A stretch of DNA of 64,000 bases, taken from an uncultured Clostridiaceae bacterium. Lineage in GTDB: Bacteria > Bacillota_I > Bacilli_A > RFN20 > CAG-288. Positions 1-64,000 of the stretch are shown here, piece by piece; the first letter of the stretch is position 1, and each line of letters opens with the position of its first letter. The notes beneath the pieces were generated by a model. That model made no database searches, was not told where the DNA came from, and saw only the letters and a program-made list of their open reading frames with translations. Both the position numbers and the translations under genes were made by a program. The stretch is from assembly GCA_964427595.1 (NCBI GenBank), contig CAYRUQ010000002.1, forward strand, positions 1,149-65,148. The letters run 5' to 3'.

Positions 1-1035
1 ATGGCAAGAGGCGTTTTCATCATACAAAGTAGAGAAGAAAAGACGATTTGTTTCATTGATAGGAGAGTTGACAGGAACTAGAGCGCATTCACCAAGATAA
101 CAGCCGTTTTCTTGTGAGAAAATCTCATCTTTTAAGATATCTTCTCCTTGTTCAGCGTGAACTTCGACGATCTTTCCTTCATGGAAACGGATGGAGAAGT
201 TATTGACTATCTCACCTCTTAAACTTAAAGGTTTAGTAGCATAAACGATACCTTCAGTCTTGAATTTGTCAGGAGAAGTGAAGCATTCTTCGGTCGGGAT
301 GTTAGGTTGGAAGAAGATTCTGTTTGTCTTCGTCTTCTCCCCACCAGCTTCAAAAAGAACATCCTTGATCAAAGAGATATGAAGATCAGTTCCTTTAGCA
401 GAGATGTAGTGAAGGCTAGCTAAGTTTAACGAATTGAGCTTCTCTTTATGACTGGCTAAGTTATCGTTATGCTTCTTCCAGTTTTCAATAGGATCGCCTT
501 CATAAGCTCTCGAGACTTGTAAGATCAACTTCAAAAGTTCTTCTTGAGCTTCTTCATCAGGAAGAGAGGGGAAGACTTTCTTAGCCCAAGCTATAGAAGG
601 ATAACCAGCAATCGTCCACTGACATTCATCATCCCACTTGGTTCTATACTCCCAAATCTCTTTGCTCTTAGAAGAAAGGACTCTTCCATATTTAGCTTGA
701 TCGATACCCTTTAAAGCATCAGGATCTTCCGATTCGATGAAGATACGGCAAGGGAAGTTCTTGATGAAGTGTTCCTGACGACCAACTTCCATCTCATTAA
801 GATGAGATAACTTCTCTTCATCGGCATAAGTGATATGAAGTCTTTCAAGTTCACTATCAGTGATGTCGATATAAACACGACTTGCACCAGCGAGGTAACA
901 TTCTTTAGCGACTAAACGGAGAAAGGGAAGAATCTCGGAAGAACCGTTGATAAAGGCTTCCTGTCCTTTCTGTAAGTTGATACCAGTCTTGACGATCAAA
1001 CGAGCATAATTTTCAATGATTTTAGAATCGATCAT
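1..1035 (-). CDS. M29-family aminopeptidase (PepS/AmpS-like), 3' end truncated by window edge
   Basis: Minus-strand translation from the ATG at 1035 (GGAG Shine-Dalgarno upstream) reads MIDSKIIENYARLIVKTGINLQKGQ..., typical of aminopeptidase S/T (M29) N-terminus and core; the ORF runs off the window start. Confidence 0.75.
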   Translation of the reverse strand, partial: MIDSKIIENYARLIVKTGINLQKGQEAFINGSSEILPFLRLVAKECYLAGASRVYIDITDSELERLHITYADEEKLSHLNEMEVGRQEHFIKNFPCRIFIESEDPDALKGIDQAKYGRVLSSKSKEIWEYRTKWDDECQWTIAGYPSIAWAKKVFPSLPDEEAQEELLKLILQVSRAYEGDPIENWKKHNDNLASHKEKLNSLNLASLHYISAKGTDLHISLIKDVLFEAGGEKTKTNRIFFQPNIPTEECFTSPDKFKTEGIVYATKPLSLRGEIVNNFSIRFHEGKIVEVHAEQGEDILKDEIFSQENGCYLGECALVPVNSPINETNRLFFSTLYDENASCH

Positions 1036-1058
1036 GATTCACTCCTTTCTTTTTTATC

Positions 1059-1973
1059 TTAGAAAAATAATCTCAGCAACTTCTTAAAGTAATCATCTAA
1101 AGGCGCATAACAAGTGATTCTCTTACCAGTTTTAGGATGAATGAAGGAGAGAGAATAGGCGTGTAAACATTGTCCTTCTTGTTTGAATCGAGAGTCTTGA
1201 TGTCCGTAAAGTAAATCACCGACAATCGGATGAGAGATATAAGAAAGATGTGCTCTTATCTGATGAGTCCTTCCTGTCTCTAAAACACAGCGTATCAAAG
1301 AGACTGCTTTTCCTCTTGCAAGTAGTTGACAGTGGGTGATAGCTTCTCTTCCTTTTTGAGGATCTACTAAGGCTTTTCTTACCGTATGATCAGGTCTAGT
1401 TAAAGGGGCATCAATTCTAAACTTCTTGTCCTTGATACTCCCATAAACTAAAGCGATATAGCTTCTCTCTAATTTCTTCTCTCTTACCTGCTCTTGAAGT
1501 TTAGCTTGAGTTTCCACATTATTAGCGACAAGAAGAAGACCCGAAGTGTCTTTATCAATTCTATGAACGATACCGGGTCTGATATCGACACTATTATTTT
1601 GATCAAAAGCGAAGTCTTCATCTTGATGAAAGAGTTGATTGACGAGAGTATCATCACTGTGTCCAGGGGCTGGATGAACGACTAAACCTCTAGGTTTATT
1701 GATGACACAGAGATCTTTGTCTTTATAAGCATATTGAATCTCAATCTCTTGAGGAGGTGCTTTAAATGTCTTCTCCTCCTCTTTCTTTAAGAGAATGATT
1801 CTCACCCCTTTTTCAACGAATAAAGAAGCTTGAGTGATAACTTTATCTTCAACTAAAACTGCTCCATTTCTGATAGCCTTACTAGCTTGTGAGCGAGAGA
1901 TAGAAGCTTCTTTTGAGAGAACGACATCAAGTCTTCCATCAACAGAAGAAAGAAACTCATTCCTCTCATTCAT
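1059..1973 (-). CDS. rluD: RluA-family 23S rRNA pseudouridine synthase (RluD-like) with N-terminal S4 domain
   Basis: S4-like N-terminus (RLDVVLS...SRSQASKAIRNGAV) and catalytic motif HRIDKDTSGLLLVA; start placed at internal Met (MNERNEF) to avoid overlap with lspA. Confidence 0.8.
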   Translation of the reverse strand: MNERNEFLSSVDGRLDVVLSKEASISRSQASKAIRNGAVLVEDKVITQASLFVEKGVRIILLKKEEEKTFKAPPQEIEIQYAYKDKDLCVINKPRGLVVHPAPGHSDDTLVNQLFHQDEDFAFDQNNSVDIRPGIVHRIDKDTSGLLLVANNVETQAKLQEQVREKKLERSYIALVYGSIKDKKFRIDAPLTRPDHTVRKALVDPQKGREAITHCQLLARGKAVSLIRCVLETGRTHQIRAHLSYISHPIVGDLLYGHQDSRFKQEGQCLHAYSLSFIHPKTGKRITCYAPLDDYFKKLLRLFF

Positions 1974-2658
1974 CTTTGCTCTCACCTTCTTCGTTATCTG
2001 AAGACTGCTTGTCATCACTAGCATCTAAATCAGAAGTTAAAGAGTCATAAATCTCATTTTCTTTAAGTTTCTTAACTAGATCATCATTAGCTTGTATCTC
2101 TTCAATAGTAGTTTTCTTTTCAAGTTTATAGTCTTGAACAACCTTAACTATCAAAGCGATGAGAAGTATGAAGATACCGATGACTAAATAACAATCAGCG
2201 AGATTGAAAACTGGGAAAGATGTCCAGAAAGCAAACTGAAGAAAATCGATGACACCATTAGAATAGATGCCTAAATCTAAAGCTTGCCCGACACGGTCGA
2301 TCAAATTTCCATAAGCACCAGCCACCATCAATGTTAAAGCGATGACAAAAGTAGTCGATAGCTTTTTAAATTTCCAGTAAAGAAAGACTAATATCGCTGT
2401 TCCTAAAACAGCCGAGATAAGACAGAGAAGCCATTCTTGTCCAGAGAGAATATTCCAAGCTGCTCCATTATTAAAGACGAGAACAAAGTTAAAAAGATAA
2501 GGAATAGCAGTGACAACTCCTGCTCCATAAAGGTTGTTATAAGCGATATTCTTAGTGACGATATCTAAAACAAGAAGAAGAACAATCAAAGAGATAGAGA
2601 TGACTAAAAGGAGATGTCGTCCCTTTTTAAACCATTCCTTGATAAACGACAGCTTCAT
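1966..2658 (-). CDS. lspA: Lipoprotein signal peptidase II with acidic C-terminal tail
   Basis: 4-TM protein with NNGAAWN and FNLAD signal peptidase II motifs; ATGA overlap with the ileS stop. Confidence 0.85.
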   Translation of the reverse strand: MKLSFIKEWFKKGRHLLLVISISLIVLLLVLDIVTKNIAYNNLYGAGVVTAIPYLFNFVLVFNNGAAWNILSGQEWLLCLISAVLGTAILVFLYWKFKKLSTTFVIALTLMVAGAYGNLIDRVGQALDLGIYSNGVIDFLQFAFWTSFPVFNLADCYLVIGIFILLIALIVKVVQDYKLEKKTTIEEIQANDDLVKKLKENEIYDSLTSDLDASDDKQSSDNEEGESKDE

Positions 2659-5384
2659 TGATTCTCTCCGATAGACTCTTTACATCTATGACAGAGATGA
2701 GAGCCTTCAACTTCAAAAATCTCATTTTGATCAAAGTGATTCCAACAACGATCACATCTCTGACCATCATGTTTTTCACAAGAAGTAGAACTAGAAACCA
2801 TAAAAGAAGAGATGAGAAGAATTCTTGCGACTTCTTTCTCACCGAGCTTGTTGATAAGTTCACTCTCTTCATCAGTAGGTGCATAGAACACACGAGCTTC
2901 AGAATTAGAGCCGATTACACCACTTTGTCTTAAAGGCTCTAAGATGGAATTGACATGAGAGCGTAGATTCAAAAGTGTTTGATAATCTTTAGAAAGAGTT
3001 TCATCCACTATCAAGTCTTTAGGATAATTCTCTAAAGCAATCGAATCTTTTCTATCTTTATCTGCGAGAGAATCATAGACTTCCTCCATCGTGAAACAAA
3101 GGATCGGTGAATAAGCGATGGCTAAGTTTTTAACTATTTGATGAAGGACATACTGGCAGTTTCTTCTCTCTTGAGAGTTTTTGGCATCGCAATACAAAGT
3201 ATCTTTAGAAAGATCGAGATAGAAAGAGCTGAGATCGTTGATTAAGAAATTAGTGAAGATATCACTGACATTGTTGAAACTATAAGAGTCATAGGCTTTC
3301 TTCATCTCAAGAAGAACTTCATTAAGACGATTGAGCATCATCTTATCAAGAAGACCTAAATCAGTAGGTTTATATTCTTCATCAAAACGAGAGCCTAAAT
3401 CATCATCAAGAAGATTAGCTAACATGAACTTGAAGGTGTTTCTGATCTTTCTATATTCATCAGAGACCGTCTTCAATAAGTCTTGAGAGAGTCTGATCTC
3501 ACTTGTTGAATAATCGATAGTGGTCGCCCAAAGTCTTAAGATATCTGCTCCATATTTATTGCAGATCGTCTCAGGATCAATACCATTCTTCTTTGATTTA
3601 GAGAACTTCTCTCCGTTTTGGTCAACTAAAAAACCATGAGTCAAAACCTGTTTATAAGGAGTGGATCCTGTCTTAGCGACCGAGAGAATCATCGAAGAGT
3701 TATACCAACCACGATATTGGTCATTACCTTCTAAAATGACATCAGCTGGGAAAGGATGTCCTAATGCGATATCAGAACCTAAGAAAGAAGAACCTGAATC
3801 AAACCAGACATCCATGATGTCCTTCTCTTTGGTGAAGATACCATCAGGAGAATGAGGATTCGTATATCCTTCAGGAAGGAGATCTTTGACATCTTTTTCA
3901 TACCAGATATCTGAACCATATTCTTTAAATAAACTGATGATGTGATCAAAGAGGACTTTATCTAAGAGAGGTTCACCATCCTGTCCATAGAAAATCGGAA
4001 TCGGAACACCCCAAAGACGTTGTCTAGAGATACACCAATCATCTCTGTTCTCAAGCATGTTCTTGAGTCTTTGCTTACCCCAACTAGGGATGAAACTGAC
4101 TTTATCAGCTTCTTCAAGAAGCTTATCCTTAATAGCTGAGACAGAACAGAACCACTGATTAGTCGCTCTGAAGATGATCGGTTTTTTAGTTCTCCAATCA
4201 TGAGGATAAGCGTGAGTGATCTCCTCACTTGCTAAAAGAGAAGAGTTATTCTTCAAGATTTCAACCACTTTAGTGTTGCACTCTTCATAGAAAAGACCAG
4301 CGAGTTCTTCACCGGCATCTTTAGTCATATAACCTTTGTCATCGACAGGACAATAGGCCTCAAGACCATATTTCTTACCGACTCTGAAGTCATCTAAACC
4401 ATGACCAGGGGCGATATGAACAACACCGGTACCAGAATCAGAAGTGACATAATCGTCAACCATCACAATCGAGTCTCTCTGATAGAAAGGATGCTGACAG
4501 ACGATACCTTCTAAATCCTCACCTTTGAAAATCTTCAAAAGTTCACCCTCATTAAGAGAAAGTTTCTCTTTTAATGAATCGGCAGCATCTTTAAGGAAGA
4601 GGAGATTTCCTTTATCAGTTTTGAAAAGTCCATATTCAAGTCTCGGATTAAGACAGAGTCCTAGGTTGGCAGGGAGAGTCCAAGGAGTGGTAGTCCAGAT
4701 GACGAAGTAATCATCACAAGAGAGAAGTGACTTTCCATCTTTGACTTTGAAACGGACGAAGACTGTTATCGCATTGACATCCTTGTATTCGATCTCCGCT
4801 TCGGCTAAAGCTGTCTCAGAAGAAGAAGACCAGTTGACCGGTTTAAGACCTTTATAGATGAGACCTTGAAGAGCCATATCACGGAAGATCTCAACTTGGT
4901 GAGCTTCATATTCTTTATCTAAAGTCAAATAAGGATGTTGATAATCACCAACTAATCCTAGACGGAGCATTTGACCTCTTTGTTTATCAACTTGAGAAAG
5001 CGCATAAGCAGCGCATTTCTTTCTGAATTCATGAGGAGGAGTCGTTTTTCTATCAACACCAGATTTAGTCACACAAAGTTCAATCGGAAGACCATGGCAG
5101 TCCCAACCTGGAGTATAAGGAACCTGATAACCTTCAAGATTCTTCAAACGGATGATGATATCTTTAAGAATCTTATTTAAAGCATGACCGGCATGAATCT
5201 CGTTGTTAGCATAAGGAGGACCATCATGAAGATAAAACGCCTTGTCACTGCTACGATTATCTAAAAGCTTTTGATAGAGATTTTCATCATTCCAACGCTT
5301 GACAAAAATAGGCTCTCTTTCCGGCAAATTAGCTCTCATCGGGAAGGTGCCTTTAGGCATCAATAAGGTGTTCTTTAATTCCAT
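2655..5384 (-). CDS. ileS: Isoleucine--tRNA ligase
   Basis: 909 aa; class I HIGH variant (HAGHALNK) and KMSKS (KFSKSK) motifs; C-terminal zinc finger CxxC...CxxC; GAGGAG Shine-Dalgarno. Confidence 0.95.
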   Translation of the reverse strand: MELKNTLLMPKGTFPMRANLPEREPIFVKRWNDENLYQKLLDNRSSDKAFYLHDGPPYANNEIHAGHALNKILKDIIIRLKNLEGYQVPYTPGWDCHGLPIELCVTKSGVDRKTTPPHEFRKKCAAYALSQVDKQRGQMLRLGLVGDYQHPYLTLDKEYEAHQVEIFRDMALQGLIYKGLKPVNWSSSSETALAEAEIEYKDVNAITVFVRFKVKDGKSLLSCDDYFVIWTTTPWTLPANLGLCLNPRLEYGLFKTDKGNLLFLKDAADSLKEKLSLNEGELLKIFKGEDLEGIVCQHPFYQRDSIVMVDDYVTSDSGTGVVHIAPGHGLDDFRVGKKYGLEAYCPVDDKGYMTKDAGEELAGLFYEECNTKVVEILKNNSSLLASEEITHAYPHDWRTKKPIIFRATNQWFCSVSAIKDKLLEEADKVSFIPSWGKQRLKNMLENRDDWCISRQRLWGVPIPIFYGQDGEPLLDKVLFDHIISLFKEYGSDIWYEKDVKDLLPEGYTNPHSPDGIFTKEKDIMDVWFDSGSSFLGSDIALGHPFPADVILEGNDQYRGWYNSSMILSVAKTGSTPYKQVLTHGFLVDQNGEKFSKSKKNGIDPETICNKYGADILRLWATTIDYSTSEIRLSQDLLKTVSDEYRKIRNTFKFMLANLLDDDLGSRFDEEYKPTDLGLLDKMMLNRLNEVLLEMKKAYDSYSFNNVSDIFTNFLINDLSSFYLDLSKDTLYCDAKNSQERRNCQYVLHQIVKNLAIAYSPILCFTMEEVYDSLADKDRKDSIALENYPKDLIVDETLSKDYQTLLNLRSHVNSILEPLRQSGVIGSNSEARVFYAPTDEESELINKLGEKEVARILLISSFMVSSSTSCEKHDGQRCDRCWNHFDQNEIFEVEGSHLCHRCKESIGENQ

Positions 5385-5537
5385 GATCAGTTGACTCCTC
5401 AGGATTTTAACAACACAAAATTATATATTAATAAATAATAAATATAAAGTTTATATGTTGACCAATAGAGTCTTCAAAAATCAAGTTCAGTTAACAAACT
5501 TAAATCCTTTTTACAATTCTCTTTAAGATTGTCTTCG

Positions 5538-5567
5538 TTAAAAAAAAGAAGCACATTAGAGTGCTTC
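5538..5567 (-). terminator. Rho-independent terminator after the hydrolase gene, upstream of the ileS leader
   Basis: Hairpin GAAGCAC-attaga-GTGCTTC at 5548-5567, followed on the minus strand by a T8 run (plus-strand A-run 5541-5548). Confidence 0.55.
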
Positions 5568-6494
5568 TTGATCTTCGATTCTACTAGTCTCGGCATCAGG
5601 ATCAAGTTCAGTGAAGATCTCAGCGAAGGTGGGGATAGGTTCACCATCTTCGTCATACTTGATCTTGACGGGTTGGGTTTTCACTTTTTTAGATAAAGCG
5701 AGCGATTCTGTTTCTAACAGGAAAGGTGTATCAAAGGAAAAGTGAAGGATATCCTCAAAAACAGGAGCATTATCTCTGATTGTTTTCATGATACCGTGAT
5801 CCATACCAGAATAGATATACAGGGCATTTTTAACATTCATATGTTTTCTGATCTTGTTGATTGAGTGATCGTTACAAAGATCATCTTTATCGCCCCTGAG
5901 AATCAAGGTATCACAGCTGACTTTCTTATAGTATCCACGACAGCGAAGTATCGAACGCAAGATAGAGAGAAGAAGTCCAAACATTCCCTTAGTCGTGTTT
6001 CTTCCCATCGCTTTAGCAACCTTGGCACCATATTTTTTACTCAGACGATAAAACTTGAACAGATAACGAAGATAACCGTGAATCATACCGTTTAAGAGCG
6101 TGTCATAAATAGGAGCGAGAAGAATCAGCTTTTTGACGCAACTAGGATATCTATGTTGCATCTTACAAGCTAGAGAAGCCGAGAATGAGTAGCCCATCAA
6201 GATGATGTCATAACCTTCACTATCATATTTACGAATTGCTTCATCTAGAATCTGCTCATATTTACGAGCTCTATGAGTCTTTGGATCACCAGGATGGAAA
6301 AGTTGAACAGGAGCTATCTCACATTCTTGATAATCACTGGCGAAGTTCTCTTTGAAGTATTGAATGAGAAAAGTAGCATCATGAACATCTGAATTTTGAA
6401 AGCCATTAGTGCATATTAAAACAGTCTTCTTATCAGGTTTACTGATAGAAAAGCCAGGATCAATCTCTTTAAGGATCTGAGGTTTTTGTGTCAT
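5556..6494 (-). CDS. Alpha/beta-fold hydrolase (esterase/lipase-like)
   Basis: GYSFS nucleophile-elbow variant of GxSxG within LMGYSFSASLA; hydrolase-like length; strong GGAGG Shine-Dalgarno. Confidence 0.5.
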   Translation of the reverse strand: MTQKPQILKEIDPGFSISKPDKKTVLICTNGFQNSDVHDATFLIQYFKENFASDYQECEIAPVQLFHPGDPKTHRARKYEQILDEAIRKYDSEGYDIILMGYSFSASLACKMQHRYPSCVKKLILLAPIYDTLLNGMIHGYLRYLFKFYRLSKKYGAKVAKAMGRNTTKGMFGLLLSILRSILRCRGYYKKVSCDTLILRGDKDDLCNDHSINKIRKHMNVKNALYIYSGMDHGIMKTIRDNAPVFEDILHFSFDTPFLLETESLALSKKVKTQPVKIKYDEDGEPIPTFAEIFTELDPDAETSRIEDQEAL

Positions 6495-6496
6495 TT

Positions 6497-7204
6497 CTAC
6501 CTCCTTTGAAACCTATACATGAAGATTCCAGCAGCGATAGCTATATTGAGAGAATCGATGTTATCCATCTCTATCTTAATCTTCTTTCCTAAGGAGAGGT
6601 GTTCTTTTCTGATACCGGTTCCTTCATTACCGAAGACTAGACAGAATGGTTCTTCTAAATGCGTGAGGTTTCGCTCATCTTCACCATCTAAAGTGGTCAA
6701 ATAAAGATGATAGCCCAGAGATGGGAAGGTCGTTAAATCCTCCCTAGCGATAGGAAGGTGAAACAAAGCTCCTTTAGTGCTCTGGATTACCTTATTATTA
6801 TAAAACGAAACGGAATCTTTTGATAAGACAACACTTGAATATCCGAATGATAAAGCGGTTCTTATGATCGTTCCACAGTTTCCAGGATCTTGAACACCAT
6901 CTAGATAGATGACTCTTGAACCGAACTCTTTACTATATTCTTTCTTACATATTGAGATAACTTCTGGAAGTGACTGATAACTAGAAAGCTCTCGAAAAAG
7001 TGAATCTTTAAGTATCACAGCACCATCAAAAGAAGAGGATAGACTTTCAGAGACGATGCTTTTTACTAAACAACCAGCTTTTTTAGCCTCATCAAACATA
7101 TCTTTTCCTTCAGCGAGGAAGAGGCCTTCTTTAGCATCACCTTTCTTCAACTTCAAAAGTTCTTTGTAGTATTGATTATCTTTGCTAGTTATCAATTTAG
7201 CCAT
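6497..7204 (-). CDS. SpoU/TrmH-family RNA 2'-O-methyltransferase (RlmB-like)
   Basis: SpoU motifs IYLDGVQDPGNCGTIIRTA, VFGNEGTGI and IEMDNIDSLNIAIAAGI. Confidence 0.75.
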   Translation of the reverse strand: MAKLITSKDNQYYKELLKLKKGDAKEGLFLAEGKDMFDEAKKAGCLVKSIVSESLSSSFDGAVILKDSLFRELSSYQSLPEVISICKKEYSKEFGSRVIYLDGVQDPGNCGTIIRTALSFGYSSVVLSKDSVSFYNNKVIQSTKGALFHLPIAREDLTTFPSLGYHLYLTTLDGEDERNLTHLEEPFCLVFGNEGTGIRKEHLSLGKKIKIEMDNIDSLNIAIAAGIFMYRFQRR

Positions 7205-7206
7205 AA

Positions 7207-7881
7207 CTATCTACCCTCAAAAGCACCTTGAACTATGTAATTCATAAGTTCATCATATCTAGGGCAGTATCGATAGACAAGCTTGTAAAACTCCTTGGAG
7301 TGATCAAGATGAATGATATGTGATAACTCATGAGTGATCACAGCATCGAAGACCTCACTCTTATAAGCGAATAATCGATAATCAAATTTGATTCTTTTTT
7401 GACTAGGGCAACAAGAACCATACATAGATATGAATTGACCAGCAGTCACTTTATATTCACTAAAATCAATGCCCATCAAAGAAGCTTTTTCGCTCGTTAA
7501 TTTATAAGCATATTCTAAAAATCTCTTCTTATACACATTCTCAGGTATTTGAGAAGCAGGAACATAAAAGAAAGAAGAATCATTTTTAAGTTTAGAATCT
7601 TGAGTGTAAATCTTTCTTTCACCTAAGACGAAAGCATACTTTCCTTTGACCATGTAGTTTCTAGTCAGATAAGAACCAGGATTCTTTTTGATAAAACGAT
7701 TGACGAGATCATCAACAACGCTCAAATTAATCCCAGGTCGCACATAAACTTCTAAGTGACCATAGGGAGCTCTTAAGGTCGCCCTAGCTCTATTTCCTCT
7801 TGGAGGATAGAGTAAGACAGTAAACTCTCTTCTGTCTTTTAAACTATATGTTCTAGTCTGATAAGGTTCTTTTTGTTCCAT
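7207..7881 (-). CDS. YgjP-like (DUF45) zinc metallohydrolase
   Basis: HEXXH motif within ITHELSHIIHLDHS near the C-terminus; size typical of YgjP/UPF0758. Confidence 0.65.
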   Translation of the reverse strand: MEQKEPYQTRTYSLKDRREFTVLLYPPRGNRARATLRAPYGHLEVYVRPGINLSVVDDLVNRFIKKNPGSYLTRNYMVKGKYAFVLGERKIYTQDSKLKNDSSFFYVPASQIPENVYKKRFLEYAYKLTSEKASLMGIDFSEYKVTAGQFISMYGSCCPSQKRIKFDYRLFAYKSEVFDAVITHELSHIIHLDHSKEFYKLVYRYCPRYDELMNYIVQGAFEGR

Positions 7882-7902
7882 GTGATTTTATTCTATTTTT
7901 TC

Positions 7903-7932
7903 TTGATTTACCTCGCAAGTGAGTTGTATAAT
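7903..7932 (+). promoter_or_regulatory. Sigma-A type promoter for tRNA-Leu(GAG)
   Basis: TTGATT (7903-7908), 18-nt spacer, TATAAT (7927-7932); tRNA begins about 12 nt downstream. Confidence 0.5.
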
Positions 7933-7943
7933 TTCTGCGCTGT

Positions 7944-8024
7944 GCGGGCATGGCGGAATTGGTAGACGCGTACGTTTGAGGGGCGTATGGGCAACCATGA
8001 GAGTTCGATTCTCTCTGTCCGCAC
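7944..8024 (+). tRNA. tRNA-Leu (anticodon GAG), class II with long variable arm
   Basis: Folded by hand: 7-bp acceptor stem GCGGGCA/TGTCCGC, anticodon stem TACGT/GCGTA with loop TTGAGGG (U33, GAG), variable-arm stem TGG/CCA, T-arm GAGAG-TTCGATT-CTCTC, discriminator A followed by a T-run. Confidence 0.85.
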
Positions 8025-8138
8025 GTTTTTTTATGCAAAAAAAGACATCACATATTATTAGATATTCAGCTTGTTTTTGTCTCATAGAAATGGTCTTGTT
8101 TTATGTTATATTATACAAACACAAGGGCTTGATTTCTC

Positions 8139-8876
8139 ATGATTAAAATCGGTGTAATTGAAGACCAGAAAGAAGATCGAGATAGACTCTTATCCTTCAT
8201 CAAAAATAACGATAAAAACCAAGAGTTCCTAATCAATGAATTTGAAAATCCACTCCTTTTAATTGACAACTATACGCTTGATTACGACATTCTCTTCTTC
8301 GATATCAAAATGCCGATGATCGATGGCATGGAAGCGGCTAAAAAGATAAGAGAAAAAGATACGGATGTCATCATCGTTTTTATCACTTCATTGGCTCAAT
8401 TTGCTCTAGCTGGATATGATGTTCAAGCATTTGATTTTCTTGTCAAACCGATTGAACAAAATGAATTCAATTTGAAGTTTCATCGTATCCTTAAAAAAGT
8501 AACGGCTATCGGAAGAAGAGATAGTCAAGGAAGTAAATCGATATTAGTCAGCACCGGTAAAGAGAAAAGGAAAATCTTGATTGATGATATCAGTTTTATC
8601 GAGAGTCAAGGACACCATGTTTATATTCATCTTCTCTCGGAAACTGAACCGACGAGATGTTATGATTCACTAAGTAAATTTGAAAAGAATCTACCAAATA
8701 ATATGTTCGTAAGATGCAATAATTGCTACCTTGTCAACTTAAGAAAGGTAAAACAGATTTCTGGTTATGAATGCATAGTTTCTATCGATGATAATCAAAC
8801 TTGTACACTCCAAATTTCCCAGCCGAAGAAAAAGAGTTTTCAAGAGAGTTTCGTCTCCTTTTTAGAAGGTAAATAA
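8139..8876 (+). CDS. LytTR-family response regulator (AgrA/ComE-like)
   Basis: N-terminal receiver domain (phospho-acceptor Asp in DILFFDIKMP) and C-terminal LytTR DNA-binding domain. Confidence 0.85.
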   Translation: MIKIGVIEDQKEDRDRLLSFIKNNDKNQEFLINEFENPLLLIDNYTLDYDILFFDIKMPMIDGMEAAKKIREKDTDVIIVFITSLAQFALAGYDVQAFDFLVKPIEQNEFNLKFHRILKKVTAIGRRDSQGSKSILVSTGKEKRKILIDDISFIESQGHHVYIHLLSETEPTRCYDSLSKFEKNLPNNMFVRCNNCYLVNLRKVKQISGYECIVSIDDNQTCTLQISQPKKKSFQESFVSFLEGK

Positions 8877-8881
8877 TAAAA

Positions 8882-10279
8882 ATGATGGCTTTGATTGTTG
8901 AGATTTTCGGCACCTCATTTGGAACACAAATAGTCATCTCATTCAGCGGTGTATTCGAACTGTTTTTCTGTTCTATTCTTTTCAATTTGAAAACGAGAAA
9001 GAGAGATAACTATTTCTTATGGTTATTCTTCTGTTTCTGTCTATGTATCGCTAGCGGATTCATCTTAGCTTTCTTACGCTACCTCACTGGAGATAATTTC
9101 ATTGCCAAAACTATCGTCCACTCTCTTATCACGATCCTTGTCATGACTCTTCAAGTATTCATCCTTTATGACAAGACTACTTATCAAAAACTTTTAACCC
9201 TCTGTGCTTCTTATGCGACTTATATGTTGACAGGAAGGCTGATATCGCTTCTTTTAAACGCCTTTGGCGTCGATGATAAATTATCGATCTCTTTCTTTTC
9301 TGATTACAACGAAGTAAGAGATTGGGCGATTTATATCATCTTGCACCTTGTTTTATACTTCATCCTCGGTTTTATCTTCTATCATCGTGATGACATCATC
9401 GAAACTCCAAGGTCAAAAAGAAACACGCTTCTATTAACCATACCATCTGTATTACTCTCATCTTTTCTCTTCTCACTTTCAGACCCATATCAATCTGAAA
9501 GCTGGATGTTAACAATCCTCCTTAAATTCTTCTCTTGTATTATCTGTATTTTGATTTTGGTTTTACGCTCAGGCATTTTAAGAGAGAGCAAAGGGGAAGA
9601 AGAGAAAGTCGTCTTAGCAGAACTTTTTAAACAAGAGAAAGCACAGTTTGATAATCTCCGTTTATCAACAGAAGCGATCAATGCGAAGTTTCATGATATC
9701 AGACATCAATTAAATTCGATGAGCAGTAAACTGACTGAAGAAGAAAAGATAGCTTTCAGACAAGCTACCGATATGTATGACAGCACGATTAATACTGGAA
9801 ATGATGTTTTAAATGCGGTCTTGTATGAAAAACAGCTGATTGCCAAAAAAGAAAACATCAGACTGAGTGCACTTTGTGATGGAAAACTACTCTCCTTCAT
9901 GGAAGAGACCGAAATCTATTCTCTGATCGCTAACGCCTTGAACAACGCTTTTGAAGCTGTCCGTTCTCTTCCAAAAGATAAAAGAATCGTCGATATCACA
10001 CTAAGAAACGATAAAGGTCTCACTATTTTAAATGTCACCAATTACTATCAAGGAAATGTGACTTTATCTGATGAAGGACTTCCTATCAGCAGCAAAAAAG
10101 ACGGAGCAAACCATGGCTATGGTTCAAAAAGCATCCGTCTTATCGCTCAGCGTTACAAAGGTACTTTGTCTTATTCGATTGATGAAGAGATTTTCTCTCT
10201 CAGCGTATCTTTTAGCTTAGATGCTAAAGGGTTGGATTTTCAATCTTCATCGCAAACAGAGGAAAGTCATCGTAGATAG
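8882..10279 (+). CDS. HPK10 (AgrC/ComD-like) sensor histidine kinase, 6-7 TM
   Basis: Polytopic N-terminal sensor, H-box FHDIRHQLN, GHKL ATPase N-box ANALNNAFEAV and G-box GYGSKSI. Confidence 0.8.
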   Translation: MMALIVEIFGTSFGTQIVISFSGVFELFFCSILFNLKTRKRDNYFLWLFFCFCLCIASGFILAFLRYLTGDNFIAKTIVHSLITILVMTLQVFILYDKTTYQKLLTLCASYATYMLTGRLISLLLNAFGVDDKLSISFFSDYNEVRDWAIYIILHLVLYFILGFIFYHRDDIIETPRSKRNTLLLTIPSVLLSSFLFSLSDPYQSESWMLTILLKFFSCIICILILVLRSGILRESKGEEEKVVLAELFKQEKAQFDNLRLSTEAINAKFHDIRHQLNSMSSKLTEEEKIAFRQATDMYDSTINTGNDVLNAVLYEKQLIAKKENIRLSALCDGKLLSFMEETEIYSLIANALNNAFEAVRSLPKDKRIVDITLRNDKGLTILNVTNYYQGNVTLSDEGLPISSKKDGANHGYGSKSIRLIAQRYKGTLSYSIDEEIFSLSVSFSLDAKGLDFQSSSQTEESHRR

Positions 10280-11561
10280 AAAGAGCATAGAAAGGTCTAT
10301 CACAATCAAAGGTGATAGGATCTTCTGTATCAGGCATTGCTGATTCAGAACCAACTATAACAGTGACGCTCTCTCCTTTAACACCTGTGCGATCAAATTC
10401 AAACTTGCTATTTTGGCTCGCACTTAAAACAGAAAGTTCTCTCTCAACGTCATCAGCTAAGATCTTATCGCATAAAATCGGATTACCAGTGATCTGTTCT
10501 AAAAGAGAATCAGTGATATCAAAACTGCTTTCAACTGAGAAGAAAGGAATTTTACCTTGGACGAAATAGTAATCTCTATTCTCATAGAAATCTTGATAAA
10601 CATCAGTTAAATCGATATCAGTGAGCTCATATCCTTCATCAGGTAAGATGAAAAGGAGCTTCGTCTTTCTGATGTTTCTTAACAAAGCTGCGTAATTCTC
10701 TCCTTTGTAATAATAGTAATAACCATCAAGAGAAGAAAACTCGCATTCAACTGTCTCATTATCATTCAAATAGAAAGTGCTCGTAAAACTGGTCAATTCT
10801 TGAGAAAAACTATCCTTTAAAACTAAAGCACCAGCTAACACGATGGCATTAGTTAAATATTCAGGATAAGCAGGAACATCGATAGTCAAACCGATCAATT
10901 CTTCATAGATGGTTTGTAAATCCTGATGAGCATCTTCATAAGAGCTTTTAGCAAACATGATGTTGACATCGTCAAAGTCTTTGATTTTCGTCTTGTCAAT
11001 CTTGTATTTATCACCGACTTGCTGAATGACTGCTAATGATTTCAGATATGAAAGAGAATCATGCTCTTCATCACTCCAGTTGAGTCCATCAAGCAAAGCG
11101 ACTAACTCTTCTTTGACAGCTGAAGCTGTATAACCCATATTAGAAGCGAATTCTTCAATATCAGAACTGACTGCTAACTGAGCACCAACAGCGATAGCAA
11201 GAGAAGCTGGAGAGACGACTTGATTTCCTTCTTCTTCATTTAAATAAGGAGCTAATAAGTCTAAAGAAAAAGTGGCGATATTATTTAAAGATATCTCATC
11301 TAAATCGATACTCGTAACTGTCTGATTGAAAGAATAGTTGTTATTGTTTAAAAGAATCGAAGATAAACCGCTAGAAGTGAGAGATAGTGACACTCCAACA
11401 GAACCACCTATCACAACAACAGAAGCAAGAGAGATAATCAAAGGAAGTTTGATATTTCTTTTACTTTTAGTCAATGTGACATCAGAAGAAATAAAACTCA
11501 TATCAGAAGAGACAGGAAGAGAATCTTCATACTCTTTTTTAATCTCGTTTTTCAAGTTCAT
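10224..11561 (-). CDS. Membrane-anchored serpin-domain protein in the anti-sigma position (short cytoplasmic N-terminus, 1 TM, extracytoplasmic serpin fold)
   Basis: About 38 cytoplasmic residues with a KSKRNIK positive cluster, then TM LIISLASVVVIGGSVGVSLSL. Serpin helix-B-like NQVVSPASLAIAVGAQLA, hinge-like FDRTGVKGESVTVIV and strong C-terminal signature FDCDRPFYALSIYDDFPLFAMKIENP. Start codon overlaps the ECF sigma stop (ATGA). Confidence 0.75.
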   Translation of the reverse strand: MNLKNEIKKEYEDSLPVSSDMSFISSDVTLTKSKRNIKLPLIISLASVVVIGGSVGVSLSLTSSGLSSILLNNNNYSFNQTVTSIDLDEISLNNIATFSLDLLAPYLNEEEGNQVVSPASLAIAVGAQLAVSSDIEEFASNMGYTASAVKEELVALLDGLNWSDEEHDSLSYLKSLAVIQQVGDKYKIDKTKIKDFDDVNIMFAKSSYEDAHQDLQTIYEELIGLTIDVPAYPEYLTNAIVLAGALVLKDSFSQELTSFTSTFYLNDNETVECEFSSLDGYYYYYKGENYAALLRNIRKTKLLFILPDEGYELTDIDLTDVYQDFYENRDYYFVQGKIPFFSVESSFDITDSLLEQITGNPILCDKILADDVERELSVLSASQNSKFEFDRTGVKGESVTVIVGSESAMPDTEDPITFDCDRPFYALSIYDDFPLFAMKIENPTL

Positions 11562-12064
11562 AAATAACCTCCTATCAGGTCTTTTACTTTCTTTTTTATG
11601 CGATGGAATTTAGGTATAACTTGAGAGACGCTTTGAGAAGTAATAGAAGCAATGTCTTTAAAGGAAAGCTCGTAATAAATACGAAAAATGAAGATATCAT
11701 ACTCCTCAGAAGTGAGATTACTTCTTATCTTGTTAAGAAGAAGAGATGAAGAAGCTAGCTCAGCAGGTGATTCATCCTTACTTACGACTTCAATCTCTTC
11801 ATCAAGATGAATTGTTCTAGAGAGCTTTTTCTTTCTATCAAGAGCTTTGTTTCTTGTTATTGAACAAAGCCAAGAGATGAAAGAATCACCATGAAAAGAA
11901 GAAGCGTTTTTTAACGCATCAAGAAAAGCTTCTTGAGCGACATCCTCAGCTTCATCTTGTCTTTTTAAGATGTTGTAAGCGACATGTTTCAAGAGGCGGA
12001 AGTACTTCTCATAAACAGATCTGACCTCTTTTTCATCCCACTTTCTGAATTTTTGAAGGTTCAT
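11558..12064 (-). CDS. ECF-family RNA polymerase sigma-70 factor
   Basis: 168 aa; region 2 (DVAQEAFLDALKN...FISWLCSITRNKALDRKKK) and region 4 (LSFKDIASITSQSVSQVIPKFHRIKKKV); AAAGGAAA Shine-Dalgarno. Confidence 0.85.
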   Translation of the reverse strand: MNLQKFRKWDEKEVRSVYEKYFRLLKHVAYNILKRQDEAEDVAQEAFLDALKNASSFHGDSFISWLCSITRNKALDRKKKLSRTIHLDEEIEVVSKDESPAELASSSLLLNKIRSNLTSEEYDIFIFRIYYELSFKDIASITSQSVSQVIPKFHRIKKKVKDLIGGYL

Positions 12065-12159
12065 AGATTTCCTTTCATCTATAAAACATTTATCAAATTA
12101 AAAATATTCGTTTCTTTCAACAATTTTTCTGTTTTTATTTTAAGCAAAAGGCTGAAAAG

Positions 12160-12204
12160 TAAAAACAAAATAAAAACCGCACCCAACGTCGGGTGCGGGA
12201 GTTA
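12160..12204 (-). terminator. Rho-independent terminator ending the lipoprotein-GH3-membrane protein operon
   Basis: Perfect hairpin CCGCACCC-aacgtc-GGGTGCGG (12183-12204), followed on the minus strand by TTTTTATTTTGTTTTT. Confidence 0.6.
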
Positions 12205-12217
12205 CAAAGAGGTTTTA

Positions 12218-12652
12218 TCACTCTTCTTCAGGTATCTGTTTGAAGAATAGAGCTACCAGTTGAGTTAAGGTTCCGATGAGAATCAAGATGAACATTGATA
12301 GATAAATGGCTAGTGAACCACCAAACCAGTTGACACCAGTTGCGACATCGGCTAACGGATAAGCGACTAGATAGAGTTGACGACCGAGAGCGAAAGCGTA
12401 ACAAACAAGTGAGATGAATGGAATGATTCTGTCGACTAGTTTGATGTCATAGAAGAGTGTGGAAAGAGTGAGAAGTGAGCCGATAAGCATCAAAACGAAA
12501 GCGAGAGTTCTCGAATAATCGGTGATTTTTAATGAGCCTGGATCAATAGCGATATAACAGATTGACAAGAGCAGGAAGAAGGCTGCGACACCTAAAGAGA
12601 TATAGTTTCCAATCGTTCTCTTTCTGAAAATTGAATTTTTAATGTGATTCAT
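12218..12652 (-). CDS. Small 4-TM membrane protein of unknown function
   Basis: Four hydrophobic helices; ATG at 12652 with AGAGGG Shine-Dalgarno 3 nt after the GH3 stop (ORF-track start at 12658 is TTG). Confidence 0.5.
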   Translation of the reverse strand: MNHIKNSIFRKRTIGNYISLGVAAFFLLLSICYIAIDPGSLKITDYSRTLAFVLMLIGSLLTLSTLFYDIKLVDRIIPFISLVCYAFALGRQLYLVAYPLADVATGVNWFGGSLAIYLSMFILILIGTLTQLVALFFKQIPEEE

Positions 12653-12654
12653 CT

Positions 12655-15588
12655 TCAAGCCCTCTTCTTTCTCTCTTGGACATAGCTGATGATGGTTAAG
12701 ACGACTAAGGCGACACTACCTGCTCCAAGAACACCGATGATCGAGTAGATAGTGACTTCCCACCAAGGTGTATCTTCTGTGATGACATCATCTTCAGTGA
12801 TATCAGCCATGACGAAGTTTCTGACTAACATATAGAAATAGTGTTTGGCGATCTCCCGACTTCTTGACCAGAGATAACCGTCTCTTTCGGAGATGAGATA
12901 ATTCTTCATATCAGTAGTACCACGAGTCTCGTCGTTGTTGAATTGATCGATACCAGCAGCGATAGATTCAGCTGTATATAGATAATGGGTAGAACCTTTA
13001 GAGGAATCAGTCATAGCGACTCCCTTAAATCCCCACTCATCTCTTAAGACAGTCGTCATCGTCGCATAATGCATCGAGACAGTAGTCAAACCGACTCTCG
13101 CATTAGAAGTCATCGTTCCTAAACTTCCACCTTTAGTGAAGCTTCCTTCAAAGGCTTTTAATGGACCTTGACGATAAGCTTGTTCAGTCATCAAAGTTGC
13201 ACTTCCGTTTCTCCAAGCTTCCTGATCATTAGCACAGAAATGCTTCACATAAGTAGTGAGACCTTTATCAGTAGCAGCTTTAGTTTGAACAGCACCAGCG
13301 ATATAAGACATCGTCGTATCTTCGGAATAATATTCGAAGTTTCTGCCTCCATAAGGAGTACGATGCATATTGGCACCAAAACCATAGACGCCTGATTGAC
13401 CACAAGCCATACCATCTTCAGCCATGAAGAGACCTCTTGCTTCTAAAAGTTCAACATTCCAAGTCGAGCAAGCTAGATTCTCACAAACATGGGAGAAGCC
13501 AGCATTAGATTGAATACCATCAGGGCCATCAGCACTGGTGATGCTGGGGGCACCGACTTTGGTATAAGCGGGCATACCGAAAGCTTCACCAGAAAGAGAT
13601 GCTAATTCAGAAGGAGTGAGCTGATCGATAAAAGCATCCCAGGCTTCATCATCGTCATAATCAACATCTTTCATCTCAGCTAAGACGATAGGATCTTCTT
13701 CTCCATTCTCATCATAGTAAGTGACTGAATAATTGAAATCAGTGTAAGAAGGAGCATCATCAGGCGTCTCATAAGAATGTCCATCCAGAAGCTCTAACAT
13801 CTCATCTGTCGCAGTGATGTCATCAATTCTAGAAGGATAAGTATTCCAATCATCTCTGGTTAAGTAAGTGACAGCATCTTCGATATAGGTATTGAGATCT
13901 AAGTCATCGAATTGATTAGAGACGATTTCACCTGTCTCTGCGCTTCTTGCATGAGTGGTGTTATCAAGCGCATCTAAAGTGATAGTCTCAACTTGATTCT
14001 TATCACCGGAGACACTGTTTCCTTCAGCGTCGAATAAACCGGTGTAATTCTGACTAGCTAAGACATTGTTTAAAGCATCATGAGCATCTTTTCCGATAGC
14101 AAAAGCATAATCACCTTCATCAAAGACATAGCAACCAGTCAAAGAAGTATCAGCTCCATTGACTGCATTTTCATCATAGGTGGCAAAAAGATAATCATCG
14201 ACAGTGATGGTGACATCAGTCTCTTCACCGGGTTCTAATTCTTCCGTCTTAGCAAAGCCGATGAGTTGAATCGCACTCTTTTCAGATTGACCGGATTCAT
14301 AAGGAAGAGAGACGTAAAGTTCAACAACATCTTTTGAAGCACCTTTATAAGTGTTTCCTTCATCAACTCCAAGATTTTTTACATGAACAGTAGCTGTGAC
14401 AGTAGAGTTTTCTCTATCCCATTCAAGTGAAGTTAAAGTCTCTTCAAACTCGGCATAAGACTCACCATGACCGAAGGTATAAACCATCTCATCAGCGTAA
14501 TCCCATGAGTTATTATCAGAAGCATAAACACCTTTAGAAGAAGTGGCGTTATTGATACCTTTGACTTGATCAGCATATCTTGTCTCGTAATATTTGTATC
14601 CGATATAGATACCTTCCGCATAGACGAGATAGTGGTCTTGACTCATAGTTGAAACATTACTGAAAGAAAAGTTACCGTAGTTTCTCATCGCTGGACTTGA
14701 AAGAGAATCAGTAGCATAGGTATCAACAAGTCTTCCGCTAGGATCCGCATCACCTGCTAAGATGTTAGCGACTCCATCAAAACCGGTATAACCTGGATAA
14801 CCGATCCACAAACATGCATCGACTCCTAAATCTTCTAACTCACCGATATCCATCGTGGTACCGGTGTTTAAAAGAACGATAATCTTCTTGAATTGACCAG
14901 ATTCTTTTGCCAGTTTGATGACTTCTCTTTCTTCATCATGAAGTGAGAGCATCGGGACACCATCAACATCGATAGGATCTCCGTTTTCATCAGTCTCAAT
15001 AGCAGTATTAGAATCACCACCGGCCGCATAGTCTTGTTGTTCACCAGAATAACGACCAAGGGTGATAATAGCGGCATCTCCATATTGAGAGAAAGTATTA
15101 GCGTAACTGTTATAGAAAGAACCAGGGACTTCGCCGATATCACCTCTAGCTCTCGATTCATTAGAATCCGCTAAAGCATTAAAGACAGTTTGATTGATAG
15201 TGAAACCCTTAGCTGTCAAAGCTTCATAGAGATTGATGGCGTCATCATCAGTAGTTGCACTACCACCTGATCCACCTCTGAATATGTTATCAGCGGAAGT
15301 TCTTCCAAGAAGAGTGACCTTATCTGAAGAACTTAAAGGAAGAGCGTTGTTGTTATTAAAGAGAAGAACTGATCCTTCTTCCTGAGTTTGAATCTCATTT
15401 TCTCTTTCCGCTTCTCTCATCTCTTCAACAGAGTCATAATCACTCTGACCAAAATTGCTACTAGAAGTGATGCCTAAGAAGATATTTAATTGGCCAGCGT
15501 TATCAAATGCGAGATTGGCTCCAAAGATACTTAAAGCGAGAAGGGTCAGTGCGACTGCACTACCTCCTCTTAATTTTCTCGTATTCAT
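12655..15588 (-). CDS. Exported glycoside hydrolase family 3 (beta-glucosidase/xylosidase-like) with C-terminal TM anchor
   Basis: N-terminal signal peptide; GH3 motifs KHFCANDQE and GFKGVAMTDS (nucleophile Asp); C-terminal hydrophobic helix followed by the basic tail ERKKRA. Confidence 0.85.
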   Translation of the reverse strand: MNTRKLRGGSAVALTLLALSIFGANLAFDNAGQLNIFLGITSSSNFGQSDYDSVEEMREAERENEIQTQEEGSVLLFNNNNALPLSSSDKVTLLGRTSADNIFRGGSGGSATTDDDAINLYEALTAKGFTINQTVFNALADSNESRARGDIGEVPGSFYNSYANTFSQYGDAAIITLGRYSGEQQDYAAGGDSNTAIETDENGDPIDVDGVPMLSLHDEEREVIKLAKESGQFKKIIVLLNTGTTMDIGELEDLGVDACLWIGYPGYTGFDGVANILAGDADPSGRLVDTYATDSLSSPAMRNYGNFSFSNVSTMSQDHYLVYAEGIYIGYKYYETRYADQVKGINNATSSKGVYASDNNSWDYADEMVYTFGHGESYAEFEETLTSLEWDRENSTVTATVHVKNLGVDEGNTYKGASKDVVELYVSLPYESGQSEKSAIQLIGFAKTEELEPGEETDVTITVDDYLFATYDENAVNGADTSLTGCYVFDEGDYAFAIGKDAHDALNNVLASQNYTGLFDAEGNSVSGDKNQVETITLDALDNTTHARSAETGEIVSNQFDDLDLNTYIEDAVTYLTRDDWNTYPSRIDDITATDEMLELLDGHSYETPDDAPSYTDFNYSVTYYDENGEEDPIVLAEMKDVDYDDDEAWDAFIDQLTPSELASLSGEAFGMPAYTKVGAPSITSADGPDGIQSNAGFSHVCENLACSTWNVELLEARGLFMAEDGMACGQSGVYGFGANMHRTPYGGRNFEYYSEDTTMSYIAGAVQTKAATDKGLTTYVKHFCANDQEAWRNGSATLMTEQAYRQGPLKAFEGSFTKGGSLGTMTSNARVGLTTVSMHYATMTTVLRDEWGFKGVAMTDSSKGSTHYLYTAESIAAGIDQFNNDETRGTTDMKNYLISERDGYLWSRSREIAKHYFYMLVRNFVMADITEDDVITEDTPWWEVTIYSIIGVLGAGSVALVVLTIISYVQERKKRA

Positions 15589-15607
15589 AATCTACCCTCT
15601 TTTTAAA

Positions 15608-16789
15608 TTAGACAAGGATAGGATCGACTAAATCAGCGATGTAACTGAAGGAATGAGTAGACTCAGTTAAGATGACATCAGTAGAATCAAAAGCAACAGA
15701 AGCTAAGTATTCAGAACCGCTAGTGATCGAACTCTTCTCACTCATCTCATCAGTCCAATTATCAGTATCAAGATAATACTGAGAATCATAGGCGATGACG
15801 CTAGCACTAGGTGCGACTAAGCTTAAATCAGTCAAAGTTTCATCTAAATCATTGGTGGCAGCAGAATAATCACCAGTGAATTTTTGAGTGTAGTTGACTC
15901 TCTCATTACCAGTAGCATCACTTCCTTCTTCAGGAAGAATCAATGCTGAGAATTGAGAAGAATAGATGTTGAACGAATAAGTGTTGTCTTCATATAAGAG
16001 GATTTGTTGTTGAGTGAAGTAAGTGATGTAGTAGTTATAAGCAGGTCTAGAGTTCATATAACCGAAATTAGAAGGAGATAAATATGCTCCGACTAAACCT
16101 TCAGTATCAGTGGAGAGAGTGACAGTAGGATCACTTTCATCTTCCCCTCTTAATTCGAAGTAATCAAAAGAATAGTTAGTCTTGCTGACTAAGATGGTCT
16201 TCTCACTGAAAGCTTTGCTAGCTAAATAAGTAGAAGCGGTGTAAGTGGTGGTGTCAGTGGAGACCGAAGCAGCCATATCATCATCCCACTGAGCAGTGTC
16301 GATAAAGTAAGTGGAGTCATAATTTTCAACAAGTCTATAAGGAACAGATAAAGTGACGTCGAGTGAATCTTCATCAAGATCATTAGTCACAGCTTCATAA
16401 GTTCCATAATAGATCTCGACACTATTCTCTCTTTCATTTGCAGTTCCATCAGAGGAATCTTCAGGAAGAATGACCGCCGAAAAGCAAGAAGAGGAATGAT
16501 AAAGGGCATAGGTGTTGTTGTCATAAAGTTCGAGCGTCTCATAAGCGAAAGTGGTGAGGTAATAATTATAGGTGGGACGGAAGTTAGAATAGCTCATGAC
16601 AGCTGGAGAGGAATAAGCACCGACTAAAGTTTTAGAAGTGGTAATTGTAGTAGAACTGCTAGTACTTTCAGTGATTTGTGAGCCATCAGTGCTAGTTAAA
16701 GAGGAATCACTAGTACTGGAGCAAGCGCTGAGGAAAGTAGTGATACCTAAGAGAGCGATTAAGGTTAAAAGTTTACCTTGTTTTTTCAT
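15608..16789 (-). CDS. Lipoprotein with two tandem ~170-aa repeat domains
   Basis: Lipobox LSAC after the signal peptide; internal duplication (LVGAYSSP...NFRPTYNYYLT vs LVGAYLSP...NSRPAYNYYIT); strong AAGGAGG Shine-Dalgarno. Confidence 0.7.
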   Translation of the reverse strand: MKKQGKLLTLIALLGITTFLSACSSTSDSSLTSTDGSQITESTSSSTTITTSKTLVGAYSSPAVMSYSNFRPTYNYYLTTFAYETLELYDNNTYALYHSSSCFSAVILPEDSSDGTANERENSVEIYYGTYEAVTNDLDEDSLDVTLSVPYRLVENYDSTYFIDTAQWDDDMAASVSTDTTTYTASTYLASKAFSEKTILVSKTNYSFDYFELRGEDESDPTVTLSTDTEGLVGAYLSPSNFGYMNSRPAYNYYITYFTQQQILLYEDNTYSFNIYSSQFSALILPEEGSDATGNERVNYTQKFTGDYSAATNDLDETLTDLSLVAPSASVIAYDSQYYLDTDNWTDEMSEKSSITSGSEYLASVAFDSTDVILTESTHSFSYIADLVDPILV

Positions 16790-17130
16790 TTTGACCTCCT
16801 TGTGTAAACGCTACCAAAGTAAATGAAGGTCATCAAAAACACCAACCCAAACAGCAAAAACTAAGGAAAAATCGACGTAAACTACAAGATATTGCTTGTG
16901 TCAACAACTCTTGATGAAAAGGCTTTTACAAAAAAATGAGCACTTTGATAAGAACTCAAAAAACAATCTACTCTTCACATTCAGAGAAAGATGAGACCAT
17001 TTTCTGCAATTTTTTGGAAGAAATTGTGCATTTATTTTTGCGGTGATATGTTGAAGAAATTATAATTAAATTGTCGTTAAACCTTGTAACAAACGACAGA
17101 CAGGTTCATACCTGAGAAAGAAAAGACCAA

Positions 17131-19098
17131 ATGTTAACCAAACAAGACAAACAAAACATCTATGGTCTTTTTGCTGACGAGTACAAGAAAAACCAAATTG
17201 AGTCTCTTAATGAAGTTGAATTTTATTTAAAAAAACAAGGACTCAATCCTCAGGAATTCGGCTATCAAAGCATGTTGAAGCTTTTAGAGGATTTAAGTGA
17301 ATTCCTGACTGTTGATAAGTCAGCAGGAAAAGACCAACCAATCAAAATCATCTTCCATGATTACACCGAAAAACAAAAGAAACCTTCAAACAGTAGCAAA
17401 CCTAAAAAGACACAATTGACCGCTAACGATCATAAAGAGATTTATGATCTTTTAACTAGCAAGTTCAATACCGGGGTGGAGTATCCGATGGCGACTATCT
17501 CTAAATATCTTTTAGAGAGTGCTGTCGACTATAAGAAGTATGGTTTTAAACAGATGAAAGCTCTGCTTTTGAATCTGAAAGAAGAAGTCTCTTTAAAAGA
17601 TGTCAATCTAAATGGAACTCCTCAATCTCTCGTCATTATCACACCTAAAAAAGATAGTAAGACTATAGATAAAGAACGACCTATTAAAAAGGAAGTTAAA
17701 ACTAAAGATAAGAAAAAATCTAAAGAGAATAAACAACAAAGTAAAGAGACTATTTCTAAGCCTTTAAATACACCTAAAAAAGAAGAACAGAAAGAGACCA
17801 AATCTCAACCAGTAAAGCAAACAAGTAATAAAAACGACATAGCTACTTCAAGCACCCCAAAGAAGAATAAAATTAAGAATACTTCAAAAAACGATTTGTT
17901 CGTTCAATCTAAAGGTTTCTATATTCCACCCAAGATTTTAAATTCGATCAAGGAGAGTGCTCCTTTAGGTCTTGATGATAATTCAATCAAAGATTTGCTT
18001 TGGTCTGATTATCAAAAAGCACTAAAAGAAAACAATGTCAAAATTAAAGATGGAAATATCATCTTCGATCTCTCTTTTAAAAACAGAAAAGGGGATGATT
18101 TAATCGCATCTATCAGACAATCAAGCAACAGCACCACTTCTTATAGCTTTTATCTCAATTATGTAGGAGATTGTTCCACCAAAGCTAAAGACACTCTTAA
18201 AGGTACTATCTTCTTTAGTGAATACGATAAAGAGATCGCTGAGTTAGCTAATTTAGCGAGAAAAGAAAAATGGTGTTATCTTCATTCAAAAGATGAGTAC
18301 ATCATTTTAAAGATTTACCTGCAATACACCTTTGCTCGAATCATGTCTCAAAATCTTTTCGTCTATAACAAAAACACTAAATTCGGTGCTTTCAATACTG
18401 GCTTAGTCAGCGAAGATTATCGTGATATCTATGGTATCGTTCAAAAGAATAATCTTCCTGATGCTCAAGCTCCTTATATCTTCCAGGGATTTGCCGTAGC
18501 TGGTTCTCAAGGTTATGGAAAAATATTAGTTGAAAGCTTCAACCCACTTCCAAAAAGACCGACCTATTTCAGTTCTTTTGATGAGATTTATTATGATTCA
18601 ACAGCTCAACTTTTCCCTGACTACAACCATATCATCTTTGATAATCTCGATAGATTCCCCATTTCCTTCTTAAAGAGAAACATCATGCCTTTTCCAGAAG
18701 AATACAAAATCTTATCCGATATCATCAAAACTAAAGCGCCTGCTAAAAAAGAATTCCTTTATAAGAAATTATCTGATGCTTTAAGAAAAAACGAGACTCT
18801 TTACAACTTTTTTAGAGCTTCTTTATACACGACTATCCAAAGAGCAAAAAGAATCGTCAAAGATGATTATAAAATGGTTCTTCCTTCTTTCTTCCCAACT
18901 AGAAATGTCATTTCGATGATGCTACCTTTGATTTTTGACACTACCAAGGGTCCGGAAGCAGTCCTCTTAGTTGAACATAGTGATGTCGGAAATTACCAAG
19001 GTCAGACGATGTTGACCTTAAAACAATGTTATGTCAACGCTAGATTGATCGGCCCATTAGAGCATACATTCTTAAATCCGGAGAAAATCGAAGACTGA
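17131..19098 (+). CDS. Hypothetical protein: two N-terminal OST-HTH/LOTUS-like modules, Lys-rich linker, C-terminal DUF3825-like domain
   Basis: Two helix-turn-helix-like modules (LS..LG....FGY.S...LL pattern at residues ~10-60 and ~100-160), a K/E/T-rich low-complexity region (~170-250) and a conserved-looking C-terminal ~350 aa; domain assignment is by pattern memory only. Confidence 0.5.
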   Translation: MLTKQDKQNIYGLFADEYKKNQIESLNEVEFYLKKQGLNPQEFGYQSMLKLLEDLSEFLTVDKSAGKDQPIKIIFHDYTEKQKKPSNSSKPKKTQLTANDHKEIYDLLTSKFNTGVEYPMATISKYLLESAVDYKKYGFKQMKALLLNLKEEVSLKDVNLNGTPQSLVIITPKKDSKTIDKERPIKKEVKTKDKKKSKENKQQSKETISKPLNTPKKEEQKETKSQPVKQTSNKNDIATSSTPKKNKIKNTSKNDLFVQSKGFYIPPKILNSIKESAPLGLDDNSIKDLLWSDYQKALKENNVKIKDGNIIFDLSFKNRKGDDLIASIRQSSNSTTSYSFYLNYVGDCSTKAKDTLKGTIFFSEYDKEIAELANLARKEKWCYLHSKDEYIILKIYLQYTFARIMSQNLFVYNKNTKFGAFNTGLVSEDYRDIYGIVQKNNLPDAQAPYIFQGFAVAGSQGYGKILVESFNPLPKRPTYFSSFDEIYYDSTAQLFPDYNHIIFDNLDRFPISFLKRNIMPFPEEYKILSDIIKTKAPAKKEFLYKKLSDALRKNETLYNFFRASLYTTIQRAKRIVKDDYKMVLPSFFPTRNVISMMLPLIFDTTKGPEAVLLVEHSDVGNYQGQTMLTLKQCYVNARLIGPLEHTFLNPEKIED

Positions 19099-19598
19099 TG
19101 GAGATACTGACCACTAAACGTTTGCGCTTAAGAAACTTTTACGAAGAGGAGAGTGAAGAACTTTTAAAGTTTTATCTTGACCCTGAAATAGGAAAATACA
19201 TGTACTGGGGTCAGACAAGTGAGGCTGATATCTCTTACTTGATCAAACACTCTCAAAATAGATCACTTCTCGATAATGGTGCCTACGCTTATGCAGTCAG
19301 TTATTTAAAAAGTGACAATTTAGTCGGTGAGATATTCCTTGAGAAACGAGCTAGCGAATTCATACTGGGTTATGCGATCAAACCTTCTAAGCAAGGACAC
19401 GGCTATGCTAATGAGATCTTAACTTCATTGATAGCGAGAATCTATGAACTTTATCCTGAGATGAACATCCTAGCTTTAGTAGATAAAAACAATAAGAAAA
19501 GCCGAGCCCTTCTTCTCAAGCTCGGTTTCATCAATGACCTTTATCAGTTAGAATCATCTCCTTTTGTCATCTATTCTCTTTATGGTCCTTTGAAGTAG
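19098..19598 (+). CDS. GNAT-family N-acetyltransferase (RimJ/RimL-like)
   Basis: Acetyl-CoA binding motif in GYAIKPSKQGHGYANEIL; start overlaps the upstream stop (TGATG). Confidence 0.75.
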   Translation: MEILTTKRLRLRNFYEEESEELLKFYLDPEIGKYMYWGQTSEADISYLIKHSQNRSLLDNGAYAYAVSYLKSDNLVGEIFLEKRASEFILGYAIKPSKQGHGYANEILTSLIARIYELYPEMNILALVDKNNKKSRALLLKLGFINDLYQLESSPFVIYSLYGPLK

Positions 19599-21471
19599 TC
19601 TCTTTCTTTTGATGTCTGACAAAAAAGGAGAGGACATCGATATCAGAAGGATGAACATTAGTGATTCGAGAAGCTTCACCTAAAGTATCAGGTCTTATAA
19701 GGTGAAGTTTTTCTCTCGCCTCTAAAGAGAGACCATCCATATGAAGGTAATCTATATCTTTAGGAAGTGGAAGATTCTCGAATTCCTTTCTCCTTAAAGC
19801 TTCCTTTAATTCAGCTTTGATATAACCTTCATATTTGACTTCTGTCTCACATTTTAAAGATTGCTCTAAATCGAGTTTAATAAGACCGCCTTTAGCCTTA
19901 TAAAGTTCATCATAAGTGATGTTTTGTCTCTTTAAAATATGTTTTAAAGTCTCATTACCAGATGGTTTTGAAAATCCGTGTTTTTCAAGCAGTTTAATGA
20001 TGTTTTCATCATTACCGACTTTGACTGTATCAAGCAGATTGATAGCTTCTAAAACTTGATCGTTTCTCCTCTTTAATCTCTGATATCTCTCTTTTGATAA
20101 CAGTCCGACTTGATAGCCTTTATCAATCAATCTCAAATCTGCATTATCACTTCTAGTGATCAGTCGATACTCGCTTCTTGCACTTAAAAGTCGATAGGGT
20201 TCACTCGTCCCTTTAGTGACCAAATCATCAATCATGATTCCGATATAAGCTTCATCTCTTGCTAGAATCAATGGTTTCTTCTTATCGATATAAAGAGAAG
20301 CGTTGATACCAGCCATCAATCCTAAGGCGGCTGCTTCTTCATATCCAGAAGTACAAGCTATCTGTCCACAGATGAAAAGACCTTTTATCTTCTTGACCAT
20401 CAAAGAATGATCAAACTGCAGCGGATCAACAGCATCATATTCAATAGCGTAAGCGTATTTTAAAAATCTTGCTTTTTCAAATCCTTTAAGAGAGCGAACC
20501 ATCAACTCTTGGACTTCTTCAGGCATCGAAGTGGAAAAACCTTGAATATAGACGGACTCAAACTCTTTAGATTCGGGTTCTAAAAATAATTGATGACGAG
20601 GTTTATCCTTGAATCTGACAATCTTATCTTCAATCGAAGGACAATATCTAGGTCCGATACCTTGAACTACTCCACCATACATCGCTGATTCCAAAAGGTG
20701 ATCTCTGATGATCTGATGAGTCTTTTCATTGGTGTAGGTAAGATGACAGGTTATCATGTTCTCTTTCTTCATGAAATCGGTAGTGTCATAAGAAAAGGCG
20801 TGATTTCCATCACTTCCATATTCGATCTCCATTTCTGAAAAATCGATGGAAGAAGGATCGATACGAGGAGGAGTTCCAGTCTTCAGTCTTAAAAGTTTCA
20901 ATCCTAGTTTTTCAAGCGATTTAGATAAGCCGTGACTAGTCTTCTCACCATCAGGCCCTTCATCTTTGATAACATGTCCTCTTAAAGTATGAGATTCCAT
21001 GTGAGTACCAGTGGCTAAAATGACAGCTTCAGCCTTGATAAATTCACCATCTCTCGTGATGATACCTTCTACCTTATTTCTGTTCGCAACGACTTCTTTT
21101 ACTTCACTCTCTAAGATATCAAGGCCTTTTAAGCTTTTTAAATAATTCTGAACGACTCTCGGATAACCTATTTTGTCTTCTTGAGCTCTTAAGCATCGCA
21201 CCCCTGGCCCTTTTGAAGTATTTAAAACCTTCATCTGCAAAAGAGCACCCTTGCTATCAGCCATCTTTCCCATGATGCCACCTAAAGCATCAATCTCACG
21301 GACGACGATACCTTTAGCCGAGCCTCCGATTGAAGGATTACAAGGCATGTTTGAAGCCATTGAAAATTTCAAACACACCAAAAGAACTTTCTTCTTTAAA
21401 GTGTATAAAGCGTGGGCAGCCTCGACACCAGCATGGCCAGCACCGACGACGATCGCATCGTATTCTCTCAT
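19567..21471 (-). CDS. mnmG: tRNA uridine 5-carboxymethylaminomethyl modification enzyme MnmG (GidA)
   Basis: FAD-binding N-terminus [19 protein letters not shown] and full-length MnmG architecture; ATGA overlap with the sufB stop. Confidence 0.95.
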
Positions 21472-22880
21472 CCGACCGACCCACTCATATCCATCTTGAT
21501 CAGCTGATTGAGTTCAACCGCATATTCCATCGGTAGTTCTTTACTAAAAGGTTCTAAAAAGCCCATCACAATCATCTGAGTTGCATCTTCTTTTGACAGA
21601 CCTCTGCTCATCAAATAATAGAGCTGATCTTCGTTGATTTTAGAGACAGAAGCTTCATGTTCAAGGTACGATGTGGAGTTATCAACCACATTATGAGGAA
21701 TCGTATCTGAAAAAGACATGTTATCTAAAATCAAAGTGTCGCATTCTTCATGTGCCTTACAGTCTTTAGCATTCTTAGTTATATCGGTCAATCCACGGAA
21801 ATTAGCTACGCCACCATTTTTAGCGATTGATTTTGAGATGATTGTCGAAGAAGAGTTCTTTCCGATATGAATCATCTTAGCTCCAGTATCCTGAATCTGA
21901 CCTTTACTAGCCACAGCTACAGAGATAGTAGAACCTCTCGAGCGGTCTCCTTTTAAAACACAGCAAGGATACTTCATACAGAGCTTAGAACCGATGTTTC
22001 CGTCCACCCATTCCATCAGGCCATCATCATCGACGATCGCTCTTTGAGTGACTAAATTGAGGATTGAACCAGACCAGTTCTGAATAGTGGTATATCTCAT
22101 CTTCGCTCTCTTTCCGACGAAGATTTCAACGATAGCAGCATGAAGAGATTCTTCTGAATACATAGGAGCAGTGCAACCTTCAACATAATTGAGCTCAGCA
22201 TCATCATCAACGATGATCAAGGTTCTTTCAAATTGACCGGATAATTTGTTGTTGATACGGAAATAAGACTGAAGTGGTTTTTCAAGCTTGACACCTTTAG
22301 GAACATAAATGAAGCTTCCACCCGACCAGACAGCTGAGTTTAAAGCAGCATACTTGTTATCAGTAGGAGGGACTAGTTTACCGAAGTATTTCTTAAAGAT
22401 CTCAGGATATTCTCTAAGTCCAGTATCGGTATCAAGAAAGATGACTCCCTTATCGACGACTTCTTTAAGCATATTAGAATAGACGGCTTCAGATTCATAT
22501 TGAGTCGTGACACCTGCTAAAAACTTCTGCTCAGCCTCAGGTATTCCAAGCTTATCGAAAGTATCTTTGACCGTCGAAGGAACTTCTTCCCAAGAAGAAC
22601 TAGCTTTATCAGTCACTTTTGTGTAGTAAGTGAAATCTTGGAAGTTGATGAAATTAAGATCAGGACCGAAGTTAGGTTGAGGATGAGAGAAGAATTCCTT
22701 GAGCGAATTTAAACGAAACTCTAACATGAAATCAGGTTCATTTTTCTGTTTAGAGATCGTTTTTACGATATCTTCGTTTAAACCTTTAGGCGTCTTAAAA
22801 AGAGAGACATCCTCGTCTCTGAATTCATATTTAGCTCTCTCATCGTCATCAAAGAGAAGTTCTTCTTTTTCTTCAGTCAT
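21468..22880 (-). CDS. sufB: Fe-S cluster assembly protein SufB
   Basis: Conserved SufB core including [14 protein letters not shown]; ATG at 22880 with GGAG Shine-Dalgarno (ORF-track start at 22901 is TTG). Confidence 0.9.
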
Positions 22881-23322
22881 CTTTGTTCTCCTTCTGGTCA
22901 ATCGCCTTTTTTAATCCTCTCCAAGAGATGTTGGCACAGGTGATTCTTGAGGGCTGACGAGAGACATTAGCAAAGCAGTTGGCGTCAGCGAGAAGCTCTT
23001 CTTCATAGTGCTCATTAGCGAGCATCTTATTAAATTCGTTCATCATCTCTAAAGCTTCTTCTTCACTCTTTCCGATGATCATCTCAGTCATTATTGAGGA
23101 AGAAGCTGTCGAGATAGCACAACCGACTCCTGACCATTTACAATCTTTAACAACATGGTCTTCAAACAGGACATAAATATAGATGTCATCGATACAAGAA
23201 GCTGAATCCATATGAATAGTGATATATCTAGAATCATCCACCTCTTCTTTGTTACGAGGATTTTGATAGTTATCTAGGATGATTTCACGCATGATCATCG
23301 GATCTTTAATTGAAAAAGACAT
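22873..23322 (-). CDS. sufU: Fe-S cluster scaffold/sulfur acceptor SufU (IscU-like)
   Basis: Start [25 protein letters not shown] matches the SufU N-terminus; GGAGGA Shine-Dalgarno 8 nt upstream; conserved Cys residues. Confidence 0.85.
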
Positions 23323-24535
23323 CCAAGAAATCCTCCGCATGTCTAGAAGCTTCAACTAAAGCCTCTACATCTTCTTTAGTGTTATAAATATAAAAACTAG
23401 CTCTGATTGTAGTATCGGTGTTTAAAACATCTTTCATAAGCTTGGCACAGTGTGTTCCAGTTCTGACAAAGACGCCTTTATCAGCTAGATAAGTAGCTGC
23501 ATCTTGAGAGAAAACATTTTTGATATTGAAAGTGACGATGCCACTATCAGCATCCTCGTTATAAATGATGGCGTTTCCGTTTTTCTTCAGCCCTTCAACT
23601 GCCATTTTCTTCAAGCTCAGTTCATGTTCTCTGATGTTATCAAATCCGATCTTTTCAAGATACTGACAGGCTTTAGCAAAGCCTAAAGCACCAGCGATAT
23701 TCTGAGTACCAGCCTCAAACTTCAAAGGTGGTTCTTCCAAAGAGACATAACCGTCTTTTCTAAAACGAGCATTCATCTCCCCACCATACATCAAAGGTTT
23801 AAGATCATCGAGAAGCTTTCTTTTTCCATACATCGCTCCGATTCCAGTAGGACCGAGCATCTTATGAGCGGAGAAAGCTAAGAAATCGACATCTAATTCT
23901 TTAACATCAGTCTTAAGATGAGGTGCACTTTGCGCCGCATCAACTACAACGAGAGTGTTATTTTGATGAGCGAGACTAGTCATCTCCTTAATCGGTATCA
24001 CATATCCTAATACATTGGTGATTAAAGCAACTGAAACTACTTTAGTCTTAGAAGAGAGAACCGACTTGAAATTCTCAATCGTCACTCTTCCGTTTTTAAG
24101 AGGGATATACTTGATGATAGCTTTTCTTCTTTTAGCTACTTCAAACCATGGAAGAACATTAGAAGCATGCTCAGCTTCAGTGAGAAGGATCTCATCACCT
24201 TCGTTGATCTTATCTTCTAAACCGAAGGCGATCTGATTTAAAGCCATGCTATCACCAGAAGTGAAAGAGAGTTCATCACTTCTAGCGTTGATGAAAGAAG
24301 CGACGATATCTCTGGCTCCTTCATAAGCGACATCAACCGCATGAGCGAGAGAATAATCACCTCTATGAGCGTTAGCCGTAATATCAAAATAATAATGTTC
24401 AGAAGCTTTGATCACTTCGTAAGGTTTGAAAGTAGTAGCTGCATTATCTAGATAAACGAGAGGCTTTCCTTCAAAAAGAGAATCATGCCTTTCATACATC
24501 GGAAAGTCTAAGCGAATTTTATAAGGATCGATCAT
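23306..24535 (-). CDS. sufS: Cysteine desulfurase SufS (PLP-dependent)
   Basis: PLP-lysine motif SAHKMLGPTG; class V aminotransferase length. Confidence 0.9.
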   Translation of the reverse strand: MIDPYKIRLDFPMYERHDSLFEGKPLVYLDNAATTFKPYEVIKASEHYYFDITANAHRGDYSLAHAVDVAYEGARDIVASFINARSDELSFTSGDSMALNQIAFGLEDKINEGDEILLTEAEHASNVLPWFEVAKRRKAIIKYIPLKNGRVTIENFKSVLSSKTKVVSVALITNVLGYVIPIKEMTSLAHQNNTLVVVDAAQSAPHLKTDVKELDVDFLAFSAHKMLGPTGIGAMYGKRKLLDDLKPLMYGGEMNARFRKDGYVSLEEPPLKFEAGTQNIAGALGFAKACQYLEKIGFDNIREHELSLKKMAVEGLKKNGNAIIYNEDADSGIVTFNIKNVFSQDAATYLADKGVFVRTGTHCAKLMKDVLNTDTTIRASFYIYNTKEDVEALVEASRHAEDFLDVFFN

Positions 24536-25191
24536 AACTCAAGCTCCTCAAAAAAGCTCAAAGCCTCATTTAAAAGATTCTCATCCGTTAGTTTCTTGAT
24601 TATAGGAAGGAGAGTACCTTTGATGATGAGTTTCTTGCTATCAGAAAAAGAGAGACCTCTGCTCATCAGATAAAAAATCTCATCAGGATTATATGAACCG
24701 ACAGCTGCTCCATGAGAAGCTGAGACATCATTTTCTTTAATTAAAAGGAGAGGAGAGACCTCACTTTTAGCTTCAGCTTTCAAATTGTTGATTCTTCCTT
24801 CTTGCCTAGTATCCGATCTTTTAGCACCATTAACAATATCAGAAGTCCCTCTAAAAACTAGTGATGCAGAAGAGGAGTTAACACCAGCGAAAGTTATTCT
24901 AGAAAGAGAATCACCTTCTAAGTGATTGACTAAGATATTGATACTTTTATTCTTCTCTTTAAAAAGAAAAGAAGCGATTTGAAGATGAAGTTTAGCTCCT
25001 TTAAATAAATCAATAACAAGATGAAAATCAGCACCTTCAGAAGAGAGATCAATCAAGGTTAAATCAACCTCAGCTTCATCTTTAATCTGATAGTGAAGAG
25101 AAGTATCAGAAAGAGAAGTGAAAAGATAACTCGCCTCTTCAGAATCGGAAAAAGTTCTATCGACTAAAGATGGATTCTTCAGACAGATCAT
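24532..25191 (-). CDS. sufD: Short SufD-like Fe-S assembly protein (C-terminal half only)
   Basis: 219 aa; C-terminal SufBD signature ASHGAAVGSYNPDEIFYLMSRGL; sits between sufC and sufS. Confidence 0.7.
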   Translation of the reverse strand: MICLKNPSLVDRTFSDSEEASYLFTSLSDTSLHYQIKDEAEVDLTLIDLSSEGADFHLVIDLFKGAKLHLQIASFLFKEKNKSINILVNHLEGDSLSRITFAGVNSSSASLVFRGTSDIVNGAKRSDTRQEGRINNLKAEAKSEVSPLLLIKENDVSASHGAAVGSYNPDEIFYLMSRGLSFSDSKKLIIKGTLLPIIKKLTDENLLNEALSFFEELEL

Positions 25192-25994
25192 TTTTTAACT
25201 GTCTCCTTGACAGCACAGAATCCGAGTATGTTATCTCTCTTCTCTAAAGGGATGTTATATTCTCTCTCTAAGAAGGAATATCCTTCTTTAGAGATGCGAG
25301 TAGCTAAGGTTTGATCACCTTCTAAAGCGATATTACCATTGACCATGATAGCAGTGTGATCAGGTTTGACTAAATCATAAAGTTTATCGTAATGGGAGAC
25401 GATGATGAAAGTCGTTCCTTCTTCTCTTAGAGTGTTGATGACATCAGCGATGTTCTTTAAAGCGTCGACATCAAGACCGGAGTCAATCTCATCTAAAAGA
25501 GCTAGAGAAGGCTTTAAAAGAAGCATCTGGAGAATCTCGTTTCTCTTCTTTTCACCACCTGAATAACCTTCATTGAGATTACGACTAGCCATCTGAGAGT
25601 CAAGTCCGACACTCTCATAAGAAGAGTTAGTCATCTTATAAAATTCATAAAGAGAGATCGGTTTTTCTCTATGAGCGTTGATAGCTGAGCGGAAGAAGTC
25701 CATCGTCACGACTCCAGGAACATCCGGTGGATTCTGGAAAGCCATAAATAGACCACGCTTGCTTCTCTCATCAGTGCTTAAAGAGAGAAGATCTTCGCCA
25801 TCAAGAGTGATACAGCCTTCTTCAACCTGATAATGAGGAGAGCCCATCAAGACATTCAAAAGAGTCGATTTACCATGTCCATTCGGACCTAGCAAAGCTA
25901 AGCATTCACCTTTTTTTATTGTCAGATTAGTCTTATTTAAAATGCGATTATTTTCCGCAGAACAGGTCAGATCTCTGATAGTCAACTCTTCCAT
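25188..25994 (-). CDS. sufC: Fe-S cluster assembly ATPase SufC
   Basis: Walker A GPNGHGKST and ABC signature; GGAGG Shine-Dalgarno. Confidence 0.9.
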   Translation of the reverse strand: MEELTIRDLTCSAENNRILNKTNLTIKKGECLALLGPNGHGKSTLLNVLMGSPHYQVEEGCITLDGEDLLSLSTDERSKRGLFMAFQNPPDVPGVVTMDFFRSAINAHREKPISLYEFYKMTNSSYESVGLDSQMASRNLNEGYSGGEKKRNEILQMLLLKPSLALLDEIDSGLDVDALKNIADVINTLREEGTTFIIVSHYDKLYDLVKPDHTAIMVNGNIALEGDQTLATRISKEGYSFLEREYNIPLEKRDNILGFCAVKETVKK

Positions 25995-26073
25995 CGAAGG
26001 CCTCCTAAAATGTGCGACGATATTTTAATTTGAACGACTGATAGCCTCAACTGATATGATTTTTAATCTCTTT

Positions 26074-26484
26074 TTAAACACCTTTTCTGATCGAATCAGC
26101 TAATAAGAGCAAATCTTTATCCTCGATAGCTTGGGGTGGGAAGTGAAGTTTTAAACCATCATTATCGTATCTAGGGATGACATGAACATGGAAGTGCATC
26201 ACGCTTTGACCAGCGCTAGCTCCAGCATTTGTGATGATGTTGACACCAGTCGCACCAAGTTGAGTGATCTGAGCTTGAGCGACAAGCTGAGCTACCTTAA
26301 AAACATGAGAAAGGATGTCTTTCGGACAGGTGGTCACATCTTTGAAATGTTCTTTAGGAACGATTAGTGTATGACCTCTGCTAGCCGGATTAACATCTAA
26401 AAAGGCTAATGTTAATTCATCTTCGTAAACCTTATAAGAAGAGATTTCTCCTCTAGCAATCTTACAGAAAATACAAGACTCCAT
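26074..26484 (-). CDS. HIT-family nucleotide hydrolase
   Basis: Histidine triad HFHVHVIP; GGAGG Shine-Dalgarno. Confidence 0.8.
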   Translation of the reverse strand: MESCIFCKIARGEISSYKVYEDELTLAFLDVNPASRGHTLIVPKEHFKDVTTCPKDILSHVFKVAQLVAQAQITQLGATGVNIITNAGASAGQSVMHFHVHVIPRYDNDGLKLHFPPQAIEDKDLLLLADSIRKGV

Positions 26485-26500
26485 ATATACCTCCCGTGTC

Positions 26501-26540
26501 TTAAAAAGGAGAAGGCGAGAACCTTCTCCTTTATTTTAAT
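26501..26540 (-). terminator. Rho-independent terminator after the lipoprotein pair
   Basis: 10-bp stem AAGGAGAAGG-cgagaa-CCTTCTCCTT (26506-26531), with a T-run on the minus strand. Confidence 0.55.
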
Positions 26541-26547
26541 CCAAATA

Positions 26548-28290
26548 TCAGTCCTGAGGGATGGTTATCTTCGGATAAGTGTCCTCATCATCGTAAGGTG
26601 ATTCGGTACGGAAGAGTTCAGGATAGTTCTCGATCATGTAATCGAGGAAATCTTCATCCGAATAATCCATCTCAGTTCTTCTCAACCAATAAACGACAGC
26701 TTCAGTCTTATAAGAACCGGTGGTGGACATGACATAAGCGACTTCTCTTCCGATCTGTTCTCTCTTAGTAGCATCAGAATAGACGGAAGTAGTAGAAGTG
26801 GTCGACATAGCTTGAGTGTTGACGACATCGAGGATTCTGACGAGATAGTAAGTGCTGGAATCAGAATCATAGAAGATGATGTCATCGGCAGAGATGGTGT
26901 CACTGCTAGAGGTGGAAGAAGAGACGGTGTTTTCGACGGTCAAATAACGATAACCATCGTTTCCATAAGTGGTGATGTCATATTTGACAGTACCAGGGTT
27001 AGCTTTCATCTCAGCAATCTCGTTAGCGTTGACGGTCATATTGGTGGAGAAGATACGATCGGAGATGGTATCAGGAAGGTTAGAGACACCATCGCTTTGG
27101 AGATAGATGCCATCAGTGACGAAGTCACTAGTGGCGATATCATCGATAGCTCTTCTGACACCAGTGAGGTAGTCATAGGTATAAGAGCCAGTGTAAGTAG
27201 ATTCAAGATCAGTATCGATCTTGTTGAAATCGCTAGCGCTAGCCTCTAAATCAGCTAAGTCATCTAAGACTTCACCAGAGAGAGTGCCATAGTTGGTATA
27301 AGTGCTATCTTCGCTTCCAGTGACGATGATGTTGTTATCTTCAAGCCAAGAGACTTGCTCATCATCAAGGAGGACAGCATCATAACGATCAGCATATTGG
27401 CCTTGTTCATCAAATTCATTGATGACATCAGTAGTGATACCTTTCCAAAGATTAGAGAGGATGGTGAAGTCATCATCGACACCGGCATCGCCGAAGACAT
27501 AATCGTTGACATAGGCGTCAAGAAGCTTCTTAGCGGCTCCAGGTTGATCATCTCTATCAGTGAGAGCGATAACTTGGATATTTCTAGCGTTGGCGTTACC
27601 GATAGAAGCATAAGAGACGGTGTAGATGTATTCACTGACTAAGTAATTGATGCGGATATCGTCATAGAGATATTTCTCCATGTAAGCGAGATAAGCATCA
27701 TAATCACCTTGGTAGATGTCTTCAAACTCTAATTCAGGAGTGACTAAGACACCAGCAGGATCTTCTTCCCAACCCTCGAGAGGATCGACAGGAAGAGTGA
27801 AAGCAGTCTTTAAGGCGTCGACATAAAGTCTTTCCATGAAGAGGTTGTCTTCTTCATAGGTGCCATTTCCGGCGACGTCAACTAAGCTGTCTTTAGAACG
27901 ATAAAGCTGGTTATCGGCATCTGCGACAGCAGGTAAATCAGCAACATCAGTATCAGCGACAGAACCATCAAAATTATCATTGATAAGATTGACGACATCG
28001 CTACCATCAGTGCCACCCTTGTTGTCATGGGCGATATGAGAGATTTCAATCAAGATCTGATTGAGGGTCTCCTCATAGATGTCATCATAGCTGGAGATGA
28101 GATTGTAATAGTAATCCTCTCTCGTATCTTGAACGACAGTGTTATCGTCAGCTAAAGTCGGGATATTGGGGAAGAGAACGGTCTCGTAGTCATCAGGTAA
28201 TTTGATCTCATCAGAGCAGGAAGCAAGGGTGAAGAGAGCAAGACCGCAAGCGATGATTCCTAACTTGTTCTTTCTTTTACCTTTCAACAT
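26548..28290 (-). CDS. Large Asp/Tyr/Thr/Ser-rich lipoprotein, unknown function
   Basis: Start placed at the ATG at 28290 with GGAGG Shine-Dalgarno; lipobox LASC (LALFTLASCSDE); no recognisable catalytic motifs. Confidence 0.6.
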   Translation of the reverse strand: MLKGKRKNKLGIIACGLALFTLASCSDEIKLPDDYETVLFPNIPTLADDNTVVQDTREDYYYNLISSYDDIYEETLNQILIEISHIAHDNKGGTDGSDVVNLINDNFDGSVADTDVADLPAVADADNQLYRSKDSLVDVAGNGTYEEDNLFMERLYVDALKTAFTLPVDPLEGWEEDPAGVLVTPELEFEDIYQGDYDAYLAYMEKYLYDDIRINYLVSEYIYTVSYASIGNANARNIQVIALTDRDDQPGAAKKLLDAYVNDYVFGDAGVDDDFTILSNLWKGITTDVINEFDEQGQYADRYDAVLLDDEQVSWLEDNNIIVTGSEDSTYTNYGTLSGEVLDDLADLEASASDFNKIDTDLESTYTGSYTYDYLTGVRRAIDDIATSDFVTDGIYLQSDGVSNLPDTISDRIFSTNMTVNANEIAEMKANPGTVKYDITTYGNDGYRYLTVENTVSSSTSSSDTISADDIIFYDSDSSTYYLVRILDVVNTQAMSTTSTTSVYSDATKREQIGREVAYVMSTTGSYKTEAVVYWLRRTEMDYSDEDFLDYMIENYPELFRTESPYDDEDTYPKITIPQD

Positions 28291-30322
28291 GGCAGAGGGC
28301 CTCCATTTCATCGTTATCACCATAGGAACCACTTTGGAAGTAAGAGACACAGACAGTAGGAACAACTCTCTTAGGAGCGTAATCTTCGTAAAGATTGAGC
28401 TGTCTTACATAAGTCTCCCAAGAAGAATCGAGTGAATCTTCGTTGGAGTTCTCGCTAGTTTCTCTGGTGTAATCGATATATCTTTGGATGATATCTTCAA
28501 CTGTCTCTTGATTTTCACCTAAGGTTTCATAGAAGGAAGTGCCATAGGTGGATTCATAGGTGGCTAAATTCTTCTCGTAAAGTTTGAAATCGTAATTTTC
28601 ATCAGAAGCAGAGATGGATGTACGAACATTCTCGATTCTGGAGGTATAAGCGCTGTTGGAATCATAGTCAGCGTTGATGTAGTTGACATAAGAAGGATAA
28701 GTGGAGTAATCAGTTGATTCAGCAGGTGTAGCATCATCATCGGTGGAAGGAATATTAACTCTCCAGTAGTTGTAGGATTCTTGTCCACTTTCTTCGATGA
28801 AGGGATCTTCCTTGACGACGATGAAGTGGATTCCTTCATAACCGGAGCTGCTGGAATCATCGTCATCAGAGCTAGAGGAAGAACCAGCTCTTGTGACCAT
28901 GATAGGATTACCATCTTCATCAACTAAAATGTCATGGTTAGAGATGGAACTGATAGAAGCAGTAGTGGATTCATATGTTTCATAAGTATAAGCGACGAGA
29001 TTATCAGAGATACCACTGTAATTGGTGAACTTGGTATCGGACATGGCTGCTAATTGAGCAGCAACATAGTCGTACTCTTGTAATCTGGAATATAAATCTG
29101 AATCATTTGCAGCAGCGGATCTAAGATCAGCGATGGTATTGAGGCTAGTTCCATAGACTTGATTAACTTCAGCTAAGAAGTTAGAAGCATAATCATCGCT
29201 ATCATCATAGATGAAGCAGACAGAGTGATTATTGAAATAGTTATTAAATAAGATATTTCGAGGATATTGAGTCTCATCAGTATAAGAGACGTTGGTCCCA
29301 TCATCAGCTCTTTCTTGGTTAGCGACATAATAGAGACGGAAAGCGACGGAGACCGGGATGCCATAAGCGTTTCCTTGACCGATTTGAGTAGAGGAGATCT
29401 CAGAAGAAACAGGGCTATCAGTCACTTCACCATTATCAGCATCCTCACCAGGAACTTGGAGGCTTGATTTGACTTCAGCGTTATCCTTGGTCTGAGGATT
29501 GATGAAAGCATCATAAGCATAGATGCCAAGTTTGAACTCGTTGACATAGCTGGTGGTCTTAGACATAGAAGCACCAGAAGAACCGCCTAAATCACCATAG
29601 GAGTCAGCAGAAGAATCATCAGAGAGGATTCTTGCGACATTACCGAAGGTAGTGGTGGAAGTCAAATTAGAAACGACGCTTCCGATTTGTAAAGCATCAT
29701 CAGCCGAGATGTGACCATCCCAAATACCAGTTCCGGTACTAGCGGAATCAGCATCAAGTTGAACTAAGATATGAGAGACATGATAAGGAGATTCTTTCTC
29801 GACGAATTCCTTAGTGTCATCTTCGGAGATGTAATAAAGTCCTCCGTACTCAGTATCTTCGCCAGCGGTATCAGTGTAATAAGCCTCAGAGTTGACTTCG
29901 TTTTGAACCTGAGCAGTTAATTTAGCACGATACTCGTCCATATCTTCGACGTGTTCATCGTCGAAAGTAGCTTCTTGCTCCTCTTTGTAAGAAGTACCAT
30001 TGGTGCTGGCGTTTTCTTCCCAAGTGTCTTCCATTTCCTCAATCAAAGCGTCAACACGGCTTGTGATGACGGAGTTGACAGGAGTGACAATCTGGGCTAA
30101 GACGTTCTTAGCAGTCTCATAATACGCTTCAGCAGAAGCTTGTTCCCCTTCGAACAGCTCGAAAATCTCATTGTAGGTGTAAGCTTTACCACCGACAGTG
30201 ACGATGATGTTATCTTGCCAGTCTGCATCCGGATAGGTGTAATCAGAACTACAGGAAGCAAGAACACCTGCGATGAGAGTGACGCTCATCGCCAAAGAAA
30301 AGGTTCTAATACCTTTTTTCAT
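28277..30322 (-). CDS. Large acidic Ser/Asp-rich lipoprotein, unknown function (possible parvulin-like segment)
   Basis: Lipobox LASC (GVLASCSSD); strong Shine-Dalgarno; SSSSSDDDDSSSSG run; YHVSHILVQLD resembles the parvulin/PrsA hxxSHILV signature. Confidence 0.6.
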   Translation of the reverse strand: MKKGIRTFSLAMSVTLIAGVLASCSSDYTYPDADWQDNIIVTVGGKAYTYNEIFELFEGEQASAEAYYETAKNVLAQIVTPVNSVITSRVDALIEEMEDTWEENASTNGTSYKEEQEATFDDEHVEDMDEYRAKLTAQVQNEVNSEAYYTDTAGEDTEYGGLYYISEDDTKEFVEKESPYHVSHILVQLDADSASTGTGIWDGHISADDALQIGSVVSNLTSTTTFGNVARILSDDSSADSYGDLGGSSGASMSKTTSYVNEFKLGIYAYDAFINPQTKDNAEVKSSLQVPGEDADNGEVTDSPVSSEISSTQIGQGNAYGIPVSVAFRLYYVANQERADDGTNVSYTDETQYPRNILFNNYFNNHSVCFIYDDSDDYASNFLAEVNQVYGTSLNTIADLRSAAANDSDLYSRLQEYDYVAAQLAAMSDTKFTNYSGISDNLVAYTYETYESTTASISSISNHDILVDEDGNPIMVTRAGSSSSSDDDDSSSSGYEGIHFIVVKEDPFIEESGQESYNYWRVNIPSTDDDATPAESTDYSTYPSYVNYINADYDSNSAYTSRIENVRTSISASDENYDFKLYEKNLATYESTYGTSFYETLGENQETVEDIIQRYIDYTRETSENSNEDSLDSSWETYVRQLNLYEDYAPKRVVPTVCVSYFQSGSYGDNDEMEALCHVER

Positions 30323-30464
30323 TAGTGCCCTCCTTGTTGAATAGCTTTATCACAGTGGACAATCCCTACTAATATAGTAGTTTGCTTTTTTGATTTCAAG
30401 AATAACATTATAATCCAAACTCGGTTATAACAAAGACGTTATTTGTGCTAAAATTTTTTTCACC

Positions 30465-31265
30465 ATGAAAGAAACTTTTGCGGTCATAAATCAGAAAGGC
30501 GGTGTCGGCAAAACTACATCCGCATACAATCTAGCTTCAGCCCTCTCTCGATATAACAAGCGAATACTTCTCATCGATCTTGATCCGCAAGGATATTGTT
30601 CCCAAGCGATTGGGGTCGATTCTACCCTTTTGAGGAGAACTGTCGCTGATCTTTTAGCAGGTAGAGCGGATATGAAGAAAGTCATCAGACGAACTTTCTT
30701 CAGCAATATCTCCTTGATCCCAGCTAATCTTTCTTTACAAAGTACCGAAGCAGAGCTGATTCAACAAAGCAAAAATGATTTAACACACTTAAAAAAGTGT
30801 CTTGATGATAGTGAGACTGATTACTACGATTTCATCATCATCGATTGCCCGCCTTCATTAGGTTTTCTCTCATTAAATGCGATGAGTGCATCCGATAGTT
30901 TGATCGTCCCCGTCCAGTGCGAATATTTCGCAATCGATGCTTTAGCTAAACTTTTAGCTTCAGTCAGCGCTATTCAAAGAACCAGTAATCCAGATTTAGA
31001 GATCATGGGAATCCTTTTAACTATGTTTGATCCGAGAACCAAACTTTCAACGGAAGTAGCGATGGAAGTGAGAAACTCCTGTAAAGAAAAAGTCTTCACC
31101 ACTTACATACCGAGAAATATATCTATCCCAGAAGCTATCTCTAAATCGATGCCAGTCATCAACTACAAGCCTGGTTCACAAGGTGCTTTAGCTTATATGA
31201 GCTTAGCGAGAGAAGTGATGGCCTATACGGAAGCTAAAGAAAAGAGGTTAAACGAAGAGAAATAG
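30465..31265 (+). CDS. ParA/Soj-family ATPase with no adjacent parB
   Basis: Deviant Walker A KGGVGKTT near the N-terminus; full ParA length; no ParB-like gene follows. Confidence 0.85.
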   Translation: MKETFAVINQKGGVGKTTSAYNLASALSRYNKRILLIDLDPQGYCSQAIGVDSTLLRRTVADLLAGRADMKKVIRRTFFSNISLIPANLSLQSTEAELIQQSKNDLTHLKKCLDDSETDYYDFIIIDCPPSLGFLSLNAMSASDSLIVPVQCEYFAIDALAKLLASVSAIQRTSNPDLEIMGILLTMFDPRTKLSTEVAMEVRNSCKEKVFTTYIPRNISIPEAISKSMPVINYKPGSQGALAYMSLAREVMAYTEAKEKRLNEEK

Positions 31266-31275
31266 TTTGATGTCC

Positions 31276-31935
31276 TCAACCGACTAAGTTTTCTTTTTCT
31301 TTAGTTTGTTTTTCTCTTTCCTTAAGAGAGACGAGACATCCACAATAATTCTGTCTGTAGATATCATAAGAGTTAGAGATTCTAATGCCTTTTAGTTGTC
31401 CATCTTCTTTTTTGAAATCGGAGTACAAATACTTGGTATTTTTGTAAACTTCGGACAATCTGATACCGATCTCATTTAATTCTCTTGATGGTTTTTTGCA
31501 AGAGACAGTCATCACCGTAGTGAAATAATCATAGTGATGAAGACAGGCGTACTTATAAGAGAGATTCATCCTATAAGCATGACATCTAAGACAGACTTGT
31601 CCACCTTCAAAATCGCTTTCTCTATCTTTAAAAAGCTCGTTATATTTATCAAAATCTTCGTTCATTAAAACGACTCTGACTTGTTCTTTATGATCTCTAA
31701 CATAACCTTGAATGAGTTTTTCAAGATTGAACAGTCTTTTTTGATACTCAGATAAGGGTTGAATATTAGGATTGATGAATCCGATAGTCAGATTGAAATG
31801 AGGAAGCAAGATAGAAAGCGGATAAGCAAGACAAGGCCCACAGCAGGCATGAAGAAAGAGAGTGGGTTTCACACCACTATTTTCAATCTCTTTAATAGTC
31901 TCTTTAAATTCCTGATTATAGTTTCTTGAATTCAT
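31276..31935 (-). CDS. queH: Epoxyqueuosine reductase QueH (DUF208)
   Basis: HACCGPC motif and Cys-rich QueH architecture. Confidence 0.8.
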
Positions 31936-33000
31936 CCGTTATGAACATGCTATCACCAAAAGAGAAGAAACGATATCTCTCTTTGACAGCGTGATTATAG
32001 GCGTTAAGGATGTTCTCTCTTGTTGAAAAGGCTGAGACTAACATCACCAAAGTCGATTTGGGAAGGTGGAAGTTAGTGATCAAAGCATCAATCGCCTCAT
32101 ATTTAAAGCCAGGATAAATAAAAAGGTTAGTATCACCATAACACTCTTTAAACTGACCATACTTCTTATAGATCGTCTCTAAAGTTCTAGTGGAGGTAGT
32201 ACCGACAGCGATGATCCTTCTCTTCTCTTTCTTAGCGAGGTTGAGTCTAGAGGCGGTCTTTTCACTCATTTGATAGTACTCAGAGTGCATATCATGTTCT
32301 CTGATATCATCGCTTTTAACCGGACGGAAGGTTCCAAGTCCGACATGAAGAGTTACATCTAACACTTCAACTCCCATCTCTTCTAACTCTTCAATCAGTT
32401 CGTTAGTGAAGTGAAAACCAGCAGTAGGAGCAGCAGCTGAACCTTCAACCTTAGCATAGACAGTCTGATAGCGAGAATTATCGCCAAGCTGCTTGTGAAT
32501 ATAAGGAGGAAGAGGCATCTTACCTAGTCTTTCAAGAACCTCTAAGAAGATCCCTTGATAAGAGAAACGAAAGACTCTTATACCTTCTTCTTTGACTTCT
32601 AAACAAGTAGCTATCAATTCATCAGCAGCACCAAAAGAGATGATAGTACCTAATTTGACTGTCTTCGCATTACCAACTAGACACTCCCATTCATCTTTTC
32701 TTCCTTCAAGTTCGTGAAGTAGAAGGACTTCAACATGAGCATGGGTCTCTTTCTTTTCACCAAAAAGACGAGCAGGGATGACTTTAGTGTTGTTTCTGAC
32801 TAAGACATCACCTTTTTTCAAATAATGTTTAATCTCATAAAAATGAGGTTCATCTTTGATCTCTCCCGTCTTTCTATCGAGGACTAAAAGACGAGATTCA
32901 TCTCTTTTCTCAGCCGGAGATTGAGCGATCAGCTCTTCTGGAAGAGAATAGTCATAAGATGAAAGAGAATAGATATCGTAATCAAATCCGGGTGTATTCA

Positions 33001-33001
<1 letters not shown>
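31916..33001 (-). CDS. queA: S-adenosylmethionine:tRNA ribosyltransferase-isomerase
   Basis: Full-length QueA similarity (SRLLVLDR...FHFT). Confidence 0.9.
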
Positions 33002-35574
<2,573 letters not shown>

Positions 35575-35578
<4 letters not shown>

Positions 35579-37026
35579 TCCTCCTTGACCAGGTCTTTTA
35601 GACCAGTCAGTCTTTCAATTTCAGAAGCCAAAGCTAAGACATAACCATCCTCAAAGACTCTACCGGTGATATTGATACCGAAGGGTAATCCGTCTTCTTC
35701 CATCAAAGGAAGGGTGATAGAGGGATAACCCCCGAAGTTTCCAAGCGTCAAGATATTGTCTAAGAAGTTAGGATCAGGAGACCAAGAGGTAGAGAGTTCA
35801 TCAAACTTAGGAGGCTTGCTATAGCTAGCTGGTAAAACGAGATAATCGATATCATCGAAGAACTTGTTCATGCTATCGACGATCAGTCTTCTCGCTTTTT
35901 GTGCTCTAGTGAACATCTCATCTTGATTTTGTGATAGAAGTGAGAAAGAACCGATGACGAAACGTCTTTTGATCATATCGGAGAAGCCTTTGGTTCTGCA
36001 CTCCTTCATGTACTCGATATAAGTTTTAGAATCACTAGCACCAGGACCGAAACGGACACCATCAAGATTGGCGTCATTAGAAGTAGCTTCCGCACAAGAG
36101 ATGATCATATAAGTCGGATATAATGCATCTAAATACTGTTTATCAAAGTCATAAGAGATGATCTCATATCCTTCATTTTTAAGCTTATCTAAAAGCTTAT
36201 GATAATTTTCTTTTAAAACAGGATCAGTGATTGCCTCATCAACGACTTTGAAGTAACCGATTCTCTTTAAAGTTTTCTTCTCTAAGACATAGTTTTGATA
36301 CTTCTCTTTCTTTCTGGAAGAAGTCGACATATCTTTAGAGTCTTTACCAGCTAAACAAGAGAGGATATAGGCACTATCTAAGACATTTCTAGTGAAGTAA
36401 GCGATCGTATCTAAAGAAGGCGCAAACGGGAAAAGTCCGTATCTAGAAACTCTTCCCCAAGTAGGCTTAAAACCGACTAAGTTTGTATAACTAGCAGGTT
36501 TTCTAACAGAATCACCAGTATCAGAACCCAAAGCAAAAGATGCGATACCAGAAGCCAAAGCAGCTGCTGAACCACAAGAAGAGCCACCAGCGATTCTATT
36601 TTTGTCATAGGGATTTAAAGTCGCTCCTTTATGACCGGAGGTTCCATTTCCACCCATCGCTAATTCATCCATCGTCGTCTTAGCGACTAAAATCATGCCA
36701 GCTCTTTTAAGTTTAGAAATGACAGTCGCATCAAAAAGAGGAACATATCCGTTTAAGATGTTAGAAGAAGCAGTCGTCTCTACTCCTTTAGTCGAGTAAT
36801 TATCTTTCGCTAAAAAGGGTATGCCTTTTAAATATTCATCTTCAGTGACTTCGGTGATACTAGAAGCTTCTTTTCTCGCCTCATCAAAACAGGTGGCTTC
36901 AAAAGAATTACAGTCATCTTCTAAGACACCTTGGATACAATCTTCAACTAGCTCTAAAGGAGTGACTTCCTTGTTGACGAGAGCTTTATGGAGTTCACTT
37001 ATCGAAAGCTTATTGTACTTAGTCAT
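35575..37026 (-). CDS. gatA: Glu-tRNA(Gln) amidotransferase subunit A
   Basis: Amidase signature GGSSCGSAAALASG. Confidence 0.95.
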
Positions 37027-37327
37027 TGTTATTACCTACCACTTTAGGAAGCTTGAATTGATCACCTAATTTAGTGCTTGAATTTAAAAGAGCATCCTTA
37101 GCTTTCAAAGGACGAGAAGGTTTATCTTCTCTCATCAATTTCTGGTGGTCTTTATATGGGAAAGTCATCGGCTCAGCTTGGTCAACACCAGGGAGAGATT
37201 TGAGCAATTCAATCTGAGCCAAAACACTATCAAACTCGTGATAAATGAGATCGGTAGCTTCAGGGGTGAGATCAAACATCAGACTAGAAGCGCATTTGCT
37301 GATGATATCTTTGTTAATTTCTATCAT
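37019..37327 (-). CDS. gatC: Glu-tRNA(Gln) amidotransferase subunit C
   Basis: ~100 aa GatC-like protein at the head of gatCAB; GTAGGAG Shine-Dalgarno. Confidence 0.85.
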   Translation of the reverse strand: MIEINKDIISKCASSLMFDLTPEATDLIYHEFDSVLAQIELLKSLPGVDQAEPMTFPYKDHQKLMREDKPSRPLKAKDALLNSSTKLGDQFKLPKVVGNNND

Positions 37328-37409
37328 TGGAACACTCCTACATATTTAAGCAATCTAAAATTATAAATATAAATATTTAAAATAACTAGTTAATAAGAAT
37401 TTATAATTA

Positions 37410-41734
<4,325 letters not shown>

Positions 41735-41891
41735 AGTGATTTCCAAGTGAAAATTATACCAAAATTTTGCCTCTCTTTCCTTTCTTTGAAGATGTGAGTA
41801 GGAAAAAGAACATAGAAGCTTTTGGGTCTCTTAAAACTGATTATTGAAAATCTCGTTAAACAGCTGATTTTATCTCTTATCTACTAATAAA

Positions 41892-44363
41892 TTATTCAAC
41901 CGACTTTAAAGACTCAGCCATGTTGATCTTCTTAGCTTTGAGATTGAGGAAGGTTGAGATGATGAAAGAAGAGCCGATCGCAATAGCAAATGAAATCAAA
42001 TAGGTGTACCACTGTATGTGATAGATAAATGTCATCAAATTAGTTTGATTGATTTCTAAAACTAAGACCATCAATGGATAACCAAAGAATAATCCAATCA
42101 AAGCACCCACTAAAACATCGAGCATGATCTCTATATTAAGAGTCTTTGAAATCTCTCTATATTTGAAACCGAGAACTTTCATCGTAGCGATATCACGAGT
42201 TCTCTCAGCTATATTAAGACTCGTCAAGTTATAAAGAACGACTACTGAGAGAAGAATAGCGAAGATCTTGACGATATTAGTCATAGTTGAAATGGTGGAT
42301 AGAATCTGGTCTGCTTGCTCTAGATAATCTTCTCCAGTCATTATCGTCAAGATAGAAAAGTTTTCAGTTAATATCGAAACCATCGAATCAATATCAACAC
42401 CATCTTCAACAGTTATGTAATATCCAGAAACAGTGAATGAATTAGACGGATACTCCGAGACTAAATCATAGATTCCTTTTAAGAATGAGGATTCAAAGAT
42501 ATAAGTGACTTCCTTGGTATAAACAGTAGAATTGACGATCATTCTGATTTGATCACCGACTTCAACATCCAGACTATTTGCTGTATCGACATCCAAAGAG
42601 ACACCAGAATCAACACCGACAGGAACTAACAAGAAAGAAGAGTCTTCTTCAACTAGATTGAGATCAACACTGACTTGAGAAGTGTTATCAGATGATGCAG
42701 TGATCGGATAGCTATAATAAGCTTCGACTCTCTCTATCCCATCAATCTCAGAGGCTTCCTCAACGAAAGTAGAGCTGTTTGATTCTAAAACACACATGAT
42801 GTCGATGTTTTGGTTGGTACTGAAGTCTAGAGCGATATCATAATCAAGGGTGTCCATGATACCAAAGCCACAGACTAACATAGCCGTACAACCAAGGGTA
42901 CCAAGTACCACCATAATCGACTTGCCTTTCTCCTTAAAGATATTTCTAAAGGCCATTCTTAAAGAGATGGAAGTATGACGAGAAGAGAAGGAATCAGTCT
43001 TGACCGGTTTAGCTTTGCTCTTACTACCCTTAGGTTTTAAAGTCTCACACGGTTTCTCTCTGATGACCTTAAAAGAAATCATGAAAGCACAAAGACCGGA
43101 AATTAAGATCAAAAGACAAATCATCAGTATCGATAAAGGATAGAAGAAACTGATGGATACGGAAGGAAGATCCCAGAGGAGGTCATACTTCATCGATAAA
43201 ATAGCAGGAATCATCAAAGGACCGACGATGAATCCTAAGACAGCACCTATCAGACATAAAATCATTCCATAAGTTGTGTAATGAGCATAAATCTTTCTTG
43301 AAGGAACACCGATTGCTTTCATCGCACCTATTTGAGAACGTTCTTTAATAATCATCTGAGAGAGTGTTGTCAAGATGACAAGAAGTGATACTAAAAAGAA
43401 GATGACTGGGAAGACGAAAGTGAGTGCCATCGCCTGATCACATTCCTGTTTTAATTCCTCATACTGCGACATCTCTGTGCTAAGGACACAGGAAAGAACA
43501 TCATCACTATCAGAAAAGTAATTCTCTATCGCTTCTAAACAAGCATCAGGATCTGTTGATGTGAATAGGTACTGATTCTCCATATACGGGAATAGAGTGG
43601 TGATGATAGAAGAATCAAGCTGTATATTTAAAAGAGAGAGAAAAGAGTTGATACGATCGATATCAATATACTGGACTAAGAAATCCCACAAGATATCAGC
43701 TACATAACTTTGATCAGCGTAGATAGTAGTCAAAGACATCGTGGAACTTTGAACAGCTTCTGGATGATACATGATGCCACTGACTTCAAAAGTTAAAGAT
43801 ATCTCTTCTTCAGTCAATGGATTAGTGACACCATCTCTAAGAAACCTACCTATCAAACTGACTATCTCATCATCAAGATTGAGATAAGAAGTCTGGAGAG
43901 ATAAATTCAACTCAGAACCGACTTCTAAGTTATTAGAAGAAGCATAAGTATCAGTGATAGTCAGCCCTCTTTCACCTTCAATCATGTAAGGGATAGAGAT
44001 AGTTGAGTCATCTTCAGCCATCACGAAATAAGCGATTGTATTTCCGTGATAAACCGGAAGATACACCCTTCCTTCAACATCATCGACAGCATCAAGAGAA
44101 GTGAGATTGTTCTTCTGCTGAATCGTAAGAGGAGAAGAGACAGTCAGATAAACATCGGCATAATTAGTCTGTTCATAAAGAAAATCAGCTCTCTCTTGAA
44201 TATTCTCAGCATTAGAAGTTAAACCACTGAAAAGACAAACAGAAAGGAAAGAGATGGCGATGACAGAGATGAGCTGTTTCCAGTTTTTAAATAAAGATCT
44301 CAGAAGGTTCTTTAAAAGAAGATGAGTGGTTGCCTGAGCTTCATCGTAATCGTGCTTCACCAT
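41892..44363 (-). CDS. ABC transporter permease with two FtsX-like domains (MacB-like)
   Basis: 823 aa; N-terminal TM plus large extracytoplasmic domain; two 3-4 TM FtsX-type bundles; coupled to the upstream ATPase. Confidence 0.8.
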   Translation of the reverse strand: MVKHDYDEAQATTHLLLKNLLRSLFKNWKQLISVIAISFLSVCLFSGLTSNAENIQERADFLYEQTNYADVYLTVSSPLTIQQKNNLTSLDAVDDVEGRVYLPVYHGNTIAYFVMAEDDSTISIPYMIEGERGLTITDTYASSNNLEVGSELNLSLQTSYLNLDDEIVSLIGRFLRDGVTNPLTEEEISLTFEVSGIMYHPEAVQSSTMSLTTIYADQSYVADILWDFLVQYIDIDRINSFLSLLNIQLDSSIITTLFPYMENQYLFTSTDPDACLEAIENYFSDSDDVLSCVLSTEMSQYEELKQECDQAMALTFVFPVIFFLVSLLVILTTLSQMIIKERSQIGAMKAIGVPSRKIYAHYTTYGMILCLIGAVLGFIVGPLMIPAILSMKYDLLWDLPSVSISFFYPLSILMICLLILISGLCAFMISFKVIREKPCETLKPKGSKSKAKPVKTDSFSSRHTSISLRMAFRNIFKEKGKSIMVVLGTLGCTAMLVCGFGIMDTLDYDIALDFSTNQNIDIMCVLESNSSTFVEEASEIDGIERVEAYYSYPITASSDNTSQVSVDLNLVEEDSSFLLVPVGVDSGVSLDVDTANSLDVEVGDQIRMIVNSTVYTKEVTYIFESSFLKGIYDLVSEYPSNSFTVSGYYITVEDGVDIDSMVSILTENFSILTIMTGEDYLEQADQILSTISTMTNIVKIFAILLSVVVLYNLTSLNIAERTRDIATMKVLGFKYREISKTLNIEIMLDVLVGALIGLFFGYPLMVLVLEINQTNLMTFIYHIQWYTYLISFAIAIGSSFIISTFLNLKAKKINMAESLKSVE

Positions 44364-45061
44364 TCTATGTTCTCAAGACTTTCTTTACGAGGGAAGGTGG
44401 AATTTTCAATGATTTCACCATCACCGATTCTTATCAATCTTGTGGCTGTTTGAGCAAGTTTTGAGTTATGAGTGACGATGATGACAGTAGTATGGAATTT
44501 CAAAGAGAGTGAATAAAGAAGCTGGATAATCTTTGTTCCTGTTTTAGAATCAAGAGCACCAGTAGGTTCATCGCATAAAAGAAGCTTCGGGTTCTTGACG
44601 ATGGCTCTAGCGATAGAGACTCTCTGTTGTTCACCGCCAGAAAGTTGACCAGGGAAGTTACCAGCTCTCTTAGTCAAACCGACATCCTCTAAAACTTCTT
44701 TCGTCTTTAAAGGATTCTTGACGATAGAAGCAGCTAAATCGACATTCTCATATGCAGTCAAATTATTTAACAAGTTATAAAACTGAAAGATGAAGCCGAT
44801 ATCATTCCTTCGAAAGCTTTCTAACTCTTTGGCGTCCGCTTTAGAAATATCTCTTCCGTTAAAAATATATTGACCAGAAGTGGCGGTATCCATGCCCCCA
44901 AGAAGGTTCAAAAGAGTGGTTTTACCCGCTCCGGAAGCACCTAAGATAACGACAAATTCACCTTCATCGATAGTGAAAGAGACTTGCTTCAAAGCTTGCA
45001 CTTGAGCAGTCTTCTCACTCCCATAAACCTTAGTTAAATCTTTTGCTTCAATAAATGCCAT
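44357..45061 (-). CDS. ABC transporter ATP-binding protein (MacB/LolD-like)
   Basis: Walker [10 protein letters not shown], signature [14 protein letters not shown], Walker [13 protein letters not shown]. Confidence 0.9.
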
Positions 45062-45259
45062 CGCTATTCCCCTACTACTAACAGAATATTATTTTAAAAA
45101 ATAAGTACTAAAAACTATTAGTGAAACTTTCAAAAATTGCACTAATTTCTCCATTTGAAAAAAGAAAGCGTTTCAAAATTAAAAAAGCTAACACCAAAGT
45201 TATGTTGAATAAAGCACCTATCAATGTTAAAAAATTTCAGCAGAACAATTAAATCACTA

Positions 45260-45290
45260 AAAAACCGGAAGGAATTCCCCTCCGGTAAAC
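45260..45290 (-). terminator. Terminator-like hairpin downstream of tRNA-Gln
   Basis: Imperfect hairpin CCGGAAGG-aattc-CCCTCCGG (45265-45285) followed on the minus strand by T5. Confidence 0.4.
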
Positions 45291-45299
45291 TTCTTAACG

Positions 45300-45371
45300 C
45301 TGGGGTACTTGGATTCGAACCAAGGCATCGCAGTTTCAGAGACTGTTGTCTTACCGCTTGACTATACCCCA
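45300..45371 (-). tRNA. tRNA-Gln (anticodon CTG)
   Basis: The minus-strand sequence TGGGGTATAGTCAAGCGGTAAGAC...CTCTGAA...GGTTCGAATCC...TACCCCAG folds as a cloverleaf with U1-A72, anticodon loop CTCTGAA (CUG), T-loop TTCGAAT and discriminator G. Confidence 0.85.
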
Positions 45372-45386
45372 AGAAAGGCAAAGACT

Positions 45387-45415
45387 AATATAGTTTTTAA
45401 CACCCGATTTGTCAA
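45387..45415 (-). promoter_or_regulatory. Consensus sigma-A promoter for tRNA-Gln
   Basis: On the minus strand TTGACA (45415-45410), 17-nt spacer, TATATT (45392-45387), about 15 nt upstream of the tRNA 5' end. Confidence 0.55.
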
Positions 45416-45431
45416 CTAGATAGAGGCGCTT

Positions 45432-45905
45432 TCACTTGTTATAAGTGTGCCCGCTTGCAGAAAGAAAGTATCGATAAATCTGTTCTAAAAGAATCAGCAA
45501 AGCGTGATAATGAGTGAAAGTCAACTTAGAAAGAGAAAAAGAAAAGTTCGCTCTTTTTCTAAGTGAATCAGAAATACCATTTGATGAACCGATATAAAAG
45601 ACGAGATTTCCATGTGTCGAGATGATAGAAGCCAGTTTCTCTTGAAATTGAAAAGAAGAAAGTTCAGGAGCATGAATATCACAAAGGATGAGAAAATCAT
45701 CTTTTTTAAGTCTCTTTAAAACAGTTGAGGCTTCTTTTTCAAGAGCAGCATCTATATCTTTCTGACTATCAGAAGAAGGAGTCTCCTCCTTTAAAAGAGT
45801 CAAATCAATCTTCGAATGAGGAGTGATTCGGACAAGATAGTATTTGTAGAGTTCATCAAGAGCTTTATCTTTGCTTTTACCAGGCATCAAAAGATGGATG
45901 TTCAT
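45432..45905 (-). CDS. rlmH: 23S rRNA (pseudouridine1915-N3)-methyltransferase RlmH
   Basis: ~157-aa SPOUT protein; C-terminus SKLTFTHYHALLILLEQIYR matches RlmH. Confidence 0.9.
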   Translation of the reverse strand: MNIHLLMPGKSKDKALDELYKYYLVRITPHSKIDLTLLKEETPSSDSQKDIDAALEKEASTVLKRLKKDDFLILCDIHAPELSSFQFQEKLASIISTHGNLVFYIGSSNGISDSLRKRANFSFSLSKLTFTHYHALLILLEQIYRYFLSASGHTYNK

Positions 45906-46660
45906 CTCTTAGTTCCACCTTTGGTCTCTTCAGTCGCTGATGCGATCTTAACTGAGACATCAGGAAGATAACCTAGTTGTTCCATCATCACTTTTTGATA
46001 AGTGTTAATAGCAATCTTAGGAGTATTACATTCTTCAGAAAGATGGGCGAGCACCACTTCTTTAGTCGTAGATGTTAAAAAGATAGAAAGATAATAAGAG
46101 CAATCTAAATTAGAAAGATGCCCTTGATCAGAGATGATTCTTTTGACGAGATAATCAGGTCTTGATGACTCATAAAGCATCTTCGGATCATGATTGCTCT
46201 CTAAGATGTAATATGTCGCACCCGAAAGCTTAGAATGATACTTCTCGGGGATGAAGCCAGTATCAGTGATATAAACGAGTTTTTCATCACCTTCATAAAT
46301 GATGAAACCGAGCGTGTTTTTAGCATCATGAGAGAGTTGTATCGTCTCGATTTTAAAATCACCGATGAACAGAGTTTGATCAGGAAAAAGATGATTACTT
46401 TCTAAAACATCAGTATCAGGAAGCTTCAATGAGGAGGAATAGACTTTCGCAACAGGAGCAGAGGAGACATTCGAAGAATGATCAGAATGCTCATGGGTGA
46501 TTAAAAAAGCGTCGATATCATCAAAGGAATGAGAATAACCATTGAGAGCTTTGTTCACTCTTTTTTTAGAGATACCAAAATCGATAAGAAGGATCGTGTC
46601 TTTAGAGAATATTAAAGTCGCATTACCTTTTGATCCGGAAGAGATGACATCAAAATTCAT
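45902..46660 (-). CDS. MBL-fold metallohydrolase (YycJ/WalJ-like)
   Basis: HEHSDH (HxHxDH) motif; position dnaB-yycJ-rlmH as in Bacilli; start moved to the ATG at 46660 (ORF-track start at 46669 is GTG). Confidence 0.75.
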   Translation of the reverse strand: MNFDVISSGSKGNATLIFSKDTILLIDFGISKKRVNKALNGYSHSFDDIDAFLITHEHSDHSSNVSSAPVAKVYSSSLKLPDTDVLESNHLFPDQTLFIGDFKIETIQLSHDAKNTLGFIIYEGDEKLVYITDTGFIPEKYHSKLSGATYYILESNHDPKMLYESSRPDYLVKRIISDQGHLSNLDCSYYLSIFLTSTTKEVVLAHLSEECNTPKIAINTYQKVMMEQLGYLPDVSVKIASATEETKGGTKR

Positions 46661-48113
46661 CAGGATCACTCTCCGTGACTATCGAGAAATTGCAGTGTTC
46701 TTTATCGAAGATGAAACGGAACGAACCAGTAGGTCCGTTTCTGTTCTTTTGAAGAGAGACTTCCACTTGTGAGCTTGCTTCGTTTAGCTTGCTTTGAGTG
46801 AGCATATCATCATCTTCCTCATCACCAGAAGCATAGTAGTCAGGTCGATAAAGCATGAAGATCTTATCGGCATCTTGTTCGATGGCACCAGAGTCTCTCA
46901 AATCAGACATCTGAGGTCGATGATCTCTCTTCTTCTTATCACGAGATTCCGTCTGTCTGTTCAATTGAGAGATGACGATGACTGGTATCTCAAGAGTGAG
47001 AGCCATCTTCTTGAGTTGGCGAGATATCTCTCTGACTTCTGATTCTCTGTTTTCGTTCTTACGATTAGTAGCCTGAATCAAACCGAGGTAATCGATAGCT
47101 ACCAGTCCTAAATTAGGAATCTGTTTCTTGATTTTAGTGACTTTGGCGATGATATCTAAAACGCTGGTCTCCTGATTTCTATCAAGGTAGAAAGGAAGTT
47201 CAGATAGCTCGAGAAGGCCTTTTTTAAGATTCTCAACAGCAGCTAATTTCCTCTTATCACTAGCATCGGCTAAACGGATGTTATTCTTCGTCGATCCAGG
47301 TAAAAGAGAGAGAGAATGAATATCATCAGAAGAGAGATTAGACACGAGAGATAAGATACGAGTAGCGATAGGAAGAGCACGCATTTCAAGTGAGAAGAAG
47401 ATGACTGGTGTTCCTCTTCTAGCCACTTGATAAAGAAGGTTGAGAGCAAAGGCGGTCTTACCGACGGAAGGACGAGCACCGATGACGATCATGTCCCCCT
47501 TCTCCCATCCGTGTGTTGCTCTATCAATATCTTCAAATCCGGTAGGAAGGCCGGTGACACCATTAGGTTTGACATTATTCTTACGGAATTCTTCCGATGT
47601 CTTAACTAAATCAGCCAACAATTCATCAGTGATTGTCTCCATGTTAGAGACATCTTCAATCCTTCTTTGTTTGGTGACGCCTAAGATGTCATTTTCAGCT
47701 CTACCGATGAAATCGTTAATATCAGTAATCGGCTTTTCTTTAGCTTCTTCTCCGATATCACTAAGGGTCTTTAAAAACCTACCTAAAAGAGATCTATCCT
47801 TGATATTAGCAATGTAGTTAGAAATAGGAGTGACTTGGTTGGTCTTCTCTAATATCAGGTTGAGATAGTCTTCACCACCGACCACATCTATCTGCTTGCT
47901 ATTTATCAGCTCGGTGATTGTATTAGCGACATCGATAGCCTGCTGTCTTTGAGACATGCTGATAAAAGCCTCATAAATGAGGCGATTACGACTATCGATG
48001 AAATCATCAGGATGCAGTTGAGTCACCACATTGAGCATGGTGTCTCCGGAAGAATCTTCTAAGATTTTTCCTAAAACTGCCATCTCAGAAAGTTCATAAG
48101 TTTCTTTGGCCAT
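46650..48113 (-). CDS. dnaB: Replicative DNA helicase DnaB (DnaC in Bacillus nomenclature) with ~35-aa acidic C-terminal extension
   Basis: N-terminal DnaB domain, RecA-like core with Walker A GARPSVGKTAFALNL, extended tail ...SIVTESDPDEF. Confidence 0.9.
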   Translation of the reverse strand: MAKETYELSEMAVLGKILEDSSGDTMLNVVTQLHPDDFIDSRNRLIYEAFISMSQRQQAIDVANTITELINSKQIDVVGGEDYLNLILEKTNQVTPISNYIANIKDRSLLGRFLKTLSDIGEEAKEKPITDINDFIGRAENDILGVTKQRRIEDVSNMETITDELLADLVKTSEEFRKNNVKPNGVTGLPTGFEDIDRATHGWEKGDMIVIGARPSVGKTAFALNLLYQVARRGTPVIFFSLEMRALPIATRILSLVSNLSSDDIHSLSLLPGSTKNNIRLADASDKRKLAAVENLKKGLLELSELPFYLDRNQETSVLDIIAKVTKIKKQIPNLGLVAIDYLGLIQATNRKNENRESEVREISRQLKKMALTLEIPVIVISQLNRQTESRDKKKRDHRPQMSDLRDSGAIEQDADKIFMLYRPDYYASGDEEDDDMLTQSKLNEASSQVEVSLQKNRNGPTGSFRFIFDKEHCNFSIVTESDPDEF

Positions 48114-48116
48114 CGC

Positions 48117-48575
48117 TTATTTCTTCTCTTTTAATGATACATGAAGTTTGATCTCTCCAATCACCCCTTTATGAATCTCAACTTTGAGTGATGTATTTCC
48201 AAAGCCGTTGACTAAGACATTCTTATCTAAGAGCATCTTCTTATCAAGGGAGATATCATATTGTTTCTTTAAAACTGAGGAGATCTCTTTAAAGGAGATA
48301 TTTCCGATCATCTCGCCTCTTCTTCCGGCATTGGCTTCAAACTGCAAGGTGATTCCTTTTAATCTGTCAGCGATTTTCTGAGCTTCTTCGACTCTTTTAG
48401 CTTCGGCTTGTCTTTCTATTTCTTGCTCATGAGCATAAGTCTTTTGAGCTTGAGAAGTATAGAGGACACCATAACCTTGGGCGATGACATAATTAGCACC
48501 ATAGCCATCAGAAACTTCAACGATATCGCCTTTCTTTCCGACTTTACGGAGATCTTTTTTCAGAAGAACTTTCAT
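48117..48575 (-). CDS. rplI: 50S ribosomal protein L9
   Basis: MKVLLKKDLRKVGKKGDIVEVSDGYGANY is the canonical L9 N-terminus. Confidence 0.95.
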   Translation of the reverse strand: MKVLLKKDLRKVGKKGDIVEVSDGYGANYVIAQGYGVLYTSQAQKTYAHEQEIERQAEAKRVEEAQKIADRLKGITLQFEANAGRRGEMIGNISFKEISSVLKKQYDISLDKKMLLDKNVLVNGFGNTSLKVEIHKGVIGEIKLHVSLKEKK

Positions 48576-48577
48576 CG

Positions 48578-50617
48578 TTAATCCTCCTCTTTATAGAGAG
48601 TGACTCGAGCATCGTCGAGATAATCTTGCAAAATTTTATTCAGTCTTCTATAGACTTCTTCAACACTATGATCAGTGACGGTCGCTGCTGACATAGCGAA
48701 GTGACCGCCACCACCTAGCTTCTCCATCAAGATAGAACAGTTGACCGTTCCATCAGAACGAGCTGAGATTTTGATTGTATGTTCATCCGTTCTACCAAGA
48801 GCGAATGAACACTGAATACCTCTGATTTGAATACCAGCATCAGCCACTAATGAAAGCATGACTGGGGCTACTTCTTCATCATCAGGAGAAGTAGCGACTA
48901 AAACTCCACGATAAGGAATGGTGGAGTTATTGAGAATCGAAATCTTCTGTTTGTACTCTTCATAATCTTCCTTAAGGAAGTCATCCACCATGAAGGAATC
49001 AGCATTTGAAGCTTTTAGATGGCTAGCAGCCTCGAAAGTAGAAGTAGAGGCTTTATCTTTGAAGTTATGTGTATCCATCGTGATACCAGCTAGTAAGAAA
49101 GTTGCAGTTCTCTTATCAATTAAAATCTCATCGACATTGTAAGTGATATAAGAAGTCAAGATTTCAGAAGTTGAAGAAGCAGAGGGGTCAATATTGTTGA
49201 AGACTTCTGCTTCTATGACAGCTTGACCAGGACGATGATGATCAATCAAAGCAACATGAGAAGCTTTCTCTAAGACCTGCGGATACATGGTGATTTTTGG
49301 ATTGTTATGATCGACGATGACAAGAAGGGTATTTTCATCCATATATTCGAGAGCATCTTTAAAGTTGATGAAGTATTTTTGATAATCCTTCTTCCTATCG
49401 AAATTACTATCGATGGCGATGCGACATTTCCCTTCGACAGACTGCTCATCATAGCAGATACGAGCATTCACTTTGACATGCTGACAAAGGAGATAAACAC
49501 CTAAAGCTGAACCTAGAGCATCAAAGTCAGTATTAGCATGTCCCATAATCAAGACTTTATGATGGTTTCTTAATGTGGTGATAAAGGAATTAGACATCGT
49601 TCTTATCTTGACACGGTTGCGACTAGGCTTAAGTTCAGTCTTACCACCGATATATATCATCTCTTGAGAGAAAGGATAGACGACAACTTGATCACCACCA
49701 CGAGATAAAGCGACATCAAGAGCAGATGAAGCTAATTCGGCAAGACGGGAGAACTCAGGAAAACCATAAGAGACACCGATTGAGAGAGTAAAACCATCTT
49801 TCATCATGTTTCTGACTTTATCGACGACAGCAAATTTACTATGGAACATCGATAGATAATTTTCATAAGTGGTGACGAAGAGATAACGATCATCTTTCAC
49901 GCTTCTAACAAGCGCCTTATAAGTGCTACCAAAGGTGGTGATTATATTTTTAACTTGGGAGAGAGCATCATTAAACTTAGCATCATCAGCAGTGTTCATC
50001 TGCACATCTGAATAGTTATCGATGGAGATATAACCGACGACCGGAGCCTGTTTTTGATTATCTAAAATCAGAGTCTCTCTATCTTGTGTGTCTTTGAAGA
50101 TGAGAAGGCGAGCTTCAGTCAAATATTCGACTTTGAAATAACGATTATCAACAAAGACTTTCTGAAGGATATTTTCATTTTCATCGTTGTTAGACTCCTC
50201 ATCATTTTTCTTCTTAAGAAGTCCCCTTATTTGAGGGATGGTATCGAGTATCGGTTTATCGACGATATCAGGGAAACAAGAAGCCATATAATCGTTAGTC
50301 CACAAAACTACATTGTTGATGTCGATAACGACTAAACCGATTCCACCAAAACGATAAGCTTCATCAATATCATTTCCGATGATTTCAGCTGAGGCTAGCT
50401 CGGATTTTCCCTTCTTCTTTTGAATCGCATGATTGAAACAGAGAATGCCGATAGCATTCAAGAGACACAAAAAACAAAAAATAGCCAATATTATGTGATG
50501 ATAGTATTCGTAGTCGGGGAAAAATATAAAAAGCAAAATAAAAGTGCCAACTATAACAAAATCAATAATCAACGAGATTGTTATATACAATCTCTCTTTT
50601 TTCAAAAGTTTATACAT
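48578..50617 (-). CDS. gdpP: Cyclic-di-AMP phosphodiesterase GdpP (2 TM, PAS, degenerate GGDEF, DHH-DHHA1)
   Basis: DHH motif (IVDHNNP) and DHHA1 GGGH; synteny gdpP-rplI-dnaB; start set to the ATG at 50617 with GAGGA Shine-Dalgarno (the ORF-track start is TTG). Confidence 0.85.
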   Translation of the reverse strand: MYKLLKKERLYITISLIIDFVIVGTFILLFIFFPDYEYYHHIILAIFCFLCLLNAIGILCFNHAIQKKKGKSELASAEIIGNDIDEAYRFGGIGLVVIDINNVVLWTNDYMASCFPDIVDKPILDTIPQIRGLLKKKNDEESNNDENENILQKVFVDNRYFKVEYLTEARLLIFKDTQDRETLILDNQKQAPVVGYISIDNYSDVQMNTADDAKFNDALSQVKNIITTFGSTYKALVRSVKDDRYLFVTTYENYLSMFHSKFAVVDKVRNMMKDGFTLSIGVSYGFPEFSRLAELASSALDVALSRGGDQVVVYPFSQEMIYIGGKTELKPSRNRVKIRTMSNSFITTLRNHHKVLIMGHANTDFDALGSALGVYLLCQHVKVNARICYDEQSVEGKCRIAIDSNFDRKKDYQKYFINFKDALEYMDENTLLVIVDHNNPKITMYPQVLEKASHVALIDHHRPGQAVIEAEVFNNIDPSASSTSEILTSYITYNVDEILIDKRTATFLLAGITMDTHNFKDKASTSTFEAASHLKASNADSFMVDDFLKEDYEEYKQKISILNNSTIPYRGVLVATSPDDEEVAPVMLSLVADAGIQIRGIQCSFALGRTDEHTIKISARSDGTVNCSILMEKLGGGGHFAMSAATVTDHSVEEVYRRLNKILQDYLDDARVTLYKEED

Positions 50618-50731
50618 GCGAATCCTCAAAAGTTCAGAAAAAATTATAAACTTAGAAATATAGAAAAACAAATCTTGATAAAAGTTGATAGATATAATAA
50701 AGACCTTTGAGGAAAGAAATGGACTTTTTTA

Positions 50732-51367
50732 TCAGTTTAGTTTTCTCTCTTCAATCGAGTAATTATCAAGCAATATCACCCCTTTGATTTTCTTTACTGG
50801 GATAGTTTTCAAGGCTTCAAAAGCTGAGTTGAATGTGCTACCTGTAGTGAAAACATCATCAAACAAAACAACCTTTTTTCCATTTAATTCATCAGCGTTA
50901 TCACGAAGAATAATCCGATTATCTTTATAACGATCTGTTCTTCCCATTTCCTTTTGTTCTTTTAAAATCGTTTTATTAAATATGGTCGTATATTTAAGAC
51001 TAGTTCTTTTAAGCATCTCTTCTAAATGTAAGAATCCTCTTTCATCTATTTTCACCTTTGAAGAAGGTAGAGGAAGAAAGATATAATCATGAAACAAAAG
51101 CTTGAGAAGAAGTTTAAAATTGAAAAGAAAACAAGGGGCTAATTCAATATCTTTTTGCTCTTTATATCTGAACAGCCACTCTTTAAGAATACCATCATAA
51201 TTAGACAAAAAGAAAACAGGAATATCCTTATGTTTTCGATAGTGGATATGAACTTTTATCTTCTTTAAACAACCATCACAAAGAAAGACATCCTTCTCGA
51301 TGAAGTGTCTAAAAGGAGATGTTTTGATAGTGTTAAAACAAGCTTTGCAAACTCTCTCATCTAACAT
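50732..51367 (-). CDS. comFC: ComF operon protein C (phosphoribosyltransferase-like competence protein)
   Basis: N-terminal CxxC...CxxC; PRTase motif VVLFDDVFTTGSTF. Confidence 0.8.
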   Translation of the reverse strand: MLDERVCKACFNTIKTSPFRHFIEKDVFLCDGCLKKIKVHIHYRKHKDIPVFFLSNYDGILKEWLFRYKEQKDIELAPCFLFNFKLLLKLLFHDYIFLPLPSSKVKIDERGFLHLEEMLKRTSLKYTTIFNKTILKEQKEMGRTDRYKDNRIILRDNADELNGKKVVLFDDVFTTGSTFNSAFEALKTIPVKKIKGVILLDNYSIEERKLN

Positions 51368-52496
51368 TATAAAACTTGATTTCTTCTATAGCTTCTCTCA
51401 TAGCTGTTGAGATATCTGAAGCGATGAAGATGACCTCTCCATTCGTTGCTCCGATCTTTCTTCCTACTCTTCCAGATATCTGTATCAAAGTATCTTTATT
51501 AAAAATAGAATCATCCGCTTCAAAAACGATGACTTGTAGATTTTTGACAGTGACTCCTCTTTCTAAAATTGAGGTCGTTACTAAATACTTGAACTCTCCA
51601 TTTTTAAATCTTTGAATATCGATTTTTCTGTTTTCACTCTCTGATGAAACAAACGAGCCTTCTTTCTCAAATAGATAGAGAAACTTGAATAATTTTTCAC
51701 CCTTCTCGATAGTAGGAACAAATATAAAAAGAGGCTTATCAGCTTTAAGAAATACTCGCATCTGTTTAAGACAGGTCGCATATAAAAAATATTCAGAAGT
51801 CTCTTTGATAGTAGGAACGATCAATTTTCCTTTGTGATACCTTTCAAACAACTGTAAAACTCTTCCTTCTTTCTTCATCCTCTCTAAATCTTCTTTCGAA
51901 GGAGTCGCACTTAATAAAACATAGTGTCCTCTGACAGCTTTACTAAAAAATGAATGCAGTATCTTATTACCAGCGTAAGGAAAAGCGTCAATTTCATCTA
52001 ATATCAACAAATCAAAATAATGGTTATATCGATAAAGCTGATGAGTAGTCAAAACGATGATATCTCCATTTAATTTCTGAGTATGTTCACCATAAACAGA
52101 GATGACTCTCGCTTTTGGAAAAGCTTCTTCAATTCTCGGTTTCAAATCGATGACGACATCTTTTCGTGGTGTACAAAATCCAACATGAAGTCCTAGCTCT
52201 AAATACATCGCCATCGCTTTATAAACAAGTTCTGTTTTACCAGCACCGGTCACGGCATGGATGAGAACATTCTTCTTTTCTTTTAAGCAAGTGACAACTT
52301 CATCGGAAATTTTATTTTGTGCAGCACTTAGCGGATACCCGAGTTGAAGCTTGATGTTTTTTCTCACTTTAAAATCTTTATCAGCATCTTTTCCTTGAAA
52401 AGGGAGACATAACCGGCAATATGGTTTTCCATTAAGATAGCCGATAAAGCGTTCATCATCATTTCCACAGCGTGGACAGATATACCGTTGTTTCAT
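51357..52496 (-). CDS. comFA: ComF operon protein A (DEAD-box-like helicase for DNA uptake)
   Basis: N-terminal 4-Cys zinc finger (CPRCGN...CRLC), Walker A AVTGAGKTE, DEID box, helicase C-terminal domain. Confidence 0.8.
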   Translation of the reverse strand: MKQRYICPRCGNDDERFIGYLNGKPYCRLCLPFQGKDADKDFKVRKNIKLQLGYPLSAAQNKISDEVVTCLKEKKNVLIHAVTGAGKTELVYKAMAMYLELGLHVGFCTPRKDVVIDLKPRIEEAFPKARVISVYGEHTQKLNGDIIVLTTHQLYRYNHYFDLLILDEIDAFPYAGNKILHSFFSKAVRGHYVLLSATPSKEDLERMKKEGRVLQLFERYHKGKLIVPTIKETSEYFLYATCLKQMRVFLKADKPLFIFVPTIEKGEKLFKFLYLFEKEGSFVSSESENRKIDIQRFKNGEFKYLVTTSILERGVTVKNLQVIVFEADDSIFNKDTLIQISGRVGRKIGATNGEVIFIASDISTAMREAIEEIKFYNVR

Positions 52497-52538
52497 TCTC
52501 GACTATTATTAGAAAGAAAAAACGGCTTTGTTTAAGTT

Positions 52539-53279
52539 TCAGTAATTGATTCTTACTTTATAAGAGATAGAGTCGTCTTCTTTATAACCGATAACTTCTA
52601 TACCATCCTCAATCTCTTTTTCATAACTAGTCAAAGTCTCATCAAGCATGCATTCTTTTTCAAAATTGATCTCAATCTGCTTGATTGTTCTCGTATAACC
52701 GATTGAATCGATGATCTCAGCGTAAATCGCATTGTTCATATGACCATTTGTGTCGATATTATCAGGAGTGACTACATATTTATGAGGATTGATATGTTTA
52801 GGAATATCGATATCAAGAGTCGTCAATCCTTCTTCAAAAAGTTGAGGTGCCTTTTCAAGTTCTTCTAAATAAGGATTTAAAATTTCAATAACTGGTGTTA
52901 AAAGAGTGAGTCTTCTTTTTGTTCCATCTAGAAGGACCCACAAAGAAGTTAGTCTCGCTCTTTCATTTCCATCTTCACCATAAAAGATAGCTTCACGACC
53001 GATTTGAATCTTTCCAGGCTTAGTAGGATAGGTGACAATCGTACACTTTTCTCCTTTTTCAAAGGGAGAAACAATCTGGATTCTCATCCTGACGATAACG
53101 AATAATTTGTTGTTTTCTTTGATAAATTTATTTCCTATTCCAAGAAGATCAGCGTGACTGACCGCTGCATTGGAAAAATTAGAAAAAAGTGTCTTTAAAG
53201 AGAGATTACCTTGTTCATCAAACTCTTCAGCGATGAACTCTCTTTTGAAAATTAAAAACTCATTTAAGTTCAATTCCAT
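52539..53279 (-). CDS. Acyl-ACP thioesterase (double hotdog fold)
   Basis: ~246 aa; catalytic motif DIDTNGHMNNAIY (DxNxHxNN) in the second hotdog half. Confidence 0.7.
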   Translation of the reverse strand: MELNLNEFLIFKREFIAEEFDEQGNLSLKTLFSNFSNAAVSHADLLGIGNKFIKENNKLFVIVRMRIQIVSPFEKGEKCTIVTYPTKPGKIQIGREAIFYGEDGNERARLTSLWVLLDGTKRRLTLLTPVIEILNPYLEELEKAPQLFEEGLTTLDIDIPKHINPHKYVVTPDNIDTNGHMNNAIYAEIIDSIGYTRTIKQIEINFEKECMLDETLTSYEKEIEDGIEVIGYKEDDSISYKVRINY

Positions 53280-54007
53280 AATTTTCCTTCTTTATATAAG
53301 TTGATAACTTCATCATAGGAAGAAACTTCAACATAACGCAACCCTAGATAAGTCGGAAGGTCAGAGAATTGTGTGACATCTTTTTTAGAGAAGTTGAGCC
53401 AAATAACATTAGAAAATAAAGAAAGATTCGCTCCTTGAACATCTGCTAAGAAAGAATCACCGATATAAACACTTTCGGAAGGTCGGAATCCAGACATTTT
53501 AAGTCCAGTGTTAAAGAAAAGCGGATTAGGTTTTTTCACGCCTACTTCAGCTGAACCTAAAAAGAAAGATAATCCATTTTCAGGTAATAGTTTATTGACG
53601 AGTTTAAATGTGTCATCAGAGTCATAAATTGTGTTTGATAAAACTGCATGATAAATTTCATCTTCATTGAGCAAAGATAAAAATCGCTCAATTCCTTCAA
53701 CAGGTTGAGGATCAAGAGACAAGAGAACTTCGTGCACGCAATCATCTACTGAACAATCTAACTTGATGTGAAAGTTATGACAAAGAAGAGTTAAAAGTTG
53801 ACTATCTTTAATTTCATATCCATTGCTTGAACGAAAATATCTTCTGAAGAATTGCTCGGTAAATAGGGCAACTTGTGCCCAGTCAATTTCAGTTTTATTT
53901 ATAGAATGTTTCTCTAAACAGGCGATATTCCATGAAGGAGTTTTGCTCTTAAAACTGATTAATGTGTCCCAACAATCGAAGAATACAGCACGTTTTTTTG
54001 CTGACAT
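53270..54007 (-). CDS. HAD-superfamily hydrolase
   Basis: Motif I region RAVFFDCWDTLI and motif IV YIGDSFLADVQGA; start set to the ATG at 54007 with GGAGGTGA Shine-Dalgarno. Confidence 0.7.
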   Translation of the reverse strand: MSAKKRAVFFDCWDTLISFKSKTPSWNIACLEKHSINKTEIDWAQVALFTEQFFRRYFRSSNGYEIKDSQLLTLLCHNFHIKLDCSVDDCVHEVLLSLDPQPVEGIERFLSLLNEDEIYHAVLSNTIYDSDDTFKLVNKLLPENGLSFFLGSAEVGVKKPNPLFFNTGLKMSGFRPSESVYIGDSFLADVQGANLSLFSNVIWLNFSKKDVTQFSDLPTYLGLRYVEVSSYDEVINLYKEGKLWN

Positions 54008-54067
54008 AATCACCTCCATCTATTCTCTCTAAACACATCATTGAATATAACGAATCATGACTTGCTC

Positions 54068-54096
54068 TTGATTAAGAAAGAAGAAAAATATATATT
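54068..54096 (+). promoter_or_regulatory. Near-consensus sigma-A promoter with no downstream ORF
   Basis: TTGATT (54068-54073), 17-nt spacer, TATATT (54091-54096). Confidence 0.45.
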
Positions 54097-54102
54097 AATA
54101 TA

Positions 54103-54185
54103 TAGCAAGCCGCAAATAAATTCTATTGAATAGCACACGGGGAAAACTCACCAGATTATTAACTTAACTGGTGAGTTTTTCTTCG
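54103..54185 (+). ncRNA. Candidate small RNA (~80 nt) defined by an orphan promoter and an intrinsic terminator
   Basis: Predicted TSS ~54103 from the promoter above. A perfect 12-bp hairpin AAAACTCACCAG-(13-nt loop)-CTGGTGAGTTTT (54143-54179) is followed by TTCTTCGTTTT. There is no ORF or Shine-Dalgarno in between, and no upstream plus-strand gene to terminate. Confidence 0.3.
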
Positions 54186-54267
54186 TTTTGAACAAAAAAC
54201 TTATTATACACAGGCATATAATATAAAGTTGTTTCTCATTTTTCTTTCGCTTTTTTCTAAAAACTAA

Positions 54268-54296
54268 TTGAAAAAGTTGCAAAAACAATTTATATT
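54268..54296 (+). promoter_or_regulatory. Sigma-A promoter for the 54363 membrane protein gene
   Basis: TTGAAA (54268-54273), 17-nt spacer, TATATT (54291-54296); GGAGG Shine-Dalgarno at 54349. Confidence 0.45.
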
Positions 54297-54362
54297 TACT
54301 TTAAATTAACAATTAAACAACAGAACAACTATTTGTTTCTTATTCCTTGGAGGACTCAATGT

Positions 54363-56675
54363 ATGAGCAAACAAACAAATGTAGTTGCGGCTAGAAAGCC
54401 GAAAAAACTAAAGCCACGATTTTGGAGTTTACTATTCGTAATCATCTTTGTCATTCTCTTGATCGTCGCTGTGGCAGGAGCTGTTGCTCTTTTCACCCCT
54501 CTCTATAATGTTATTATTGATGGCTTTGGTATCGACACCACTGCTGAAGTATCAACTTGGTCTAATTTCTTCCAAAACCTGTACACTTATGTGAAGGAAC
54601 ATGTTGCTTCCGGTTATGGACTATCATTACCCTTCTGGCTTACTGGTGAAGGTGCTCAAGGTGATGCAGGCACATCTTATATTTGGTCTCTTGCCTTTAT
54701 CCTTTACGCCTATTACCTAATTATTATCGCTGCCTTATTCTTTACTTCCTTACCTTTATTTGCTATGGGCCGCATCAAACTGAAGAAAAAGAGTTCAAAA
54801 GCTCGTCTCTATATCTTCGCTACTCTTAACTTCTTGATTATCGCTTTCGCTTCCTTCTGTCTTTTAGTCCAACCTTGGGCTGATGATTACTCTAATTACT
54901 TCGGATGGACTAAACAAATCTTCACCTATATTGAAGAAGCTCTCTTTGTCGAAGGTCAACCTCTCTCATTCTTAGCTAAGAACTCTTCCGAATCTGCTCC
55001 TTATGCTCATAGTTACTTTGCTTCCATTGTCTTTACATATCTTGCTGTGTGCGTCGTCTCTCTCATCCTTCAGATTCCTTCTCTCGCTGGCGGAAACAAA
55101 CCCAAAGCTAAAGAGAAGACTGTTCCTTATTATGAAAGAGAATATAGCGATATTCCCGATGAAGAAGAGACGATCCTCCCTCCTTCAACACAACCTGTCG
55201 CAGCTATTGCTAAAGAAGCTAAAGAAGAAAAAACTCCTACTGCTCCTGCCCAAATTTCAACACCTGTCGTCGTTGCTACTCCTGCTGAATTCAAAGCTGT
55301 AGAAGCTGAAATGGTTACTAAAGCCGAAGTAGCTCCTACCCCTGCTGCTCCTGCCACTGCACCTGTGGTTGAAACACCGAAAGAAGAAATCAGAGTTTCT
55401 ACTACTGAAATCAACATTCTCAATTCTCTTGAACCTTTCAAGCTCAATCCTGTTGAAACCTTACCTGGTTATTACAAAACTGATACCGATGCCATCCTCA
55501 ACGCTTTAGAGCCTAAGAACTTGAATCGTGTCGATCAGACTCCCGATGAAGAAGAAGTCGATCAAAGAATCAAGAAGATTCTTGAATCTCTCTCTGCTTC
55601 TCAAAAGAATGAAGTTGATATCTTACCTGGAATCGGTGAAACAGGTGAGACTCCTTGGGATACTAAGGTAGCCCCTCAAGAAACTAGAACTACTAGTGAA
55701 GTCGCTCCTACACCTAGAGAAACTCCTGTCCAACAAACTGTTGCTCAAGAAACCGCTGGTGATGAAGAAATCAAAGATATCACCATCGATGCTCAACCTG
55801 AAGCTACTAGTGAACCTGTTGTCGAAGAGATTGTCCATCAAGAACTTGGTGGTGATGATACTAGCAGAAACGCTATAACTACTAAGTACAACGATTTAGA
55901 TGAAGAAGACAAAGTCTCTAATGTCATCAAACAGGAAGAAGAGGAAGAAGCTTTAGGTGAATCTCGCTATGATGAGAGAGTCACTAAGACTGAGACTGAA
56001 CATGAAGAAGTCTATACAGCTGCTCCTACAACTGCCACTACTAGAACTGCTACTGAAGTAGAAGAGGAAGTCACTCCTAAAGCAGAAGAAACAACCACTG
56101 CTAAAGAAGAGACGGTTGAAGAAGTTGTCGAAGCTCCCGCTGTTACTGAAGCCCCTCTTGATGAAGATGAAACTCCTGTTGTCGATGAAGAAGCACTCGC
56201 TAGAAAACGTATCACCCCTGTCGCTCCGTTAGCTAGACAAGAAGAAACTGTCGAAGTCAAAGAAGAGAAACAATTGACTGCTGTCTCCGGTCCTCTCCAC
56301 AACATCAGAAGCGCTAGAAAAGACATCAAACCTGTCGAAGCTAGAAAAGTCAAATTCGATCTCCAACAATATCGTATCAAGACCTATGAAGGTGATCTCA
56401 GTGCTGAAGAAGCCTTCACTAAAGGTGTCACTAAAGTTCAACCTGTCGTCAATCCTGTCTTCATCAACCAGAATCAAAAATCCGACTTCTTACAACAGAA
56501 ACGTGAAGAAGAAGTCAGAAAATCTGGCTACACCAATGTCACTACTGCTAAAATCGTCAAACCTACACATGCTATCTCTAGCGCAAACAAACCTCTCAAG
56601 AAAGCCACCTCTATCCGTGAACTCGTCAAGCAGAAGAAAGAAGACGATTCTACTGACGATAATAAAGCCGAATAA
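54363..56675 (+). CDS. Large membrane protein: 4-TM N-terminal domain plus ~500-aa acidic Pro/Thr/Ala/Glu-rich low-complexity C-terminal region
   Basis: Start at the ATG at 54363 (MSKQTNVV) after GGAGG. TM helices lie within residues ~20-260. The C-terminus has a triple motif ILNSLEPFKLNPVETLPG / ILNALEPKNLNRVDQTPDEE / ILESLSASQKNEVDILPG and repeated VAPTP/TPVV stretches. It ends at the terminator. Confidence 0.6.
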   Translation: MSKQTNVVAARKPKKLKPRFWSLLFVIIFVILLIVAVAGAVALFTPLYNVIIDGFGIDTTAEVSTWSNFFQNLYTYVKEHVASGYGLSLPFWLTGEGAQGDAGTSYIWSLAFILYAYYLIIIAALFFTSLPLFAMGRIKLKKKSSKARLYIFATLNFLIIAFASFCLLVQPWADDYSNYFGWTKQIFTYIEEALFVEGQPLSFLAKNSSESAPYAHSYFASIVFTYLAVCVVSLILQIPSLAGGNKPKAKEKTVPYYEREYSDIPDEEETILPPSTQPVAAIAKEAKEEKTPTAPAQISTPVVVATPAEFKAVEAEMVTKAEVAPTPAAPATAPVVETPKEEIRVSTTEINILNSLEPFKLNPVETLPGYYKTDTDAILNALEPKNLNRVDQTPDEEEVDQRIKKILESLSASQKNEVDILPGIGETGETPWDTKVAPQETRTTSEVAPTPRETPVQQTVAQETAGDEEIKDITIDAQPEATSEPVVEEIVHQELGGDDTSRNAITTKYNDLDEEDKVSNVIKQEEEEEALGESRYDERVTKTETEHEEVYTAAPTTATTRTATEVEEEVTPKAEETTTAKEETVEEVVEAPAVTEAPLDEDETPVVDEEALARKRITPVAPLARQEETVEVKEEKQLTAVSGPLHNIRSARKDIKPVEARKVKFDLQQYRIKTYEGDLSAEEAFTKGVTKVQPVVNPVFINQNQKSDFLQQKREEEVRKSGYTNVTTAKIVKPTHAISSANKPLKKATSIRELVKQKKEDDSTDDNKAE

Positions 56676-56687
56676 TATGATTCAATC

Positions 56688-56717
56688 GAGGGAGCTAACT
56701 GCTCCCTCTTTTTTATT
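56688..56717 (+). terminator. Rho-independent terminator
   Basis: GAGGGAGC-taac-t-GCTCCCTC followed by TTTTTTATT. Confidence 0.65.
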
Positions 56718-56747
56718 ATTTAAAGGAAAAGAACTGTTTAATTTTCA

Positions 56748-56776
56748 TTGAATTAAATATGTCAAAATGCTAAAAT
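56748..56776 (+). promoter_or_regulatory. Sigma-A promoter for tRNA-Pro
   Basis: TTGAAT (56748-56753), 17-nt spacer, TAAAAT (56771-56776); the tRNA starts 13 nt downstream. Confidence 0.5.
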
Positions 56777-56788
56777 TCTCTTTGTTCT

Positions 56789-56862
56789 TGAGGCGTGGTG
56801 CAGCTTGGTAGCACGCTTGGTTCGGGTCCAAGAGGTCATGGGTTCAAATCCCATCGCTTCAA
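56789..56862 (+). tRNA. tRNA-Pro (anticodon CGG)
   Basis: Acceptor TGAGGCG/CGCTTCA, D-arm GTGC-AGCTTGGTA-GCAC, anticodon stem CTTGG/CCAAG with loop TTCGGGT (CGG), T-arm ATGGG-TTCAAAT-CCCAT, discriminator A. Confidence 0.8.
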
Positions 56863-56878
56863 TATTGAAAAGATTATT

Positions 56879-56902
56879 CGCCAGAAAACTGGCGATTTTT
56901 TA
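56879..56902 (+). terminator. Rho-independent terminator after tRNA-Pro
   Basis: CGCCAG-aaaa-CTGGCG followed by ATTTTTTATT. Confidence 0.65.
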
Positions 56903-56965
56903 TTGCTTTTAAATCTGTGTTAACCATTGTTAACCTTGTTTTCTTTTTATGCTATCATTTAGACC

Positions 56966-57769
56966 ATGAACTCAATCTTATATTCAATAATCATCCTAAT
57001 TATCCCATTTCTAGCTACTACTCTCGGTTCTTCAATCGTCGTATTCTTCAACAAAGAGAAGATGAATCCAGTGATAGAGAAAATCTGTAACGGCTTTGCC
57101 GCTGGCGTCATGCTTTCCGCATCTATTTTTGGACTTCTGATACCATCGATTGAAGATTATGAGATCTCTTATATGCCATCTATTCTAGTGGCATTAATCG
57201 CCTTCATCTTAGGAACATTGTTGATGCTTTTAATCGATCACATCGTTCCTCATTTTCATGTAGAAGGGAATTATGAAGAAGGTTTAAAAAGAACCAATAT
57301 CTCTAAGACAAAGAAAATGTTCTTAGCTGTTTTGATTCATAACATACCAGAAGGTTTATCTGTTGGCGTCGCCCTTGGAACTGCTCTAGCTCTTGTCGGT
57401 AGTGATTCTTTGACAGCTATCTTCTCTTCGGCTTTATCTTTATCCGTCGGTATCGCTATTCAAAACATACCTGAAGGAGCTGTCGTCTCTATTCCAGTTA
57501 AAGTTGAAACTAAGTCGAGAAGAAAAGGTTTTCTCTTTGGTGCACTCTCTGGAATAGTAGAACCTATCTTTGGTCTTTTCGGTCTCCTTTTATCTTTCTA
57601 TATTGAAGCTATCATACCTTGGGCTCTTGCTTTTGCAGCAGGTTCGATGATTTATGTGACAGTCGAGGATCTGATTCCTAATGCGATGGAAAATAACGAA
57701 CATCATTACGGAATTCTCTCTTTTATCGCTGGCTTCCTGCTCATGATGCTGTTAGATTATTTGCTTTAA
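56966..57769 (+). CDS. zupT: ZIP-family divalent metal transporter (ZupT-like)
   Basis: 8-TM protein with the HNIPEGLSVGVAL signature; no Shine-Dalgarno, and the putative -10 lies only ~10 nt upstream of the ATG. Confidence 0.85.
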   Translation: MNSILYSIIILIIPFLATTLGSSIVVFFNKEKMNPVIEKICNGFAAGVMLSASIFGLLIPSIEDYEISYMPSILVALIAFILGTLLMLLIDHIVPHFHVEGNYEEGLKRTNISKTKKMFLAVLIHNIPEGLSVGVALGTALALVGSDSLTAIFSSALSLSVGIAIQNIPEGAVVSIPVKVETKSRRKGFLFGALSGIVEPIFGLFGLLLSFYIEAIIPWALAFAAGSMIYVTVEDLIPNAMENNEHHYGILSFIAGFLLMMLLDYLL

Positions 57770-57823
57770 AAATCAGCTTTATTGTATAATTTCTTTGCGT
57801 GCTGTTAAGGAGAGCACACCTTC

Positions 57824-58966
57824 GTGGACATAGACTGTAGCCCGTTATTAAGTAATTCACAATCTGTTGACCCTCTGTCGTCTAACACTAACACAGTTTC
57901 TAACACCGTTTGGGGCATGCCCATCTGGTTATGTTGGGTCATCATCGCCGTGTTGTTGTTGATAAGTGCATTATACTCAGCTAGTGAGAATGCGTTTTCA
58001 AATTGCAATAAATACCATTTCAAAGCCCAAGCTGCTAAAGGTAGCGTAACGGCTAAGCTCATATTATTACTAATAAAAGAATTTGACTGTACTCTAGTCT
58101 CAATATTAATCGGTAATAACATCGTACAAACGCTGATGTCTTATTTGTCAGCGATGCTTTTCTATTACATTTGTGAAGCCTATGGATTAGGCGCAGGTGT
58201 CGAAGCTATCCTCTCGACTGTGGTTATGGCTTTTTTGGTTTATATCGTATCCGATACAGTTCCTAAGATCATATCCAAAGCGATGCCTAATAAGATGGCT
58301 ACCATCTTGTGCTATCCGGTTTTTATCTCTAGTTGTATCCTCTTTATTCCGATACCGATTTTCTATGGAATTCTCAAGCTTGTTCATAAGGTCTTTAAAG
58401 TTAAAGAATCAAACCTTCTTTCTAAAGAAGATATTCTCCACTCGGTTTCGATAGCTGTGACTGATGAAAGTGAAGAAGATGAAGAGGAAGAAGAGAAATT
58501 ATTTGATAGAGATGAGACAGAACTTCTTGATAAAGTCTTCACCTTTGATAAGAGAACAGTGAAAGACGTTTATCGTCCTTCAGAAGAAGTTTTCTCTATT
58601 TCAAGTGATGATTTAATTGCTAGCAAAGTCAATGATATCATCGTCCATACTAATTACTCTCGTATCCCAGTTTATGATGGTGAAAAAGACAATATCATCG
58701 GAATTCTCGTCACTAAGATCTATTTTGAAGAATATGCCAAGGATATCCATCTCTCCATTCCTTCCATCTTGGAAGAAGTCGTTTCTATTGATGCCTCACT
58801 TCCTTTAGATGACGCTTTCGACGCTTTAAATAGTGAAAAAGTCCATCTTGGCATCGTCAAAGAGAACGATAAATTTATCGGTATCATCTCAATGGAAGAT
58901 ATCTTAGAAGAGATCGTCGATGATATCGATGAAACCCCTGCTTTAGAGATAGGAGAAAACGTATGA
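57824..58966 (+). CDS. CNNM/DUF21-CBS pair membrane protein (CorC/HlyC-family, lacks the C-terminal CorC_HlyC domain)
   Basis: GTG start with AAGGAGAG Shine-Dalgarno 9 nt upstream; DUF21 4-TM domain, two CBS motifs, acidic EEDEEEEE stretch. Confidence 0.8.
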   Translation: MDIDCSPLLSNSQSVDPLSSNTNTVSNTVWGMPIWLCWVIIAVLLLISALYSASENAFSNCNKYHFKAQAAKGSVTAKLILLLIKEFDCTLVSILIGNNIVQTLMSYLSAMLFYYICEAYGLGAGVEAILSTVVMAFLVYIVSDTVPKIISKAMPNKMATILCYPVFISSCILFIPIPIFYGILKLVHKVFKVKESNLLSKEDILHSVSIAVTDESEEDEEEEEKLFDRDETELLDKVFTFDKRTVKDVYRPSEEVFSISSDDLIASKVNDIIVHTNYSRIPVYDGEKDNIIGILVTKIYFEEYAKDIHLSIPSILEEVVSIDASLPLDDAFDALNSEKVHLGIVKENDKFIGIISMEDILEEIVDDIDETPALEIGENV

Positions 58967-60333
58967 GTAAAAATGAGATTTTAGTCATCGTTTACTCCTG
59001 TGTCCTCGTCATCCTTTTATGTTTGAGCTTCTTCTTCTCTTCCTCTGATATGGCTTATGGCTCAGTCGATTCTTTCAGATATGAAAAAGCACTAAAAGAT
59101 GATCCTAATAACAAAAAATTACTGACCGCTCAGAAATTATCAGTTGATTATTCAAAGACGATTTCAACAATCCTCTTCTGTAACGACACTGTCAACGCCG
59201 GCCTTGACTCACTTTCAACTTTAGTCGGTGTCAACCTAGCGTATGTGGTGTTAACTGATTTAGATGCTGTCGCTTTAGCAGAGTCAGCTGAATTATGGGG
59301 ACTTGTCGCTTCTATCATCTGTCTTATCATCAAGATCACTTTCGGAGAGATCATCGCTAAATCAGTCGGTAAGATCTACAACTTCAAACTGACAGTTGTT
59401 TATTCAAGAATTTTAGACTTCTTAAAATATCTCTTCTACCCTATCACTTTCTTAGTTTCATCCTTTGGTGAAATAGTCGTTTCTCCTATCACTAAGAATG
59501 TCAAAGATGTCGTCATCATTGAAGATGATCTTCATGAGATGGTTGATGATATCGAAAATAACGGCCAGGTCGATGAAAAGAAAGCCAATCTCCTTCATGA
59601 GACGATCAGATACACGCATACTGAAGCTTATGAGGTCATGACTCCTCGTGTTGATTTAAATGCGATTGATATCGACGATGACATCAACGATATCATCAAT
59701 GATCCAGACATCTACACCAACTCTCGTATCCCAGTTTACAAAGAGACGATTGATAACATCATCGGTTATGTTAAAAGTAAAGAACTGATGGTCGCTAAGA
59801 TCACCGGGCAAGAGATCAAGTTAAAGGATATCCTTCTTGAACCTCTTCGCTTTCCTAGATCAACTGAGATCAATGAAATCTTAAAGACCTTCAAAACTAA
59901 GAAAGAACACTTCGCCATCGTCATGGATGAATATGGAGGCGTTGAAGGTGTCATCACGATGGAAGACATCTTAGAAGAAATCGTCGGTGAAATCTGGGAC
60001 GAAAACGATGATCCCGACGCCCGTTATTCAAAGAAGAAAGACGGCAGTTATATCATCGATGGTTCTCTCACTTTGGAAGACTTCTGTGATCTTTTCGAAC
60101 TCGATTATGATGAATTAGATACTGAATATGTCACTATCGGTGGTTATATCGTTGAACTTCTCGATGATAAATTCGCTAAAGTCAACGATGTCGTCACTTT
60201 AGAAAATCTTGAGATCAAAGTCATCGCCGTTGAAAAGACCGGTGTGGTTGAAAAACTTCTTGTCAAAAAGATTGAAGAGGATGAGGAAGATGATGAAAAG
60301 GAAGAAGAACCTAAACAAGAGGAAGATGATTGA
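58963..60333 (+). CDS. CNNM/CorC-family magnesium/cobalt efflux-like protein (DUF21, CBS pair, CorC_HlyC, acidic tail)
   Basis: AGGAGA Shine-Dalgarno; ATG overlaps the upstream stop (ATGA); complete TlyC/CorC architecture with C-terminal EEDEEDDEKEEEPKQEEDD. Confidence 0.85.
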   Translation: MSKNEILVIVYSCVLVILLCLSFFFSSSDMAYGSVDSFRYEKALKDDPNNKKLLTAQKLSVDYSKTISTILFCNDTVNAGLDSLSTLVGVNLAYVVLTDLDAVALAESAELWGLVASIICLIIKITFGEIIAKSVGKIYNFKLTVVYSRILDFLKYLFYPITFLVSSFGEIVVSPITKNVKDVVIIEDDLHEMVDDIENNGQVDEKKANLLHETIRYTHTEAYEVMTPRVDLNAIDIDDDINDIINDPDIYTNSRIPVYKETIDNIIGYVKSKELMVAKITGQEIKLKDILLEPLRFPRSTEINEILKTFKTKKEHFAIVMDEYGGVEGVITMEDILEEIVGEIWDENDDPDARYSKKKDGSYIIDGSLTLEDFCDLFELDYDELDTEYVTIGGYIVELLDDKFAKVNDVVTLENLEIKVIAVEKTGVVEKLLVKKIEEDEEDDEKEEEPKQEEDD

Positions 60334-60769
60334 TCTCTAAATCTAAAAGCCTTTCTTTTAACCCGTCCTTCTTTCCTAGGAAGTATCCTTGTCTATTATC
60401 TTGATAGATGACTCTATGACAAGGTATCAGGAAAGGAAGCGGGTTATTTTTTAATGCCTGTCCGATAGCTTGATAAGATTTAATTCCTAGTTTAATAGCG
60501 ATGTCTTTATAGGTCATAGTTTCTCCATAGGCAATAGTGCTGACTATACTTAAGACTTTCATTTGAAAAGAAGAACCATTGAGTTTGAACTGACTTTTAA
60601 AAGAAATCAGTCTTCCTTCTAGATAAAGGTTTAATTCCTTCTTAAGAAAAAAGAAGGTTTCTTCATCAAACTCTTCTTCTAAAAGAGTCGGTCTTATTAA
60701 GGTGATGAAAAAACCTTCTGTTTCAACTTTTAAATTTCCGATATGAGTCTTGATTATCCCTTCACTCAC
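60311..60769 (-). CDS. ogt: Methylated-DNA--protein-cysteine methyltransferase
   Basis: Active-site motif IPCHRVI. Confidence 0.85.
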   Translation of the reverse strand: MSEGIIKTHIGNLKVETEGFFITLIRPTLLEEEFDEETFFFLKKELNLYLEGRLISFKSQFKLNGSSFQMKVLSIVSTIAYGETMTYKDIAIKLGIKSYQAIGQALKNNPLPFLIPCHRVIYQDNRQGYFLGKKDGLKERLLDLEINHLPLV

Positions 60770-61589
60770 TCTTCTTATCCTTAGGAACGATAATCAGTTC
60801 GTCTTTAGACTGGTAAACTTTCGAGTGTTTAGGAATTGAATGAAGGATATGAGTATTAGCACCGATAGTGGTATTTTCTCCGATTATCGTATCTCCGCCA
60901 AGGATAGTCGCACAGGAATAAATCGTGCAGTTATCCTCGATAGTAGGATGTCTTTTCTCTCCTTTAAGACATCTTCCTCTACTTAAAGAGAGAGCTCCTA
61001 AAGTGACACCTTGATAAAGCTTGACATTCTTACCGATGACACAAGTCTCACCGATGACGATTCCAGTCCCATGATCGATGAAGAAATATTCACCGATAGT
61101 AGCTCCTGGATTGATATCAATACCTGTAGAACGATGAGCGTCTTCAGTCGCAAGTCTCGCTAAAAATTTTAAATCCATCTGATAGAGAAGATGACCGATT
61201 CTATAGTTAGAAATCGCAGAAAAACCTGGGTAACAGAGGATGATCTCTTGAATGGATTCAGAAGCAGGATCGCCTTCTAAGATAGCTTCAGCAGAACTGA
61301 GAAGTATCTCTCTAGTCTGAGGAAGAGAGGAGAGAAAATACTCTAGTTTCTCATCAGCATTTTCAACCTTAAAATCATTTAAAATCGTGCTTAATCTCTC
61401 TCTGACTTTTTCAGTTAATGAGACAACTGTCTCATAAGTGAAAACCGGAGATAAATAATCTAAAACAAGCAGTTTTTTAACATCGCTTAAAAAGGAATAA
61501 AAGAGAGCTTTATCAAAGCTGATCTTAGGATCACTAGCTCTATTCTCATAAGAGCTAAGTAAGTTTTTAATCAATTCTTTATCACTCAT
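60762..61589 (-). CDS. cysE: Serine O-acetyltransferase
   Basis: SATase N-terminal domain plus left-handed hexapeptide repeats (GIVIGETCVIGKNVKLYQGVTLG). Confidence 0.9.
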   Translation of the reverse strand: MSDKELIKNLLSSYENRASDPKISFDKALFYSFLSDVKKLLVLDYLSPVFTYETVVSLTEKVRERLSTILNDFKVENADEKLEYFLSSLPQTREILLSSAEAILEGDPASESIQEIILCYPGFSAISNYRIGHLLYQMDLKFLARLATEDAHRSTGIDINPGATIGEYFFIDHGTGIVIGETCVIGKNVKLYQGVTLGALSLSRGRCLKGEKRHPTIEDNCTIYSCATILGGDTIIGENTTIGANTHILHSIPKHSKVYQSKDELIIVPKDKKSE

Positions 61590-62505
61590 AAAGACCTTCC
61601 ACTGAAAGATATCTCTCCCCGTTATCGGGAAGGATAGTCACGATATTCAAACCGGGATATCTTCTGCTGATTTCAACAGCTCCAAAGAGATTGCAACCTG
61701 AGGAAATTCCGCAAAGTAAGCCTTCTTCTTTAGCTAATATCCTTGTAAATTCAAATGCATCTTCATTAGAAACAGTCAGTACTTCATCTACGACATCAAG
61801 ATCAAGAACCCCAGGTTTAAAACCGGCTCCAATGCCTTGAATCTTATGAGAGCCTGCCTTCTTTGAAGTGATAAAAGGAGAAGAGAGGGGTTCAAGACCG
61901 ATGACTTTGATATCCTTGTTCTTCTCTTTAAGATATCTTCCGACACCGCTTATTGTTCCACCGGTTCCAAAAGATGTGACAAAGATATCAATCTTACCTT
62001 CCAAAGCACTATAAATCTCAGGACCAGTAGTTAAGTAATGAGCTTTAGAATTACTTAAATTTTCAAACTGCTCAGGCATGAATGTCTTCTCATGAGAGTC
62101 AATAAATTCTTCAGCTGCTTTAACAGCTCCAGTCATACCTAAAGAAGCATCAGTCAAGATGACTTCAGCTCCATATGCTCTCATCATTCTGACTCTTTCA
62201 ATTGAAGCGCTAGCCGGCATGAAGATGACAAGAGAAAGTTTAAGATAAGCACAGATGCTAGCAAGTCCGATACCGGTGTTACCAGAAGTCGGTTCGACGA
62301 TGATTGTTTCTTTATCGATCTTGCCTTCCTTGATAGCATCTTCAATCATGAACTTAGAAGCTCTATCTTTGATTGAACCAGTTGGATTACATCTCTCAAG
62401 TTTAGCGTAAATCTCACCTGTTAAAGAAAACCTCTCTTTGATTTTAGATAATCGAACAAGAGGTGTATCTCCGATCAAATCCAACAAGTTTTCCTTGATA
62501 TTCAT
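61582..62505 (-). CDS. cysK: Cysteine synthase A (O-acetylserine sulfhydrylase)
   Basis: PLP-lysine motif NPTGSIKDR and TSGNTGIGLA glycine loop. Confidence 0.9.
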   Translation of the reverse strand: MNIKENLLDLIGDTPLVRLSKIKERFSLTGEIYAKLERCNPTGSIKDRASKFMIEDAIKEGKIDKETIIVEPTSGNTGIGLASICAYLKLSLVIFMPASASIERVRMMRAYGAEVILTDASLGMTGAVKAAEEFIDSHEKTFMPEQFENLSNSKAHYLTTGPEIYSALEGKIDIFVTSFGTGGTISGVGRYLKEKNKDIKVIGLEPLSSPFITSKKAGSHKIQGIGAGFKPGVLDLDVVDEVLTVSNEDAFEFTRILAKEEGLLCGISSGCNLFGAVEISRRYPGLNIVTILPDNGERYLSVEGLYE

Positions 62506-62533
62506 GTCTATCTCTCTTTCATGTACACACTAA

Positions 62534-62562
62534 ATTATAAAGTTTATATTAATTCTCTACAA
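62534..62562 (-). promoter_or_regulatory. Sigma-A promoter for cysK-cysE-ogt
   Basis: On the minus strand TTGTAG (62562-62557), 17-nt spacer, TATAAT (62539-62534); ~30-nt leader with AAAGAGAGA Shine-Dalgarno; no T-box or S-box sized leader. Confidence 0.45.
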
Positions 62563-62585
62563 CGAAAGTGAAATAGGATTTATTC

Positions 62586-62613
62586 TTGTTAAAAATTAAA
62601 AAATCGATATAAT
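62586..62613 (+). promoter_or_regulatory. Sigma-A promoter for tRNA-Leu(CAA)
   Basis: TTGTTA (62586-62591), 16-nt spacer, TATAAT (62608-62613); the tRNA starts 13 nt downstream. Confidence 0.5.
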
Positions 62614-62625
62614 ATCTCTTGCCTT

Positions 62626-62710
62626 GCCTTCGTGTTGAAATTGGTATACAAGGTGGACTCAAAATCCACTGGCCTGATAAGCCATGCCGGTTCAAGTCCG
62701 GCCGAAGGCA
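62626..62710 (+). tRNA. tRNA-Leu (anticodon CAA), class II
   Basis: Acceptor GCCTTCG/CGAAGGC, anticodon stem GTGGA/TCCAC with loop CTCAAAA (CAA), long variable arm TGGCCTGATAAGCCAT, T-arm GCCGG-TTCAAGT-CCGGC, discriminator A. Confidence 0.85.
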
Positions 62711-62727
62711 TTTGATAGAAACTGATA

Positions 62728-62755
62728 ACCCGCTTAGTCGGGTTTTTTCTTTTTA
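62728..62755 (+). terminator. Rho-independent terminator after tRNA-Leu(CAA)
   Basis: ACCCG-cttagt-CGGGT followed by TTTTTCTTTTTATT. Confidence 0.6.
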
Positions 62756-62797
62756 TTAGAAGTCTCTAATCTTATAAAATATTTGAGGAGAGAGTCT

Positions 62798-63322
62798 ATG
62801 CAAAAGATAAAGATAATCAAAGCTGATATCACTGATCTAGCTGTTGATTGCATTGTCAATGCTGCTAATAAGACTCTTTTAGGTGGCGGAGGAGTCGATG
62901 GCGCCATTCACAGGAAAGCTGGTCATAAACTTTATGAGGAATGTCTTACTTTAGGAGGCTGTGAAACCTCAGAAGCTAAGATCACCAAAGGTTATGACTT
63001 AAAAGCTAAATATGTGATTCATACTGTCGGCCCTATCTACTCTCAAAAGGATAAAGAGAAAAAAGCAATCGAATTAAGAAATTGTTATTTAAACTCTTTA
63101 AAACTAGCTTTAGACCACAAAAACATCAGGTCAATCGCTTTCCCAGCCATCTCAACTGGTGTCTATCACTATCCTTTAAAAGAGGCGACTAAGATAGCTA
63201 TCAAAGCTGTTGTTGATTTTCTTAAAGAGAATGAAACCTTTGATATCGAAGTCATCTTCTGTTGCTTTGATGAAAAGACATTTGATGTTTATATTGAAGA
63301 AGGAAAGAACTATTCTGTATAG
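62798..63322 (+). CDS. Macro-domain protein (O-acetyl-ADP-ribose deacetylase, YmdB-like)
   Basis: ATG at 62798 after GAGGAG; macro-domain motifs IVNAANKTLLGGGGVDGAIHRKAG and IAFPAISTGVY. Confidence 0.85.
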   Translation: MQKIKIIKADITDLAVDCIVNAANKTLLGGGGVDGAIHRKAGHKLYEECLTLGGCETSEAKITKGYDLKAKYVIHTVGPIYSQKDKEKKAIELRNCYLNSLKLALDHKNIRSIAFPAISTGVYHYPLKEATKIAIKAVVDFLKENETFDIEVIFCCFDEKTFDVYIEEGKNYSV

Positions 63323-63345
63323 TTCTTCAAGACGAAGAGGTGTTT

Positions 63346-63819
63346 ATGAAGGTTCAAAAGAAGAGAATAGCTAGAATCAACTGCACTTATCACACTATTA
63401 AAAAAGCTCTCACTTGTCATTTCTTCATCGATTTAGAAGAGATGCCAGCTTTAGCGAGTGTCTGTTATGATTTCATCTCCTTGGATTTCAAAAAAGTGAC
63501 TATTCCGATTTTAAAGGACAAACACTCTTCTTTATCTCATGTGTGGACTTATTATGCCGATAGTGAAACTTTAAAGGCTTATATCAATGAGAAAGAAGAT
63601 CTTATTTATGAAGTGAGAAAAGCTAGTGAAACTACTTCTGATGAGGAGTTTATAAATATCGCTTTCTATTATGAAAATGGTGAATATTTCTCAAAGAAAG
63701 TGAGTCTTAGTACATTTCAAAGTCTTGAGGTATTAAATCAAACACTTTCTTCTTTAGTTCCTGAAGAAGAAAGTCTTCCTGAGTGGTTTAGAATAGAAAA
63801 CAAAGATAAAAAGAGGTGA
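63346..63819 (+). CDS. Hypothetical protein (158 aa)
   Basis: ATG at 63346 with AAGAGGTG Shine-Dalgarno; no recognisable motif; Cys-containing N-terminus (CTYH...CHFF). Confidence 0.45.
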   Translation: MKVQKKRIARINCTYHTIKKALTCHFFIDLEEMPALASVCYDFISLDFKKVTIPILKDKHSSLSHVWTYYADSETLKAYINEKEDLIYEVRKASETTSDEEFINIAFYYENGEYFSKKVSLSTFQSLEVLNQTLSSLVPEEESLPEWFRIENKDKKR

Positions 63820-63822
63820 AAA

Positions 63823-64000
63823 ATGAACGAAGATGTCAAACCTATCAATATGAATGAGACTGAATACACGAGATTAGTCGCTCCCTACTTCGACGAAGCT
63901 TTGAAGACTCTCAAAGAATTAGTCGCTATTCCTTCTGTTCATGATGAAGAAGGAAAGAGTGAAGAACATCCTTTCGGTGAGGAAGTAGAAGCTGCTCTTT
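63823..64000 (+). CDS. M20-family dipeptidase (PepV-like), N-terminal fragment cut by the window end
   Basis: ATG after AAGAGGTG; LKTLKELVAIPSVHDEEGKSEEHPFGEEV resembles the PepV/Sapep N-terminus. Confidence 0.5.
   Translation, partial: MNEDVKPINMNETEYTRLVAPYFDEALKTLKELVAIPSVHDEEGKSEEHPFGEEVEAAL

What the first reader, a model, noticed from the sequence alone, without database searches (positions are those of the whole stretch)
10224..12064. ECF sigma factor translationally coupled to a membrane-tethered serpin: candidate protease-sensing anti-sigma factor
The two-gene minus-strand operon begins with a canonical 168-aa ECF sigma factor (regions 2 and 4 both recognisable). Its stop codon overlaps (ATGA) the start of a 445-aa protein in the position where ECF anti-sigma factors are normally encoded. 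That protein has the expected anti-sigma topology: about 38 cytoplasmic residues with a positive cluster, then one TM helix. Its ~385-aa extracytoplasmic part carries serpin hallmarks rather than a known anti-sigma sensor domain. These are a helix-B-like NQVVSPASLAIAVGAQLA near the start of the domain, and a hinge/reactive-centre-loop-like FDRTGVKGESVTVIV about 35 residues before the C-terminus. The near-textbook C-terminal block FDCDRPFYALSIYDDFPLFAMKIENP matches the serpin FxxDRPFlFlI...PLFmGrvxNP pattern. Bacterial serpins are sporadic and normally soluble or secreted. A serpin fused behind a TM anchor and coupled to an ECF sigma suggests signalling by proteolytic attack on the reactive centre loop, where a suicide-substrate conformational change would trigger sigma release. 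I know of no described precedent. The hinge residues (G-E-S-V instead of A-A-A-A) are bulkier than in inhibitory serpins, so the fold may have been repurposed as a sensor rather than an inhibitor. The cytoplasmic segment is short for a classical anti-sigma domain, which is itself unusual.
Basis: partly seen in the sequence, partly recalled or inferred. Interest (0 to 1): 0.85.

Follow-up and report, generated by a model that had tools for sequence, protein, structure and literature searches.

The report
ECF sigma paired with membrane-anchored serpin
A gut bacterium encodes an alternative sigma factor whose gene overlaps that of a membrane-anchored protease-inhibitor-like protein (a serpin) sitting where the sigma's inhibitor normally is; the same pairing recurs in many gut Firmicutes and is undescribed in the literature I could search, which suggests that bacteria use a serpin to sense, and probably respond to, outside proteases.

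Summary
A 168-aa ECF-type sigma gene (11558-12064, minus strand) overlaps by ATGA a 445-aa protein (10224-11561). That protein has a short cytoplasmic helix, one TM helix and a divergent but genuine serpin domain (Pfam 53 bits over the whole profile; AlphaFold pLDDT 81-83; Foldseek E 1e-20).

The pair is a conserved unit. All 21 loci of this family with enough upstream sequence, the window included, carry the sigma directly upstream, with differing flanks. Lipoprotein-anchored paralogues lacking the cytoplasmic helix have no sigma (3/3). A conserved ECF-type promoter precedes the sigma in 14/14 loci examined.

The pairing is also much wider than the window. Canonical TM-anchored serpins of Lachnospiraceae/Agathobacter and relatives are sigma-coupled too (4/4 lineages).

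Ten full-text searches found no description of a serpin/sigma link.

Best reading: an autoregulated sigma/anti-sigma module with a serpin sensor that responds to extracellular proteases, analogous to RsiV and lysozyme.

Still unproven: sigma binding by the 39-residue tail, inhibitory activity, and how the signal crosses the membrane. Both models place the hinge inserted (latent-like), which argues against a classical exposed bait loop.

New variant of a known kind; interest 0.72.

The parts
12177..12198 (-). Intrinsic terminator of the upstream gene (12218-12658). It marks the 5' boundary of the sigma-serpin transcription unit.
   Evidence: 9-bp stem with 7 GC pairs, followed by TTTTTATTTT. 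Sequence read.
12081..12110 (-). ECF-type promoter of the operon: -35 CGAAT (12110-12106), 17-nt spacer, -10 TGTTTTAT (12088-12081). Probably autoregulated.
   Evidence: The same architecture (CGAAT-N17-YGTY in clade A; TGRRC-N18-YGTC in clade B) lies 22-36 nt upstream of the sigma start in 14/14 family loci examined. It is the only match in the 64-kb window, with 0.03 expected. Function as a promoter is inferred.
12070..12075 (-). Ribosome-binding site (AAAGGA) of the sigma gene
   Evidence: Read directly from the sequence.
11558..12064 (-). ECF-type sigma factor, 168 aa
   Evidence: Pfam Sigma70_r2 62.6 bits; TIGR02937 sigma70-ECF 74 bits over residues 15-162; closest solved structure is SigW 5wuq, E 1e-9.
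11558..11573 (-). Translational-coupling junction: AGGAGG (11573-11568) inside the sigma 3' end, and the ATGA start/stop overlap (11561-11558)
   Evidence: The same 4-nt (or 1-nt) overlap is seen in all 15 loci examined.
10224..11561 (-). Membrane-anchored serpin, 445 aa; candidate anti-sigma factor
11520..11561 (-). Residues 1-14: conserved amphipathic cytoplasmic helix (hydrophobic at positions 3, 7, 11, 15); candidate sigma-binding element
   Evidence: AlphaFold helix at 2-13/2-14. Residues 1-12 are more conserved than the protein average (0.43 against 0.32 in clade A; 0.61 against 0.43 in clade B) and more than the TM and linker. Present only in sigma-linked family members.
11376..11444 (-). 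Residues 40-62: single transmembrane helix, preceded by a K/R cluster (N-in orientation)
   Evidence: Kyte-Doolittle maximum 2.28 at residue 41; sequence.
10233..11279 (-). Residues 95-443: extracytoplasmic serpin domain
   Evidence: Pfam PF00079 over residues 95-443; Foldseek E about 1e-20 and target-normalised TM 0.70-0.77 to solved serpins.
10362..10385 (-). Residues 393-400: hinge G-V-K-G-E-S-V-T (P15-P8), with G393, G396, S398 and T400 invariant in the family
   Evidence: mean identity 0.60. Modelled as a strand paired to s5A.
10311..10361 (-). Residues 401-417: distal reactive-centre loop, hypervariable and predicted disordered/exposed (405-416)
   Evidence: Mean identity 0.18 against 0.32 for the core and 0.58 for the following strands; pLDDT below 50 at 404-416.

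Best explanation
The two genes form a self-contained, positively autoregulated ECF sigma/anti-sigma module. The anti-sigma factor is a single-pass membrane protein whose extracytoplasmic sensor domain is a serpin.

Proposed working:
- Resting state: the conserved N-terminal amphipathic helix (residues about 2-14) holds the sigma at the membrane.
- Signal: extracellular serine-type proteases (host digestive or neutrophil proteases, or proteases of other microbes) attack the hypervariable reactive-centre loop.
- Transduction: the irreversible serpin conformational change and/or covalent protease complex makes the anchored protein a substrate for juxtamembrane and intramembrane proteolysis.
- Output: the sigma is released and transcribes its own operon, and possibly other genes. 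This replaces the consumed suicide inhibitor on the cell surface.

In logic it is to proteases what RsiV/sigma-V is to lysozyme.

Shown here: the gene pair, translational-coupling geometry, topology, serpin fold, strict co-occurrence of the sigma with the N-helix+TM architecture, the conserved ECF-type promoter, the hypervariable loop next to a conserved hinge, and the wide distribution.

Inferred: sigma binding by the tail, protease as the signal, regulated proteolysis as the relay, and autoregulation.

My sub-estimates: genuine sigma/anti-sigma pair about 0.8; protease is the signal about 0.5.
For: - Pair conservation. 21 of 21 loci of this family with enough upstream DNA (the window; L001-L007, L009-L017; L018, L023-L027) have a 162-176-aa ECF sigma directly upstream, overlapping by 4 or 1 nt, with unrelated flanking genes.
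- Co-divergence. Sigma identity falls in step with serpin identity (48/46, 39-44/35-38, 28/31 %).
- Negative control. Lipoprotein-type paralogues of the same subfamily have no sigma (L019, L020, L031).
- Cytoplasmic residues 1-12 are the best-conserved part outside the serpin core.
- N-in single-TM topology.
- ECF-type promoter in 14/14 loci examined, unique in the window, directly after a terminator.
- Serpin profile and fold.
- Hinge conserved with small residues at P14/P12/P10/P8, and distal loop hypervariable.
- Same RCL length (28 residues from the hinge Gly to DRPF) and same G-V-K start as canonical TM-serpins.
- Independent recurrence. Canonical TM-serpins (Pfam 177-241 bits) in Lachnospiraceae/Agathobacter and other genomes lie directly behind an ECF sigma in 4/4 lineages.
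- One locus has two TM-serpin paralogues with different loops flanking one sigma.
- Literature context. Surface-anchored bacterial serpins form covalent complexes on cells. Protease-induced, autoregulated serpin expression exists in B. breve via a two-component system. RsiV is a receptor-type anti-sigma for a host enzyme (PMC4183432).
Against: - No profile match of the N-terminus to any known anti-sigma domain.
- The cytoplasmic part is only about 39 residues with one predicted helix, shorter than class I anti-sigma domains.
- Sigma binding could not be tested.
- Both AlphaFold models put hinge residues 393-402 into a hairpin with s5A at pLDDT about 95, and the best structural matches are latent or cleaved serpins. 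If that is the real ground state, the domain is not a metastable inhibitor.
- By my manual reading of the sequence against alpha-1-antitrypsin, the breach tryptophan (W194) appears to be replaced in this family.
- P11 Glu is unusual for inhibitory serpins.
- RCL cleavage removes only about 38 C-terminal residues. It would not by itself shorten the ectodomain as site-2 proteases usually require, so an extra step must be assumed.
- No site-2 protease, secreted protease or second promoter copy is present in the 64-kb window.
Confidence: 0.6

Rival explanations
1. It is a genuine sigma/anti-sigma pair, but in the window's divergent family the serpin domain is a non-inhibitory, loop-inserted (relaxed) scaffold. 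It would sense something other than protease attack (a ligand, envelope state), or simply be the stable ectodomain of an anti-sigma degraded by an endogenous site-1 protease, as for RsiW or RseA.
For: The hinge is modelled as inserted with high confidence in two alignments, and the best matches are latent or cleaved serpins. The Pfam score is low (53 bits against 177-241 for canonical TM-serpins). P11 Glu is unusual, and the breach Trp appears replaced by my manual reading of the sequence. From my own knowledge, non-inhibitory serpins with binding roles exist (hormone carriers, HSP47).
Against: - The hinge is the most conserved short motif, with small residues at the inward-facing positions, while the following loop is hypervariable: the pattern expected for a bait loop.
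- RCL length equals that of the canonical sigma-coupled serpins with AAA hinges.
- AlphaFold may simply favour the thermodynamically most stable serpin state.
- Lipoprotein paralogues with the same hinge look like surface inhibitors.
Confidence: 0.22
2. The membrane serpin is only an effector: a cell-surface protease inhibitor whose gene is transcribed by the adjacent sigma. It does not bind or regulate the sigma, whose activity is set elsewhere (transcriptionally, or by an unlinked regulator).
For: There is no recognisable anti-sigma domain and only a very short tail. Membrane-anchored inhibitory serpins without any signalling role are known. According to the ECF reclassification paper, some ECF groups have no identified regulator (PMC7826278).
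Against: - A mere anchor does not need a conserved cytoplasmic amphipathic helix, and the lipoprotein paralogues show that anchoring works without it.
- The helix and the sigma co-occur strictly: 21/21 against 0/3.
- The position directly downstream, with overlapping stop and start, is the hallmark position of cognate anti-sigma factors.
- Two unrelated N-terminal motifs each travel with their own sigma clade.
Confidence: 0.14
3. The adjacency is fortuitous, or the serpin similarity is an artefact.
For: None found.
Against: The pair is conserved across more than 20 loci with differing flanks, and in a second serpin class. There is a full-length profile match and a confident fold.
Confidence: 0.01

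Closest known systems
RsiV / sigma-V (Bacillus subtilis, Enterococcus, Clostridioides)
   Same: Single-pass anti-sigma factor encoded next to an ECF sigma, whose extracytoplasmic domain directly engages a host defence enzyme. Engagement leads to destruction of the anti-sigma and induction of a protective response (PMC4183432, abstract seen; the signal-peptidase/RasP steps are from my own knowledge).
   Different: The RsiV ectodomain is not a serpin, its ligand is lysozyme, and it binds non-covalently. RsiV has a longer cytoplasmic anti-sigma domain. Here the ligand would be a protease and the event an irreversible suicide-substrate reaction. None of this is demonstrated.
RseA/sigma-E and RsiW/sigma-W regulated intramembrane proteolysis
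   Same: ECF sigma held by a membrane anti-sigma and released through extracytoplasmic cleavage followed by intramembrane cleavage. SigW is the closest solved relative of the window's sigma.
   Different: In those systems (from my own knowledge) site-1 cleavage is by a dedicated endogenous protease (DegS, PrsW) and the ectodomain is not an inhibitor fold. Class I anti-sigma domains are present there and not detectable here.
Protease-inducible serpin operon of Bifidobacterium breve (two-component system next to the serpin gene)
   Same: A gut bacterium raises serpin expression in response to external proteases, with autoregulation. The related B. longum serpin is N-terminally membrane anchored (PMC8012564, citing Alvarez-Martin 2012).
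   Different: Sensing there is by a separate histidine kinase/response regulator. Here the serpin itself sits in the sensor position of a sigma/anti-sigma pair.
Surface-anchored bacterial serpins (miropin of Tannerella forsythia; siropins of Eubacterium siraeum)
   Same: Serpin fold. Miropin is displayed at the cell surface (lipoprotein) and forms covalent complexes with foreign proteases. Siropins inhibit human neutrophil elastase and proteinase 3 (PMC5127057). The lipoprotein paralogues of the window's family have the same anchoring type as miropin.
   Different: No cytoplasmic tail and no linked sigma factor is described for them. Their genomic context was not examined here.
BlaR1/MecR1 beta-lactam sensors (from my own knowledge)
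   Same: A membrane receptor whose extracellular domain reacts covalently and irreversibly with the threat it senses, leading to proteolytic signalling and induction of a resistance determinant.
   Different: Different folds (penicillin-binding sensor plus zinc protease domain). The output is repressor cleavage, not sigma release.

Membership tests
Serpin superfamily (Pfam PF00079) | Profile match above the curated threshold over the whole domain | tested here: met
   53 bits against a cut-off of 27, profile positions 3-370 of 370. The family profile finds only serpins in the PDB (conserpin E 7e-12).
Serpin superfamily (Pfam PF00079) | Serpin fold (sheet A, helices A-I, C-terminal s4B/s5B) | tested here: met
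   AlphaFold pLDDT 81-83, pTM 0.79-0.80. Foldseek E about 1e-20 and target-normalised TM 0.70-0.77 to solved serpins.
Inhibitory serpins | Hinge with small residues that allow loop insertion (P14 Thr/Ser/Val, P12-P9 small) | tested here: inconclusive
   P15-P8 reads G-V-K-G-E-S-V-T. Even positions V/G/S/T are compatible, while P11 Glu and P9 Val are atypical.
Inhibitory serpins | Metastable native state with a fully exposed reactive-centre loop | tested here: inconclusive
   Both models place residues 393-402 as a strand beside s5A (latent-like), with only 405-416 exposed. A prediction cannot settle the ground state.
Inhibitory serpins | Covalent, SDS-stable complex with a target protease | not testable with these tools
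   Needs biochemistry.
ECF (group 4) sigma-70 factors | Only regions 2 and 4, about 160-200 aa | tested here: met
   168 aa. Sigma70_r2 62.6 bits. TIGR02937 74 bits over residues 15-162. Region 4 alone is sub-threshold in Pfam (16.8 against 25.7).
ECF (group 4) sigma-70 factors | Own promoter of the GAAC...CGT type (positive autoregulation) | tested here: met
   A conserved bipartite motif precedes the sigma in 14/14 loci examined. Clade B reads TGAAC/TGAGC-N18-CGTC/TGTC. The window's clade reads CGAAT-N17-YGTY, and the window's own -10 is TGTT. Recognition by this sigma is inferred.
Assignment to a named ECF group | Match to a group- or equivalog-level model | tested here: not met
   All NCBIfam subfamily and equivalog hits are far below their cut-offs. 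The word-indexed search found only the pair-family's own sigmas. ECFHub models are not available here.
Membrane anti-sigma factors (functional class) | Gene immediately downstream of, and co-transcribed with, the ECF sigma | tested here: met
   ATGA overlap and an internal Shine-Dalgarno; conserved in 21/21 loci.
Membrane anti-sigma factors (functional class) | N-in, single-pass topology with an extracytoplasmic C-terminal domain | tested here: met
   Positive cluster followed by a hydrophobic stretch at residues 40-62. Based on hydropathy only; no dedicated topology predictor was available.
Membrane anti-sigma factors (functional class) | Direct binding and inhibition of the cognate sigma | not testable with these tools
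The only support is indirect: conservation of residues 1-12 and strict co-occurrence with the sigma.
Class I anti-sigma domain (RsiW/RseA/ChrR type, zf-HC2 etc.) | Profile match, or a 3-4-helix cytoplasmic domain of roughly 70-90 residues | tested here: not met
   No anti-sigma Pfam or NCBIfam hit at E up to 1. There are only about 39 cytoplasmic residues with one predicted helix.
Regulated intramembrane proteolysis pathway | Site-1 cleavage followed by site-2 (M50) protease cleavage | not tested
   No M50 protease is encoded in the 64-kb window. The rest of the genome is not available.
Known anti-phage defence systems (PADLOC) | Profile match | tested here: not met
   No hit for either protein.

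The most novel reading that the evidence does not exclude
Gut Firmicutes use the serpin suicide-substrate mechanism as a transmembrane receptor. Irreversible capture of an outside protease by the anchored serpin is itself the signal that frees an ECF sigma, so inhibitor consumption is coupled stoichiometrically to inhibitor resynthesis. Different loops, including two paralogues around one sigma in L036, would tune which proteases are sensed. This would be a new input mechanism for ECF signalling and the first signalling role for a bacterial serpin, present in abundant human-gut Lachnospiraceae.
Probability: 0.35. Interest if true: 0.9.

Novelty: new variant of a known kind. Interest (0 to 1): 0.72.

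Why it matters
ECF sigma/anti-sigma pairs are a major bacterial signalling system, but the input signal is unknown for most of them. Here the sensor domain has a well-understood biochemistry that immediately suggests both the ligand (proteases) and simple experiments.

Bacterial serpins have so far been treated as stand-alone inhibitors, with interest as anti-inflammatory agents in IBD (PMC5127057, PMC8201313). Many gut Firmicute serpins appear to be membrane-anchored and wired to a dedicated sigma factor. That would change how their expression, localisation and physiological role should be studied. It would also give a direct handle on how commensals perceive host proteolytic activity.

The module could further serve as a protease-responsive genetic switch.

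Tried and rejected
- The genome scan with the 14-sequence alignment failed because it had no conserved stretch. It was repeated with 8 sequences.
- The homology search with the sigma alone returned only 3 proteins, all from the same pair family. I therefore could not find related sigmas paired with other anti-sigma types, and could not show by homology that the N-terminal helix is a general anti-sigma module.
- The weak PDB hit to a 'superinfection exclusion protein' (9hbk, E 0.13) vanished in the profile search, so it was chance.
- PADLOC gave nothing for the pair.
- The search for more promoter copies in the window, to define a regulon, found only the operon's own promoter.
- The ORFs upstream of the lipoprotein paralogues look non-coding on inspection of their translations and are not sigma.
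- A shared promoter for the Lachnospiraceae class could not be defined from 4 loci.
- Supplements of the ECF reclassification paper are not held. Its per-group context tables could not be checked for PF00079; the main text has no mention of serpin.
- Model coordinates are not exposed. The position of the N-terminal tether relative to the pole where a translocated protease would end up could not be measured.
- A sigma/tail complex prediction was not attempted, because only natural window or database sequences may be submitted.


Full report
WHAT IS THERE

The two ORFs are exactly as described. The upstream gene (11558-12064, minus strand) encodes a 168-aa ECF-type sigma factor. Pfam Sigma70_r2 scores 62.6 bits and NCBIfam TIGR02937 scores 74 bits over residues 15-162. 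Pfam region 4 alone is sub-threshold. The closest solved structure is SigW (E 1e-9).

Its TGA stop overlaps the ATG of the next gene (ATGA, 11558-11561). An AGGAGG lies 6 nt upstream of that ATG, inside the sigma coding sequence.

The 445-aa product of the second gene has four parts:
- a predicted N-terminal helix (residues 2-14);
- a low-confidence stretch ending in a K/R cluster;
- one hydrophobic helix (about residues 40-62);
- an ectodomain matching Pfam Serpin over the whole profile (53 bits, E 4e-14).

Two AlphaFold runs, with 21- and 44-sequence alignments, give pLDDT 81 and 83 and pTM 0.80 and 0.79. Foldseek finds solved serpins at E about 1e-20, with target-normalised TM 0.70-0.77. 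A family profile finds only serpins in the PDB.

The operon is self-contained. A strong terminator (12177-12198) ends the upstream gene. Then come a bipartite promoter-like element (12081-12110), an RBS and the sigma start.

The rest of the window is housekeeping chromosome of a low-GC, reduced-genome member of the Bacilli: tRNA synthetase, Suf, GatAB, queuosine, DnaB, ligase and similar genes. The nearest relatives are uncultured gut and rumen Bacilli, including Candidatus Enterosoma.

IS THE PAIR A UNIT?

Homologues of the serpin protein form a small, divergent family. The word-indexed search gave 13 clusters at E 1e-106 to 1e-29. The exhaustive HMM search gave 55 representatives at E<=1e-30.

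The key results are:
- Every locus with the same architecture and enough upstream DNA has an ECF sigma directly upstream, overlapping by 4 nt or 1 nt. That is 21 of 21 loci, the window included, in roughly a dozen lineages.
- The flanking genes differ from lineage to lineage.
- Sigma identity to the window's sigma declines in step with serpin identity.
- An ordinary serpin at 24% identity (L008) has no sigma.

The family splits into two N-terminal types. About 19 representatives have the cytoplasmic helix plus TM anchor. At least 25 are lipoproteins, with a signal peptide and a lipobox cysteine.

The three lipoprotein loci with usable upstream sequence (L019, L020, L031) have no sigma. The sigma therefore travels with the cytoplasmic helix, not with the serpin domain as such.

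Within the anchored forms, residues 1-12 are better conserved than the protein average and much better than the TM helix or the linker (0.61 against 0.43 in clade B; 0.43 against 0.32 in clade A). Hydrophobic residues recur at positions 3, 7, 11 and 15. Clade B has a striking motif, M-x-F-E-K-x-M-K-K-H-I...V-P-N-P-Y.

A cytoplasmic segment under that much constraint, in a protein whose paralogues anchor perfectly well through a lipid, argues for a cytoplasmic partner. The translationally coupled sigma is the obvious candidate. This step is inference; no tool here could test binding.

PROMOTER

All 14 family loci examined carry the same architecture 22-36 nt upstream of the sigma start:
- clade B: TG(A/G)(A/G)C, 18 nt, (C/T)GTC. 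This is the classical ECF GAAC...CGTC type.
- the window's clade: CGAAT, 17 nt, (C/T)GT(C/T)(A/T)TAT.

The background rate of the -10 pattern is 0.04 per 60 nt. The window has exactly one match in 64 kb, with 0.03 expected.

This fits positive autoregulation, a common ECF trait. No second target was found in the window.

THE SERPIN DOMAIN

The hinge G393-V-K-G-E-S-V-T400 aligns in register with the canonical G-T-E-A-A-A-A-T (P15-P8). G393, G396, S398 and T400 are invariant.

The two bulky residues sit at odd positions, which to my knowledge face solvent after insertion. The even positions are V, G, S and T.

Conservation across 32 family members follows the typical serpin pattern:
- hinge 0.60
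- distal loop 0.18
- core 0.32
- following strands 0.58

The distance from the hinge Gly to the D-R-P-F motif is 28 residues, identical to canonical TM-serpins.

Against a classical inhibitor:
- P11 is Glu.
- By my manual reading of the sequence, the breach tryptophan appears replaced.
- Both models place 393-402 as a strand hairpinned to s5A with pLDDT about 95, and leave only 405-416 disordered.
- The best structural matches are latent or cleaved serpins.

This may reflect AlphaFold settling on the most stable serpin state. It means, however, that the requested test for an exposed RCL is only half met.

A WIDER CLASS

The exhaustive search also returned about 20 more distant representatives. 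These are canonical serpins (Pfam 177-241 bits; hinge E-E-G-V-E/K-A-A-A) with a different cytoplasmic N-terminal motif (for example MKHEEILTALEQISDKHIKEAEKPPKKKK), followed by a TM helix.

A profile of these recovers 2,818 proteins at E<=1e-30. That figure certainly includes non-anchored serpins. The top hits are about 473 aa from Lachnospiraceae and Agathobacter, and the 119 checked all carry that N-terminal motif.

All four lineages I could examine have an ECF sigma directly upstream, overlapping by 11 or 4 nt, in unrelated neighbourhoods (L032; L033-35; L036; L037). That sigma scores 71 bits on TIGR02937 and is 27% identical to the window's sigma.

L036 carries TM-serpin, sigma, TM-serpin. 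The two paralogues have nearly identical tails and different reactive-centre loops.

The window's locus is thus a divergent member of a broad sigma + TM-serpin class in gut Firmicutes. The shared RCL length, the G-V-K hinge start and the ILPDEG motif suggest common descent rather than convergence.

MECHANISM

Most likely (about 0.8), this is a sigma/anti-sigma pair with a serpin as sensor.

The signal I consider most probable (about 0.5) is attack by extracellular serine-type proteases on the variable loop. After such an attack the irreversibly changed, or protease-loaded, anchored protein would be removed by juxtamembrane and intramembrane proteolysis. The freed sigma would re-express the operon and so replace a stoichiometrically consumed inhibitor.

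The logic parallels three known systems:
- RsiV/sigma-V and lysozyme (PMC4183432);
- the protease-induced, autoregulated serpin operon of B. breve, which uses a two-component system (PMC8012564);
- covalent capture of proteases by surface-anchored miropin.

The weak point is the relay. RCL cleavage removes only about 38 C-terminal residues, so an additional exposure step must be assumed. Signal-peptidase-type cleavage after the TM helix, as for RsiV, is one speculative option.

Rivals:
- a non-inhibitory, relaxed serpin scaffold sensing something else (0.22);
- the serpin as a mere sigma-dependent effector (0.14);
- chance (0.01).

COMPARISON AND NOVELTY

Membrane anchoring of bacterial serpins and protease-inducible serpin expression are each known, and ECF/anti-sigma modules with varied sensor domains are a known kind.

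Ten full-text searches and targeted reading found no link between serpins and sigma or anti-sigma factors. The papers read included the ECF reclassification paper, the serpin phylogeny paper and the gut-serpin reviews. The supplementary context tables of the ECF classification could not be checked.

I rate it a new variant of a known kind. It is of real interest because the sensor's chemistry suggests the signal, the class is abundant in human-gut Lachnospiraceae, and the hypothesis is directly testable.

Noticed in passing
L036:1007-4368: The arrangement is TM-serpin (473 aa), ECF sigma (184 aa), TM-serpin (455 aa). The two serpin paralogues have near-identical cytoplasmic N-termini (MDEKKIYDAITDIPD... 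and MKEREIYDAITNLPD...) but different reactive-centre loops. They may be two baits for one sigma.
   Followed up: partly
P0023, P0025-P0028, P0031, P0034-P0039, P0043, P0045, P0047, P0013 and others; loci L019, L020, L031: This is a sizeable sister group of lipoprotein-anchored divergent serpins (lipobox Cys) in the same uncultured Bacilli. They share the G-V-x-G-E-S-I-T hinge but have no adjacent sigma. They are presumably plain surface inhibitors.
   Followed up: partly
window 8139-10279 (+): A LytTR response regulator (8139-8876) and a GHKL histidine kinase (8882-10279) converge on the serpin gene. The kinase ORF overlaps the serpin 3' end by 56 nt (10224-10279). A terminator-like hairpin (10207-10232, + strand) lies inside both ORFs.
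   Followed up: no
window 12218-15588 (-): A 977-aa glycoside hydrolase family 3 protein has permuted domain order (GH3 C-domain at residues 74-331, Fn3-like at 420-501, GH3 N-domain at 680-879). It has an N-terminal signal-like segment and a C-terminal hydrophobic anchor. A 146-aa multi-TM protein with no family match follows, overlapping by 4 nt.
   Followed up: no
window 26548-30322 (-); also 15608-16789 (-) and 54333-56675 (+): Large ORFs (605, 681, 393 and 780 aa) have no Pfam match at E<=0.01. The 26.5-30.3 kb pair lies in the only stretch with higher GC (0.42) and positive GC skew. The only hint is a weak PADLOC hit of the 605-aa ORF to a type I restriction enzyme model (E 2e-4).
   Followed up: partly
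window 11568-11573 and clade A sigma C-termini: The conserved C-terminal ...L-G-G-(K/R/Y)-(L/I) of clade A sigmas is encoded by the same bases (GGAGG) that form the Shine-Dalgarno of the serpin gene. The protein conservation there may therefore partly reflect a translational-coupling constraint.
   Followed up: no
P0037 (741 aa), P0087 (1154 aa), P0096 (1072 aa), P0078 (817 aa): Some serpin-domain proteins in the exhaustive search are much longer, with the serpin domain at the C-terminus or in the middle of multi-domain proteins. Their architectures were not examined.
   Followed up: no
window 10224-11561, residues 393-402: AlphaFold places the hinge inserted next to s5A (latent-like) with high confidence in two independent alignments. 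It is unclear whether this reflects the protein or a bias of the predictor.
   Followed up: partly

Follow-up and report, generated by a model that had tools for sequence, protein, structure and literature searches.

The 64-kb stretch of DNA analyzed here (the window, 64,000 nucleotides in all) contains an intergenic region bordered by two divergently oriented genes. On the minus strand, a HAD hydrolase gene (53270–54007) opens an operon of the order HAD-thioesterase-ComFA-ComFC, and on the plus strand lies a gene for a 770-aa membrane protein (54363–56675). The first-pass annotation had described a divergent region of 345 bp between these two genes. Its divergent layout stands, and its extent is revised, as the HAD start codon is most likely the ATG at 54007 rather than 54019; this codon has a Shine-Dalgarno sequence (GGAGGTGA), and the protein on record begins there. 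With this start, the intergenic region runs from 54008 to 54362. An identical intergenic region is present on two metagenome contigs of the same species. The closest relatives of the HAD protein are 57% identical to it, and all come from gut and rumen metagenome-assembled genomes of uncultured Bacilli of the RF39/Candidatus Enterosoma type. Bacilli of this RF39/Enterosoma-like group are common inhabitants of the guts of humans and animals and, to our knowledge, have few or no cultured representatives. The membrane protein has no match in Pfam or NCBIfam and no known domain. When its C-terminal domain was used as a homologue query, only two matches were returned.

The plus-strand promoter that had been proposed at 54068–54096 is present in the intergenic region as described, with a -35 hexamer of TTGATT (54068–54073) followed after 17 nt by a -10 hexamer of TATATT (54091–54096). 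By itself, the match (9/12) is not above chance, with 6 such sites in a 2.5-kb region vs. 7.0 expected. The promoter is made credible by the constant distance that separates both hexamers from the RNA downstream of them in ~44 related sequences. For example, at least 90% of 49 aligned sequences have the TTG of the -35 hexamer in register, the TAnAnT of the -10 hexamer lies a constant ~28–30 nt upstream of an invariant core in all relatives, and the -35/-10 spacing in the relatives is 17 ± 1 nt. The predicted small RNA (sRNA), of ~80–87 nt, spans 54103–54189 of the plus strand; its start was placed ~7 nt past the -10 hexamer and its end within the U-tract. It scores 80.6 bits (E = 1e-12) against a covariance model, R1, that was built from 34 loci. 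A conserved region at 54120–54140, on the 5′ side of the terminator, is the proposed seed.

The predicted transcript ends in a terminator hairpin (54137–54186, plus strand), extended with one bulge and containing the perfect 12-bp hairpin that had been noted at 54143–54179, ahead of a T-rich run. The two arms of this inner stem, AAAACTCACCAG and CTGGTGAGTTTT, are located at 54143–54154 and 54168–54179, respectively, and enclose a 13-nt loop (54155–54167). Directly 3′ of the stem is the tail TCTTCGTTTT, also written UUUUUCUUCGUUUU, and the U-rich tract as a whole, TTTTTCTTCGTTTT, occupies 54176–54189 with a consensus of GGGTTTTTCTTTT among the relatives. The hairpin has a folding energy of -27.1 kcal/mol, as compared to -12.6 ± 3.1 kcal/mol for dinucleotide shuffles (z = -4.7; 0 of 200 were as good). 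A stable, G+C-containing stem-loop and a U-rich tract are thus found together on the transcribed strand, as in intrinsic (Rho-independent) terminators. A terminator scan missed the hairpin because its loop range was set to 3–8 nt. In partition-function folds of the RNA, the AGCACAC part of the core is mostly unpaired, and the ATTGAAT part is partly held in a weak 4-bp hairpin. A hairpin in the 5′ part of the RNA is compatible with the aligned sequences and displays no covariation, since one of its strands is invariant.

Conservation of this unit extends well beyond the window. A genome scan based on an alignment of the HAD protein recovered 49 loci, and the gene order of the window, with the membrane-protein gene on one strand and the HAD-thioesterase-ComFA-ComFC genes divergent, is kept in ~30 species. 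Across the loci with the unit, identity of the neighboring proteins to those of the window is only 40–57% for HAD and 55–76% for ComFA. Every locus holding the intergenic region (300–480 nt) possesses one strong hairpin of -17 to -32 kcal/mol, followed on the membrane-gene strand by a T-run, and in the relatives the hairpin is preceded by the motif ATTGAATAGCACACAG. A metagenome scan with a core-plus-loop pattern returned 23 stretches, of which 18 were genuine copies, all with the same synteny; the other 5 were chance matches that lacked the hairpin. Together, the 34 genome loci and 18 metagenome loci with the promoter-RNA-terminator unit represent ~44 distinct sequences.

In alignment A3 (91 nt, 34 sequences), a 17-nt core, CAUUGAAUAGCACACAG, is nearly invariant. 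Within A3, ATTGAATAGCACA (54125–54137 of the window) is invariant save for one near-invariant G, with flanking positions that are nearly invariant, and the same constancy holds for the 18 further metagenome loci and for one additional locus (L121). The ends of the terminator loop are also conserved in A3, as G-ATT...AA-C (AUU...AA in the RNA). Model R1 found exactly one copy per locus in 520 kb of sequence and none elsewhere in the 64-kb window. A repeated element was considered and rejected on this count, and the hairpin arm likewise occurs only once in the window. At one locus (L059), HAD and thioesterase are missing, and the element lies between ComFA and a gene with the N-terminus of the membrane protein.

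The terminator stem bears the marks of selection on an RNA. Compensatory changes occur in 8 of its 12 pairs, with RNAalifold and explicit pair counting in agreement on the stem, and 94% of the stem cells are paired, as opposed to 29–52% when the partners are slid by 1–3 columns. The covariation score of the stem was reached by none of 500 shuffles. Conservation and covariation of the hairpin in related genomes, which had been put forward as a check on the prediction, are thereby borne out. Moreover, the stem contains 40 G·U cells vs. a single A·C cell on the plus strand, which argues for selection on the plus-strand RNA and not on the minus strand or duplex DNA. This count bears directly on the idea of an element acting at the DNA level, such as a bidirectional terminator, an insulator between the divergent units, or an operator. 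Such an element would be in keeping with the A-tract before and the T-tract after the hairpin, an arrangement seen in bidirectional terminators, and with an inverted repeat, ATTCAAT-NCC-ATTGAAT (a palindrome of the form ATTCAAT-N3-ATTGAAT), in a subset of species. In addition to the G·U excess, however, the hairpin has no minus-strand gene leading into it, conservation of the palindrome is poor in its left half (at two positions, pairing is lacking in 15 and 19 of the 34 sequences), and AGCACACAG is not palindromic. A role at the DNA level is consequently regarded as very improbable.

The stretch had also been described as having no open reading frame (ORF). Strictly, ORFs can be read mechanically on both strands: one of 30 aa from a TTG on the plus strand (54041–54133), which begins upstream of the sRNA promoter, and one of 46 aa on the minus strand (54148–54288). 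What stands is that none is conserved among relatives, on either strand, as judged from the relatives' loci and from a reading of the frames of A3. These ORFs would be the starting point for a small protein gene or a type I toxin-antitoxin system, in which either the hydrophobic 46-aa minus-strand product or a micro-ORF beginning at a TTG of the core would be the functional entity; the latter (TTG AAT AGC ACA ...) is indeed open to a TAA in the loop in some species. However, 7 of 34 species lack the minus-strand ORF, and such ORFs as are found elsewhere bear no relation to it. As for the micro-ORF, its frame and length shift with stem indels and it has no Shine-Dalgarno sequence. A protein-coding role therefore appears extremely unlikely.

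A more pertinent alternative is a cis-acting leader or attenuator, in which transcription from 54068–54096 would read through the hairpin conditionally and add to expression of the gene at 54363; for example, antitermination may be mediated by a protein acting at the conserved motif. As might be expected of a leader, the element precedes the membrane-protein gene on the same strand without exception in more than 40 sequences, and its conserved motif abuts the terminator stem. Set against this is a promoter located between the terminator and the gene. A second promoter serving the downstream gene had been proposed at 54268–54296, and it is present on the plus strand as TTGAAA-17 nt-TATATT (10/12 match) and conserved in ~30 species. 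In these species, the counterpart has the form TCTTGYA, a spacer of 17–18 nt, and usually an extended -10 of TGnTAnAAT, and is found between the terminator and the start codon, 55–70 nt before the latter. With its own conserved promoter past the terminator, the membrane-protein gene would not depend on the upstream one. A further motif, AAAGTTGTTTCT (54225–54236, plus strand), precedes the -35 hexamer of this second promoter by ~32–33 nt and recurs in 29 of 31 species at a fixed spacing; the 64-kb window contains one exact copy of it, with near matches no more frequent than expected by chance.

Other results likewise speak against a leader. The terminator is 175–250 nt from the start codon, and no match to a riboswitch or leader family was found. 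Pairing of the region 5′ of the stem with either terminator arm is no better than that of shuffled sequences (median fractions of 0.65 and 0.57), which argues that there is no antiterminator, and the core is not enriched in pairing to the start regions of the two neighboring genes (median percentiles of 0.45 and 0.56). A pseudoknot between the loop and the 5′ core (AUUGAAUA with UAUUCAAU) was also tried and rejected; it is strong in 8 of 34 species and absent from most, including the window, with a median shuffle fraction of 0.52. A leader function is thus quite improbable. The position-conserved promoter of the element, its covarying terminator, the separate downstream promoter, the lack of antiterminator pairing, and a match of the core to a conserved 5′UTR site of a distant gene (see below) all favor the stand-alone sRNA over the attenuation leader, as the first-pass annotation had preferred, and the locus is very probably an independent sRNA gene.

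The predicted RNA does not belong to a catalogued family. A scan of the whole window with Rfam 15 (4227 models) returned only 4 tRNAs, and between 53950 and 54450 nothing beyond sub-threshold noise was obtained at E ≤ 10 (a maximum of 19 bits vs. thresholds of 39–100). In the literature searched, the core motif string appears in no paper, nothing relevant on RF39 sRNAs was encountered, and no report of an RNA regulator in RF39/Enterosoma-like Bacilli was found. Judging from the comparative evidence, the element would represent an apparently undescribed, conserved small RNA family that extends across an order of uncultured gut bacteria. The alignment of ~44 sequences, with its covarying stem and invariant core, makes this a candidate new RNA family, and the sRNA is a marker that can be searched for in metatranscriptomes. 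In kind, the family is an ordinary one, that of trans-acting base-pairing sRNAs, and it points to no new mechanism. A plasmid origin was rejected for want of any plasmid match, and a phage origin was rejected as well. A scan of viral contigs gave 38 matches, 32 of which fall in one abundant ~50-kb phage family; there, a 14-mer lies inside a 44-codon ORF without a hairpin, and only three of the phage matches reach the reporting threshold of R1, at ~29 bits. The remaining six are unrelated singletons, so that the independent matches are roughly as many as expected by chance. The phage family itself has no match in a cultured-phage collection.

A search for targets, which had been suggested for the sRNA, singled out one predicted partner. 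Among 52 translation-start regions of the window, ranked by duplex energy, the best was that of the gene at 28277–30322 on the minus strand (-17.9 kcal/mol, vs. a mean of -9.8 ± 2.8 kcal/mol). This gene is the first of a two-gene operon and encodes a lipoprotein of 681 aa. The predicted binding site (30331–30356, minus strand) corresponds to mRNA positions of about -34/-38 to -9 in the 5′UTR, which reads ...CCACUGUGAUAAAGCUAUUCAACAAGGAGGGCACUAAUG. It consists of CUGUG, a 5-nt bulge, and GCUAUUCAA, and ends 3 nt before the GGAGG Shine-Dalgarno sequence. The GCUAUUCAA box of the mRNA is the exact complement of UUGAAUAGC in the sRNA, and CUGUG pairs with the CACGG of the window via one G·U wobble and is perfectly complementary to CACAG, the consensus of the clade. 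When only the window is considered, its duplex energy is matched by 3 of 2000 shuffles, a result that is marginal (p about 0.08) after the choice of the best of 52. A second candidate target, the CNNM/CBS gene at 57824, was rejected; only the two nearest relatives retain its complementary stretch, which folds into a hairpin of its own around the Shine-Dalgarno sequence.

Stronger evidence comes from a comparison of nine UTRs, namely, that of the window and those of orthologues from eight other species with 46–70% protein identity. Both boxes are kept in the same place in all nine, with free variation of the bulge that separates them. The UTR has just one further long invariant block, TATTCA, in addition to the promoter, the Shine-Dalgarno sequence and the start codon. 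The mean duplex energy of the nine UTRs is -18.0 kcal/mol, as compared to -7.7 ± 1.3 kcal/mol for 2000 shuffled cores, none of which reached the UTR mean (the best shuffle was -13.0); these UTRs are related and do not constitute independent tests. When the 386 Shine-Dalgarno-plus-start sites of all fetched loci are ranked, the orthologues take places 1–6, 9, and 15, and a pattern search of ~700 kb found the box-plus-Shine-Dalgarno arrangement before a start codon only at the lipoprotein orthologues. In two of the loci (L119 and L120), the upstream CUGUG box is longer (UGUGUGC) and the downstream box, GCUAUUCAA, is without its GC, so that the whole core is still covered; such a redistribution is of the kind that would be expected if the pairing is under selection. 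Another locus (L116) has a target variant (GCUAUUCAUUU), and the RNA of what is apparently the same genome has no matching change. As the core is invariant, there is no core change that could be matched to a change in the target. Full-length cofolding of two same-genome pairs (the window, and L036 with L113) keeps a 9-bp duplex, with ddG values of -8.9 and -7.6 kcal/mol. The base of the extended terminator stem takes up the CACAG part of the core in the full-length fold, and partition-function folds point to partial accessibility of the seed.

The predicted target protein possesses a lipoprotein signal peptide with the lipobox LASC. It has no significant sequence match in Pfam or the PDB, and a sub-threshold match to the parvulin domain Rotamase_3 (E = 0.087). 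An AlphaFold model built with 26 homologues has a pLDDT of 67 and a pTM of 0.61, and its 12 best Foldseek matches in the PDB are, without exception, Firmicute PrsA foldases (E-values of 4e-3 to 0.6, low global TM-scores). PrsA foldases combine a lipoprotein signal peptide with a parvulin-type PPIase domain that a helical chaperone domain flanks. The lipoprotein, which is 2.5 times the length of PrsA, can be called PrsA-like with moderate confidence. Its gene is followed by an overlapping ORF of 605 aa (580 aa from the start that was scanned).

Considered together, these results suggest that the locus is probably a stand-alone gene for a trans-acting sRNA that pairs with the mRNA of the PrsA-like lipoprotein and likely represses its translation. 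The features that characterize trans-acting sRNAs are found here, namely, a promoter and terminator of the gene's own, no conserved ORF, and a conserved seed with a conserved complementary site. The sigma-70-type promoter at 54068–54096 would give rise to an RNA of ~85 nt made up of a variable 5′ end of ~20 nt, the nearly invariant stretch AAUUC(C/U)AUUGAAUAGCACACAG, and the intrinsic terminator hairpin, which would end the transcript and likely stabilize the RNA. The invariant stretch would then serve as a seed for the 5′UTR of the mRNA for this PrsA-like, extracytoplasmic foldase lipoprotein through a two-box pairing, UUGAAUAGC with GCUAUUCAA and CACAG with CUGUG, that reaches the edge of the Shine-Dalgarno sequence and most likely blocks translation initiation of the lipoprotein operon. 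Because the duplex would lie inside the region contacted by the 30S subunit, repression of translation initiation is its most likely effect. Repression is also favored over activation in that the UTRs alone hold no conserved structure hiding the Shine-Dalgarno sequence. That the RNA is made, pairs with this mRNA in the cell, and acts negatively is what we infer from gene architecture, strand, and conserved complementarity as computed, and the named target and mechanism are modestly favored. Such a pairing would connect regulation by RNA with secretion and the biology of the envelope in a lineage with reduced genomes.

It is conceivable that a bona fide sRNA has a different main job, such as protein binding or the control of other targets, with the lipoprotein UTR match being secondary to it or due to chance. 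Invariance of 17 nt over an order-level clade, together with the conserved AUU...AA ends of the loop, exceeds the needs of a single short mRNA site of 9 + 5 nt, and this hints at a further partner. Moreover, the RNA adjoins the membrane-protein gene even where HAD and thioesterase have been lost, and targets were sought within the 64 kb of this genome and ~10 kb per relative. On the other side, the complementarity to the UTR is strong and conserved, and the RNA carries no repeated protein-binding motif and occurs in one copy per locus. A different main job is accordingly deemed unlikely. Even so, the lipoprotein-target model does not explain the degree of core invariance, the conserved terminator loop, or the strict and unbroken linkage of the RNA to the gene for a lineage-specific membrane protein. 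A broader version of the lipoprotein model, put forward tentatively, is that the RNA acts as an order-wide, dedicated riboregulator of extracytoplasmic folding and secretion in the genome-reduced RF39 bacteria, and that these three features reflect a second partner, either a protein or a set of envelope genes forming a small regulon. If true, the locus would stand at the center of a circuit for envelope homeostasis that has no described counterpart among Firmicutes.

Comparison with known systems helps to place the predicted sRNA. Terminator-embedded riboswitches and leaders, such as the HMP-PP thiS motif, likewise have conserved nucleotides beside and in the loop of a terminator, but they act in cis on the gene that immediately follows; here, terminator and gene have a conserved promoter between them, and there is no alternative pairing. 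Among trans-acting sRNAs of Firmicutes, RoxS/RsaE use C-rich motifs to pair with G-rich Shine-Dalgarno sequences. The RNA described here resembles them in size (theirs being ~90–115 nt), in its intergenic location with its own promoter and intrinsic terminator, in an invariant, unpaired motif that is kept over a wide clade, and in its pairing (predicted here) at or next to the Shine-Dalgarno sequence. It differs in that its 87 nt contain no C-run and its core, AUUGAAUAGCACACAG, pairs mainly upstream of the Shine-Dalgarno sequence. Lacking the two or more CCCC motifs and any Rfam match, it is not, by these sequence features, a member of the RsaE/RoxS family.

The resemblance to MicL, a sigma-E-dependent sRNA of E. 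coli that represses the lipoprotein Lpp, is Hfq-dependent and is cut from within a coding gene, is one of logic only; in both cases, an envelope lipoprotein mRNA is the principal target (predicted here). The two RNAs, of which MicL is proteobacterial, are unrelated in sequence, and the target here is a PrsA-like foldase rather than a structural lipoprotein. Finally, the CiaR-dependent csRNAs of Streptococcus differ from the RNA in possessing a CiaR box (TTTAAG-N5-TTTAAG) and a CCUCC anti-Shine-Dalgarno motif, neither of which is found in the aligned promoters and RNAs, and there is no Rfam match to them and no pairing to the start region of the ComF operon. Like the RNA of the window, the csRNAs (~90–150 nt) are intergenic, have their own promoter and terminator, and occur in low-GC Gram-positive bacteria, and the location of the present locus beside the competence genes comFA and comFC also recalls them.

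Within the intrinsic terminator of the predicted sRNA, the loop (window 54155-54167, plus strand; columns 55-67 of A3, our 91-nt alignment of the sRNA region) retains AUU at its 5′ end and AA at its 3′ end, and it is closed by a conserved G-C pair. The retention of both loop ends together with this closing pair is unusual in a plain terminator. Eight of the 34 species additionally show complementarity between this loop and the sRNA's own core, with UAUUCAAU facing AUUGAAUA.

A second conserved sequence, the 12-nt motif AAAGTTG(T/C)TTCT, lies approximately 30 nt 3′ of the terminator at window positions 54225-54236 (plus strand), and it occupies the same position in the relatives' loci L003-L038. 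In 29 of 31 species, a constant ~32-33 nt separates the motif from the membrane-protein gene's −35 hexamer, which lies 3′ of it, and there is a single exact copy in the 64-kb window. The motif may bind a regulator or act as a second promoter. On the HAD hydrolase side, many relatives, the window not among them, possess AAGTTG in reverse orientation.

The membrane-protein gene downstream (54363-56675, plus strand) invariably adjoins the sRNA. Its 770-aa product has about four membrane helices at the N terminus and a long, acidic linker rich in Pro, Thr and Glu; in addition, an I-L-N-x-L-E-P-like motif occurs three times in the protein, and a C-terminal domain of ~130 aa is conserved. Searches of Pfam and NCBIfam gave no match, and the protein seems to be clade-specific. 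Two species (loci L028 and L031, ~3400-4700 on the minus strand of each) encode an extra paralogue consisting of the N-terminal membrane domain only, which directly follows the sRNA and precedes the full-length gene.

The PrsA-like lipoprotein gene, the predicted sRNA target, and the ORF that follows it (26548-30322, minus strand; the ORF is 605 aa, or 580 aa from the start scanned) remain paired across the clade, and the promoter of the pair, CTTGAAA-17 nt-ACTATATTA, is nearly invariant between species. A ParA/Soj-type ATPase gene (30465-31265, plus strand) is divergent from the pair.

Complementarity to the sRNA core also occurs in one abundant family of uncultured phages, where the mRNA of a 44-codon ORF, located just 5′ of a 404-aa gene, is complementary to 15 nt of the core (GUGUGCUAUUCAAUG; for example, L079 4527-4540). 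The family comprises L076, L079-L083, L085-L091, L093-L097 and L099-L112, all IMG/VR contigs and many of them ~50 kb in length, and it had no match among cultured phages. The count of independent viral matches to the core is roughly that expected by chance.

Two gene starts also deserve mention. The longest ORF of the HAD hydrolase begins at 54019 (minus strand), which is 12 nt too early; an ATG at 54007 is preceded by the Shine-Dalgarno sequence GGAGGTGA, and the recorded protein sequence is the product from this ATG. At the start of the CNNM/CBS gene (57824; region 57765-57840, plus strand), a small hairpin, GUGCU-GUUAAGGAG-AGCAC, presents the Shine-Dalgarno sequence in its loop; it is absent from more distant relatives and conserved in the two nearest ones (L003 and L036).
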